In this document: in pieces, positions 1 to 32,000 of the stretch
Layout of the letters: every line of letters begins with the position of its first letter
Numbering within the stretch: the first letter of the stretch is position 1
Source of the DNA: Cereibacter sphaeroides 2.4.1
Lineage (GTDB): Bacteria; Pseudomonadota; Alphaproteobacteria; Rhodobacterales; Rhodobacteraceae
DNA length: 32,000 bases
Assembly: GCF_000012905.2 (NCBI RefSeq)
Contig: NC_007493.2
Span: forward strand, 3,060,001 to 3,092,000
Reading direction: 5' to 3'
Notes under the pieces: model-generated
Told to the model about the DNA's origin: nothing
Seen by the model: only the letters and a program-made list of their open reading frames with translations
Databases searched by the model: none
Translations under genes and position numbers: made by a program

Positions 1-1135
1 AGACGACGCCGGTCTGGGCCGGCATCTCGACCAGCGCGGGCTGGATGTAGGCGCCGCCCGGCACGCCCTCGACCGGCTTGCCGCCATGGACGGTGCCGCC
101 CTTGGCCCGCGCCCGGTCGAGCGCCGCCACCATCCGGTCGCGCGAGGCCGCGTCGATCAGCGGACCGACGAGGGTTCCGTCCGCGCGCGGATCGCCGATC
201 TTCAGCGACGCGTAGGCCTTGACCAGCCGCCCCACCAGTTCCTCGCGCACCGAATGATGCACGATCAGCCGCCGGAGCGAGGTGCAGCGCTGGCCAGCGG
301 TGCCCACGGCCGAGAAGACGATGGCGCGCACCGCCATGTCGAGATCGGCCGAGGGCGCCACGATCATCGCATTGTTGCCGCCGAGCTCGAGGATCGGGCG
401 GCCGAAGCGGGCCGCTACCTTGGGCCCGACGATCCGCCCCATCCGGGTGGAACCCGTGGCCGAGACGATCGGCACCTCGGGCGAGAGCACCAGCGCCTCG
501 CCGATCTCGGGCCCGCCCATCACCAGTTGCGCAAGCCCCTCGGGCGCGTCGCCGAAGCGGGCGAGCGCCCGGCCGAAGATCGCCATCGAGGCGAGCGCGG
601 TGAGCGGCGTCTTCTCGGAGGGCTTCCAGATCACCGGATTGCCGCAGACGAGCGCCAGCGCCGCGTTCCACGACCAGACCGCCACCGGGAAGTTGAAGGC
701 CGAGATGACCGCGCAAGGCCCCATCGGGTGCCAGGTCTCCATCATCCGGTGGCCCGGCCGCTCGGAGGCGATGGTCAGGCCGTAGAGCTGCCGCGACAGG
801 CCCACCGCGAAATCGCAGATGTCGATCATCTCCTGCACTTCGCCCAGACCCTCGGAGGTGATCTTGCCCGCCTCGAGCGTCACGAGGGCGCCGAGCTCGG
901 CCTTGGCCGCGCGCAGTTCCTCGCCGAAGAGCCGGACGAGTTCGCCCCGCCGGGGGGCGGGCACCTCGCGCCAGTGGCGGAAGGCCTCCTGCGCGCGGGC
1001 GATGAGGCCGGGCATGGCGGCGGGGTCTGTGGGGCGGACGCGGCCGATCTCGGCCCCGTCGATGGGCGAGAGGACGGACAGGCTGCCGCCGGTGGCTGCG
1101 TCCGCGATGCCGAGGGCGTGGAATAGGTCTGTCAT
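1..1135 (-). CDS. Aldehyde dehydrogenase, ALDH7 (antiquitin / L-piperideine-6-carboxylate = 2-aminoadipate semialdehyde dehydrogenase) type. The N-terminal ~378 aa are present; the 3' end runs off the window.
   Basis: Not in the ORF track because it is truncated. My reverse-strand translation from ATG at 1135 reads MTDLFHALGIADAATGGSLSVLSPIDG...FNFPVAVWSWNAALALVCGNPVIWKPSEKTPL...ELGGNNAMIV...FSAVGTAGQRCTSLRRL. It has the catalytic Glu (ELGGNNA) and Cys (GQRCT) motifs and closely resembles remembered antiquitin sequence. Its ATG overlaps the upstream stop codon (ATGA at 1132-1135). Confidence 0.8.
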   Translation of the reverse strand, partial: MTDLFHALGIADAATGGSLSVLSPIDGAEIGRVRPTDPAAMPGLIARAQEAFRHWREVPAPRRGELVRLFGEELRAAKAELGALVTLEAGKITSEGLGEVQEMIDICDFAVGLSRQLYGLTIASERPGHRMMETWHPMGPCAVISAFNFPVAVWSWNAALALVCGNPVIWKPSEKTPLTALASMAIFGRALARFGDAPEGLAQLVMGGPEIGEALVLSPEVPIVSATGSTRMGRIVGPKVAARFGRPILELGGNNAMIVAPSADLDMAVRAIVFSAVGTAGQRCTSLRRLIVHHSVREELVGRLVKAYASLKIGDPRADGTLVGPLIDAASRDRMVAALDRARAKGGTVHGGKPVEGVPGGAYIQPALVEMPAQTGVV

Positions 1136-2166
1136 CTGGGTCCTCCTGTGACGTGCCCGCGCTGGTCCTCTCGCCCCAGTGCGATCAGCAGGGGGCTCTC
1201 GGCCTGACGGGTCTGGAAATCCTTGCGGTCCTTCATCCCGCGCCAGCCGGCGAGGATCAAGCTCTGCGCCACGGCCCCGCCCAGCGTGGTGCCGGGGCCG
1301 AGTACGACGAAGGCGTCGGGCGCGAATTCCCGCGCGGCGACCGCGATGGCGCGGGTGAAATCGTAGGGCTCCGTGACCTGATGGCCGAGCGTATAGGCCC
1401 GGAGCGCCGCCGCGTCGGTGGCTTTCGGCCACCAGACGGCGCCGCGCCCGTCGATGAGCGGCAGCCGCGGCTGACCGAACAGCGCCTCGGGCAGCGCCGC
1501 CTGTCCGCGCGCGGCGACCGGCGCCTGAAGGGCGGTGTGGAAGGCCGCGTGATTGGCAAGGCGCATCGGGAAGCGGCCCTGTTCGGGCGGCACTTCGGCC
1601 TCGAAATCGGCCAGACCTTCGGCATTGCCCGCCAGCACGAGCATCCCGCCGAGCGCGATGGAGAGGCCGAGGATGCGCCCCGGGCGGGCGTCGATCCCGG
1701 CCACCTGATCCAGCAGTTGCGCGCGGCGGGCAAGGTCGGGCCGCCAGTCCTCGCCCATGACCGGATGGACGATCTGGCCGCCGATCAGCGCCTCCTGCAT
1801 CAGCGTGCCCATCGTGTTGACGACCCGGAAGCCGTCTTCGGCCGAAAGGGCGCCGCCGCAGGCCAGCGCCGTATACCAGCCCATCGAATTGCCGGTGACG
1901 GCCACCACCTCGACGCCCGTGAGCGACAGGAAATCGGCGTAGCCCGCGGCATAGATCAGCGCCGAGGCATTGTCGCCCCGCGTGTGGCGCGCCACGGAAT
2001 AGCTCGCTTCGCCGTCGAGATCGGCCAGCGTCTCCTGCCCCGCCACCCGGCGCTGGGCATCGAACCGGGCGAACAGCGCGGCCTTGTCGGGATGGAGCCG
2101 GCCGAGAGAGCCCAGTTCTGCCTTGGTGTAGGTGCCGCGGCCGGGACAGACGACGACGACCCTCAT
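1132..2166 (-). CDS. FabD-like (malonyl-CoA:ACP transacylase fold) acyltransferase, 344 aa
   Basis: Inner start MRVVVVCPGRGTYTK at 2166 overlaps the upstream stop (ATGA at 2163-2166). Motifs are GNSMGW (a variant of the GHSxG nucleophile elbow) and NHAAFHT (FabD AFHS/T motif). The 60 Arg-rich residues upstream in the track ORF lie inside the preceding gene. Confidence 0.7.
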   Translation of the reverse strand: MRVVVVCPGRGTYTKAELGSLGRLHPDKAALFARFDAQRRVAGQETLADLDGEASYSVARHTRGDNASALIYAAGYADFLSLTGVEVVAVTGNSMGWYTALACGGALSAEDGFRVVNTMGTLMQEALIGGQIVHPVMGEDWRPDLARRAQLLDQVAGIDARPGRILGLSIALGGMLVLAGNAEGLADFEAEVPPEQGRFPMRLANHAAFHTALQAPVAARGQAALPEALFGQPRLPLIDGRGAVWWPKATDAAALRAYTLGHQVTEPYDFTRAIAVAAREFAPDAFVVLGPGTTLGGAVAQSLILAGWRGMKDRKDFQTRQAESPLLIALGREDQRGHVTGGPR

Positions 2167-4346
2167 GCCCGCACCAGCGCAAGCGCCGCCTCGGCGATGC
2201 CGGCGGCCGAGGGCAGGGTGGCGGCATAGGCGGGGCCGGTGGCGATGAAACTGTCCTCGGCGGTGATGCGGGCGATGCGGGTGCGGCCTGCCTCGGCCAG
2301 GGCCGTCATCAGCGCCTCGGCCGGGCCGCCGGCCGAGCGGCGGCATTCATCCACCACGAGGACGGCGCGGCAGTCCTGCGTGGCCCTGAGCATCGCCTCG
2401 AGCGGCAGGGGCGCGAGCCAGCGCAGATCGAGGATCCGCGCGGCCACGCCATTTTCACGAAGCGTGAAATTCGCCTGTTGCGACAGATAGATGCCGTTGC
2501 CGAACGTCACGATGGCAAGATCCCGGCCCTCGCCGTGGCAGCCGATCTCGCCGAAGCGGAGCCGCTCGGACGGGTCGGGATAGGTGCGCATCCAGCCCCC
2601 GTCCTTCTCTTCCGCAAGGTCGCGCATCGGATAGAGCGCGATGGGCTCGAGGAAGACCACCAGCCGCTGCTCTTCGCGCGCGAGCCGCACGCATTCGCGC
2701 AGCATCATCGCGGCCTCGGCCCCGTCCGAGGGGCAGGCGAGGATCAGCCCGGGGATATCGCGCAGGACGGCGATGGAATTGTCGTTGTGGAAATGGCCGC
2801 CGAAGCCCTTCTGATAGCCGAGCCCCGCGATCCGGAGCACCATCGGGTTGGTATATTGTCCGTTCGAGAAGAAGGGCAGGGTGGCCGCCTCGCCGCGGAT
2901 CTGGTCCTCGGCATTGTGGAGATAGGCGAGGAACTGGATCTCGGGGATGGGCAGGAAGCCGTTGTGGGCCATGCCGATCCCGAGGCCGAGGATCGACTGT
3001 TCGTCGAGGAGCGTGTCGATCACCCGGTCGGGGCCGAAGCGGGTCTGGAGCTTCTGGGTCACGCCATAGACCCCGCCTTTGCGGCCCACATCCTCGCCCA
3101 TCAGCACGATCTCGGGGTGGGCGAGCATGAGGTCGGTGAGCGCCCAGTTGATGAGGCGGCTCATCGGCTGCGGCTCGGCCATCGCCTTGAGGTCGGAGCC
3201 GAAGGCCGCGGCGCGGGAATCGGCCGAGGGGCCGTTGGTGGGGGCGCAGGGCCGGGCCGGGGGGATCAGGCTCGCCATCACGTCGGAGGCCGTCTTCAGT
3301 CTCGGCCGGGTGACCGCCTCGGCCGCGACCCGGTCGACGCGCTCCTGCGTCTCGAGGTAGATCGCGAGCGCGTCGTCGGGGTCGAGCGCGCCTGCGGCCT
3401 CCATCAGCCGGACGCTGTGCAGGAGCGGATCGTTGGCCTCCTCGGTCTCGACCTCCTCGCGGCTCATGTAGGTGGTGGGCAGGTCCGCCCCGGCATGGCC
3501 GTAGAGGCGGACGGTTCCCAGATGCAGGAAGGCGGGTTTGCGGCGGTTGCGGACATAGGCCGCGGCTTCGGCCGCCACGGCGTAAGTCTCTGACATGTCG
3601 AGCCCGTTGGCGCGGAAGTAGCGCAGGCCGGGGCGGGCGCGGAAGCTTGCCTCGATCCAGCCGCGCGGGGTTCTGGTCGAGATGCCGATGCCATTGTCCT
3701 CGCAGACGAAGAGGAGCGGCAGCGGCACCGACTGGAAGGCGGTCCAGCCCGCGGTGTTGAAGGCGCCCTGCGCGGTGGAATGGTTGGCCGAGGCGTCGCC
3801 GAAACTGGCCATCACCAGCGCATCCTCGGGCAGGGCGCGGTGCTCGGGCGGGCGGCGCCGCGCGAGCCCCAGCGAATAGGCCGCCCCCACCGCCTTCGGC
3901 AGGTGGCTCGCGATGGTCGAGGTCTGGGGCGGGATGGCCAGCGCCTTCGAGCCCAGCACCTTGTGGCGCCCGCCGGAGATCGGATCCTCGGCGGAGGAGG
4001 CGAAGGAGAGAAGCATGTCCCAGGCGATGCTCTGGCCGAGCTGGGCCGCGCGCGCGATCTGGAAGGCCGCGTCGCGGTAATGGAGGAAGGCCATGTCGCT
4101 GGGGCGCAGCGCATGGGCCACGGCGGCCATCCCCTCGTGCCCCGAGGAGCCGATCGTGTAGAAGCCCTGCCCCGCCTTCTGCATGGCTCGGCTGGTCCGG
4201 TCGAGCGCGCGCGACAGGCACTGGTTGCGGAAGAGCGCCACCATCTCGTGCGGGGCGAGGCCGGGGGTGGGCGGGGCGCCCTGCGGCAGGTCGCGGGCCT
4301 TCACGCGGGAGAGGAAATTCTCATGGACGATGAGCGAGCGGGGCAT
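2163..4346 (-). CDS. Fused alpha+beta E1 component of a TPP-dependent 2-oxoacid dehydrogenase, 727 aa
   Basis: The N-terminal half is E1-alpha-like (FGDASANHS...VCEDNGIGIS, TPP-binding region). The C-terminal half is E1-beta / transketolase-pyrimidine-like (IVLMGEDVGRKGGVYGVT...IDTLLDEQSILGLGIGMA...RIAGLGYQKGFGGHFHNDN). A GGAAAGG Shine-Dalgarno sequence precedes the ATG at 4346. Confidence 0.85.
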   Translation of the reverse strand: MPRSLIVHENFLSRVKARDLPQGAPPTPGLAPHEMVALFRNQCLSRALDRTSRAMQKAGQGFYTIGSSGHEGMAAVAHALRPSDMAFLHYRDAAFQIARAAQLGQSIAWDMLLSFASSAEDPISGGRHKVLGSKALAIPPQTSTIASHLPKAVGAAYSLGLARRRPPEHRALPEDALVMASFGDASANHSTAQGAFNTAGWTAFQSVPLPLLFVCEDNGIGISTRTPRGWIEASFRARPGLRYFRANGLDMSETYAVAAEAAAYVRNRRKPAFLHLGTVRLYGHAGADLPTTYMSREEVETEEANDPLLHSVRLMEAAGALDPDDALAIYLETQERVDRVAAEAVTRPRLKTASDVMASLIPPARPCAPTNGPSADSRAAAFGSDLKAMAEPQPMSRLINWALTDLMLAHPEIVLMGEDVGRKGGVYGVTQKLQTRFGPDRVIDTLLDEQSILGLGIGMAHNGFLPIPEIQFLAYLHNAEDQIRGEAATLPFFSNGQYTNPMVLRIAGLGYQKGFGGHFHNDNSIAVLRDIPGLILACPSDGAEAAMMLRECVRLAREEQRLVVFLEPIALYPMRDLAEEKDGGWMRTYPDPSERLRFGEIGCHGEGRDLAIVTFGNGIYLSQQANFTLRENGVAARILDLRWLAPLPLEAMLRATQDCRAVLVVDECRRSAGGPAEALMTALAEAGRTRIARITAEDSFIATGPAYAATLPSAAGIAEAALALVRA

Positions 4347-4359
4347 GGGGCCTTTCCGT

Positions 4360-4398
4360 CCGGCGGAAGCTCCGGGGAACGGTCGGAGCCTCCGGCGG
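4360..4398. other. Imperfect 15-bp inverted repeat (stem-loop) in the gcdH - E1 intercistronic gap
   Basis: CCGGCGGAAGCTCCG (4360-4374) pairs with CGGAGCCTCCGGCGG (4384-4398) at 13 of 15 positions, with a 9-nt loop. The T-run (GGGATATTTTC) follows it only on the plus strand, which is antisense to the operon. Confidence 0.4.
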
Positions 4399-4421
4399 GG
4401 ATATTTTCGCCAGAATGAATG

Positions 4422-5633
4422 TCAGAAGAAGGCCTGCAGCCCGGTGATCGCGCGGCCGAGGATGAGGGCATGAACGTCGTGGGTGCCCTCGTAGGTGTTC
4501 ACCGTCTCGAGGTTCGCCATGTGGCGCATGACATGGAACTCTTCCTGGATCCCGTTGCCGCCGTGCATGTCGCGGGCGTGGCGCGCGGCCTCGAGCGCCT
4601 TGCCGCAGTTGCTGCGCTTGACGATCGAGATCATCTCGGGCGCGGCATTGGCCTCGTCGAGGAGGCGGCCGACGCGGAGGCTCGCCTGTGCGCCGAGCGC
4701 GATGTCGGTCATCATGTTGGCGAGCTTGAGCTGGTAGAGCTGGGTCTGGGCCAGCGGGCGGCCGAACTGCCTGCGGTCGAGCCCGTACTGGCGCGCGGCA
4801 TGGAGGCAGGCCTCGGCCGCGCCGAGCACGCCCCAGCTGATGCCGTAGCGGGCGCGGTTGAGGCAGCCGAACGGGCCCTTGAGCCCTTCGACGCCGGGCA
4901 GGAGCGCCTCCTCGCCGACCTCGACCCCCTCCATCACGATCTCGCCGGTGATCGAGGCGCGCAGGGAGAGCTTGCCGCCGATCTTCGGGGCCGAGAGGCC
5001 CTTCATCCCCTTTTCCAGCACGAAGCCGCGGATCTTGCCGCCGTGGGCCTCGGACTTCGCCCAGACGACGAAGACATCCGCGATGGGCGCGTTCGAGATC
5101 CACATCTTCGAGCCGGAAAGGACGTAGCCCTGCGCGGTCTTGCGGGCCACGGTCTTCATGCCCGCGGTGTCGGAGCCCGCGTCGGGTTCCGTCAGGCCGA
5201 AACAGCCGATGAGCTCGCCCTTTGCCAGGCCCGGCAGGTAGCGGCGGCGCTGATCCTCCGAGCCGTAGGCGTAGATCGGATACATCACCAGCGAGGACTG
5301 CACCGACATCATCGAGCGGTAGCCCGAATCCACCCGCTCGATCTCGCGCGCGATGAGGCCGTAGGAGACGTAGGAGGCGCCGAGCCCGCCATATTCCTCG
5401 GGGACGGTCGCGCCGAGGAGGCCCATCTCGCCCATCTCGCGGAAGATGGCCGGATCGGTCTGTTCCTCGCGGTAGGCGGCGGTCACCCGCGGCATCAGCC
5501 GCTCCTGCGCATAGGCGCGGGCGCCGTCGCGCAGCATCCGCTCCTCCTCGGAGAGCTGAAGCTCCATCCGGAAGGGATCCTCCCAGTCGAAGCGGCCGAG
5601 ATCGGGGGCATCCTTGGCCTTCAGGTCCTTCAT
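4422..5633 (-). CDS. gcdH: Glutaryl-CoA dehydrogenase, 403 aa
   Basis: Acyl-CoA dehydrogenase fold with glutaryl-CoA dehydrogenase-like sequence (FDWEDPF...[13 protein letters not shown]...[23 protein letters not shown]). The start at MKDLKAK (5633) is preceded by a GGAGGA Shine-Dalgarno sequence. The 27 extra residues of the track ORF are unlikely to be translated. Confidence 0.9.
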
Positions 5634-5651
5634 GGCGTCCTCCGGAGATAT

Positions 5652-5672
5652 GCGGTTGCGGGCAGATACCGC
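5652..5672. promoter_or_regulatory. LysR-type T-N11-A box (GCGGT-N11-ACCGC dyad) in the gcdH / LysR divergent intergenic region
   Basis: GCGGT at 5652-5656 and ACCGC at 5668-5672 form an inverted repeat with T-N11-A spacing. It lies between the start codons at 5633 (minus) and 5713 (plus). Confidence 0.5.
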
Positions 5673-5712
5673 TTCATGCCGGCCAAGGATAACGCTAATT
5701 TCGCCGGAGTTC

Positions 5713-6627
5713 ATGCAGGGAGTGCATCAGGTGGCATTCGCGCGGCGCTATCTGCCCCCGGTGGGGCAGCTTGCGGCCTTCGAGGCGGTGACGCGGACGG
5801 GCTCGACGGCGGCGGCCGCACGCGAGCTCGATCTGACGCAGGGCACGGTGAGCCGGCTGGTGCAGGGGCTCGAGGAGCAGCTGGGCGTGGTGCTGTTTCA
5901 GCGGCAGCGGAAGCGGCTGAGGCCCACGCAGGCGGCGCTGGCCTATGCGGCCGAGGTGCGGCGGGCGCTCGACATTCTCGGGCGCGCCTCGCTGCGGCTC
6001 GCGTCCGACCCGGAGGGCGGGGTGCTGTCGCTGGCGATCCTGCCGACCTTCGGCACGCACTGGCTGGCGCCGCGGCTGCCGGGCTTTCTCAAGGCCCATC
6101 CGGGGGTGACGATCAATCTCGCGACGCGGCTGAAGCCCTTCGAGTTCGAGGGCGAGGAGTTCGACGCGGCGATCCATTTCGGCAGCCCCAGCTGGCCGCG
6201 GGCCGGGCATCTGCGGCTGTTCGGCGAGGGGGTGGTGGCGGTGGCGTCGCCGGAGTTTCTTGCCGCGCATCCGGTGGCGGGGGCTGCGGACCTGCTGGCG
6301 CTGCCGCTCCTCACGCTCGAGACGCGGCCGCGGGGCTGGGCGGGGTGGTTCGCCCATCACGGGGTGGCGGCGGCGGTGCCGCGGGGCATGGTGTTCGACC
6401 AGTTTGCCACCATGATGCAGGCGGCGATCCACGGGATCGGCGTGGCGCTGCTGCCCGAGTTCCTCGCCGGGCCCGCGCTGGCCGAGGGGACGCTGGTGCC
6501 GGCCCATGGCGGCCCGGTCGAGGGGCGGCACGCCTATTGGCTGGTCTGGCCCGAGGACCGCGGCGACCACCCACCGCTCGCGGCCTTCCGCGACTGGCTC
6601 AGGGCCGAGACGGAAGGTCTTGCCTGA
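5713..6627 (+). CDS. LysR-family transcriptional regulator, 304 aa, divergent from gcdH
   Basis: N-terminal HTH ([51 protein letters not shown]) followed by a LysR substrate-binding domain. Inner ATG at 5713. The arrangement mirrors the GcdR-gcdH divergent pair known in Pseudomonas. Confidence 0.85.
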
Positions 6628-7732
6628 CGCCCGCGCGCCAGAGGGCAGCGGGATGGAGGTCGGGGGTCAGGAGGACGAGATCGGCGGGAACGCCGGGCGC
6701 GAGGCGGCCCAGATCGGGGCGGCCGATGGCGCGCGCCGGGGCCGAGGTCGCCATGGCCAGCGCGCGCTCGGGCGGGATGCCGAAGCGCACGAGGGTGCGG
6801 ATGGCCTGCGGCAGGGTCAGATCGGCGCCGGCGAGCGTGCCCGAGGCCAGCGTGAGGCGCCCCCCACGGCGCAGGATGCGCCGGCCGTTCAGCTCGAACC
6901 CGTCGAGGTCGGTGCCCGCCACCGCCATGCAGTCCGAAACGAGGAAGAGACCCTCGGGCTTGGCCGCGAGCGCGATGCGGATCAGCTCGGGGGCGACATG
7001 GTGACCGTCGGCGATGAGGCCGGTCGGCACCGCAGAGGTCAGCGCCGCACCCGGCAGGCCGGGCTCGCGGTGGCCGAGCGGGCTCATCGCGTTGAAGAGA
7101 TGCGTGACGCAGGCGGCCCCGGCAGCGAAGGCCCTGCGGGCCTCGTCCATCGTGCAGTCGGTATGGCCGAGGCTCACGACGATCCCGGCGGCGGCGAGGG
7201 CCGCGATCTGTTCCGGGCGGGCCGCGGCTGGCGAGAGGGTCAGCATGAGCCCCGGCAGGCTCCGGGCGGCCTCGAGATAGAGCGCGAGGTCCGCCTCCTC
7301 CAGCGGGCGGACGAGCTTCCCGTCGTGCGCGCCCTTCTTCGCAGGGTCGATATGAGGCCCTTCGAGATGCAGGCCGAGAAGGCCCGGCGTGCCCGCGGCC
7401 TCCAGCGCGGCGGCAATCACGCTTGCCACGGCGGCGGGCCTGTCGGTGACGAGCGTCGGCAGCACATGGAGGACCCCGAGCCCCTCCTGACTGGCGCAGA
7501 TCCGGGCGAAGGTTGCGGCGGTGGCGGTGCCGTCGAGCATGACGCCGCCGCTGCCGTTCACCTGAAGGTCGATCAGGCCGGGGGCGAGGATGCCCTCCAC
7601 CTGCTCCACCCGTTGTCCGGGCGCCTCTCCGGGAGGCAGGATCGCCGCCACCCGTCCGTCGCAGAGGAGGAGGTCGCCCTCCCGGAAGTCGGCCCCGTCG
7701 AAGAGGGTGGCGCCGCGAAGAACGAGAGACAT
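6599..7732 (-). CDS. nagA: N-acetylglucosamine-6-phosphate deacetylase-like amidohydrolase, 377 aa
   Basis: PGLIDLQVNGSGG, HLEGPHI, SLGHTD and THLFNAM motifs typical of NagA. The start MSLVLRG at 7732 follows an AAGGAG Shine-Dalgarno sequence. The 3' end overlaps the LysR gene 3' end by 29 nt. Confidence 0.8.
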   Translation of the reverse strand: MSLVLRGATLFDGADFREGDLLLCDGRVAAILPPGEAPGQRVEQVEGILAPGLIDLQVNGSGGVMLDGTATAATFARICASQEGLGVLHVLPTLVTDRPAAVASVIAAALEAAGTPGLLGLHLEGPHIDPAKKGAHDGKLVRPLEEADLALYLEAARSLPGLMLTLSPAAARPEQIAALAAAGIVVSLGHTDCTMDEARRAFAAGAACVTHLFNAMSPLGHREPGLPGAALTSAVPTGLIADGHHVAPELIRIALAAKPEGLFLVSDCMAVAGTDLDGFELNGRRILRRGGRLTLASGTLAGADLTLPQAIRTLVRFGIPPERALAMATSAPARAIGRPDLGRLAPGVPADLVLLTPDLHPAALWRAGVRQDLPSRP

Positions 7733-7779
7733 CGGATCTCCTTTTGCGGGAGCGGAAAAATGCACGGAAGCGCCCGGTC

Positions 7780-7798
7780 TTTGACGCTCGTTTGACGC
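7780..7798 (+). promoter_or_regulatory. Tandem direct repeat TTTGACGC-N3-TTTGACGC (11-bp period) upstream of the wHTH-TPR regulator gene
   Basis: Read directly as cTTTGACGCtcgTTTGACGCacc, 56-74 nt upstream of ATG 7854. Each copy contains a -35-like TTGACG. Confidence 0.5.
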
Positions 7799-7853
7799 AC
7801 CGATCACGCAGGGGGGCTAAGGGTCGGGCGGGAAGTCGTCAAGGAGGGTCGCG

Positions 7854-9788
7854 ATGTTGTGCGGGACAGCATCCGCGGTCGGCGCCGCAAGGGTGCAGCC
7901 GTTCATCATCGTAAATGCTTTACCCGGCGTCGCGGCTCGGTCACTGTGGCGTGAGCGGGCGGTTGCCGGGGCAGCGTCCGAGGAACCAGCGGCTGGCCGA
8001 ATGACGGGAGCGTCTCCTGACCTGCGGATGTATCTGTTCGGGCCCTTCACCCTGCTGGGACCCGACGGAGAGGAACTGACTCCGAAATCCCGCAAATCGC
8101 GCGCCATCCTCGCCATGCTGGCGGTGGCGCCTCGGGGCTCGCGCTCGCGCGTCTGGCTGCGCGACAAGCTCTGGAGCGACCGGGGCGAGGATCAGGCCTC
8201 GGCGAGCCTCCGGCAGGCGCTTCTGGATATCCGCAAGTCGCTGGGGCCCCGCGCCGCGCATGTGCTGACGGCGGACAAGAACACGGTCTCGCTGGATCTG
8301 GCGGCGGTGGCGGTGGATGCGCTGGAACTCGCCGCTCGCGAGCGGCGGGGCGAGGACGGCAGCACGGAGCATTTCCTCGAAGGGATCGACGTGCGGGATC
8401 CCGAATTCGAGGACTGGCTGGCGCTGGAGCGCCAGAGTTGGTTCGCGCGCCTCGAAGAGGCCGGCTTCGAGGCCGATCTCGCGCCGCGCCCGGCGCCCTC
8501 GGAGGCGCGGCGCGAGGCGTCGCAGGCGGTGCCGCGCACCTCGCCGCCGGCTGCGCCGCAGCCGCCGCAATCGCTGCTGCGGCAGGAGGACGAGGGCGGC
8601 TGGCGCGTGGCTATGATGCCGCCCGTCATCCTCGGCGGCGATCCGGCGGCGGCGGTGCTGCAGGCCGATGTGCAGCGCGCGCTGCGCCGCGCGCTCGTCG
8701 AGACGGGCGATCTGCGGCTGGTCGACATGGCGCCCGTGGCGCTGGGTGATCTGGGGGCCGGCCTTGCGGGGGGCGGGCTGCTCGCGCGTCTGCCCGAACA
8801 GGTGCATCTGAGCGTGCAGGTCCGGGTTCTGGCGGATCACAGCTACCTCCGCGTCGGGATCGTGCTGCAGAACCCGGCCGACAATGCGCTGGTCTGGTCC
8901 GACGAGGTGATCGTGCCGCGGCGCGAGTCGATCGGCGAGGCGAGCTTTGCCATGCCGCTGATCGTGCGCGCGACCGAAGAGGCGACGCTGCATTTCCTGC
9001 GCCGCCACGGCACCGAGGGGGCCGAGGCCGAGGGGCGGATCGCGGCCGCCGTGGCCTCGATGTTCCGGCTGGCGCGGGGCGATCTCGACCGGTCCGAGGA
9101 GATCCTGCGCCGGCATCTCGACCGGACCCCGACCGCGCAGGGCTATGCCTGGCTGGCCTTCCTCAACACCTTCCGTGTGGGCCAGCGCTTCAATCCCGCC
9201 GACGCGCCGCTGATCGAGGAGACGCAGCATCTCGCACGCCGCGCGCTGGGGCTCGAGCCCAACAATGCGCTGGTCTCGGCGCTGGTGGGCCACATCCACT
9301 CCTACCTCTTCGGCGAGTTCGACTATGCCGCGGCGCTCTTCGAGCAGTCCCTGCGGGTCAATCCGGCGCAGACGCTGGCCTGGGATCTCTATGCCATGCT
9401 CCATGCCTATGCCGGCCAGCCGAAGCGGGCGCTCGCCATGGCGCGCTGGGCGCGTCATCTGGGCGCCTTCAGCCCGCATCGCTACTATTTCGAGACCACC
9501 CGCGCGATCACCGGAAACTTCTCGGGCGATCATCAGACGGCGATCGACGCCGGACAGTCGGCGCTGGCCGAGCGGCCGGACTTCAACTCGCTGCTGCGGG
9601 TGCTGGTCTCGTCGAACGCCCATCTCGACCGGCCCGAGGAAGCGCGGCTGTTCCTCGAGCGGCTGTTGCAGGTCGAGCCGAACTTCTCGGTCGCCTCGCT
9701 GCGGGACGCGGGCTATCCGGGCCTCGATACCGAGGGCGGGCGGCATTTTCTGGATGGTCTCGTGAAGGCGGGCGTGCGCAAGCACTGA
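7854..9788 (+). CDS. Winged-helix (OmpR/SARP-BTAD-like) DNA-binding regulator with central domain and C-terminal TPR repeats
   Basis: MYLFGPFTLLGPDGEELTPKSRKSRAILAMLA...WLRDKLWSDRGEDQASASLRQALLDIRKSL (wHTH), then FLEGIDVRDPEFEDWLALERQSWF (BTAD-like), then a TPR-like C-terminus. The start is ambiguous. ATG 7854 has a strong AAGGAGG Shine-Dalgarno sequence 6 nt upstream, but codons 1-49 are unusually rich in third-position A/T. ATG 8001 is the alternative. Confidence 0.75.
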   Translation: MLCGTASAVGAARVQPFIIVNALPGVAARSLWRERAVAGAASEEPAAGRMTGASPDLRMYLFGPFTLLGPDGEELTPKSRKSRAILAMLAVAPRGSRSRVWLRDKLWSDRGEDQASASLRQALLDIRKSLGPRAAHVLTADKNTVSLDLAAVAVDALELAARERRGEDGSTEHFLEGIDVRDPEFEDWLALERQSWFARLEEAGFEADLAPRPAPSEARREASQAVPRTSPPAAPQPPQSLLRQEDEGGWRVAMMPPVILGGDPAAAVLQADVQRALRRALVETGDLRLVDMAPVALGDLGAGLAGGGLLARLPEQVHLSVQVRVLADHSYLRVGIVLQNPADNALVWSDEVIVPRRESIGEASFAMPLIVRATEEATLHFLRRHGTEGAEAEGRIAAAVASMFRLARGDLDRSEEILRRHLDRTPTAQGYAWLAFLNTFRVGQRFNPADAPLIEETQHLARRALGLEPNNALVSALVGHIHSYLFGEFDYAAALFEQSLRVNPAQTLAWDLYAMLHAYAGQPKRALAMARWARHLGAFSPHRYYFETTRAITGNFSGDHQTAIDAGQSALAERPDFNSLLRVLVSSNAHLDRPEEARLFLERLLQVEPNFSVASLRDAGYPGLDTEGGRHFLDGLVKAGVRKH

Positions 9789-9809
9789 CCCGGCCGATGT
9801 TCCTGGAGG

Positions 9810-10754
9810 ATGAGGATGTGTGAACCCCAACCGGTGGGCGTGGCGGCGTTTCTGAACCGCTATCCGTTCGAGGTGAATGCCGAGCGCGTGCTGCCCGCAG
9901 GCGGCGGCGCGGGCCAGTCGGTCGCGAGCGACGGCTCGGCCGAGGGCAACACGGCGGCCGGGGTCGCGGCCCTGTCGGCCCTCAACAAGTCGGTGCAGAA
10001 CAAGTCGTCTCTCAACAAGAACAAGAACAAGAACAAGAATAAAAACAAGAACAAGAACAAGGTGGCAGGTGCCGGCGGCGGCGCGGCGGCCCTGTCCAGC
10101 CTGATGCCGGCGCTGGAGTTGCGGCGCCTGCATCAGTTGCCGCAGGCCGATCCGTTCACCGTCGCCTCCCGCTTCGTCTGGGAGTGCCTCGACATCTGCC
10201 TGCCACCGGGGCCTGATTTCACCCGTCTCGAGACCGCGGTGATGCTGGCCATGCAGGCCCGCGATGCCGAGCGGATGCGGCGGCTTCCCGACATCCAGGC
10301 CCAGGCTGCCTTCTCGGTCGACGAGTTCCTGCGCCCGCTCGGGATCGAGGGGCTCGCCGGGTACGAGGCGACCGAGGGGCTGTTCCTGAACATCCTGCAG
10401 GCCACGGAATATGTGGGGCTGCTCTACAAGGCACGGATCGACCGCGACCGGCCGAACGTCGTCGAGCCGCGGCTGCGTCCGCTGCTCGCGGTGCCCGCCC
10501 ACCAGAGCTATCCCTCGAACCATTCGTTCCAGGGCCATTCCATCGTCTTCGCCTTCAACGCGATCCTGCCCGAGCATCCCGCGACCGAGGAGTTGCAGCG
10601 CATCGCGCAGAACGTGGCGGAGAACCGGGAATGGGCGGGGCTGCATTTCCCTTCGGACACGCTGGCCGGAAAGGAGCTCGCGCGGCGGTTTGCGCCCTAC
10701 CTGCGCGATGCGTTCGGCGCGGCCTTCCTTGCGGCGCAGGCGGAGTGGCACTGA
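9810..10754 (+). CDS. Soluble PAP2 / vanadium-haloperoxidase-fold protein with a disordered N-terminal Ala/Gly and (Asn-Lys)8 tract
   Basis: All three PAP2 signature motifs are visible: KARIDRDRP (K-x6-RP), YPSNHS (variant of PSGH) and NREWAGLHFPSD (R-x5-H-x3-D). I see no signal peptide or TM helix. It lies 21 nt after the regulator gene. GGAGGA at 9805-9810 favours the second ATG (9816) as the real start. Confidence 0.7.
   Translation: MRMCEPQPVGVAAFLNRYPFEVNAERVLPAGGGAGQSVASDGSAEGNTAAGVAALSALNKSVQNKSSLNKNKNKNKNKNKNKNKVAGAGGGAAALSSLMPALELRRLHQLPQADPFTVASRFVWECLDICLPPGPDFTRLETAVMLAMQARDAERMRRLPDIQAQAAFSVDEFLRPLGIEGLAGYEATEGLFLNILQATEYVGLLYKARIDRDRPNVVEPRLRPLLAVPAHQSYPSNHSFQGHSIVFAFNAILPEHPATEELQRIAQNVAENREWAGLHFPSDTLAGKELARRFAPYLRDAFGAAFLAAQAEWH
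10014..10061 (+). repeat. Hexanucleotide microsatellite (AACAAG)4-AATAAA-(AACAAG)3 encoding (Asn-Lys)8
   Basis: Read directly from the sequence. It is a 48-bp AT-rich tract inside the PAP2-like CDS, preceded by degenerate copies (CTCAACAAGTCG, CAGAACAAGTCG). Confidence 0.95.
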
Positions 10755-10755
10755 C

Positions 10756-12426
10756 ATGGACACGCAGACGATGACTCACGCGGCTCCGGCGCGGGCGGTG
10801 GCCCCCCGCTACTACTGGCTCTGGCATCTGGCGGCGCTGAAGGTGCTGGATGCGGATTTCGGCGCGGCGCCGGAGCCGGTGCCGCCCCTGTCGCAGAGCG
10901 CCCTGCGCGAGGTGCCCGTGCCGCAGATCAGAAGCACGGTCTGGGACCGCATCCCCGGCGGCACCGCCACCGTGGCGCTCATCGATACGGGCGTGAGCCG
11001 CACCCACCCGAACCTCGCGAGCCGGGTGGATGCAGAGCGGTCGATCGATCTGACCACGCACCGCTACGGGGCGCAATCCGTGCCGGTGGCCGATGCGACC
11101 CCCTGGACCCGCGAGGGACGGCGCGCCTTCTTCGCCAACCTCGACCTCGAGGGGCTTCAGCCGCTTCAGCTCTCCTCGCACGAGCAGGACTTTCTCGAGG
11201 CGATGGTCGAGGATTTGCGCCAGTCGCAGGGCGTGACGCGGCCGCTGAGCGATGGAGACGAGAGCTTTTCTGCCCACGGCACCGCCTGCGCGGGTTTGAT
11301 CGTGGGCGAGCCTGCGGCCGTGGCGCCGGGCACCGGCGCGCTTCTGCCTCCCGCCGAGGCCTTCCCGGACGGCGAGCCCAATCCGAACGGCAATCTCCTG
11401 CCCTATTTCGGGGTCGATCCCTTCTCGCGCCTGCTCTCGATCCGCACCTCGTTCGAGAGCGATCCCTATCAGTTCATCACGGCTTTCCTCTATGCCTGGC
11501 AGCACAAGGTGGATGCAATCGTGCTGCCGCGCGGCCTGCCCGATCCGGTGCGCGCGCCGCTCCAGCCGAAGGAGGATCTGAAGGCCGATCTCGAAACCTG
11601 GAAGAGCCGCGATGCGGCGGATCTCTTCCAGCGGCTGCAGATGCTCGGCAACGGGTCGGGGGATCCGGATGCGGCGCAGGCGGGATTCCAGCCCGACCGG
11701 CCCTGGAAGATCCTCTCGCACCTGATCCAGGCGATCTCGCGCCACATCCCCATCGTCTGCGCCGCCGGAAACGACGGCGAGAGCCAGCTCATCTACCCGG
11801 CCAGCCTCGCCGACGACTCGAACGGCATCGTCTCGGTCGGGGCGGTCACGGCAGAAGGGCTGCGCGCCGGCTATTCGAACTACGGCGAGGGTCTGACGCT
11901 GGTGGCGCCCTCGGACGATTACCCGGTCTACAACCGTCACCAGATGCGGCTGAACAGGTTCGATCCGCTGATCGGGCTGCACGATTATGCGGTGGGCGCG
12001 GGGCGCGAGCATGTCTACTGCCCGCTCGAACTGGTCACGACCGATCTGCCCGGCGTCTTCGGCTATGACAGCGGGGCGCAGCCCTGGGCTCAGGTCATGC
12101 CCGCGCAGGGCAACCCCGGTCTCGGCGGCGGCTACTACACCGGCTTCGGCGGCACGTCGGGTGCCTCGGCGCTGGTGGGCGGGCTTCTGGCGCTGGCCCA
12201 GCGGGCGCGCCGGGCCGCCGGTAAGGCGCCGCTCGGCGGGCACGCGCTGAAGCGTCTGCTCCGGCGGGCCTCCTCCACCGCCGCGGTCGTCGCGCCGGGC
12301 TACCGGCCGCTGACGCCCGATACGATGAACGCGGACGACGAGACCCTCCTCGGGCCGGCGGCCTTCTTCGGAGCAGGTCTGCCCGACGCACGGCTGCTGG
12401 TCGAGGAGGCCGTGGCCCATCCGTGA
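10756..12426 (+). CDS. S8 (subtilisin-like) serine peptidase, 556 aa, no signal peptide
   Basis: Complete triad plus oxyanion Asn: VALIDTGV (Asp), SAHGTACAGLIVG (His), VCAAGNDG (Asn), GFGGTSGASALVGG (Ser). The inner ATG at 10756 is one nt after the PAP2-like stop. The N-terminus MDTQTMTHAAPARAVAPRYYW is not signal-like. Confidence 0.85.
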   Translation: MDTQTMTHAAPARAVAPRYYWLWHLAALKVLDADFGAAPEPVPPLSQSALREVPVPQIRSTVWDRIPGGTATVALIDTGVSRTHPNLASRVDAERSIDLTTHRYGAQSVPVADATPWTREGRRAFFANLDLEGLQPLQLSSHEQDFLEAMVEDLRQSQGVTRPLSDGDESFSAHGTACAGLIVGEPAAVAPGTGALLPPAEAFPDGEPNPNGNLLPYFGVDPFSRLLSIRTSFESDPYQFITAFLYAWQHKVDAIVLPRGLPDPVRAPLQPKEDLKADLETWKSRDAADLFQRLQMLGNGSGDPDAAQAGFQPDRPWKILSHLIQAISRHIPIVCAAGNDGESQLIYPASLADDSNGIVSVGAVTAEGLRAGYSNYGEGLTLVAPSDDYPVYNRHQMRLNRFDPLIGLHDYAVGAGREHVYCPLELVTTDLPGVFGYDSGAQPWAQVMPAQGNPGLGGGYYTGFGGTSGASALVGGLLALAQRARRAAGKAPLGGHALKRLLRRASSTAAVVAPGYRPLTPDTMNADDETLLGPAAFFGAGLPDARLLVEEAVAHP

Positions 12427-12475
12427 GAAGGATTGCTGCCGGAGCCCGAGGTCGCATCCGCGGCGCATCTTGAGA

Positions 12476-12494
12476 TTTGACGGATGTTTGACGG
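12476..12494 (+). promoter_or_regulatory. Second copy of the tandem direct repeat, TTTGACGG-N3-TTTGACGG (11-bp period), upstream of the L12-CTD-like repeat gene
   Basis: Read directly as aTTTGACGGatgTTTGACGGgtc, 63-81 nt upstream of ATG 12557. It has the same orientation, period and core as 7780-7798. Confidence 0.5.
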
Positions 12495-12556
12495 GTCCGT
12501 TACGGTGGAGTCACACCGTTGGAGGCAAGCTGACCGGAGAAAACAGGGAGCAAGCC

Positions 12557-13450
12557 ATGTCTGCCACAGTGGCATCGTCACATGAGGTGCGTGTAACCCT
12601 CGTCTCCGCACCAGCGCGCCCCGGCCTCGCCGCGGGCGTGATATCGGATCACCTCGGCCTCGACCGGCCGCAGGTCACCCGGCTCCTGACCCGCGAGGGC
12701 GGGGTGCTGGCCGAGGCGGTGGCGCGGCCGGTGGCCGAGCGTCTGGTGCCGCTCCTTCTGGCGCTGGGCGTGACGGTCAGGCTCGATCCCTCGGGCAGCG
12801 CCGAGGCGGCCCTGCCGGTTGACGTGGCGGTTCAGCCGGTGCGGATGCCCTCCGAGGGAACGGTGGCGCGGCTCGCGGCACAACTCTTCTACGACGGGGA
12901 TGCTCTGCGCACGGCGCTCGCCCGGCCGCAGGGCCTTGTGCTCCGGATGGGGCGCCGCGAGGCCGAGACGCTGAGGCGGAGCTTCCGGCGCGACGGCAGT
13001 GTGCGGATCGCGCTGTCGAACGTGGCTGGCGCGCGGTTCGACCTGTTTCTCAAGCCCGGATGCAGGATGAGCGCGGGGCTCGAGACGCTCCTGCGCAGGC
13101 TCGGGCTCAGGCCGTGTCTGTTCAGCGGTGCGGTGGGCGCGGGCCTGAGCGCCCGAACCGCGGCTCTGGTGGTGCGCCAGCACGGCGGTCTGGTCGATGC
13201 CGTCAATCGGGATTTCCAGCGCTTCGACCTGTTTCTGGCAGGCGGACGCGAACTCTCGCGCCCGGACCTCGCCGATTTCCTCGCCACCCGGGCCCGGGTC
13301 GAGCGGACGCGCCTGCTCTCGCCCGCCGAGGCCCGCAGCATCCGGCTCGAGGCGGGGCTGAGCCGCGCGGCGGCGCGCCGCTTCCATGAGGATTACGCCG
13401 CCATCGGCCTCGACACCCGGATCGAACTGGTCGCGCTCGCGGAGGGCTGA
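12557..13450 (+). CDS. Hypothetical protein, 297 aa, made of four tandem ~65-75 aa repeats resembling the ribosomal L7/L12 C-terminal domain (ClpS-like fold)
   Basis: Inner ATG at 12557 with an AGGGAG Shine-Dalgarno sequence 6 nt upstream. The repeats begin VRVTLVS, VDVAVQP, RFDLFLKPG and RFDLFLAGG (compare E. coli L12 EFDVILKAAG). They end in G(L/V)S-x3-A-x9-G-x4-(L/V)-like helix-strand units (compare L12 [23 protein letters not shown]). High GC3 is consistent with coding. Confidence 0.6.
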   Translation: MSATVASSHEVRVTLVSAPARPGLAAGVISDHLGLDRPQVTRLLTREGGVLAEAVARPVAERLVPLLLALGVTVRLDPSGSAEAALPVDVAVQPVRMPSEGTVARLAAQLFYDGDALRTALARPQGLVLRMGRREAETLRRSFRRDGSVRIALSNVAGARFDLFLKPGCRMSAGLETLLRRLGLRPCLFSGAVGAGLSARTAALVVRQHGGLVDAVNRDFQRFDLFLAGGRELSRPDLADFLATRARVERTRLLSPAEARSIRLEAGLSRAAARRFHEDYAAIGLDTRIELVALAEG

Positions 13451-13460
13451 AGTCCGGGAA

Positions 13461-13475
13461 TTAAGGCTCCCTTCA
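13461..13475. promoter_or_regulatory. CtrA-box-like motif TTAA-N7-TTCA upstream of motB
   Basis: TTAAggctcccTTCA, 50-64 nt upstream of ATG 13525. It is one of only four TTAA tetranucleotides I could find in the window. Confidence 0.4.
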
Positions 13476-13524
13476 CCCGCCGCCCTTAGGGTGGCTCCCG
13501 GGTGTGTATGAACGGGGTGCCGGG

Positions 13525-14361
13525 ATGGCAGGGCAGTCAAATGCCGCGCCAGTCGTCATCAAGCGGAAGAAGGTCGTGCAGGGGGGCGGGCATCATGGCG
13601 GTGCCTGGAAGGTCGCCTATGCCGATTTCGTGACGGCCATGATGGCCTTCTTCATGCTGATGTGGCTGCTGAACGCGACGACGGAGAAACAGCGCAAGGG
13701 GCTCGCGGACTATTTCAATCCGACGATTCCGATGAACCGCGTGTCGGGCGGGGGCGAAGGGGCCTTCGGCGGCAACTCGGTCTTCCACGACCAGACCATG
13801 ACCCAGACCGGCACCGGGGCGGCCAACGACCGCGCGACGGCCGAGCTGAAGGCAAGCGGCGAGATGGGTCAGGAGGGGGCGGACGCCGCCGAGCAGAAGC
13901 AGCTCGAGGAGGTCGAGAAAATGCTCAAGGCCCGTTCGGGCGAGAGCATGACCATGCAGCGGCTCCTCCGCCATGTTGTGACCCGGATCACCGACGAGGG
14001 GCTGGTCATCGAGATCTTCGATCTGCCGGACGTGCCCCTCTTCTTCGGCGACACCGACCAGCCCGAGGCCGTGCTGCCGCAGATCGCCCGCCTCCTGGCC
14101 GAGATCCTGCCGATCACCACCAACAGGATCGCCGTGAACGGCCATATGCGCAGCTACCCGATCACGTTGATCCGCAATCCGGTCTGGGACATCTCGGCCG
14201 CCCGGGCGCAACGGATGCGCGGCCTGCTCGAATCGGAGGGCCTGCCGGGCGAGCGGATGCAGCGCGTCTCGGGCTTCGCCGACCGCAAGATCGTCACGCC
14301 GGATCCGATGGCGGTGCGAAACAACAGACTCGAGGTAATTCTCCTGCGCCGCGACCGCTGA
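13525..14361 (+). CDS. motB: Flagellar stator protein MotB
   Basis: GGAWKVAYADFVTAMMAFFMLMWLL (TM helix with the conserved Asp) and an OmpA-like C-terminus (ISAARAQRMRGLLESEGLP...NNRLEVILL). The start could also be GTG 13504. Confidence 0.85.
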   Translation: MAGQSNAAPVVIKRKKVVQGGGHHGGAWKVAYADFVTAMMAFFMLMWLLNATTEKQRKGLADYFNPTIPMNRVSGGGEGAFGGNSVFHDQTMTQTGTGAANDRATAELKASGEMGQEGADAAEQKQLEEVEKMLKARSGESMTMQRLLRHVVTRITDEGLVIEIFDLPDVPLFFGDTDQPEAVLPQIARLLAEILPITTNRIAVNGHMRSYPITLIRNPVWDISAARAQRMRGLLESEGLPGERMQRVSGFADRKIVTPDPMAVRNNRLEVILLRRDR

Positions 14362-14383
14362 ACGCTCAGGCGACACGGCGGCG

Positions 14384-14398
14384 TTAGGCGGGTGTTAA
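14384..14398. promoter_or_regulatory. CtrA-box-like motif TTAG-N7-TTAA upstream of flgE
   Basis: TTAGgcgggtgTTAA, 58-72 nt upstream of ATG 14456. It sits in the loop of a GC-rich inverted repeat (14376-14382 / 14399-14405). Confidence 0.4.
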
Positions 14399-14455
14399 GC
14401 CGCCGCGCGCATTTTCGGGCGATCAAGGGCTCGAAGCAGCAGAAAGGCGCTTTCC

Positions 14456-15853
14456 ATGACGATCTCTTCTTCGCTCAATGCGGGGGTGGCGGGACTCAAT
14501 GCCAACGCCACCAAGCTCGCGACCATTGCCGACAATATCGCCAATTCCGGCACCTATGGGTACAAGCGCGCCGATGCCGATTTCGAGAGCATGGTCATCA
14601 CGCAGTCGGCCAATGGCGGCTCCTACGCCGCGGGCGGGGTGCGGGCCAACACCATACGGCGGGTGGAGGAATGGGGCGCCCCCGTCTCGACCGCGAGCGC
14701 CCTGGATATCGCCATCTCCGGCCGCGGGATGCTGCCCGTGATCCGCGAAACCTCCCTCGGCGCCAGTTCGGGCAATGAGGCGCTGCTGATGACGCGGACC
14801 GGCTCCTTCGCCACCGATCCGAGCGGTGTGCTGAAGACGGACACCGGCCTCGTGCTCCTGGGCTGGCCTGCGACGGCCGACGGCACGATCCCCACCATGT
14901 CGCGCGATTCCATTGCCCAGCTCGAGCCGGTCGTGATCGCCGCGAACCAGACCGCGGCGGATCCCACCACGCGGATCAACCTCGGCGTCAACCTTCCGGC
15001 CGAAGAGACCAAGTACGGCGCGTCCGGTCGCGTTCTGACGGTCTCGGTGGAGTATTTCGGCAACCTCGGCACGTCGGAAACCCTGTCGGTCAGCTACCAT
15101 CCGACGCTGCCGGCGGCCGCGGGAGACCCGCCGACGAACAACTGGACGATGGTCATCCGGGATTCCGCCAATGCCGACAAGGTCATCGGCATCTATACGA
15201 TGCAATTCAGCGATGCCCGCAGCGGCGGCGGCACGATCCTTGACGATACCGCCATCACCCCGCTCAACACGGTGACGCTCGACGGCACCACCTACACGGT
15301 CGAGAATGCGGGCTCGACGCCCCCGGACAGCAGCCCGGCCTACGATCCGCTGACGGGCGGCATCGTTCTGGAAGTGGCGGGGAATGCGGACAATAAGATC
15401 GCGATGACCTTGGGCAAGCCCGGCAGCGCGAACGCCATGACGCAGGTTTCAGGCGATTTCGCCCAGACCGGGATCACCAAGGATGGCTCGCCGGTGGGCA
15501 ACCTCACGGGGGTCGAGATCGACGACGGCGGCTTCATGCGCGCCACCTACGACACGGGGTTCACCCGCGTGATCTACCAGGTGCCGCTGGTCGACGTGCC
15601 GAACTACAACGGGCTCACCGCCCTGAACAACCAGACCTTCGCGATCTCGCCGGATTCAGGCAATTTCTACCTCTGGGACGCCGGCGATGGGCCCACGGGC
15701 GACGTTCTGGGCTATGCGCGCGAGGGATCCACCACTGATGTCGCGACCGAGCTCACCAACCTCATCCAGACCCAGCGCGCCTATTCCTCGAATGCCAAGA
15801 TCATCCAGACGGTGGATGAGATGCTGCAGGAAACCACCAATCTCAAGCGCTGA
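14456..15853 (+). CDS. flgE: Flagellar hook protein FlgE
   Basis: N-terminus MTISSSLNAGVAGLNANATKLATIADNIANSGTYGYK and C-terminus TNLIQTQRAYSSNAKIIQTVDEMLQETTNL are canonical axial-protein termini of FlgE. Confidence 0.95.
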   Translation: MTISSSLNAGVAGLNANATKLATIADNIANSGTYGYKRADADFESMVITQSANGGSYAAGGVRANTIRRVEEWGAPVSTASALDIAISGRGMLPVIRETSLGASSGNEALLMTRTGSFATDPSGVLKTDTGLVLLGWPATADGTIPTMSRDSIAQLEPVVIAANQTAADPTTRINLGVNLPAEETKYGASGRVLTVSVEYFGNLGTSETLSVSYHPTLPAAAGDPPTNNWTMVIRDSANADKVIGIYTMQFSDARSGGGTILDDTAITPLNTVTLDGTTYTVENAGSTPPDSSPAYDPLTGGIVLEVAGNADNKIAMTLGKPGSANAMTQVSGDFAQTGITKDGSPVGNLTGVEIDDGGFMRATYDTGFTRVIYQVPLVDVPNYNGLTALNNQTFAISPDSGNFYLWDAGDGPTGDVLGYAREGSTTDVATELTNLIQTQRAYSSNAKIIQTVDEMLQETTNLKR

Positions 15854-15865
15854 GGGGGCTGAGAC

Positions 15866-17311
15866 ATGAGCATCACCGGCGCCCTGTCGAACGCTCTCTC
15901 GGGGCTGAACGTCACCTCCCGCAGTATCGAGAACAGCTCGAACAATGTCGCGAATGCGCTGACCGAAGGGTTTGCCCGGCGCGAGCTGGAGGTCACGGCC
16001 CGCTCCTACGGAGGCGGCGGGCAGGGTGTCCGCACGGTGGGCATCGACCGGATGGTGAACATGGCGCTGGTCGCCGACCGCCGCCTCGCGGATGCCGCCA
16101 CCGGCGATCGGGACACCCGCGCCGCCTTCTACCAGGCGCTGGCTGATGCCACCGGCGACACGGGCGGCGGCTCGCTCCTCGCCCGGATCTCGGCCTTTTC
16201 CGCCTCGCTGGTCACGGCCGCAAGCAGGCCCGAGTCGCAAGCCCGGTTACAGGATGTCTTGGATAAGGCTCAATCCTTGGCCGCCGGCCTGAGAGCTGCC
16301 TCCGACGCCGTGCTGGAGGCCCGGCGCGCGGCCGATGCCTCCATTGCCGATCAGATCAAGACCCTGACGGCCACCTTGGCGCGGGTGCAGCAGATGAATG
16401 CGACCATCACCGAGATGCGCGTCAACGGGCGGGACAGTTCCGCCGTCGAGGATGAGCGGCAGAGGCTCGTGGATGGGATCTCGACCATCGTGCCGGTGCG
16501 CGAGGTCACTCGCCAGAACGGCCAGATCGCGCTTTTCACCGCCGGCGGGGCAGCTCTCCTTGATGGACGGGTCGCCGACATCGCCTTCGAACCGGAGCCG
16601 GGTCTGGTGGCGGCTTCTTCGGTCGCGGCGGGTGACCTCGGTCTCCTCAAAGTGAACGGATTGCCTCTTGATCTGGCCGGGGATGGGGGGATGATGGGCA
16701 CCGGATCGCTTTCGGCAGCTTTCGCTGTCCGTGACGACCTCGCACCGGCCGAGCAGGCGCGCCTCGACGCGCTGGCGCAGGATCTGATCGGGCGGATGGC
16801 CGCCGCCGATGCCTCGCTCGGGGCGGGCGACGCCGGGATCTTCACCGACGACAGCGCGGCCTTCGATCCCGCCGCTCCGGCAGGGCTTGCCGGTCGCCTG
16901 TCCGTCAATGCGCTGGCCGATCCCGACCGCGGCGGAGCGCTCTGGCATCTGCGTGACGGCCTGCAGCGCCCGTCCGAAGGCGACAGCGGCGATCCGACGC
17001 TTCTCAACGCCCTCGCCGCGGCCCTCGACGCCCGCACCGCTCACGCCGCGAACGGCCTCAGCGGTACTTTCAGCTTCTCGGGGCTTGCCGCGGAGACCGT
17101 CTCTGGCGCCGCCGTCGCGCTCGTCTCGGCCGAAGCCGAGGCGAGCTTCGCGTCCGCCCGGCGCGACGAACTGCAGGCGCTGATCCTGGCCGACGGCGTG
17201 GATACCGACCGGGAGATGGAGCAACTGCTGCTTCTCGAACGCGCCTATGCCGCCAACGCGAAGGTGGTGACCGCCTGCGATGACCTCCTTCAATATCTGC
17301 TGGAGATGTAG
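15866..17311 (+). CDS. flgK: Flagellar hook-associated protein 1 FlgK
   Basis: MSITGALSNALSGLNVTSRSIENSSNNVANALTEGF... plus C-terminal EMEQLLLLERAYAANAKVVTACDDLLQYLL. It follows flgE by 12 nt. Confidence 0.9.
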   Translation: MSITGALSNALSGLNVTSRSIENSSNNVANALTEGFARRELEVTARSYGGGGQGVRTVGIDRMVNMALVADRRLADAATGDRDTRAAFYQALADATGDTGGGSLLARISAFSASLVTAASRPESQARLQDVLDKAQSLAAGLRAASDAVLEARRAADASIADQIKTLTATLARVQQMNATITEMRVNGRDSSAVEDERQRLVDGISTIVPVREVTRQNGQIALFTAGGAALLDGRVADIAFEPEPGLVAASSVAAGDLGLLKVNGLPLDLAGDGGMMGTGSLSAAFAVRDDLAPAEQARLDALAQDLIGRMAAADASLGAGDAGIFTDDSAAFDPAAPAGLAGRLSVNALADPDRGGALWHLRDGLQRPSEGDSGDPTLLNALAAALDARTAHAANGLSGTFSFSGLAAETVSGAAVALVSAEAEASFASARRDELQALILADGVDTDREMEQLLLLERAYAANAKVVTACDDLLQYLLEM

Positions 17312-18313
17312 ATGAGCGCCGTGTCCCTGGGTGATCTCGCCCGCACTTTCCTGCTCCGGCGGCAGAACGCGGCTCTGAAAGCGGATGTCCAGCGACTCTC
17401 GACCGAGGTCGTGACGGGGGTGGCCGCGGATGTGCACCAAAAGACAGGCGGCGATCTTTCCGCCCTGCAGGCAATCGACGGAAGCCTGACGGTTCTTGCC
17501 GCACGCGCTTCGGCCACCGGAGAAGCCGCTTCGATCGCCTCCGCTCTTCAGACGGGTCTTGCCCGGCTCGACGGTCTTGCGTCGGACATGTCCATGAAGC
17601 TCCTGAGTGTCGGGAACAACGCCACTGCGATGACGACGGACCAGTTGGGGGAGGAGGCCGAGGAAGCCTTTCGTACGGCGGTCGCCACGCTCAACACGCG
17701 GGTGGGCGACCGGTCGATCTTCGCAGGCACGAGGCCTCAACAAGCGGCGGTGCTCGATGCGGACACCATTCTGACCGCTCTCGACACCGTCATCGCCGGT
17801 GCGACTACGGCTGCGGATGTGCAGACGGCCATCGAGGCCTGGTTCGACGATCCGAGTGGCTATTCCGCTCTCGCCTACACCGGTGGAGGCCGCCCGGCAT
17901 CTGTCACGATTGCGACCGGGGAGACTGTCGCCCTTGAGGTGACGGCCGACAGCAGTGCCATCCGCGACTCCCTCAAAGGGCTTGCGCTGGCCGCCATGCT
18001 GAACCGCGGCGCCCTCTCAGGCGCGCCGTCGGAGCGCGTCAGTCTGGGCGAACGGGCAGGCAGCGCCCTTCTCCAAGGGCAGACAGCGCGCGTCGACCTC
18101 GGGGCCAGGCTCGGGCGGGCAGAGGCCAGGATACACAGCGCGACGATCTCGAACGCGGCCGAGGTTACGTCCCTCCAGATGGCCCGGAAGGAGCTGCTGG
18201 GGACGGATGAATATGAGACGGCCACCCTGCTGAAGGCGACCCAGGCGCAACTGGAGACACTCTACAACTTGACTGTCCGGCTCAGTCAGATGAGTCTCAC
18301 GGACTACCTTTGA
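17312..18313 (+). CDS. flgL: Flagellar hook-associated protein 3 FlgL (alpha-proteobacterial type)
   Basis: It starts immediately after the flgK stop (TAGATG). Its position between flgK and flgI and its flagellin-like termini (LLRRQNAALKADVQRLSTEVVTG ... LLKATQAQLETLYNLTVRLSQMSLTDYL) support the call. Confidence 0.75.
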   Translation: MSAVSLGDLARTFLLRRQNAALKADVQRLSTEVVTGVAADVHQKTGGDLSALQAIDGSLTVLAARASATGEAASIASALQTGLARLDGLASDMSMKLLSVGNNATAMTTDQLGEEAEEAFRTAVATLNTRVGDRSIFAGTRPQQAAVLDADTILTALDTVIAGATTAADVQTAIEAWFDDPSGYSALAYTGGGRPASVTIATGETVALEVTADSSAIRDSLKGLALAAMLNRGALSGAPSERVSLGERAGSALLQGQTARVDLGARLGRAEARIHSATISNAAEVTSLQMARKELLGTDEYETATLLKATQAQLETLYNLTVRLSQMSLTDYL

Positions 18314-19404
18314 TGCTCATTCGTCTTCTCCTCCTGGTGATCTGCCTGGCGGGTCCGGGCGTTGCGGAGGAAATCCGCATCAAGGACCTCGTACGATTCG
18401 ACGGTGTCCGGGGTAACGACCTTTTGGGCTACGGCCTTGTCGTCGGCCTCAACGGCACGGGCGACGGCTTACGCAACGCGCCCTTCACCGAAGACATCAT
18501 GTCCAATCTGCTCGAGCGGCTGGGCGTGAACGTGACAGGCGAGCAGTATCGGCCGAAAAACGTGGCGGCAGTGTTCGTTACGGCCACGCTGCCCCCCTTT
18601 GCCCGGGCCGGGGCACAGATCGATGTGACCGTTTCGGCGATGGGCGATGCGAAGAGCCTGCTGGGCGGGACGTTGGTGATGACGCCATTGAACGGCGCGG
18701 ATGGTCAGATATATGCGGTGGCACAAGGAACAATCATTGCGGGCGGAGTCTCGGCCGAGGGGCAGGCCGCGCGCGTGGTTCAGGGGGTGCCCACGGCAGG
18801 CACCATTCCTGAAGGCGCCCGAGTGGAACGTGAGGTCGAATTCGAGTTTGCGCGCCTCGACAGGGTTCGTCTGGCGCTGCGATCACCCGACTTCACCACC
18901 GCCGGACGTATCGAGGATCGGATCAATCGCGAGCTTGGCCGGGGCGTGGCAACCATGCTCGATGCAGGGACGGTCTCCCTCGACCTCGGAAGGCTGGGCC
19001 CGCCGGCCCGGGTCATGGGCCGGATCGAGAATCTCGAGGTCGTACCGGAGACGGTGGCGCGGGTTGTGGTGGACCAGCGATCCGGCACGATCGTGATGGG
19101 CGAGGACGTCCGGATCAGCCGGGTCGCGGTGGCGCAAGGCGGCCTGACGCTTCGCGTGGAAGAACAGCCGATGGTGGTTCAGCCCAACCCCTTCAGCCGG
19201 GGGGAGACGGTGGTCGTTCCGCGCACGACAGCCTCGATCCAGCAAAGACCCGGGACCGGCCTCGCCGAAATACCGGCAGAGACCTCGCTTTCACGTGTCG
19301 TGGCGGGCCTCAACGCGCTGGGCGTGGCGCCCAACGACATGATCGATATCCTCAAGAGCATCCATGCCGCCGGGGCGCTTCATGCAGAATTCATCGTGAG
19401 ATGA
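18313..19404 (+). CDS. flgI: Flagellar P-ring protein FlgI
   Basis: Signal peptide MLIRLLLLVICLAGPGVA, then IRIKDLVRFDGVRGNDLLGYGLVVGLNGTGD and C-terminal LNALGVAPNDMIDILKSIHAAGALHAEFIV. The ATG overlaps the flgL stop (TGATG). Confidence 0.95.
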   Translation: MLIRLLLLVICLAGPGVAEEIRIKDLVRFDGVRGNDLLGYGLVVGLNGTGDGLRNAPFTEDIMSNLLERLGVNVTGEQYRPKNVAAVFVTATLPPFARAGAQIDVTVSAMGDAKSLLGGTLVMTPLNGADGQIYAVAQGTIIAGGVSAEGQAARVVQGVPTAGTIPEGARVEREVEFEFARLDRVRLALRSPDFTTAGRIEDRINRELGRGVATMLDAGTVSLDLGRLGPPARVMGRIENLEVVPETVARVVVDQRSGTIVMGEDVRISRVAVAQGGLTLRVEEQPMVVQPNPFSRGETVVVPRTTASIQQRPGTGLAEIPAETSLSRVVAGLNALGVAPNDMIDILKSIHAAGALHAEFIVR

Positions 19405-22229
19405 GGGCGCCTGCCGACCAATCGGGCCACCCCGTCCAGCAGGGCCTCATCGCCGAACGGCTTGGCGAGCACGGCGACCCGGGGCCGGAACTCCTCATCC
19501 GGCACCCGGCTGTCGCCCGTGGCGAAGAGGATCGGCAGATCGGGGTGGAGCGCGCGGGCCGCCCGGGCCAGGTCCACGCCGCTCATGTCGGGCAGGCCCA
19601 GATCGACCAGCAGCAGATCGGCCGCACCGTGCTGCAGTACGCTCAGGGCGGCCTCGCCGGAGCCGGCCTGCGAGACCCGGCACCCCGCCTCCGTCAGACC
19701 TTCGACAAGGTTCATCCGGATGATGACATCATCCTCGCAGACGAGGACATGGATATTCTTCAAACCGTCTTCCTCGGGAGGGCCGCTCGCACCGCTGACA
19801 AGAACCTCCCGGATCTTCCGGGCCAGAGCTTCCTGCGTATAGGGCTTGCTGAGCAGATGCACGCCGCTGTCGAGCCGTCCGCCGTGAACGATGGAGTTCT
19901 GCGTGTAGCCCGAGGTGAAGAGCACCGGCAGTCCCGGGCGCAAGCCGCGCGTCTTCTCCGCGAGCTGACGGCTCGTCAACTTGCCCGGCATGACCACGTC
20001 GGTGAAGAGAAGGTCGATCCGTGCACCGCTTTCCACGATCGTGAGCGCGCGGTCCGCGTCCTTGGCCTGCAGAACCGAATAGCCGAGATCCTGCAGCAGG
20101 CCCGCCGCGGTGGATCGCACCTGCTCGTCATCCTCCACCAGCAGGATGGTCTCGGTTCCTCCCGTCATGGGGCCGGTGGCGAGGGGTCGCATTGCGTCCT
20201 CGGCCTCCAGCGACCGGGGAAGATAGATCTTGATGGAGGTTCCGTTGCCGAGCTCGCTGTAGATCTTGACGTGGCCGCCCGACTGTTTGACGAACCCGTA
20301 GACCATGGACATGCCGAGTCCTGTGCCGCGCCCTTCCGCCTTGGTGGTGAAGAACGGCTCGAACACGCGCTCGATCACCTCCGGGGACATGCCGCAGCCC
20401 GTATCGGTCACGGCAAGCATCACATACTGGCCCGGCTCGAGGTCGGGATGGCCGCGCGTATAGATGTCGTCCAGGAAGGAGTTCCCGATCTCGATGGTGA
20501 GACGCCCGCGCCCCTCCATCGCGTCCCGGGCATTGATTGCGAGATTGAGGATCGCGGTCTCGACGTTGGCGGGGTCGACGCAGGTGTTCCAGAGCCCGCC
20601 AGCCACCAGAGTCTCGACCTCGACCCCCTCGCCCACGGCGCTCCGGACGATGTGGTCCGCGTCGCGCAGCAGACGTCCCAGGTTGATGACCCGAGGCGCA
20701 AGGGGCTGCCTGCGTCCGAAGGCCAGCAGCTGTGACGCGAGCGTCGCCCCGCGCTCGACCGCGCGAAGAGCCTGGTCGAGACGCGGGCGCGCGGCGTGAT
20801 CCTCGTCAAGAGCGCGAAGAGAGAGCTGGATACTGCCCGTGATCGTCTGCAGGAGATTGTTGAAATCATGCGCGATTCCGCCCGCCAGATTTCCGATCGC
20901 CTCCATCTTCTGGCTCTGGCGCAACGTATCGCTCATTTCTTCGAGCTCACGGTTGCGCTGCTGCACCCGCTCCTCCAGCGCAGCATTCAGACCCGCGATG
21001 GCTTCCTCGGCAACCTTGCGATCCTCGATATCCGTGTTGGTCCCGATCCAGCGCAGGATCCGGCCCTGATCGTCGCGGATCGGCAGGGCGCGCGACAGAT
21101 GCCAGCGATCGGCGCGGTCGTGGCGCCGGATCCGCAGCTCGCGCTCGAAGGCGGTTCCCTGGGCCAGCGATTGCACCCAGGCCGCTTCCGCCTGCGGCCT
21201 GTCTTCCGGCCGGACGATCGCCATGGGCGGCAGGCCGATCAGGTCGGCTTCGGTGCGTCCGCAATAGTCGAGGAGCCGGTCGTTCAGCCAGTCGAGCCGC
21301 CCTTCGGGCGTGGCCGTCCAGACGTGGTTGGGCATGGTCTGGGCCATGGTCCGGAACCGCTCGCGCGTCTCGATCACCTCGGCCTCGGCAATCTTCTGGC
21401 GCGTCACGTCATGTCCCTCGACGAAGACGCCGCGCACCTGTCCGTCGGGTCCCCTCAGCGGGCACATGATGAAATCGACGAAACTGCGCTCGATCTCGGG
21501 GCCGCGCCGGAGCAGCACGGGCGCCGCCAGCCGGGTGAATGCGAGCCCCGTCAGGAAGACCTCGTCGAGGAGTTCGAAGAAGCCCTGGCCGTCGAGTTCG
21601 GGCAGCGCCTCGCGGACCGTGCGGTTCAGCAGGTCTCGGCGGCCGACGAGCTGGTGGTAGGCCTGGTTCACGATGCGGAAGATATGGTCGCGCCCGTCGA
21701 GCACGGCCATGAAGCTCGGCGCCTGGTCGATCGCGCTGCGAAAGAAGTCGACCGCGCTGCCGAGTTCGAGATTCTGACGCGTGACCGCTTCGGCCCGCTG
21801 GAGCATCCTGGCCTGATCGTTCGGTTGGGAAGAGGTCCGATCCTCACGATACAGCGCCGTGATGTCGTTGGTGTTCTGAAGGATGAACTCGACGTGGCCC
21901 TCGGCATCCTTGATGGGCGTATTGGTCGCGCTCCAGAACCGCTCCTCCATCCGGCCGTCCTGATTGCGGATCGGATAGGGAATCAGCGGCAAATGGTCCG
22001 GTCGGCCCTGCTCGACCGCGCGGCGCAAGGAGGCGCGCAGCATCTGGTCCGGGATGGACTCGGCCTCTGCGGGGAAGACGTCGAACATGCGGCGCCCGAC
22101 AACCTCGTCGCGCGCCAGACCCGTGGCGCGCAGGTAGGCGGCATTGGCCCAGATCATCGTGAGATCCCGGTCAAGAAGGACGTAGGGCGATGGGTCTTCG
22201 GCAAATATCTTGTCGAGGGCGACGAGCAT
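19380..22229 (-). CDS. Hybrid sensor histidine kinase: three PAS domains, HisKA, HATPase and two receiver domains; 949 aa
   Basis: H-box AGGIAHDFNNLLQTI, N-box LNLAINARDAM, G-boxes DTGCGM and GTGLGMSMV. REC1 is ILLVEDDEQV...DLLFTDVVMPG and REC2 is VLVCEDDVII...DLLLVDLGLPDMSG. An AAGGAG Shine-Dalgarno sequence precedes the ATG at 22229. Confidence 0.9.
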   Translation of the reverse strand: MLVALDKIFAEDPSPYVLLDRDLTMIWANAAYLRATGLARDEVVGRRMFDVFPAEAESIPDQMLRASLRRAVEQGRPDHLPLIPYPIRNQDGRMEERFWSATNTPIKDAEGHVEFILQNTNDITALYREDRTSSQPNDQARMLQRAEAVTRQNLELGSAVDFFRSAIDQAPSFMAVLDGRDHIFRIVNQAYHQLVGRRDLLNRTVREALPELDGQGFFELLDEVFLTGLAFTRLAAPVLLRRGPEIERSFVDFIMCPLRGPDGQVRGVFVEGHDVTRQKIAEAEVIETRERFRTMAQTMPNHVWTATPEGRLDWLNDRLLDYCGRTEADLIGLPPMAIVRPEDRPQAEAAWVQSLAQGTAFERELRIRRHDRADRWHLSRALPIRDDQGRILRWIGTNTDIEDRKVAEEAIAGLNAALEERVQQRNRELEEMSDTLRQSQKMEAIGNLAGGIAHDFNNLLQTITGSIQLSLRALDEDHAARPRLDQALRAVERGATLASQLLAFGRRQPLAPRVINLGRLLRDADHIVRSAVGEGVEVETLVAGGLWNTCVDPANVETAILNLAINARDAMEGRGRLTIEIGNSFLDDIYTRGHPDLEPGQYVMLAVTDTGCGMSPEVIERVFEPFFTTKAEGRGTGLGMSMVYGFVKQSGGHVKIYSELGNGTSIKIYLPRSLEAEDAMRPLATGPMTGGTETILLVEDDEQVRSTAAGLLQDLGYSVLQAKDADRALTIVESGARIDLLFTDVVMPGKLTSRQLAEKTRGLRPGLPVLFTSGYTQNSIVHGGRLDSGVHLLSKPYTQEALARKIREVLVSGASGPPEEDGLKNIHVLVCEDDVIIRMNLVEGLTEAGCRVSQAGSGEAALSVLQHGAADLLLVDLGLPDMSGVDLARAARALHPDLPILFATGDSRVPDEEFRPRVAVLAKPFGDEALLDGVARLVGRRPHLTMNSA

Positions 22230-22349
22230 CGTTCGGCTCCTTCAGAATTGGCCGCAGGATGACGGGGTTGCGCGGCAGCGGCAAGGGCAGACATGCGGCA
22301 ACAGGACGCACTCTCCCCTCGGCGCGGGAGGCCGTGCTATGGTCGGCGA

Positions 22350-23375
22350 ATGAAGCGCCCTCTTCTCGATCCGGAAGAAACGCAGCCCTCGCTGTACGAT
22401 CCGACGCCCGTCGATGAGGACCTGTGGTTTGCGGGGCCCGACCTCGAGGACGATGTCTTCGCGTCTTCATTGCCGCGGGCCGAGCGAACGGATCTCCTGC
22501 GCGTGGTGGAGTGGCGGCGGGCCGAGGCGGCGCTCGCCGCCGATCTCGCGCGGGCCGCGCAGCGGCTCGGCGCCTTCGAAGAACGGTTGCGGCGCACGCC
22601 GGCCGGTGTGCGCGAGCGTCTCGCGGTGCTCGAGGCGTCCGAACTCAGCTGGTGGGCCGGCGACCGCGTGACGCCCGACCGGCTGTCGCTCTGGATGTCG
22701 CTCCGCCTGAGCGGGGCTCAGGAGGACAGTCTTGCCCTGACACGGGCCGGCTGGGCTGCGCGGCGGCTCGTCAGCGGGCCGGGCCCGGAGGCGGGACTCG
22801 CCTCCTTCCTCGGCCGGGGCGAGACGACCGAGCGTATGATGGACTGGGCCGAGATCGAGGAGGCATCGGCCGGAATGCATCCGATCAGCCGGGCGGCGAT
22901 GGGCTTCCATGGCTGGTCGCAGATCGCTGGCGGGCCCGGCAGCGCCCGGATCGAGGCCGCCGTCGTTGCGGCCCGGGCGGCCGGGACCAGTGGGCAATCG
23001 GCGGCCTTCCTGCCGCTCGCCTCGGGTGGCAGCACCGCGCTTCGGCCCGGCGGCTCGCCCGAAGAGCGCCTCCGGCGCTGGTATGCCGGGGCGGAGCGGG
23101 CCACGCTTGCGCTTCTGCGGGACCTCGACCGGCTGGAGGACTGGCGCGGGCGGGCGCTGGGCGACATTGCCAGCCTGTCCGGCCGCACGGCACCGCGGCT
23201 CATCCAGGCGCTCTGCCGCTGGCCGCTCCTGTCGGTACCGGTCGCCGAAGCGGAGACCGGCGCGTCGCGCGCGGCGGTCCAGCGCAATCTGGAGAGGCTG
23301 GCCGATCTCGGCCTGATCCGGGAGGTCACCGGGCAGGAGCGGTTCCGGCTCTGGACCGCGGCCGTTCAGAAGTAG
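22350..23375 (+). CDS. DUF1612-like protein with C-terminal winged-helix (RHE_PE00001-family-like), 341 aa
   Basis: The inner ATG MKRPLLDPEETQPSLYDP is preferred over the track start. The C-terminus PLLSVPVAEAETGASRAAVQRNLERLADLGLIREVTGQERFRLW is a Fic-associated-type wHTH. The family assignment is from memory of the DUF1612 pattern, not from a search. Confidence 0.55.
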   Translation: MKRPLLDPEETQPSLYDPTPVDEDLWFAGPDLEDDVFASSLPRAERTDLLRVVEWRRAEAALAADLARAAQRLGAFEERLRRTPAGVRERLAVLEASELSWWAGDRVTPDRLSLWMSLRLSGAQEDSLALTRAGWAARRLVSGPGPEAGLASFLGRGETTERMMDWAEIEEASAGMHPISRAAMGFHGWSQIAGGPGSARIEAAVVAARAAGTSGQSAAFLPLASGGSTALRPGGSPEERLRRWYAGAERATLALLRDLDRLEDWRGRALGDIASLSGRTAPRLIQALCRWPLLSVPVAEAETGASRAAVQRNLERLADLGLIREVTGQERFRLWTAAVQK

Positions 23376-24082
23376 CTGCGGACGAGCGCGCCCGAGATCA
23401 GGCTCCAGCCGTCGGCCACGACGAAGAAGGCCAGTTTGAAGGGCATCGAGACGACGGCCGGCGGGACCATCATCATGCCCATCGACATGAGGACGGCCGA
23501 GACGACGAGATCGATGATGAGGAAGGGCAGGTAGATCAGAAAGCCGATCTCGAAGGCGCGCTGGATCTCGGACAGTAGAAAGGACGGCACCAGCACGGAG
23601 AAGGACACCTCGGACGGCGGGGCCGCAGGGCCCGGCCGGAGGGCCTGCAGGGCGGCGAGGGTGTCCGGGTCGATCCGGCCGGTCATGAAGCCCCGGAAGG
23701 GAACGGCGGCGGCGGCGAGGGCCTGGGGCAGGTCCAGCTCGTTCCGTGTGAGCGGCCCGATCCCTCGCGTCCAGGCTTCGGTGAAGACGGGATCCATCAC
23801 ATACCAGGTCAGGAACAGCGCGAGGCTCACGATCAGCATGTTGGGCGGCGCCTGCTGCAGGCCGATGGCCTGGCGCAGGATCGACAGCACCGTCACGATG
23901 AAGGGAAAGCAGGTGATCATCATCGCCAGCGCCGGCACGAGGCTCAGGAGCGTGATGACGGCGATGAGTTGCACACTGCGCGCGGTGAGCGAGCCGCCGT
24001 CGCCGAGGTCGAGCGAGAGGCTCTGCGCCGTGGCCGGGCCGACGCCGCCGAACACGAGAAGCAGGACCAGCAGGAGGCGCAT
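23366..24082 (-). CDS. fliP: Flagellar export apparatus protein FliP
   Basis: Signal-like N-terminus, then LIAVITLLSLVPALAMMITCFPFIVTVLSILRQAIGLQQAPPNMLIVSLALFLTWYVM and C-terminal FLIYLPFLIIDLVVSAVLMSMGMMMVPP. The ATG at 24082 overlaps the fliN stop. GTG 24085 is the alternative start. Confidence 0.95.
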   Translation of the reverse strand: MRLLLVLLLVFGGVGPATAQSLSLDLGDGGSLTARSVQLIAVITLLSLVPALAMMITCFPFIVTVLSILRQAIGLQQAPPNMLIVSLALFLTWYVMDPVFTEAWTRGIGPLTRNELDLPQALAAAAVPFRGFMTGRIDPDTLAALQALRPGPAAPPSEVSFSVLVPSFLLSEIQRAFEIGFLIYLPFLIIDLVVSAVLMSMGMMMVPPAVVSMPFKLAFFVVADGWSLISGALVRSYF

Positions 24083-24348
24083 CACAATCCGCCGCGCAGG
24101 TTCGCGACCTCGGTGAGGCGGACGGCCAGCTGGCCCGCCTGCTCGCCCTCGAGCTCCGTCAGTTCGCCACGCCCGATCAACTTGTCGCCTACATAGAGCT
24201 CCACCGGATCGTCCACCCGTCGGTCGAGCGGCAGCACGGCGTCTCGCTGCAGGCGGAGCAGCTCGCGAACGGGAGGGCGGGCGCGGCCGACCGAAATGGT
24301 GATCTCGATCGGGACCTGGGTAAGGGGATTCTGGTCGGCCTCATCCAT
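24082..24348 (-). CDS. fliN: Flagellar motor switch protein FliN (SpoA domain only, 88 aa)
   Basis: VPIEITISVGRARPPVRELLRLQRDAVLPLDRRVDDPVELYVGDKLIGRGELTELEG is a typical FliN/SpoA surface-presentation domain. Confidence 0.85.
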   Translation of the reverse strand: MDEADQNPLTQVPIEITISVGRARPPVRELLRLQRDAVLPLDRRVDDPVELYVGDKLIGRGELTELEGEQAGQLAVRLTEVANLRGGL

Positions 24349-24931
24349 GCCGGACCTCCTGTTGCGTGAGATCGAAATAGCTGCGCACGGCGGCCGCGAT
24401 GTCTGTCACCGCTCGGTCGAGGTCGACCTGCGTCTCGGTGACGCCCAGGCGGATCGTTGCCTGCCCCTCGTCGAGGCTCGGTTCGTCGTGGATCACGAGG
24501 GGAAGGGCCACGGCACCGTCGAGCAGCCGCTCGAGGCAGGCGCGGGCGGACGGGTGGACGAGAAGCGCGACGGGTGCCTCGCTCATTCCATCGGCCAGGG
24601 GCATCAGCGTCTCGAGCACCAGGGGCGCCAGCATCTGCCGTGCCATGTCGGGCAGGATGCGGCCGACGAGCGCCTCCATCAGCGGCTCGATTCCGCGCAG
24701 GACATGCATGCGCGCCTCGCGGAAGGTGAAGCCCAGAGCCTGCAGGTTCCGGGCGAGATCGGCCTGCATCCGGGCCTCCTCCTCGGAGCGGGCCTTCACC
24801 GCATCTTCCCATCCGGCGCGGTAGCCCTCTTCGTAAGAGGCCTGCCGGCCCTCCTCCACGGCCACAGCGTCGGTCACGACGATGGCGGGCTCCGGTGCCG
24901 TGACCTCGAAGACCTCGAGCCGGAGCGCCAT
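24341..24931 (-). CDS. fliH: Flagellar assembly protein FliH-like, 196 aa
   Basis: Position between fliF and fliN, with a YEEGYRAGWEDA motif and a FliH-like C-terminal domain. The ATG at 24931 overlaps the fliF stop. Confidence 0.65.
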   Translation of the reverse strand: MALRLEVFEVTAPEPAIVVTDAVAVEEGRQASYEEGYRAGWEDAVKARSEEEARMQADLARNLQALGFTFREARMHVLRGIEPLMEALVGRILPDMARQMLAPLVLETLMPLADGMSEAPVALLVHPSARACLERLLDGAVALPLVIHDEPSLDEGQATIRLGVTETQVDLDRAVTDIAAAVRSYFDLTQQEVRHG

Positions 24932-26559
24932 CACGGCGCCTCCCGCTGCGGTTCCATCCAGCCGCGCAGGATCTCGACAGACTCGGCCTGGCGCTCCTCG
25001 ATCAGACGGCGGAGCCGCGCGACCGGATCCGCCTCCTCGTCGAGGTCGAGAGGCGCGGAGGACACCATCGGGAAGTCCGGCAGATCGCCGCTATCGTCGA
25101 TCTCGCCCGTCAGCGCCGGTTCGCCGCCCTCGTAACCCGGGAGCGCCAGAGGCTGCGGGGCAGCCGGCGGGCGCGGCGGCGCCGTCAGGACCGGGCGGAC
25201 GACGAAGAGACCGAGGATCAGGGCCACCAGAGCGAGCACGCCGATCTGGATCAGGCTCATCAGGTCGAAGGCGCCGAGGCGGCTGAGGAAGCCGGTCTCG
25301 GCCAGGGTTCCCGCTTCGGGCGGCGTCTCGAAGGCCAGCGAGCGCAAGGTCAGCCTGTCGCCACGCGATTCATCGAGCCCCACCGCTGAGCCGACCAGTT
25401 CGCGCAGGACGGCAAGCTCCTCCTCGGGGCGCGGTTCCCAGCCCACGGTGCCATCGTCCGCAACCGTCTTGATCCCATCGACCAGAACGGCAACCGTGAG
25501 CCGCCGGATGGCACCCGGCTGGCGCATGAGTTCGCGCTGGGTCTGGGAGACCTCGAAATTGACCATCTCGCGAGTTTCGCTGGTGCTCGACTTGCCGCCC
25601 GTGCCTCCCTTCGCGTCGCCTTCCGGCAGGTTCGACGCCACCGTCACGTCGGGCGAGGGTTCGGTCGAGTTGCTGGATTTCTCCTGGGTTTCCGACGAGA
25701 TCGGCACGCGGCCCTTGGGGTCGAAGCTCTTCTCCACGATCGACTCGCGCGCGGTCTCGACATCGACGCTGACTTCGACCACAGCCCGGCCCGGCCCGAC
25801 CCGCGCCTCGAGCAGCCGCTCGACGTTGCTCCGGAGTTCGGCGGCGCGGCTCTCGCCCGCGGCGGTGGCGCCGTCCTTCTCGTCCCCGGACCGGATCAGG
25901 CCCATCACGCTGTCGATCACCGACACGTCTTCGGGCTGCAGCCCGGCCACGGCCGAGGCCACCAGATGTTTGAAGGCCCGCGCCTGATCCGCGGTCACCG
26001 CGCCGCCCGATGTGGTCACCGTGACGCTCGCCGTCGGCCGCTGCTCCCGCCGGAACGGCTGGGCCGCCGGCTGCGCGATATGCACCCGTGCCGCCTTGAC
26101 CTGCGGGCTGGCGAGGATCGTCCGGGCAAGTTCGCCCTCCTTCGCGCGCAGATAGGCCGCGTCGAACATCTGCGACGTGGTGCCGAAGCCCGAGAGTCCG
26201 TCGAGGAGTTCGTAACCCGCGGCGCCCGTGGCGGGCAGCCCCTCGCCCGCGAGTTTCATGCGGATCTCGTCCCGGCGGGCCGCCTCGACATAGACCGAAT
26301 CGCCCCTCACCTCGTAGGCCGCGCCCTGCGCCTCGAGCGCGGTCACGACTTCGCCCGCCGCCGGTCCCTGCAGACCGGCATAGAGCAGCGCCATCGGCGG
26401 CCGGCCGGCGAGCTGCGACAGACCGAGCACGGCCAGGAACATGGCAACCGTCGCGCCCACGACGACGGCCCTGCGGCGTCCGTCGAGATCGTTCCAGATT
26501 GAGATGAGGTTCTGCACTTCGGTCTCCGACACGGGCTTCTGCCTTGCCCGACCATCCAT
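24931..26559 (-). CDS. fliF: Flagellar MS-ring protein FliF
   Basis: N-terminal TM segment (VVVGATVAMFLAVLGL), then LYAGLQGPAAGEVVTALEAQGAAYEV...IRMKLAGEGLP. It also has the RLTVAVLVDG motif, a second TM segment and an acidic C-terminus. Confidence 0.95.
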   Translation of the reverse strand: MDGRARQKPVSETEVQNLISIWNDLDGRRRAVVVGATVAMFLAVLGLSQLAGRPPMALLYAGLQGPAAGEVVTALEAQGAAYEVRGDSVYVEAARRDEIRMKLAGEGLPATGAAGYELLDGLSGFGTTSQMFDAAYLRAKEGELARTILASPQVKAARVHIAQPAAQPFRREQRPTASVTVTTSGGAVTADQARAFKHLVASAVAGLQPEDVSVIDSVMGLIRSGDEKDGATAAGESRAAELRSNVERLLEARVGPGRAVVEVSVDVETARESIVEKSFDPKGRVPISSETQEKSSNSTEPSPDVTVASNLPEGDAKGGTGGKSSTSETREMVNFEVSQTQRELMRQPGAIRRLTVAVLVDGIKTVADDGTVGWEPRPEEELAVLRELVGSAVGLDESRGDRLTLRSLAFETPPEAGTLAETGFLSRLGAFDLMSLIQIGVLALVALILGLFVVRPVLTAPPRPPAAPQPLALPGYEGGEPALTGEIDDSGDLPDFPMVSSAPLDLDEEADPVARLRRLIEERQAESVEILRGWMEPQREAP

Positions 26560-26571
26560 GACGGATGTGGC

Positions 26572-26586
26572 TTAACAATCGGTTAG
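26572..26586. promoter_or_regulatory. CtrA-box-like motif TTAA-N7-TTAG in the fliF / fliL divergent intergenic region
   Basis: cTTAACaatcggTTAGg, 43-57 nt upstream of the fliL ATG (26629). It is followed 13 nt later by a TATAGA -10-like hexamer (26600-26605). Confidence 0.45.
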
Positions 26587-26628
26587 GGGGATCCGGCCTA
26601 TAGATCGACGGACGGAAAGGAGTCGGCC

Positions 26629-27117
26629 ATGGCGGATGCTGGCGCGGATCAGATTGAAACGACAAAGAAGCGGTCGCTGCTGCCGCTGATCCTCGGCGTC
26701 GTGCTGGCCCTGGTTCTGGGGGGCGGCGGGTTCTACGCCACCTGGTCGGGCCTGATTCTGGGCGCGTCCGGCGGGCACGAGGCCGAGACCGCACATGAGG
26801 CGCCGGCGGCCCTTCCCGACATCGCCTTCGTGCCGATCGACCCGATCGTGATCAGCCTTGGCCGCGGGTCGGACCTCTCTCACCTCAGATTCGCGGCACA
26901 GCTCGAGGTGGCGAAGGCGAATGCGGCCGAGGTCACGATGCTGATGCCGCGGATCGTCGATGTCATCAACGGCTACCTGCGGGCGGTGGCCGTCTCGCGG
27001 CTGGAGGATCCGACCGCGCTCGTCGAGCTGCGGGCGCAGATGCTGCGCCGCATCCAGATCGTCACCGGTGAGGGCCGCGTCCGCGACCTGCTCGTGACGG
27101 AATTCGTCCTGAACTAG
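26629..27117 (+). CDS. fliL: Flagellar basal-body-associated protein FliL
   Basis: Single TM segment (LLPLILGVVLALVLGGGGFY), then FVPIDPIVISLG...LRFAAQLEV...MPRIVDVINGYLRAV...VTEFVLN. An AAGGAG Shine-Dalgarno sequence lies 6 nt upstream. Confidence 0.85.
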   Translation: MADAGADQIETTKKRSLLPLILGVVLALVLGGGGFYATWSGLILGASGGHEAETAHEAPAALPDIAFVPIDPIVISLGRGSDLSHLRFAAQLEVAKANAAEVTMLMPRIVDVINGYLRAVAVSRLEDPTALVELRAQMLRRIQIVTGEGRVRDLLVTEFVLN

Positions 27118-27120
27118 GAG

Positions 27121-27513
27121 GTGGCAGTGGATTTCATCGCGAATATCCTGATGGCTGGCGGCACCTTCGGAGCGGCGCTCTACTGCTACGTCCTCGGCCA
27201 GAGGCTGAAGCGCTTCTCCACGCTCGAGGGCGGGATGGGCGGCGCCATAGCGGTCCTCTCCGCGCAGGTCGACGAGATGACCCGCGCGCTGGAAAAGGCG
27301 CGGGCCGCGGCGACCCACTCGGCAAGCTCGCTCGATGGGTTGACCGAACGGGCCGAGTCGGTCGCGGCCCGGCTTGAACTGATGCTCGCCTCGATGCACG
27401 ACATCCCGGCCAGAGCGCCGGATCCGCGGCCGGATCCCGAGGTCGAGGCCGAGCGCCGCAGGCGGTTCGTCCGCCGCCGCAGCCTGCGCGAAAGCTCGGA
27501 GACCGACGCATGA
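27121..27513 (+). CDS. Hypothetical small membrane-anchored coiled-coil protein in the flagellar operon
   Basis: N-terminal TM helix FIANILMAGGTFGAALYCYVLG, then a helical segment and a basic/acidic tail. AGGAGG at 27116-27121 favours GTG 27127 as the true start. The stop overlaps the next ATG (ATGA). Confidence 0.55.
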   Translation: MAVDFIANILMAGGTFGAALYCYVLGQRLKRFSTLEGGMGGAIAVLSAQVDEMTRALEKARAAATHSASSLDGLTERAESVAARLELMLASMHDIPARAPDPRPDPEVEAERRRRFVRRRSLRESSETDA

Positions 27514-28067
27514 GCCACAGATCGCGCACCCGCGGCGCCCTTGCGCTTCTGGCGCTCCTGCTCGCGGCATCGGGGGCGATGAGGGTCGGATCCGGGGTCG
27601 GGGCAGCGATGGCACGGGCGTCCAACGACCCCGTGTCAGGGGCTCCGCTCGACTGTCCCGAACCGCCGCTTGCCTTGGCCGAGGCCCTCCGCGACCGCGA
27701 GGCGGCGGTCCGTGCGCAGGAAGAACGGATGCAGAAGCGTCAGGCCGCGCTGGACGAGGCCGAGAAATCCGTGCGCGCCCAGATGGCGGAGCTGGCAGAG
27801 GCCGAAGCGGAGCTGAACAAGACGATCGCCCTCGCGGACGGGGCCGCCGAGAACGATGTCTCGCGCCTGACATCTGTCTATGAGTCGATGAAGCCCAAGG
27901 AGGCCGCCCGGCTCTTCGAGGCGATGGCTCCCGAATTCGCCGCAGGTTTCATCGGCAGCATGCAGCCTGAAGCGGCGGCGGCCGTCATGTCGGGCATGTC
28001 GGCCGAGGCCGCCTACAGCGTGAGCGTCCTTCTTGCCGGCCGGAATGCGCTGGCCCCCTCCGAGTGA
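27510..28067 (+). CDS. MotE-like (MgtE-N-type) periplasmic flagellar motility protein
   Basis: Signal-like N-terminus, coiled coil, then SVYESMKPKEAARLFEAMAPEFAAGFIGSMQPEAAAAVMSGMSAEAA, which matches the MotE/FlbB MgtE_N-type repeat. Confidence 0.7.
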   Translation: MSHRSRTRGALALLALLLAASGAMRVGSGVGAAMARASNDPVSGAPLDCPEPPLALAEALRDREAAVRAQEERMQKRQAALDEAEKSVRAQMAELAEAEAELNKTIALADGAAENDVSRLTSVYESMKPKEAARLFEAMAPEFAAGFIGSMQPEAAAAVMSGMSAEAAYSVSVLLAGRNALAPSE

Positions 28068-28074
28068 AGTTATC

Positions 28075-28089
28075 TTAACCCCGCCTTGC
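28075..28089. promoter_or_regulatory. CtrA half-site-like TTAACC (TTAA-N7-TTGC) upstream of motA
   Basis: cTTAACCccgccTTGC, 35-49 nt upstream of ATG 28124. Only one half-site is good. Confidence 0.3.
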
Positions 28090-28123
28090 GAAGGTCGCGG
28101 GCAACTGAGGCAGGAGTCCGTGC

Positions 28124-28993
28124 ATGTTCGGGATCGTCGGCATCCTCGTGATTTTCGTGATGGTGTTCGGCGGCTACATGCTTGCCGGTGGCAAGCTGGG
28201 CGTGATCCTGAAGGCGTTGCCGTTCGAGATGATCATGATCGGAGGAGCGGCCGTGGGCTCGTTCCTGCTCGCGAACGACCTCGCCACGGTCAAGCACACG
28301 CTCAAGGATTTGGGCAAGGTCTTCAAGGGACCGAAGTGGAAGCCGGGCGACTACCGTGACCTGCTCTGCCTGCTCTTCGAACTCGTGCGGATCGCGAAGG
28401 TCAATCCTGTCGGGCTCGAGGAGCATATCGAGAATCCCGAGGAGTCGTCCGTCTTCTCGCGCTATCCCAAGATCCAGCACGACCATGACGCGATCGAGCT
28501 CATCTGCGACACGCTGCGGGCCGCCTCAATGAACTACGACGATCCGAACCAGGTCGAAGAGGTTCTGGACAAGCGGGTCGAGAAGGCGCAGCACCACGCG
28601 TTGCATTCCAGCCACGCGCTCCAGTCGATGGCCGACGCGCTTCCGGCGCTCGGCATCGTGGCGGCGGTGCTGGGCGTCATCAAGACGATGGGCTCGATCG
28701 ACCAGCCGCCGGAGATTCTGGGCAAGATGATCGGCGGCGCGCTCGTGGGCACCTTTCTGGGCGTGTTTCTCGCCTACGGCATCGTCGGCCCCTTCGCCAC
28801 GCGGGTGAAGGCCGTGGTCGAGGAGGACGGCCATTTCTACAATCTGATCCGCGAGGTGCTGATCGCGAACCTCCACAATCATCCGGCCAACATGTGCATC
28901 GAGGTCGGACGGCAGAACACGCCCCATCACGTCCGCCCGAGTTTCACCGATCTCGAAGAAGCCATCAGGGCCCTGAAGCAGGAGGCCGCATGA
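28124..28993 (+). CDS. motA: Flagellar stator protein MotA
   Basis: MFGIVGILVIFVMVFGGYMLAGGKLGVI...ALPALGIVAAVLGVIKTMGS...GGALVGTFLGVFLAYGIVGP shows the canonical MotA TM3/TM4 region. An AGGAG Shine-Dalgarno sequence lies 7 nt upstream. Confidence 0.95.
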   Translation: MFGIVGILVIFVMVFGGYMLAGGKLGVILKALPFEMIMIGGAAVGSFLLANDLATVKHTLKDLGKVFKGPKWKPGDYRDLLCLLFELVRIAKVNPVGLEEHIENPEESSVFSRYPKIQHDHDAIELICDTLRAASMNYDDPNQVEEVLDKRVEKAQHHALHSSHALQSMADALPALGIVAAVLGVIKTMGSIDQPPEILGKMIGGALVGTFLGVFLAYGIVGPFATRVKAVVEEDGHFYNLIREVLIANLHNHPANMCIEVGRQNTPHHVRPSFTDLEEAIRALKQEAA

Positions 28994-30948
28994 AACGACT
29001 TCCGAGCTGCTGGCTGCTCGTGGCGCTGGTGGTATTTCCGGTCATGGCGTGTGCCGAGGCTGCCGTGCGAACGGGCGAGCATCCGGGCTTCACCCGTCTC
29101 GTGGTCGAGGATCCTTCCATCCGCTCCTGGCAACTCGGGCGCTCGGCCGAGGGCTACCGTCTCCGGCTCACGCCGACCGCTCGGGCCTTTGCGCTGTCGC
29201 GTGCCTTCCGCGCCATCACCCGAAAGCGTCTGGCCTCGCTGGCGATGGCCGGAAATGGCGATCTCGACGTGGGACTTGGCTGTGCCTGCCACATAGAGGC
29301 ATTCGAGATCCGCCCCGGCGTGATCGTGCTCGATATCCGCGACGGGCCTCCATCTTCCCCCGAGCACGAGCAACCGCTTCCTGTGGAGGAGCAGGCTCCC
29401 GAATCAACTCCTCCAGCTCCGGATCCTGCTCCGTCTTCGCCACCCGCCTACGATTGGCGCAAGGTCACTCCCGCACCTCTCCGAGCGCCAGAGCTTGCCC
29501 TCGAGGCGCCGGTCGTGACGGCGATGCGCCAATCGCTCGTTGAGCAGTTGAGCCGGGGCGCCGCGGCGGGCGCCGTCGATTTCGCAGGCAAGCCGCCCCC
29601 GCCGAAGAACGCCGATACTCCGCCCGCCCCCAATGTCCGCATCCTGCCCGAGCCGGGGTTCGAGGTGACGTCCGAGGCTCCTCCGAAGGATCGGTTGACC
29701 GCCGAGGGATCGCCATGCCCCTCCGATGAGCGGTTCGACGTGGCTGCATGGAGGGGCGACAGTCCAGTGGCCGAACAGATCGGCGCCATGCTCGCAGGCC
29801 TTACCGGCGAGTTCGACGATCCGCAGGCGGAACCGTTGGCCAGGGCTGTCCGCTTCTACCTGAGCCTCGGGTTCGGCGCCGAAGCGCGACAGCTCCTTGC
29901 GGCCTTTCCCGTCGATCATCCAGATCGGGGCCTCTGGGAAGCGATGGCCCATGTCTTGGATGGCGAACGCCAGCCGGGGGGGCCGCTGGCCGCCATGGCG
30001 CTGTGCGATGGTGCCGCGGCCCTCTGGTCGGTGCTCGCCGATCCGCCTTCAAGCCTTCGTGACGTCAATGCTCCAGCTGTCCTGCGCGCCTTCTCCGGCC
30101 TGCCGCCCGATCTCCGGCAGGAGTTGGGCCCGAGATTGGCGGAGAATTTCCTTGCTTGGGAGGATCCGGCCAACGCGCAGGCGATCCGAGAAGCGCTGGT
30201 CCGCGGCGCACGCAAACCGACGCCGGCGGCGACGCTCACCGACGCCCGCCTTGCCGCTGCCCGAGGAGAGGCGCCACCCGCGGCGGATCTCGCGCGGATC
30301 GGCCAGCAGCCCGGTCCCGAAGGGGCTGAGGCGCTGGCGCTGCTCGTGGAAGGTCAGGTGGCGGAAGGCAAGGCGCCGTCCGCGCAGGATGTGCTGAGCC
30401 TCGGAGCCATGTACCAGGAGACCGAGGGAACGGACTTGGGCCAGAGGGTCGGCCGGGCCTATCGCCTCGCACTTGCCGCCACGGGCGACTATGACCGCGC
30501 CTTCTCCGGGCGCGCTCTCGCGCCCGACGCGGATGCCGAAGTCTGGCGTATCCTCGCCGTCTCCGGTCCCGACAGCCAGTTGCTCGAGCGGGCCGTTCTT
30601 CCGGAAACGGAACCTCTGCCGTCATTGCCTGACACGACCCGCCGGGCGCTGGCGGACCGTTTGCGAGCGCTTGGCCTCGAACGCTCCGCCGATCGATGGC
30701 ATCCCGCCGAGACGGCCACCGCCGCGCCGCCGGACGAGCCTCCGCCCCCGCCCGTCCCGGCAGAGGCGGCCGGCCCGTCGTCTCCCGGAACTGATGCCGC
30801 GTCCCTTCCGCCTGCGGCGGCTGCATCCCCGTCTGTTCCGGCGTCCCTCACCCGGAGCCGCGCCCTGGTCGAGGAAAGCGCACGTGCGCGCCAGCGCATC
30901 GAGGATCTGCTGCGCGCAACGGGCGGCGAACAACCGCCCGACGGTTAG
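28990..30948 (+). CDS. Hypothetical exported protein, 652 aa: signal peptide, AMIN-like beta domain (tentative), Pro-rich linkers, helical-repeat C-terminal region
   Basis: The inner ATG at 28990 overlaps the motA stop (ATGA). The signal peptide is MKRLPSCWLLVALVVFPVMACAEA. GEHPGFTRLVVED...YRLRLTP...IEAFEIRPGVIVLDIRDG resembles an AMIN domain. Pro-rich tracts are PESTPPAPDPAPSSPP and PPDEPPPPPVP. Confidence 0.7.
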   Translation: MKRLPSCWLLVALVVFPVMACAEAAVRTGEHPGFTRLVVEDPSIRSWQLGRSAEGYRLRLTPTARAFALSRAFRAITRKRLASLAMAGNGDLDVGLGCACHIEAFEIRPGVIVLDIRDGPPSSPEHEQPLPVEEQAPESTPPAPDPAPSSPPAYDWRKVTPAPLRAPELALEAPVVTAMRQSLVEQLSRGAAAGAVDFAGKPPPPKNADTPPAPNVRILPEPGFEVTSEAPPKDRLTAEGSPCPSDERFDVAAWRGDSPVAEQIGAMLAGLTGEFDDPQAEPLARAVRFYLSLGFGAEARQLLAAFPVDHPDRGLWEAMAHVLDGERQPGGPLAAMALCDGAAALWSVLADPPSSLRDVNAPAVLRAFSGLPPDLRQELGPRLAENFLAWEDPANAQAIREALVRGARKPTPAATLTDARLAAARGEAPPAADLARIGQQPGPEGAEALALLVEGQVAEGKAPSAQDVLSLGAMYQETEGTDLGQRVGRAYRLALAATGDYDRAFSGRALAPDADAEVWRILAVSGPDSQLLERAVLPETEPLPSLPDTTRRALADRLRALGLERSADRWHPAETATAAPPDEPPPPPVPAEAAGPSSPGTDAASLPPAAAASPSVPASLTRSRALVEESARARQRIEDLLRATGGEQPPDG

Positions 30949-31243
30949 ATGCGGACCGGTGAGAAGTGGGGTCCTGCCCCAAGACCCTGCCACCAGGTCG
31001 AGGGTCGGTCGTCCAGCACGGCGGGCCCTATGCACCCCATGTCCAGCGCCTGTATGCCATTTGCTGGCAGAGCCTGGCTCGTCGTGGAGGGGGATAGACG
31101 AAAGCGCGGCGTCATCTGTCAACCGCCTTGGATCTCGAAGCCGCTCATCCTCCGCCGCCGGACATGGTTTGCCAAGGCACCGCTAACCGTTTCCCAAGGA
31201 TCGCGCGGCACACTGCGCCGCAGGAAGTCACAGGAGTCTCCAG

Positions 31244-31924
31244 ATGATCCCTAGCAGCCGATTGCGCGCGATCCTTTCGGCCGCTCTTCTGGGGCTGGCC
31301 TTGATGCTCCACGTCTCACCTGCTTCGGCAAGGCTTCGGGACGCGGATCTGTGCGAGGAAGCTGCCCGTCGTGCCGCGCGCGCGACGGGCGTGCCGCAGG
31401 AGGTGCTGATGGCGATTACCCTGACGGAGACGGGGCGCCGGACCGGCGGCGGGCCGATGCGCCCCTGGCCCTGGGCGGTCAATGTCGCGGGACAGGGACA
31501 CTGGTTTCCGAGCAGGGCAGAGGCGGAGCAGTTCGTGGCCAGTGTGCTGGACCAAGGTCGTGGGAATTTCGACGTCGGATGCTTCCAACTGAACAACCGC
31601 TGGCATGCCGCGAACTTTGCCTCAATGCACGACATGTTCGATCCCGACGCGAACGCGCTCTATGCCGCGCGCTACCTGCAGGACTTGCGGGGTCCGTCCG
31701 ACGATTGGTCGAGCGCGGCGGGCGCCTATCATTCGGCGACGCCCGAACTGGCCCGCCGCTACCGCTCCCGCTTCGAGATGCTGCTCGCAGACCTGCCGGC
31801 CGCCGCAGCTGAGGGCGTCGTGGCTCGCGTCAACGTCTTCCCGCTCTTCCGCGCCGGCGACGTGAGAAGCACGGGCTCGCTCGTGCCGCTCGACGCGCCT
31901 GCGCGTCCCCTGTTCGGAGAGTGA
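31244..31924 (+). CDS. Lytic transglycosylase (SLT domain), exported; likely flagellar rod-penetration muramidase
   Basis: Signal peptide MIPSSRLRAILSAALLGLALMLHVSPASA. SLT motifs are LMAITLTETG (catalytic Glu), DVGCFQLN and AGAYHS. An AGGAG Shine-Dalgarno sequence lies 7 nt upstream. Confidence 0.85.
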   Translation: MIPSSRLRAILSAALLGLALMLHVSPASARLRDADLCEEAARRAARATGVPQEVLMAITLTETGRRTGGGPMRPWPWAVNVAGQGHWFPSRAEAEQFVASVLDQGRGNFDVGCFQLNNRWHAANFASMHDMFDPDANALYAARYLQDLRGPSDDWSSAAGAYHSATPELARRYRSRFEMLLADLPAAAAEGVVARVNVFPLFRAGDVRSTGSLVPLDAPARPLFGE

Positions 31925-31927
31925 GAA

Positions 31928-32000
31928 ATGCGCCTGTCCCGGGACCGCCTTTTCCAGCCGACCATCCTGCTGGCGCTTGCCCTCATGGCGGTCATCGTCA
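31928..32000 (+). CDS. 5' end of a membrane protein gene, possibly flhA (only 24 codons visible)
   Basis: ATG lies 3 nt after the SLT stop. MRLSRDRLFQPTILLALALMAVIV resembles the first TM segment of alpha-proteobacterial FlhA. Too little sequence is present for a firm call. Confidence 0.35.
   Translation, partial: MRLSRDRLFQPTILLALALMAVIV

Follow-up and report, generated by a model that had tools for sequence, protein, structure and literature searches.

A conserved regulator, phosphatase-like protein and subtilase gene trio flanked by heptamer arrays and bordering the Fla2 flagellar cluster of Cereibacter sphaeroides 2.4.1

Three adjacent genes of Cereibacter sphaeroides 2.4.1, here called G1, G2 and G3, form a widely conserved, previously undescribed unit that borders on the Fla2 flagellar cluster and is accompanied by conserved arrays of heptamer repeats before G1 and after G3. 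They encode a SARP-like regulator, a class-A acid-phosphatase-like protein and an S8 subtilase. The trio most likely constitutes an autoregulated SARP-type activator module with a second promoter that drives G4, the gene heading a flagellar operon; we hold this reading with moderate confidence. No mention of the four genes was found in the literature searched, in agreement with a preliminary description of this DNA in which they were regarded as an uncharacterised set.

The genes were analysed within a stretch of 32,000 nucleotides (the window; Table 1). All four open reading frames are on the plus strand and are separated by gaps of 21 (G1-G2), 1 (G2-G3) and 130 nt (G3-G4), exactly as first described. 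Upstream of G1 lie a NagA-like amidohydrolase gene on the minus strand and a LysR regulator gene, and G4 is followed by motB2-flgE2-flgK2-flgL2-flgI2; the second flagellar set has been assigned to RSP1302-RSP1330 (PMC3024229). The native composition proposed earlier was borne out by a GC3 of 0.86-0.89 in G1-G4 and neighbouring genes alike, and no mobile-element genes flanking G1-G4 were seen within the window. As had also been claimed, none of the four proteins has a signal peptide or a transmembrane helix: the Kyte-Doolittle maximum over 19-residue stretches was 1.05-1.46, compared with 1.73 for the MotB control, and no stretch was transmembrane-like.

Table 1. Features of the trio and its surroundings (positions in the window).
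Feature	Position	Strand	Basis or content
P1 operator-promoter (predicted)	7780..7822	+	heptamer array and -10-like element
G1, SARP-like regulator	7854..9788	+	winged helix and TPRs
G2, class-A acid-phosphatase-like protein	9810..10754	+	Pfam PAP2
(Asn-Lys)8 tract within G2, aa 69-84	10014..10061	+	sequence
G3, S8 subtilase	10756..12426	+	Pfam Peptidase_S8
P2 operator-promoter (predicted)	12476..12529	+	four-heptamer array
G4, four-domain protein of predicted ClpS/L7-L12-CTD fold	12557..13450	+	AlphaFold2 model, Foldseek
CtrA-box-like TTAA-N7-TTCA, G4-motB2 spacer	13461..13478	+	sequence
motB2, first recognised gene of the Fla2 cluster	13525..14361	+	MotB_plug; context only

The order G1-G2-G3 was kept in 79 of 80 species-level loci from several orders, with gaps of tens of bases and identities ranging from about 40% to 97%. 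This neighbourhood conservation extends well beyond close relatives and supports the earlier view of genes 1-3 as one operon. The approximately 80 host species belong to the Rhodobacterales, the Rhizobiales and beyond, and include members of Cereibacter, Cypionkella, Rhizobium, Neorhizobium, Phyllobacterium, Aminobacter, Pseudorhizobium, Aliiroseovarius and Roseibium as well as one gammaproteobacterial MAG; two much more distant metagenomic loci also hold the trio. It is often found on large Rhizobium plasmids (70 plasmid records). The trio and P1 are present in Aminobacter and Mesorhizobium, from which P2 and the downstream cargo are absent, indicating that the trio is functional on its own.

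The ATG of G1 is preceded by AAGGAGG (7841-7847), and the long form of the protein is supported by its orthologues, which also begin ML. An OmpR-type winged helix (~aa 57-150) and C-terminal TPRs (~aa 400-640) are joined by a conserved FLEGxDxxDPEFEDWLxLER helix, a low-complexity linker and an alpha/beta middle region. Pfam matched TPR_19 (E 6.8e-6) and, weakly and below threshold, Trans_reg_C (E 0.05), while no BTAD match was obtained for G1 or for 19 aligned orthologues; of this domain, G1 shows the first helix only. The winged helix and TPRs of the preliminary description therefore stand, its BTAD domain does not, and G1 is better regarded as SARP-derived than as a canonical SARP. The top PDB matches of its N-terminal profile were AfsR (E 7.5e-4) and EmbR (E 8.9e-4), and it is annotated by NCBI as a 'SARP family transcriptional regulator' (ABA80479). 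The regulator of a distant trio, with 40% identity to G1 over 151 aa, does have a full BTAD domain (E 1.2e-11).

The PAP2 and S8 assignments made earlier for G2 and G3 were both recovered by Pfam (E 3.8e-6 and E 6.4e-21, respectively). In G2 the PAP2 fold spans ~aa 125-314, and its profile matched an acid phosphatase of P. aeruginosa (PDB 7F17) with an E of 1.7e-19; the Foldseek TM was 0.73. The motifs K207-x6-RP, P235-S-N-H and R273-x5-H-x3-D are invariant or nearly so across 30 homologues, which suggests a catalytically intact, cytoplasmic class-A acid-phosphatase-like enzyme. The N-terminal extension consists of a small domain (aa 1-30) and a segment predicted to be disordered (aa 33-97). 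An uninterrupted (NK)n tract, with n = 4-11, was present in the window itself and in 79 of the 80 orthologues of the genome scan, the remaining one (L067) having NKNKNR, and is replaced by (NR)n at one distant locus. Its codons vary synonymously (AAC/AAT, AAG/AAA), and short forms of G2 keep the tract. G3, likewise, appears to be a catalytically intact cytoplasmic subtilase: D77, H174, N339 and S468 were unchanged in 18 homologues of 50-83% identity. It lacks a propeptide and carries insertions of ~170 aa between the catalytic Asp and Ser. Searches recovered over 250 full-length homologues; the nearest structures were Bacillus intracellular and extracellular subtilisins, at an E of only ~1e-10.

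The heptamer TTTGACG occurs five times in the window against 1.9 expected, and four of the copies make up the two 11-bp-period pairs (7780/7791 and 12476/12487) pointed out in the preliminary description. In P1 the pair (7780-7786 and 7791-7797) is followed in register by GATCACG (7802-7808) and, after an 8-nt spacer, by the -10-like CTAAGG (7817-7822). In P2 the pair is followed at the same 11-bp period by CGTTACG (12498) and AGTCACA (12509), and an 8-nt spacer leads to GGCAAG, which is poor as a -10-like element; in both arrays the later heptamers are degenerate but in register. Conservation was scored with the pattern T.AC[GA]-N6-T.AC[GA], and an array preceded G1 in 69 of 72 loci and followed G3 in 63 of 78, compared with a mean of 1.6 and a maximum of 6 in shuffles, although these counts overstate the independent observations since the loci are kin by descent. 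Three-heptamer arrays were present at 39 loci for P1 and 56 loci for P2 (~0.07 expected), and elsewhere the pattern matched only 102 times in 1.61 Mb, both strands. The repeats are a real cis-element. In the P1 consensus a conserved CTA lies 8 nt past the third heptamer. In SARP targets the direct repeats have a spacing of 11 or 22 bp, and 8 bp separate the 3' repeat from the -10 element (PMC10936776); the predicted geometry of P1 is this canonical layout. G1 is the sole DNA-binding protein that accompanies both arrays, on chromosomes and plasmids alike.

The fourth gene does not belong to the conserved unit, contrary to the initial proposal of a four-gene cassette. G4 is absent from all Rhizobiales copies of the trio, and it was found directly upstream of motB-flgE in 15 loci that have no intact trio upstream, one of which (L095) retains G1 and G3 remnants. 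With or without the trio, motB-flgE directly follows G4 wherever enough sequence is available; the one exception is L107, with motB ~3 kb farther downstream. This distribution identifies G4 as a flagellar-cluster gene that would be coupled to the trio only transcriptionally, via P2. P2-type arrays are kept upstream of G4 homologues in L002-L005, L095 and L097; in L002, L003 and L004/5 they stand before G4 with no adjacent trio, so that either the trio is located elsewhere in these genomes or another factor can use the site. The CtrA-box-like site downstream of G4 belongs to the flagellar operon and not to the trio, the motB2 regulatory region being among the best predicted CtrA sites (PMC6180460). 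No terminator-like hairpin was found between G4 and motB2, and P2 transcription may possibly read through into motB2.

G4, of which the family comprises 457 clusters at E<=1e-3, had no Pfam match. Its 297 residues were modelled by AlphaFold2 (pLDDT 89.8) as four tandem beta-alpha-alpha-beta-alpha-beta domains (aa 10-78, 87-155, 161-217 and 223-291), for which the best PDB matches by Foldseek were ClpS and the L7/L12 C-terminal domain (target TM 0.6-0.8). The four L7/L12-CTD-like repeats noticed earlier are thus reproduced by the model, but the suggested binding of translation factors derives from the fold, to which ClpS is an equally good match.

The gene behind P2 varies by lineage: it is G4 in the Paracoccaceae, and elsewhere RiPP-type enzymes (Rhizobium), small peptides or no gene at all are found. 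In Rhizobium and Neorhizobium, P2 is followed by an aKG-HExxH-type peptide beta-hydroxylase (TIGR04267, E 8.4e-21, above cutoff), a ThiF-family enzyme and a 65-aa ORF. In Rhizobium sp. BK602 (L021), the gene behind P2 encodes a radical SAM/SPASM RiPP-maturase-like protein (best E 4e-43), and P2 in Peteryoungia (L040) and in the L044 isolate is followed by homologous first ORFs. Pseudorhizobium and Neorhizobium xiangyangii have a conserved ~71-aa peptide in this position; other cargo includes a second, secreted-type S8 protease and a 78-84-aa basic ORF.

We infer from this arrangement that positions 7780-12530 are a self-contained transcriptional module conserved across Alphaproteobacteria, in which G1 binds the arrays and activates transcription. 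G1 protomers would sit side by side on TTNACG heptamers one DNA turn apart, and the heptamers would stand in for a proper -35 element at both promoters. From P1, G1 would drive the G1-G2-G3 operon, i.e., positive autoregulation, and from P2, just 3' of G3, whichever gene lies downstream. G2 and G3 would be the constant output of the switch; they probably target the switch, or one another, as well, and as a proposal the disordered (NK)n extension of G2 may be the most obvious substrate of the protease. In C. sphaeroides and related Paracoccaceae, P2 would drive G4 as the first gene before motB2-flgE2-flgK2-flgL2-flgI2, and a signal sensed by the TPR region of G1 could thereby reach G4 and possibly, via read-through, the stator and hook genes.

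The cargo of P2 could also be taken to mean that a RiPP-like or other small-molecule pathway has the trio as its conserved core, which we consider unlikely. G1 would then be a cluster-situated activator as in actinomycetes, G3 a leader or processing peptidase, the substrate either the (NK)n-bearing G2 N-terminus or a small P2-encoded peptide, and the genes behind P2 lineage-specific tailoring functions. The HExxH hydroxylase, the ThiF enzyme, the 65-aa ORF, the radical SAM/SPASM protein, the ~71-aa peptide and weak matches of G3 to PatA/PatG-type maturation proteases are consistent with such a role; HExxH enzymes are active in RiPP pathways (PMC12636437), and biosynthetic clusters are classic SARP targets (PMC10936776). 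However, neither a tailoring enzyme nor a recognisable precursor nor an exporter accompanies the trio in C. sphaeroides or Aminobacter, G4 is a folded protein tied to motB and not a tailoring enzyme, and the cargo, with its second S8 protease and basic ORF, is too heterogeneous for a single pathway. We also know of no precedent for a precursor N-terminal to a 190-aa phosphatase domain. That the heptamers are bound by an unlinked regulator, be it another member of the OmpR family (PhoB, CtrA) or a paralogous BTAD/TPR protein, with the targets of G1 lying elsewhere, is improbable. Pho boxes are likewise 7-bp direct repeats with an 11-bp period, G2 is a phosphatase-like protein, some P2-G4 promoters have no adjacent trio, and a BTAD/TPR paralogue is encoded in L004, 8 kb from G4 near the flagellar cluster. 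Yet TTNACG differs from both the Pho box (CTGTCAT) and the CtrA box (TTAA-N7-TTAA), separate CtrA-like sites lie beside motB2 and flgE2, and no such array precedes the gene of the L004 paralogue. Moreover, the arrays travel with the trio across orders and into unrelated contexts on chromosomes and plasmids, and this calls for a cognate factor that is linked to them.

The preliminary description had also suggested that protease, phosphatase and repeat protein act jointly as effectors in stress or against phages. Cytoplasmic, potentially harmful enzymes under a TPR regulator with predicted positive feedback would suit an abortive-infection-like logic. The frequent plasmid location in Rhizobium and the unrelated genomic contexts of the trio also speak for an effector role. 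No positive evidence emerged, however: PADLOC (5027 models) gave no match for any of G1-G4, in line with the earlier statement that no named defence or toxin-antitoxin system is recognisable, no defence genes were seen in the neighbourhoods examined, G4 is outside the conserved unit, and neither the native composition nor the flanks within the window resemble a mobile element. We rate this idea as very improbable. A chance juxtaposition of independently acting genes is extremely improbable; in terms of gene content it does describe G4 relative to the trio, and for G1-G2-G3 it is excluded by the 79 syntenic loci together with the conservation of both flanking arrays.

Under the favoured reading of an autoregulated activator module, the closest relatives of G1 are the SARPs (Streptomyces AfsR and ActII-ORF4, Mycobacterium EmbR), with which it shares the N-terminal OmpR-type winged helix and, in the case of the 'large' SARPs, the C-terminal TPR region. 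The predicted promoters are also alike, in that heptamer direct repeats one turn apart replace a good -35 element and the last repeat is 8 bp from the -10, and in some lineages the trio adjoins RiPP-type biosynthetic genes. G1 differs in having no detectable BTAD beyond the first helix, in having no NB-ARC/NOD ATPase and an unassigned alpha/beta region between linker and TPRs, in its alphaproteobacterial rather than actinobacterial host, in the constant company of genes for a PAP2-fold enzyme and an S8 peptidase, and in arrays of 3-4 repeats rather than 2.

G2 resembles the class A non-specific acid phosphatases (PhoN, PhoC, EB-NSAP; 7F17) in its predicted fold (TM ~0.7) and in having the full set of three PAP2 signature motifs. 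The known enzymes are found outside the cytoplasm, secreted or periplasmic; G2, by contrast, lacks a signal peptide and bears a ~120-aa N-terminal extension with the (Asn-Lys)n tract, and its gene is invariably in an operon with those of a subtilase and a regulator. G3 shares with the intracellular subtilisins (Bacillus ISP, S8) the Asp/His/Ser triad and oxyanion Asn and the lack of a signal peptide and an I9 propeptide, and its top PDB sequence match is an ISP; it is nevertheless very distant, matching over short stretches only and set apart by its insertions, and forms a family of its own with >250 members of at least 50% identity across Alphaproteobacteria. Each modelled G4 domain superposes on the ~70-80-residue fold of the ClpS N-degron adaptor and the L7/L12 CTD, but G4 has four tandem copies in a single chain, is only 14-31% identical with no family-level sequence match, and is conserved beside motB rather than clpA or ribosomal genes. 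A functional analogy, and only that, may be drawn with RRNPP signalling (Rap/NprR/PlcR/PrgX, with Phr-type peptides matured by subtilisins), which likewise combines a TPR regulator or phosphatase logic, an S8 protease and a short repetitive peptide segment; those systems are from Firmicutes, use an HTH instead of a winged helix and export and re-import their peptides, whereas the trio is predicted to be wholly cytoplasmic.

Four open reading frames on the forward strand adjoin the second flagellar cluster of C. sphaeroides 2.4.1: a SARP-like winged-helix/TPR regulator (G1), a PAP2-fold, acid-phosphatase-like protein (G2), an S8 subtilase (G3) and a protein of four ClpS/L12-like domains (G4). 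G1, G3 and G4 were identical to ABA80479, ABA80481 and ABA80482 of Cereibacter (Rhodobacter) sphaeroides 2.4.1, and no matching protein record was found for the exact G2 sequence. G4 is followed by motB, flgE, flgK, flgL and flgI, and then by a PAS hybrid kinase, an HTH protein and fliP. The second flagellar set (Fla2 cluster) has been given as RSP1302-RSP1330 (PMC3024229), so G1-G4 correspond roughly to RSP_1298-1301. The hybrid kinase (949 aa, with three PAS domains, HisKA, HATPase and receiver) and the 360-aa HTH_13 protein are encoded between flgI2 and fliP2; the C. sphaeroides cluster is known to be broken up by these two genes, which are not flagellar (PMC12363192). The reading frames and gaps were as reported in the preliminary description, the native composition claimed there agreed with a uniform GC3 of 0.86-0.89 in the four genes, and hydropathy bore out the absence of transmembrane helices, as no TM-like segment was present in any of the four proteins. 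NCBIfam added nothing specific for these proteins. An Rfam scan of 7000-14600 returned no RNA family, the single sub-threshold sRNA match lying within an amidohydrolase gene, and a sigma-70 consensus scan of 7600-14600 gave zero sites. The literature search retrieved nothing on G1-G4 by locus tag, NK repeat, alphaproteobacterial SARP or CtrA regulon.

Coordinates of the genes, predicted operators and other features in the window
Feature	Position	Strand	Description
P1 array	7780-7808	+	heptamers at 7780, 7791 and 7802; 8 nt, then CTAAGG at 7817
G1	7854-9788	+	ORF; AAGGAGG precedes ATG
G2	9810-10754	+	ORF; 21-nt gap after G1
(NK)8 tract	10014-10061	+	inside G2
G3	10756-12426	+	ORF; 1-nt gap after G2
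P2 array	12476-12515	+	four heptamers
G4	12557-13450	+	ORF; 130-nt gap after G3
TTAA-N7-TTCA	13461-13478		CtrA-box-like; G4-motB2 spacer
TTAAC-N7-TAAC	14380-14397	-	CtrA-box-like; motB2-flgE2 spacer
Hybrid kinase	19380-22229	-	949 aa; between flgI2 and fliP2
HTH_13 protein	22293-23375	+	360 aa; between flgI2 and fliP2

The four genes had been proposed to form one unit. The neighbourhood comparison suggested for that proposal led to a three-gene module, G1-G2-G3, from which G4 stands apart, since G4 also occurs before motB without the trio. When one genome per GTDB species was scanned (98 relatives, of which 80 were kept), the G1-G2-G3 order was identical in 79 of the 80 loci by tblastn. A TPR gene of ~600-650 aa and a gene of ~320 aa precede the S8 gene in Rhizobium leguminosarum, Aminobacter and a Paracoccaceae MAG, among which the surroundings are otherwise unrelated. 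Two far more distant metagenomic copies also retain the trio. The S8 gene was found on 70 plasmid records, 62 of them from Rhizobium. The trio of Aminobacter and Mesorhizobium has the array in front of G1 and is without the second array or downstream cargo, and G2 and G3 are thus outputs in their own right. The most distant trio, on a metagenomic locus (L092, 3627-7464), contains an apparently split BTAD regulator (486 + 83 aa), a short PAP2 protein beginning MYNKNKNK and an S8 protein of 339 aa, and it adjoins two transposase genes, rve and DDE_Tnp_ISL3; this arrangement hints at mobility and decay.

The repeated TTTGACG pairs noticed earlier were seen at both sites, 7780/7791 and 12476/12487. 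The heptamer occurs five times in the 32 kb, and four of these copies make up the two pairs, which are spaced by 11 bp and extend in register into degenerate heptamers, yielding the predicted operator-promoters P1 (before G1) and P2 (after G3). With a loose two-heptamer pattern on the coding strand, T.AC[GA]-N6-T.AC[GA], arrays were detected 5' of G1 in 69 of 72 loci; past the S8 stop, 63 of 78 loci had one within 450 nt. Shuffled windows gave a mean of 1.6 loci, and elsewhere in 1.61 Mb there were just 102 matches. The P1 consensus, derived from 62 distinct sequences, is tTTgACG-N4-tTTgACG-N4-nnTgACa followed after 8 nt by cTA, and that of P2 comprises four heptamers. SARP-dependent promoters carry direct repeats 11 or 22 bp apart, the 3' repeat lying 8 bp from the -10 element (PMC10936776). 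P1 has this geometry both in the window and in the 62-sequence consensus; P2 has the spacing with a weak -10. Transcription of G1 is predicted to begin near 7829, and that of G4 near 12536.

In G1, Pfam detected TPRs and a weak winged helix (Trans_reg_C, sub-threshold at E 0.05), the latter also sub-threshold in 3 of 20 orthologues. A profile of the N-terminal region (residues about 50-200, built from 15 orthologues) had AfsR (8HVR, E 7.5e-4) and EmbR (2FEZ, E 8.9e-4) as best PDB matches, with ToxR lower, and this search identified the OmpR-type winged helix of the SARP family. Only this sub-profile was informative; full-length G1, whether searched as one sequence or as a profile, retrieved only generic TPR proteins from the PDB. 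Winged helix, TPRs, PAP2 and S8 of the preliminary description were thus recovered, the winged helix weakly, and the BTAD assigned to G1 was not reproduced by Pfam. BTAD (PF03704) after the winged helix was absent from all 20 orthologues at E<=0.05. What the family keeps of it is a single conserved helix, FLEGxDxxDPEFEDWLxLER, which follows the near-invariant block LTPKSxKSxAILAMLAxAPRGSRSRVWLRDKLWSDRGEDQASASLRQALLDIRKSLG and precedes a variable linker, an alpha/beta region and the TPRs. Because BTAD was undetected in every orthologue, G1, which NCBI names 'SARP family transcriptional regulator', would best be called SARP-derived and not a canonical SARP. The regulator of the distant L092 trio has a real BTAD (E 1.2e-11) and 40% identity to G1 over 151 aa. 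As G1 is the sole DNA-binding protein that travels with both arrays, our inference is that it occupies both and switches on P1, by autoregulation, and P2. A BTAD/TPR paralogue near the flagellar cluster of one comparison locus (L004) is a candidate binder of P2 instead, but its own promoter has no heptamer array and it shares only 29% identity with G1.

In G2, Pfam found PAP2, and the three PAP2 motifs could be located: K207ARIDRDRP (KX6RP), P235SNH (PSGH) and R273EWAGLHFPSD (SRX5HX3D). Among 30 homologues K207, R214, S236, H238 and R273 never vary; H279 and D283 are conserved in at least 90%. Residues 125-314 were modelled by AlphaFold2 as an all-helical PAP2 fold with pLDDT >90. The best Foldseek match was 7F17 of P. 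aeruginosa (E 4.9e-7, target TM 0.73), to which the G2 profile aligned with E 1.7e-19, and this region is predicted to be a class A acid phosphatase domain. A vanadium haloperoxidase was rejected, with a Foldseek TM of about 0.3, far below the acid phosphatases. No signal peptide was found, hydropathy over 12-residue windows peaking at 0.88 within the first 46 aa. The domain is preceded by an N-terminal extension of ~120 residues bearing an uninterrupted (Asn-Lys)n tract. The tract, with n = 4-11, was present in 79 of 80 scanned orthologues, the exception (L067) having NKNKNR. Its retention, the synonymous variation of its codons and its replacement by (Asn-Arg)n in one distant trio copy point to selection at the protein level.

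G3 matched PF00082 (Peptidase_S8) with 75.3 bits at a cutoff of 21.8. D77 (ALIDTGV), H174 (HGT), N339 (AAGND) and S468 (GTSGA) are invariant and supply the S8 triad in its order together with the oxyanion Asn. The protein is without a propeptide and remote from solved subtilisins, the best match being an intracellular subtilisin. More than 250 full-length homologues with at least 50% identity occur in Rhodobacterales and Rhizobiales. An anti-phage effector function had also been considered for the four genes and was not borne out, as PADLOC-DB v2 returned 0 families at E<=1 for all four proteins and no defence-system signature.

Neither Pfam nor NCBIfam had a family match for G4. Its AlphaFold2 model (pLDDT 89.8) consists of four tandem beta-alpha-alpha-beta-alpha-beta domains, and the best PDB matches in Foldseek were ClpS and the L7/L12 C-terminal domain. 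Among the top 50, the ClpS/L12 matches had probabilities of 0.96-1.00, target TM scores of 0.44-0.81 and rmsd of 1.6-3.1 A; the E-values were only about 0.01-0.3 because one of the four domains aligns. The earlier L12-like assignment of the fold was right, with ClpS matched equally well, and the modelled fold by itself gives L12 no preference over ClpS. Sequence identity between G4 and these structures is 14-31%, and G4 does not belong to the ClpS or L12 families by sequence. A homologue search recovered 32 relatives, and a profile search 457 clusters at E<=1e-3. In Fertoebacter nigrum (GCA_009380135.2) and two MAGs, a G4 homologue lies directly 5' of motB-flgE-flgK-flgL-flgI and has unrelated metabolic genes on its 5' side; regulator, PAP2 and S8 genes are all absent nearby. 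Orphan P2-G4 promoters, lacking an adjacent trio, occur in F. nigrum and in the L003 and L004 MAGs. A metagenome scan added 17 further G4 loci, only 2 of them with an intact trio 5'. Wherever the sequence suffices G4 is followed by motB-flgE, directly so in L001-L006, L012-L020, L038, L094-L099, L101-L106, L108 and L109, the exception being L107 with motB about 3 kb on. G4 thus holds a conserved position in the Fla2-type (Rhodobacterales fla1-type) cluster across species. Published descriptions of the Fla2 cluster begin at motB (PMC12363192), and therefore G4 is an unrecognised candidate member, representing a candidate flagellar-associated protein family of 457 sequence clusters with four ClpS-like domains. 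It is distinct from the recently described Fla2 stator partners MotK and MotE, which are periplasmic and encoded after motA2 (PMC10954123).

The more distant G4 loci carry the upstream motif CTTAAC...TCAC and not the TTGACG array. At locus L095, short remnants of G1 (67% identity over 91 aa) and G3 (65% over 34 aa) lie at 6334-6794, just 5' of a P2-G4-motB stretch that is intact, apparently the outcome of a natural deletion that removed the trio and spared the second operator. A G4-like subgroup of about 360-400 aa (proteins P0325-P0373) occurs in other organisms. On the one contig retrieved for it (L112, a short JGI metagenome contig of low GC), the G4-like protein is followed by a TPR-like gene and not by motB, which suggests that the tandem ClpS-like family reaches beyond flagellar contexts. 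In C. sphaeroides, the CtrA-box-like sequence in the G4-motB2 spacer is consistent with the CtrA site predicted for motB2, and the one in the motB2-flgE2 spacer lies within the flgE2 promoter region examined in the same work (PMC6180460). No terminator was found between G4 and motB2, and transcription from P2 may run on into the stator and hook genes. According to PMC11999139, the natural inducing signals of fla2 are unsettled because laboratory wild-type cells are without fla2 expression.

The gene behind P2 varies by lineage. In the Cereibacter/Rhodobacter/Cypionkella group it is G4; in Rhizobium and Neorhizobium it is an aKG-HExxH peptide hydroxylase with a ThiF-family enzyme and a 65-aa ORF; in Rhizobium sp. 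BK602 a radical SAM/SPASM maturase-like gene, to which the first ORFs in Peteryoungia and a related isolate are homologous; in Pseudorhizobium a conserved peptide of ~71 aa; in Phyllobacterium a basic ORF of 78-84 aa; and in two marine lineages a second, mycosin-like S8 gene. Such diversity is compatible with a constant switch whose outputs are exchangeable. The ~71-aa ORF stands directly behind P2 (L023 11174, L034 4432, L039 11949 and L068 11949), is hydrophobic at its N-terminus, carries FG(S/A)NK(A/S)GDYYEGA(L/F)P as a C-terminal motif, had zero Pfam family matches and could be a secreted peptide or precursor. In one R. leguminosarum locus (L008, 11756-11810) the HExxH gene is called with a start codon that falls within the fourth P2 heptamer; an ATG with a Shine-Dalgarno sequence about 140 nt further downstream (11937) is more plausible, so public models of this gene family probably have a wrong N-terminus. 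On the conjugative R. leguminosarum plasmid pRLgr12_2 (L111, 11000-11392), a TfuA-like gene lies about 500 bp past the S8-HExxH-ThiF block, beyond the block's adjoining 85-aa ORF and a DUF982 gene, and adds one more RiPP-associated marker in the vicinity of the Rhizobium-type module.

We conclude that three genes under two predicted operators make up one SARP-type module, and that G4, which belongs to the flagellar cluster, has been captured by the second operator. At the regulatory level the proposed mechanism is well supported. Rated second is the view that the trio is the core of a RiPP pathway, which the variety of genes behind P2 keeps alive. Searches of ORFs, Pfam and NCBIfam in the window revealed neither a RiPP precursor peptide nor modifying enzymes, and the RiPP-type features are lineage-specific, since HExxH, ThiF and radical SAM/SPASM genes follow P2 in the Rhizobium-type copies. 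It is improbable, though conceivable, that the trio operates as a cell-autonomous peptide-signal circuit, in which G3 would cut the (NK)n extension off G2, the product would be read by the TPRs of G1, and G1 would amplify its own operon and a lineage-specific output. Cleavage would then activate G2 or free NK-rich peptides, and the output would be the first gene of the flagellar stator/hook operon in C. sphaeroides and peptide modification in rhizobia.

For the three-gene module under two operators, every component falls into a known superfamily and carries a generic annotation. In the literature searched there was no description of the three genes as a unit, of their conserved operators, of the invariant (NK)n tract, of a connection with Fla2 or of the predicted cytoplasmic location of G2 and G3. 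The module offers a ready-made regulon for testing, with one regulator and two operators, and in a model organism it puts a predicted non-CtrA promoter directly before an uncharacterised motB-adjacent gene at the edge of the Fla2 cluster. SARP regulators, together with their repeat boxes, are regarded as a speciality of actinomycetes, tied to antibiotic clusters. Here SARP-type promoter logic occurs in a small module, strictly conserved across at least 80 alphaproteobacterial species and often plasmid-borne in rhizobia, which always joins the regulator with two normally exported enzyme types, here predicted to be cytoplasmic.

Follow-up and report, generated by a model that had tools for sequence, protein, structure and literature searches.

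The L12-like gene lies at positions 12557..13450 on the plus strand of the window, the 32-kb stretch of Cereibacter sphaeroides 2.4.1 DNA analyzed here, and its ORF translates into a 297-residue protein that comprises four tandem domains similar to the C-terminal domain (CTD) of ribosomal protein bL12. The ATG at 12557 has a GGGAG sequence 5' of it at 12546-12550. Three further plus-strand genes are located upstream. The first encodes a SARP-like regulator (8001..9788) with an N-terminal OmpR/PhoB-type winged helix followed by TPRs (TPR_19, 6.8e-6; Trans_reg_C, E 0.052, sub-threshold). The second gene of the regulator operon encodes a PAP2-superfamily protein (9810..10754; PAP2, 3.8e-6, just under the gathering score), and the immediate upstream neighbor in the window encodes a subtilase (S8) protease in which no signal peptide is evident (10753..12426). 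On the downstream side sits motB2 (13504..14361, plus strand), which encodes a flagellar stator protein (MotB_plug, 5.9e-20; NF006548, 3.2e-52) and is followed by flgE2, flgK2, flgL2 and flgI2. The 297-residue ORF put forward in the original prediction is real and its reading frame is coding, as the homologues keep the frame; 32 of them were found by word-index search and 457, counted as cluster representatives, by exhaustive profile search, in two proteobacterial classes. The antisense ORFs over the gene, such as that at 12578-13540 of the minus strand, were treated as high-GC artefacts and set aside because both the conservation and the structure model back the plus frame.

The AlphaFold2 model of the whole protein, with a pLDDT of 89.8 and a pTM of 0.80, consists of four β-α-α-β-α-β units, the third of which is shortened. 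The units have 60-73 residues each and together fill the entire chain; in the model they span residues 10-78, 87-155, 161-217 and 223-291. Unit 1 (residues 8-80; 12578..12796, plus strand, as for all four units) possesses the complete β-α-α-β-α-β topology with a single-domain model pLDDT of 92.9, and is the one of the four whose sequence directly resembles the bL12 CTD. Unit 2 (residues 85-157; 12809..13027) has the same topology as unit 1, as seen from the AlphaFold2 secondary structure and from an hhalign alignment to unit 1 in register. Unit 3 (residues 159-219; 13031..13213) begins with ARFDLFL and lacks the second helix; its residues Cys187 and G191-A192 are nearly invariant in the family. 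Unit 4 (residues 221-293; 13217..13435) is the most conserved of the four, and is marked by the motifs NRDFQRFDLFL, which runs across the junction between units 3 and 4, ADFLATR and F-x-A-D-Y-A-A-I-G-L, in addition to the invariant columns R222, D224, L225, F241, R245, L268, F276, Y280 and G284.

Profile-profile comparison of the units using hhalign, on alignments of 120 family members, gave a probability of 93.6% for units 1 and 2 (E 2e-7) and of 89.6% for units 1 and 4, followed by 71.5% for units 2 and 3, 56% for units 2 and 4 and 46% for units 3 and 4; no significant similarity was detected between units 1 and 3. The model and these comparisons back the four tandem units that had been read from the sequence. 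The HLGL peptide assigned to unit 1 is also found there, and the proposed unit ending, G-L-S-x3-A, fits well in units 3 and 4 and loosely in units 1 and 2. The 14-mer TTCGACCTGTTTCT has exactly two copies in the window, at 13037..13050 and 13223..13236 of the plus strand, where it codes for the FDLFL of unit 3, within ARFDLFL, and of unit 4, within QRFDLFL, respectively. The positions, the 186-nt spacing and the in-frame relation of the two copies are confirmed in the sequence. It is the longest exact repeat inside the ORF; as a length of at least 14 nt was reached in 2% of 1000 codon shuffles, the DNA repeat on its own is just marginally unusual. It reflects a conserved peptide motif written with identical codons.

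Structural similarity search of unit 1 against the PDB using Foldseek revealed that the best 46 matches are all bL12 CTDs or ClpS proteins. The best superposition of the unit 1 model is on bL12 (PDB 8yeq), with TM-scores of 0.81/0.82 and an RMSD of 1.8 Å, and PDB 1rqs yields TM-scores of 0.77/0.76; the same bL12 structures lead the list when the full-length model is used. At the sequence level, a unit 1 profile searched against PDB sequences returned bL12 CTDs as its 11 best matches, and 1ctf aligned over the full domain (E 2.1e-4, profile positions 2-69). The core positions common to bL12 and the L12-like units are G77, L78, A83, P91, L94, A103, L106, L110, G114 and V117. By profile and by model, the units are homologous to the bL12 CTD and share its fold; Foldseek and the profile search, both set as refuting checks on the bL12-CTD/ClpS fold in the original prediction, each returned it. 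Pfam PF00542 has no match to the protein even at E ≤ 1. Units 2-4 gave no direct profile match to bL12, and were assigned to the fold via the internal profile links through unit 1 together with the model. An hhalign comparison of unit 1 with a single bL12 sequence gave a weak 38.7%; such single-sequence comparisons with bL12 and ClpS were superseded by the PDB profile search.

The likeness of unit 1 to ClpS is one of fold, with TM-scores of 0.63-0.73 against the ClpS proteins of E. coli, Caulobacter, Mycolicibacterium and Arabidopsis. No ClpS sequence signal was detected in Pfam (PF02617) at E ≤ 1, and hhalign of each unit profile against the E. coli ClpS sequence gave probabilities of at most 0.3%. 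The N-terminal dimerization/L10-binding domain and the hinge of bL12 are absent, with unit 1 beginning at residue 8-10 and bL12 residues 1-50 left unaligned. The factor-binding surface of bL12, which we take to be formed by K65, V66, I69, K70, R73, L80 and E82 of helices 4 and 5, corresponds in unit 1 of the family mostly to A, S/G, A, P/G, A, P/R and E/Q; thus, at the three basic positions of helix 4 (K65, K70, R73), the family mostly has A, P and A in unit 1, and unit 2 is not basic there either. As the stalk-anchoring N-terminal domain is missing and the bL12 factor-binding residues are lost, the L12-like protein is not ribosomal.

Searches of Pfam, NCBIfam, PADLOC and PHROG found no match for the whole protein, and no source supplied a family model or a name. 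A single-sequence search of the whole protein against PDB sequences gave nothing useful, and a word-index search with a mixed alpha- and gammaproteobacterial alignment added no names and no domain fusions. The sub-threshold near-matches are HTH_IclR (E 0.025), placed on the unit 1 helix pair, and Snu114. The protein has a pI of 11.2, and the family has a median of 9.2 and a lowest value of 4.8. Neither a signal peptide nor a transmembrane segment was found; the first β-strand begins at residue 10, and the N-termini of the family are not hydrophobic. Between the window and C. johrii, the protein shows 94% identity versus 97-99% for its neighbors, and hence diverges faster than they do.

In terms of gene context, the original prediction drew attention to the adjacent S8 gene, which is correct for this window, and missed the dominant signal, the adjacency to motB. 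In 40 of the 42 informative loci, from the genera Cereibacter, Rhodobacter, Pseudorhodobacter, Gemmobacter, Tabrizicola, Cypionkella, Fertoeibacter and Szabonella, the L12-like gene is immediately followed by the pair motB-flgE, an arrangement that persists even where identity of the L12-like protein drops to 30%. The upstream side shows nine unrelated contexts; with a constant motB downstream and varying contexts upstream, breakpoints have built up on one side only. One genome (L024/L054) carries the gene with motB not adjacent. Part of the synteny might be due to vertical descent of a region where the 3' end of the gene adjoins the promoter of motB. The recovered genome loci with the gene all come from one group of Paracoccaceae genera. 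In a comparison of five Rhodobacterales, the conserved cluster begins at motB and the L12-like gene is unlisted (PMC12363192), and the published cluster maps also begin at motB2 without the gene (PMC12363192, PMC6180460). Given this restriction to one group and the omission from the five-species cluster, the L12-like protein is not a universal part of this flagellum.

Relatives with five units are present in Halopseudomonas and other Gammaproteobacteria, always encoded by the first gene of an operon, with a start/stop overlap to the next gene. The operon also encodes a TPR protein and a 574-598-residue OmpA-domain protein, in which no signal peptide was found; OmpA, TPR and PASTA are the only domains recognized in the operon. 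Matches of the operon to LmuB/JetC and to tape-measure proteins were due to coiled-coil composition and were rejected. The gammaproteobacterial partner system is not flagellar. MotB also has an OmpA-like domain, like the operon partner, which forms an independent echo of the link to motB.

The intergenic regions contain two kinds of regulatory elements. Four 11-bp-phased direct repeats (TTTGACGGatg TTTGACGGgtc CGTTACGGtgg AGTCACACcgt) are located at 12476..12519 of the plus strand and end ~40 bp 5' of the ATG of the L12-like gene, and a second set (TTTGACGCtcg TTTGACGCacc GATCACGCagg; 7780..7812, plus strand) precedes the gene of the SARP-like regulator. At up to two mismatches, 12476 and 7780 are the only two sites in the 32-kb window, and a two-mismatch scan of seven loci plus the window found almost no sites elsewhere in those loci. 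A tandem TTTGACG-N4-TTTGACG (up to three mismatches) precedes the L12-like gene in 29 of 44 loci; the repeats are absent from the gammaproteobacterial loci and from one alphaproteobacterial clade of 12 loci. Direct repeats phased at 11 bp are the textbook site geometry of OmpR/SARP-type regulators. Judging from sequence, the SARP-like regulator is a candidate binder of these repeats.

The second element is a CtrA-type box, TTAAGGCTCCCTTCA, at 13461..13475 (plus strand), in the gap that separates motB2 from the stop codon of the L12-like gene; this box marks a separate motB2 promoter. A TTAA-N7-TT(C/G)A box occupies the equivalent place in about three quarters of the related loci, and a CtrA site in the motB2 regulatory region has been reported (PMC6180460). 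Upstream of the L12-like gene, no CtrA-type box (TTAA-N7-TTAA) was found in the window at up to one mismatch, and only six related loci have one. That this box, typical of Fla2 genes, is missing there speaks against a flagellar role. No intrinsic terminator was predicted between the L12-like gene and motB2, and therefore read-through into motB is possible.

Because the gene is locked beside motB at the edge of the Fla2 (Rhodobacterales “fla1-type”) cluster, we propose, with confidence somewhat short of even, that the L12-like protein is an accessory or modulatory factor tied to the stator or the Fla2 flagellum. Such a factor would be soluble and most likely cytoplasmic, and its rigid four-domain array might serve as a scaffold for protein-protein interactions. 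It could plausibly act at the cytoplasmic face of the motor, on MotA2/the MotB2 N-terminus, FliG2, or the export/assembly machinery. The gene appears to have its own promoter with phased repeats, which would probably be driven by the SARP-like regulator and not by CtrA; through it, the motB end of the cluster would receive a second input that does not depend on CtrA.

Alternatively, the L12-like protein might belong to the regulator/PAP2/S8 module, where it could serve the apparently cytoplasmic subtilase as a co-regulated partner or adaptor, or be its substrate, with the motB adjacency an inherited accident. We regard this as unlikely. The shared phased TTTGACG repeats, placed before the regulator operon and the L12-like gene and nowhere else in the window, fit this reading, and the same pair of sites recurs in locus L030, with one site at 2054, upstream of the regulator, and one at 3842, upstream of the L12-like gene. 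In 9 of 40 loci, spread over several genera, the three-gene module directly precedes the L12-like gene; however, it is non-adjacent in the other 31, whereas motB is adjacent almost always. The ClpS-like fold occurs in a protease adaptor, and the S8 protein shows no signal peptide, but the ClpS sequence signal is lacking and ClpS serves AAA+ unfoldases, not subtilases. The more specific proposal of a ClpS-like substrate adaptor for the S8 protease, made in the original prediction, is not supported, given the same missing signal and an S8 neighbor in just those nine loci. S8 and regulator genes also occur near the motB-less copy (L054), but they are not orthologues of the genes in the window and were rejected as support for a protease link.

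It is improbable, in our judgment, that the L12-like protein is itself a DNA-binding (or RNA-binding) regulator at the entry of the motB operon, reading one 11-bp repeat per unit through HTH-like helix pairs. The likeness of the bL12 CTD helix pair to a helix-turn-helix is a long-standing observation, and the sub-threshold HTH_IclR match falls on the corresponding pair of unit 1. The number of units, four, meets up to four phased repeats upstream of the gene itself, the protein is basic, as is the family at its median, and in both alpha- and gammaproteobacteria the gene is first beside, or at the head of, an operon that it might control. Against this, a conventional candidate exists in the OmpR/SARP-type winged-helix regulator, whose own gene has the same repeats; the acidic family members and the loci devoid of repeats, in Gammaproteobacteria and in the 12-locus clade, also disagree with it. 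We know of no bL12-CTD-like domain with specific DNA binding. If true, this reading would mean that a ribosomal stalk domain has been remade as a modular sequence-reading array of a new kind. Scarcely credible is the initially proposed free decoy or scaffold for the translational GTPases IF2, EF-Tu, EF-G and RF3: the L12-like domains through which it would act are truly homologous to the bL12 CTD, but the positions shared are structural-core only, the basic residues at K65/K70/R73 are not kept, the stalk-anchoring domain is absent, and the gene has flagellar or envelope-related surroundings and never a translational context.

The role that we favor, that of a flagellar accessory factor, can be tested directly at low cost in this model organism, for which Fla2-expressing strains, antibodies and assays are in place. 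Should the gene turn out to influence motility, the Fla2 flagellum would gain a cytoplasmic component or control point independent of CtrA; otherwise, the family would still be a clean case of a co-opted domain, linked in an unexplained way to OmpA-domain proteins.

The bL12 CTD is usually seen as a ribosome-only module, and ClpS as the sole relative put to another use. In the L12-like family, duplication of this domain has given non-ribosomal proteins of four or five units. Compared to bL12, which has a single CTD copy, an N-terminal dimerization/L10-binding domain and a hinge, and a ribosomal gene context, the L12-like protein has four tandem copies in a flagellar context and neither of the other two parts. 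ClpS (PF02617), the N-degron adaptor of ClpAP, shares the fold class with the L12-like units, and both are small adaptor-type modules; however, ClpS consists of one domain extended at the N-terminus and has ClpA as its partner, whereas the L12-like protein has four domains, and no clpA-like gene is found near its gene. The promoter of the L12-like gene shares with SARP/OmpR-type sites the 11-bp tandem periodicity, in three to four copies of 7-8 conserved plus 3-4 variable bases. The regulator, whose gene the same element precedes, has a SARP-like N-terminus with a sub-threshold Trans_reg_C match, and its control of the element is proposed from the site geometry and this N-terminal sequence. 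A literature search for L12-like flagellar proteins found nothing, and the papers covered report no mutant of the gene. The gene is not MotK, which has ~650 residues and is encoded beside motA2 (28894-30948 region of the window), nor is it one of CP1-4, since CP1 is encoded with fliC-flaF-flbT. New essential motor proteins are still emerging in the Fla2 cluster of C. sphaeroides. MotK and MotE are lineage-specific essential flagellar proteins of Fla2 that act on the stator protein MotB2 (PMC10954123), CP1-4 are lineage-specific essential proteins of the Rhodobacterales fla1-type cluster (PMC12363192), and the mutants of all of them show motility phenotypes (PMC10954123, PMC12363192). MotK and MotE are periplasmic, whereas the L12-like protein has no signal peptide and is not homologous to MotK, MotE or CP1-4. 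The genes for these proteins and the L12-like gene are alike in that they are taxon-restricted, have no recognizable domains, and are tied by position to the same flagellar cluster.

The ORF at 12557-13450 (+), whose ATG lies 7 nt downstream of a GGGAG ribosome-binding site, encodes a 297-aa product, termed here the L12-like protein. As the original prediction held, it carries an exact 14-nt repeat, TTCGACCTGTTTCT, at 13037 and 13223, the sole occurrences within the window; the copies are spaced 186 nt apart and in frame, and each encodes the peptide FDLFL that opens a repeat unit. An exact repeat of at least 14 nt arose in 2% of 1000 codon shuffles of the ORF, so the DNA repeat is unremarkable by itself and serves to flag a conserved peptide. 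A conserved family confirms that the ORF is coding: word-index search recovered 32 homologues, with identity down to ~30%, and exhaustively searching 1.84 billion cluster representatives with a profile yielded 457 at E<=1e-3 and 315 at E<=1e-10. The window belongs to the sphaeroides/johrii group of Cereibacter. The closest homologue, from C. johrii, is 94% identical, where the neighbouring proteins are 95-99% identical (97-99% without the PAP2 protein); identity to the counterparts in other Cereibacter species is 47-67%, where MotB has 78-90%. The L12-like protein diverges faster than the proteins of neighbouring genes. Its conservation peaks in unit 4 and at the junction of units 3 and 4 (NRDFQRFDLFL, ADFLATR and F-x-ADYAAIGL). 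The family is unannotated and presents a novel arrangement of a known domain: every named member is called “hypothetical protein” in its source, all members found lack a precomputed Pfam domain, and the protein has no match in Pfam, NCBIfam, PADLOC or PHROGs.

The AlphaFold2 model (33-sequence alignment; mean pLDDT 89.8, pTM 0.80) comprises four consecutive units. Unit 1 (residues 10-78), unit 2 (residues 87-155) and unit 4 (residues 223-291) adopt a β-α-α-β-α-β topology, and unit 3 (residues 161-217) is shorter and lacks the second helix. Profiles made for each unit from 120 aligned family members match one another in register by hhalign, with probabilities of 93.6% for units 1 and 2 (E 2e-7), 89.6% for units 1 and 4 (E 2e-6), 71.5% for units 2 and 3, 56% for units 2 and 4 and 46% for units 3 and 4; units 1 and 3 gave no significant match. 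Model and inter-unit matches together bear out the four tandem units originally proposed.

Genomic context provides the strongest functional clue. The L12-like gene is followed by motB2, flgE2, flgK2, flgL2 and flgI2 and, farther downstream in the window, by a hybrid histidine kinase gene, fliP2, fliF2, motA2 and the motK region. These flagellar genes form what has been published as Fla2 in C. sphaeroides and as the “fla1-type” cluster in Rhodobacterales; the published maps start at motB2 (PMC6180460, PMC12363192), and a literature search found no mention of the L12-like gene. The kinase gene (19380-22229, minus strand), inserted between flgI2 and fliP2, encodes 949 aa with multiple PAS, HisKA, HATPase_c and receiver domains, and nearby lies a gene (22293-23375, +) whose 360-aa product has an HTH_13/MarR-like domain at its C-terminus. 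Two plus-strand ORFs overlapping the kinase gene (19401-20735 and 20796-22262) have no family matches and are probably artefacts.

Three distant homologues have motB-flgE-flgK-flgL-flgI directly 3' and unrelated genes upstream. Scanning one genome per species gave at least 44 loci with the L12-like gene, in Cereibacter, Rhodobacter, Pseudorhodobacter, Gemmobacter, Paragemmobacter, Tabrizicola, Cypionkella, Fertoeibacter and Szabonella. Directly downstream lies motB in 40 of the 44 listed loci; the others are two at a contig edge, one partial match in an Exiguobacterium-labelled metagenome-assembled genome, and one with another neighbour (L024/L054). In this last locus, from a metagenome-assembled Rhodobacterales genome, the L12-like gene (8001-8927) sits away from motB, keeps the phased promoter repeats described below, and is followed by a UvrD-like helicase gene on the opposite strand. 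By contrast with the steady motB junction, the 2 kb upstream fall into nine unrelated contexts among 40 loci, indicating repeated rearrangement upstream and almost never at the motB junction.

Relatives of 360-400 aa, found in Halopseudomonas and marine metagenomes (Gammaproteobacteria), have a fifth unit. In four independent contexts the five-unit gene heads a conserved operon of about ten genes and overlaps the next gene through start and stop codons, as at locus L050 (8001-16709) and also L052 and L058. Besides two PASTA-domain proteins and five proteins without recognisable domain, its products are a TPR protein and an OmpA-domain protein of 574-598 aa that has no signal peptide. The family is thus paired with an OmpA/MotB-type protein in two bacterial classes, which suggests that its link to motB, of whatever nature, is not accidental.

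Between the L12-like stop codon and motB2 lies a CtrA-type box, TTAAGGCTCCCTTCA (13461-13475), agreeing with a CtrA site reported in the motB2 regulatory region (PMC6180460). About three quarters of the loci have a TTAA-N7-TT(C/G)A box at the equivalent site, and most related genomes the conserved form TTAA-N7-TTCA. The window holds three such boxes (TTAA-N7-TTAA, one mismatch) against a chance expectation of 0.09, the others lying at 14384-14398 before flgE2 and at 26572-26586 beside the 5' end of fliF2 (24931-26559, minus strand). No CtrA-type box was found upstream of the L12-like gene in the window, and no intrinsic terminator is predicted between it and motB2. Upstream of the gene are 11-bp-phased direct repeats (12476-12519; TTTGACGGatg, TTTGACGGgtc, CGTTACGGtgg and AGTCACACcgt), with the sole other copy in the window at 7780-7812, before the SARP-like regulator gene; the element consists of TTTGACGN plus 3 nt, in three to four copies at each site. 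A tandem TTTGACG-N4-TTTGACG (<=3 mismatches) precedes the L12-like gene in 29 of the 44 listed loci, typically ~80-95 bp before the ATG, and the element is missing in one clade of 12 loci with a different upstream context. Winged-helix activators of the OmpR/SARP type typically bind sites with this geometry, so the element looks like an activator site of this type defining a small regulon, with the SARP-like regulator as the obvious candidate binder. This promoter architecture and the flagellar synteny are new information. Tentatively, we rank first a role as a cytoplasmic interaction scaffold on the Fla2 flagellum or stator, where the L12-like protein, which lacks both signal peptide and membrane segment, would be expressed from a CtrA-independent promoter; the gene is cheaply testable in an established system.

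Less probably, the protein might be a co-regulated partner of the module upstream, comprising the SARP-like regulator (8001-9788, +), a PAP2 protein (9810-10754, +) and an S8 subtilase (10753-12426, +). Phased sites are paired at the regulator and L12-like genes in locus L030 as in the window, and scanning seven loci and the window at up to 2 mismatches found only one variant site (in locus L001) outside these promoters; the trio itself is one of the nine contexts, present in 9 of 40 loci. The regulator is 73-88% identical across genera and more conserved than MotB at the same loci (55-90%). The PAP2 protein contains eight Asn-Lys dipeptides (NKNKNKNKNKNKNKNK, ~10014-10061) from a short tandem DNA repeat, a run unusual for such a GC-rich genome and possibly variable in length. 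The subtilase has no evident signal peptide, and the ATG at 10753, where it probably starts, overlaps the PAP2 stop (10754), suggesting translational coupling. It is quite unlikely that the L12-like protein, which with a pI of 11.2 is basic (the family has a median of 9.2 and a range of 4.8-11.7), is a modular nucleic-acid binder reading the phased repeats. Apart from the scaffold and these alternatives, including the translation-factor decoy discussed below, the remaining probability lies with other functions.

Structural similarity search using Foldseek against the PDB revealed only ClpS and C-terminal domains (CTDs) of ribosomal protein bL12 as meaningful matches of the full model (probability 0.96-1.0, target-normalised TM 0.44-0.81). 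Unit 1 modelled alone (pLDDT 92.9) matched ClpS or bL12 CTDs in all of its best 46 hits, with the top TM-scores for bL12 (M. tuberculosis 8yeq, 0.81/0.82, rmsd 1.8 Å; E. coli 1rqs, 0.77/0.76) and 0.63-0.73 for ClpS. The predicted models thereby support the L12-CTD/ClpS-like fold; at the sequence level the likeness held for unit 1 and not for units 2-4, whose profiles gave no direct match to bL12. The best 11 matches of the unit-1 profile (45 sequences) among all PDB sequences are bL12 CTDs, aligned over the whole domain (1ctf, E 2.1e-4), and a 119-sequence profile matched the E. coli bL12 CTD at E 5e-4. The original prediction was right in its observation and fold assignment, and its proposed functions are unsupported. 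A ClpS-like adaptor for the adjacent S8 protease would have the predicted fold as its sole basis, with zero ClpS sequence signal in Pfam or in hhalign of the unit profiles against the E. coli ClpS sequence. A decoy for translation GTPases is scarcely credible, since the bL12 residues that touch translation factors are not kept and the bL12 N-terminal domain and hinge have no counterpart in the protein. Altogether, the evidence points away from either bL12 or ClpS function. The family shares with the bL12 CTD a common core (G77, L78, A83, P91, L94, A103, L106, L110, G114 and V117), whereas at the basic helix-4 contact positions (K65, K70 and R73) it mostly has A, P and A.
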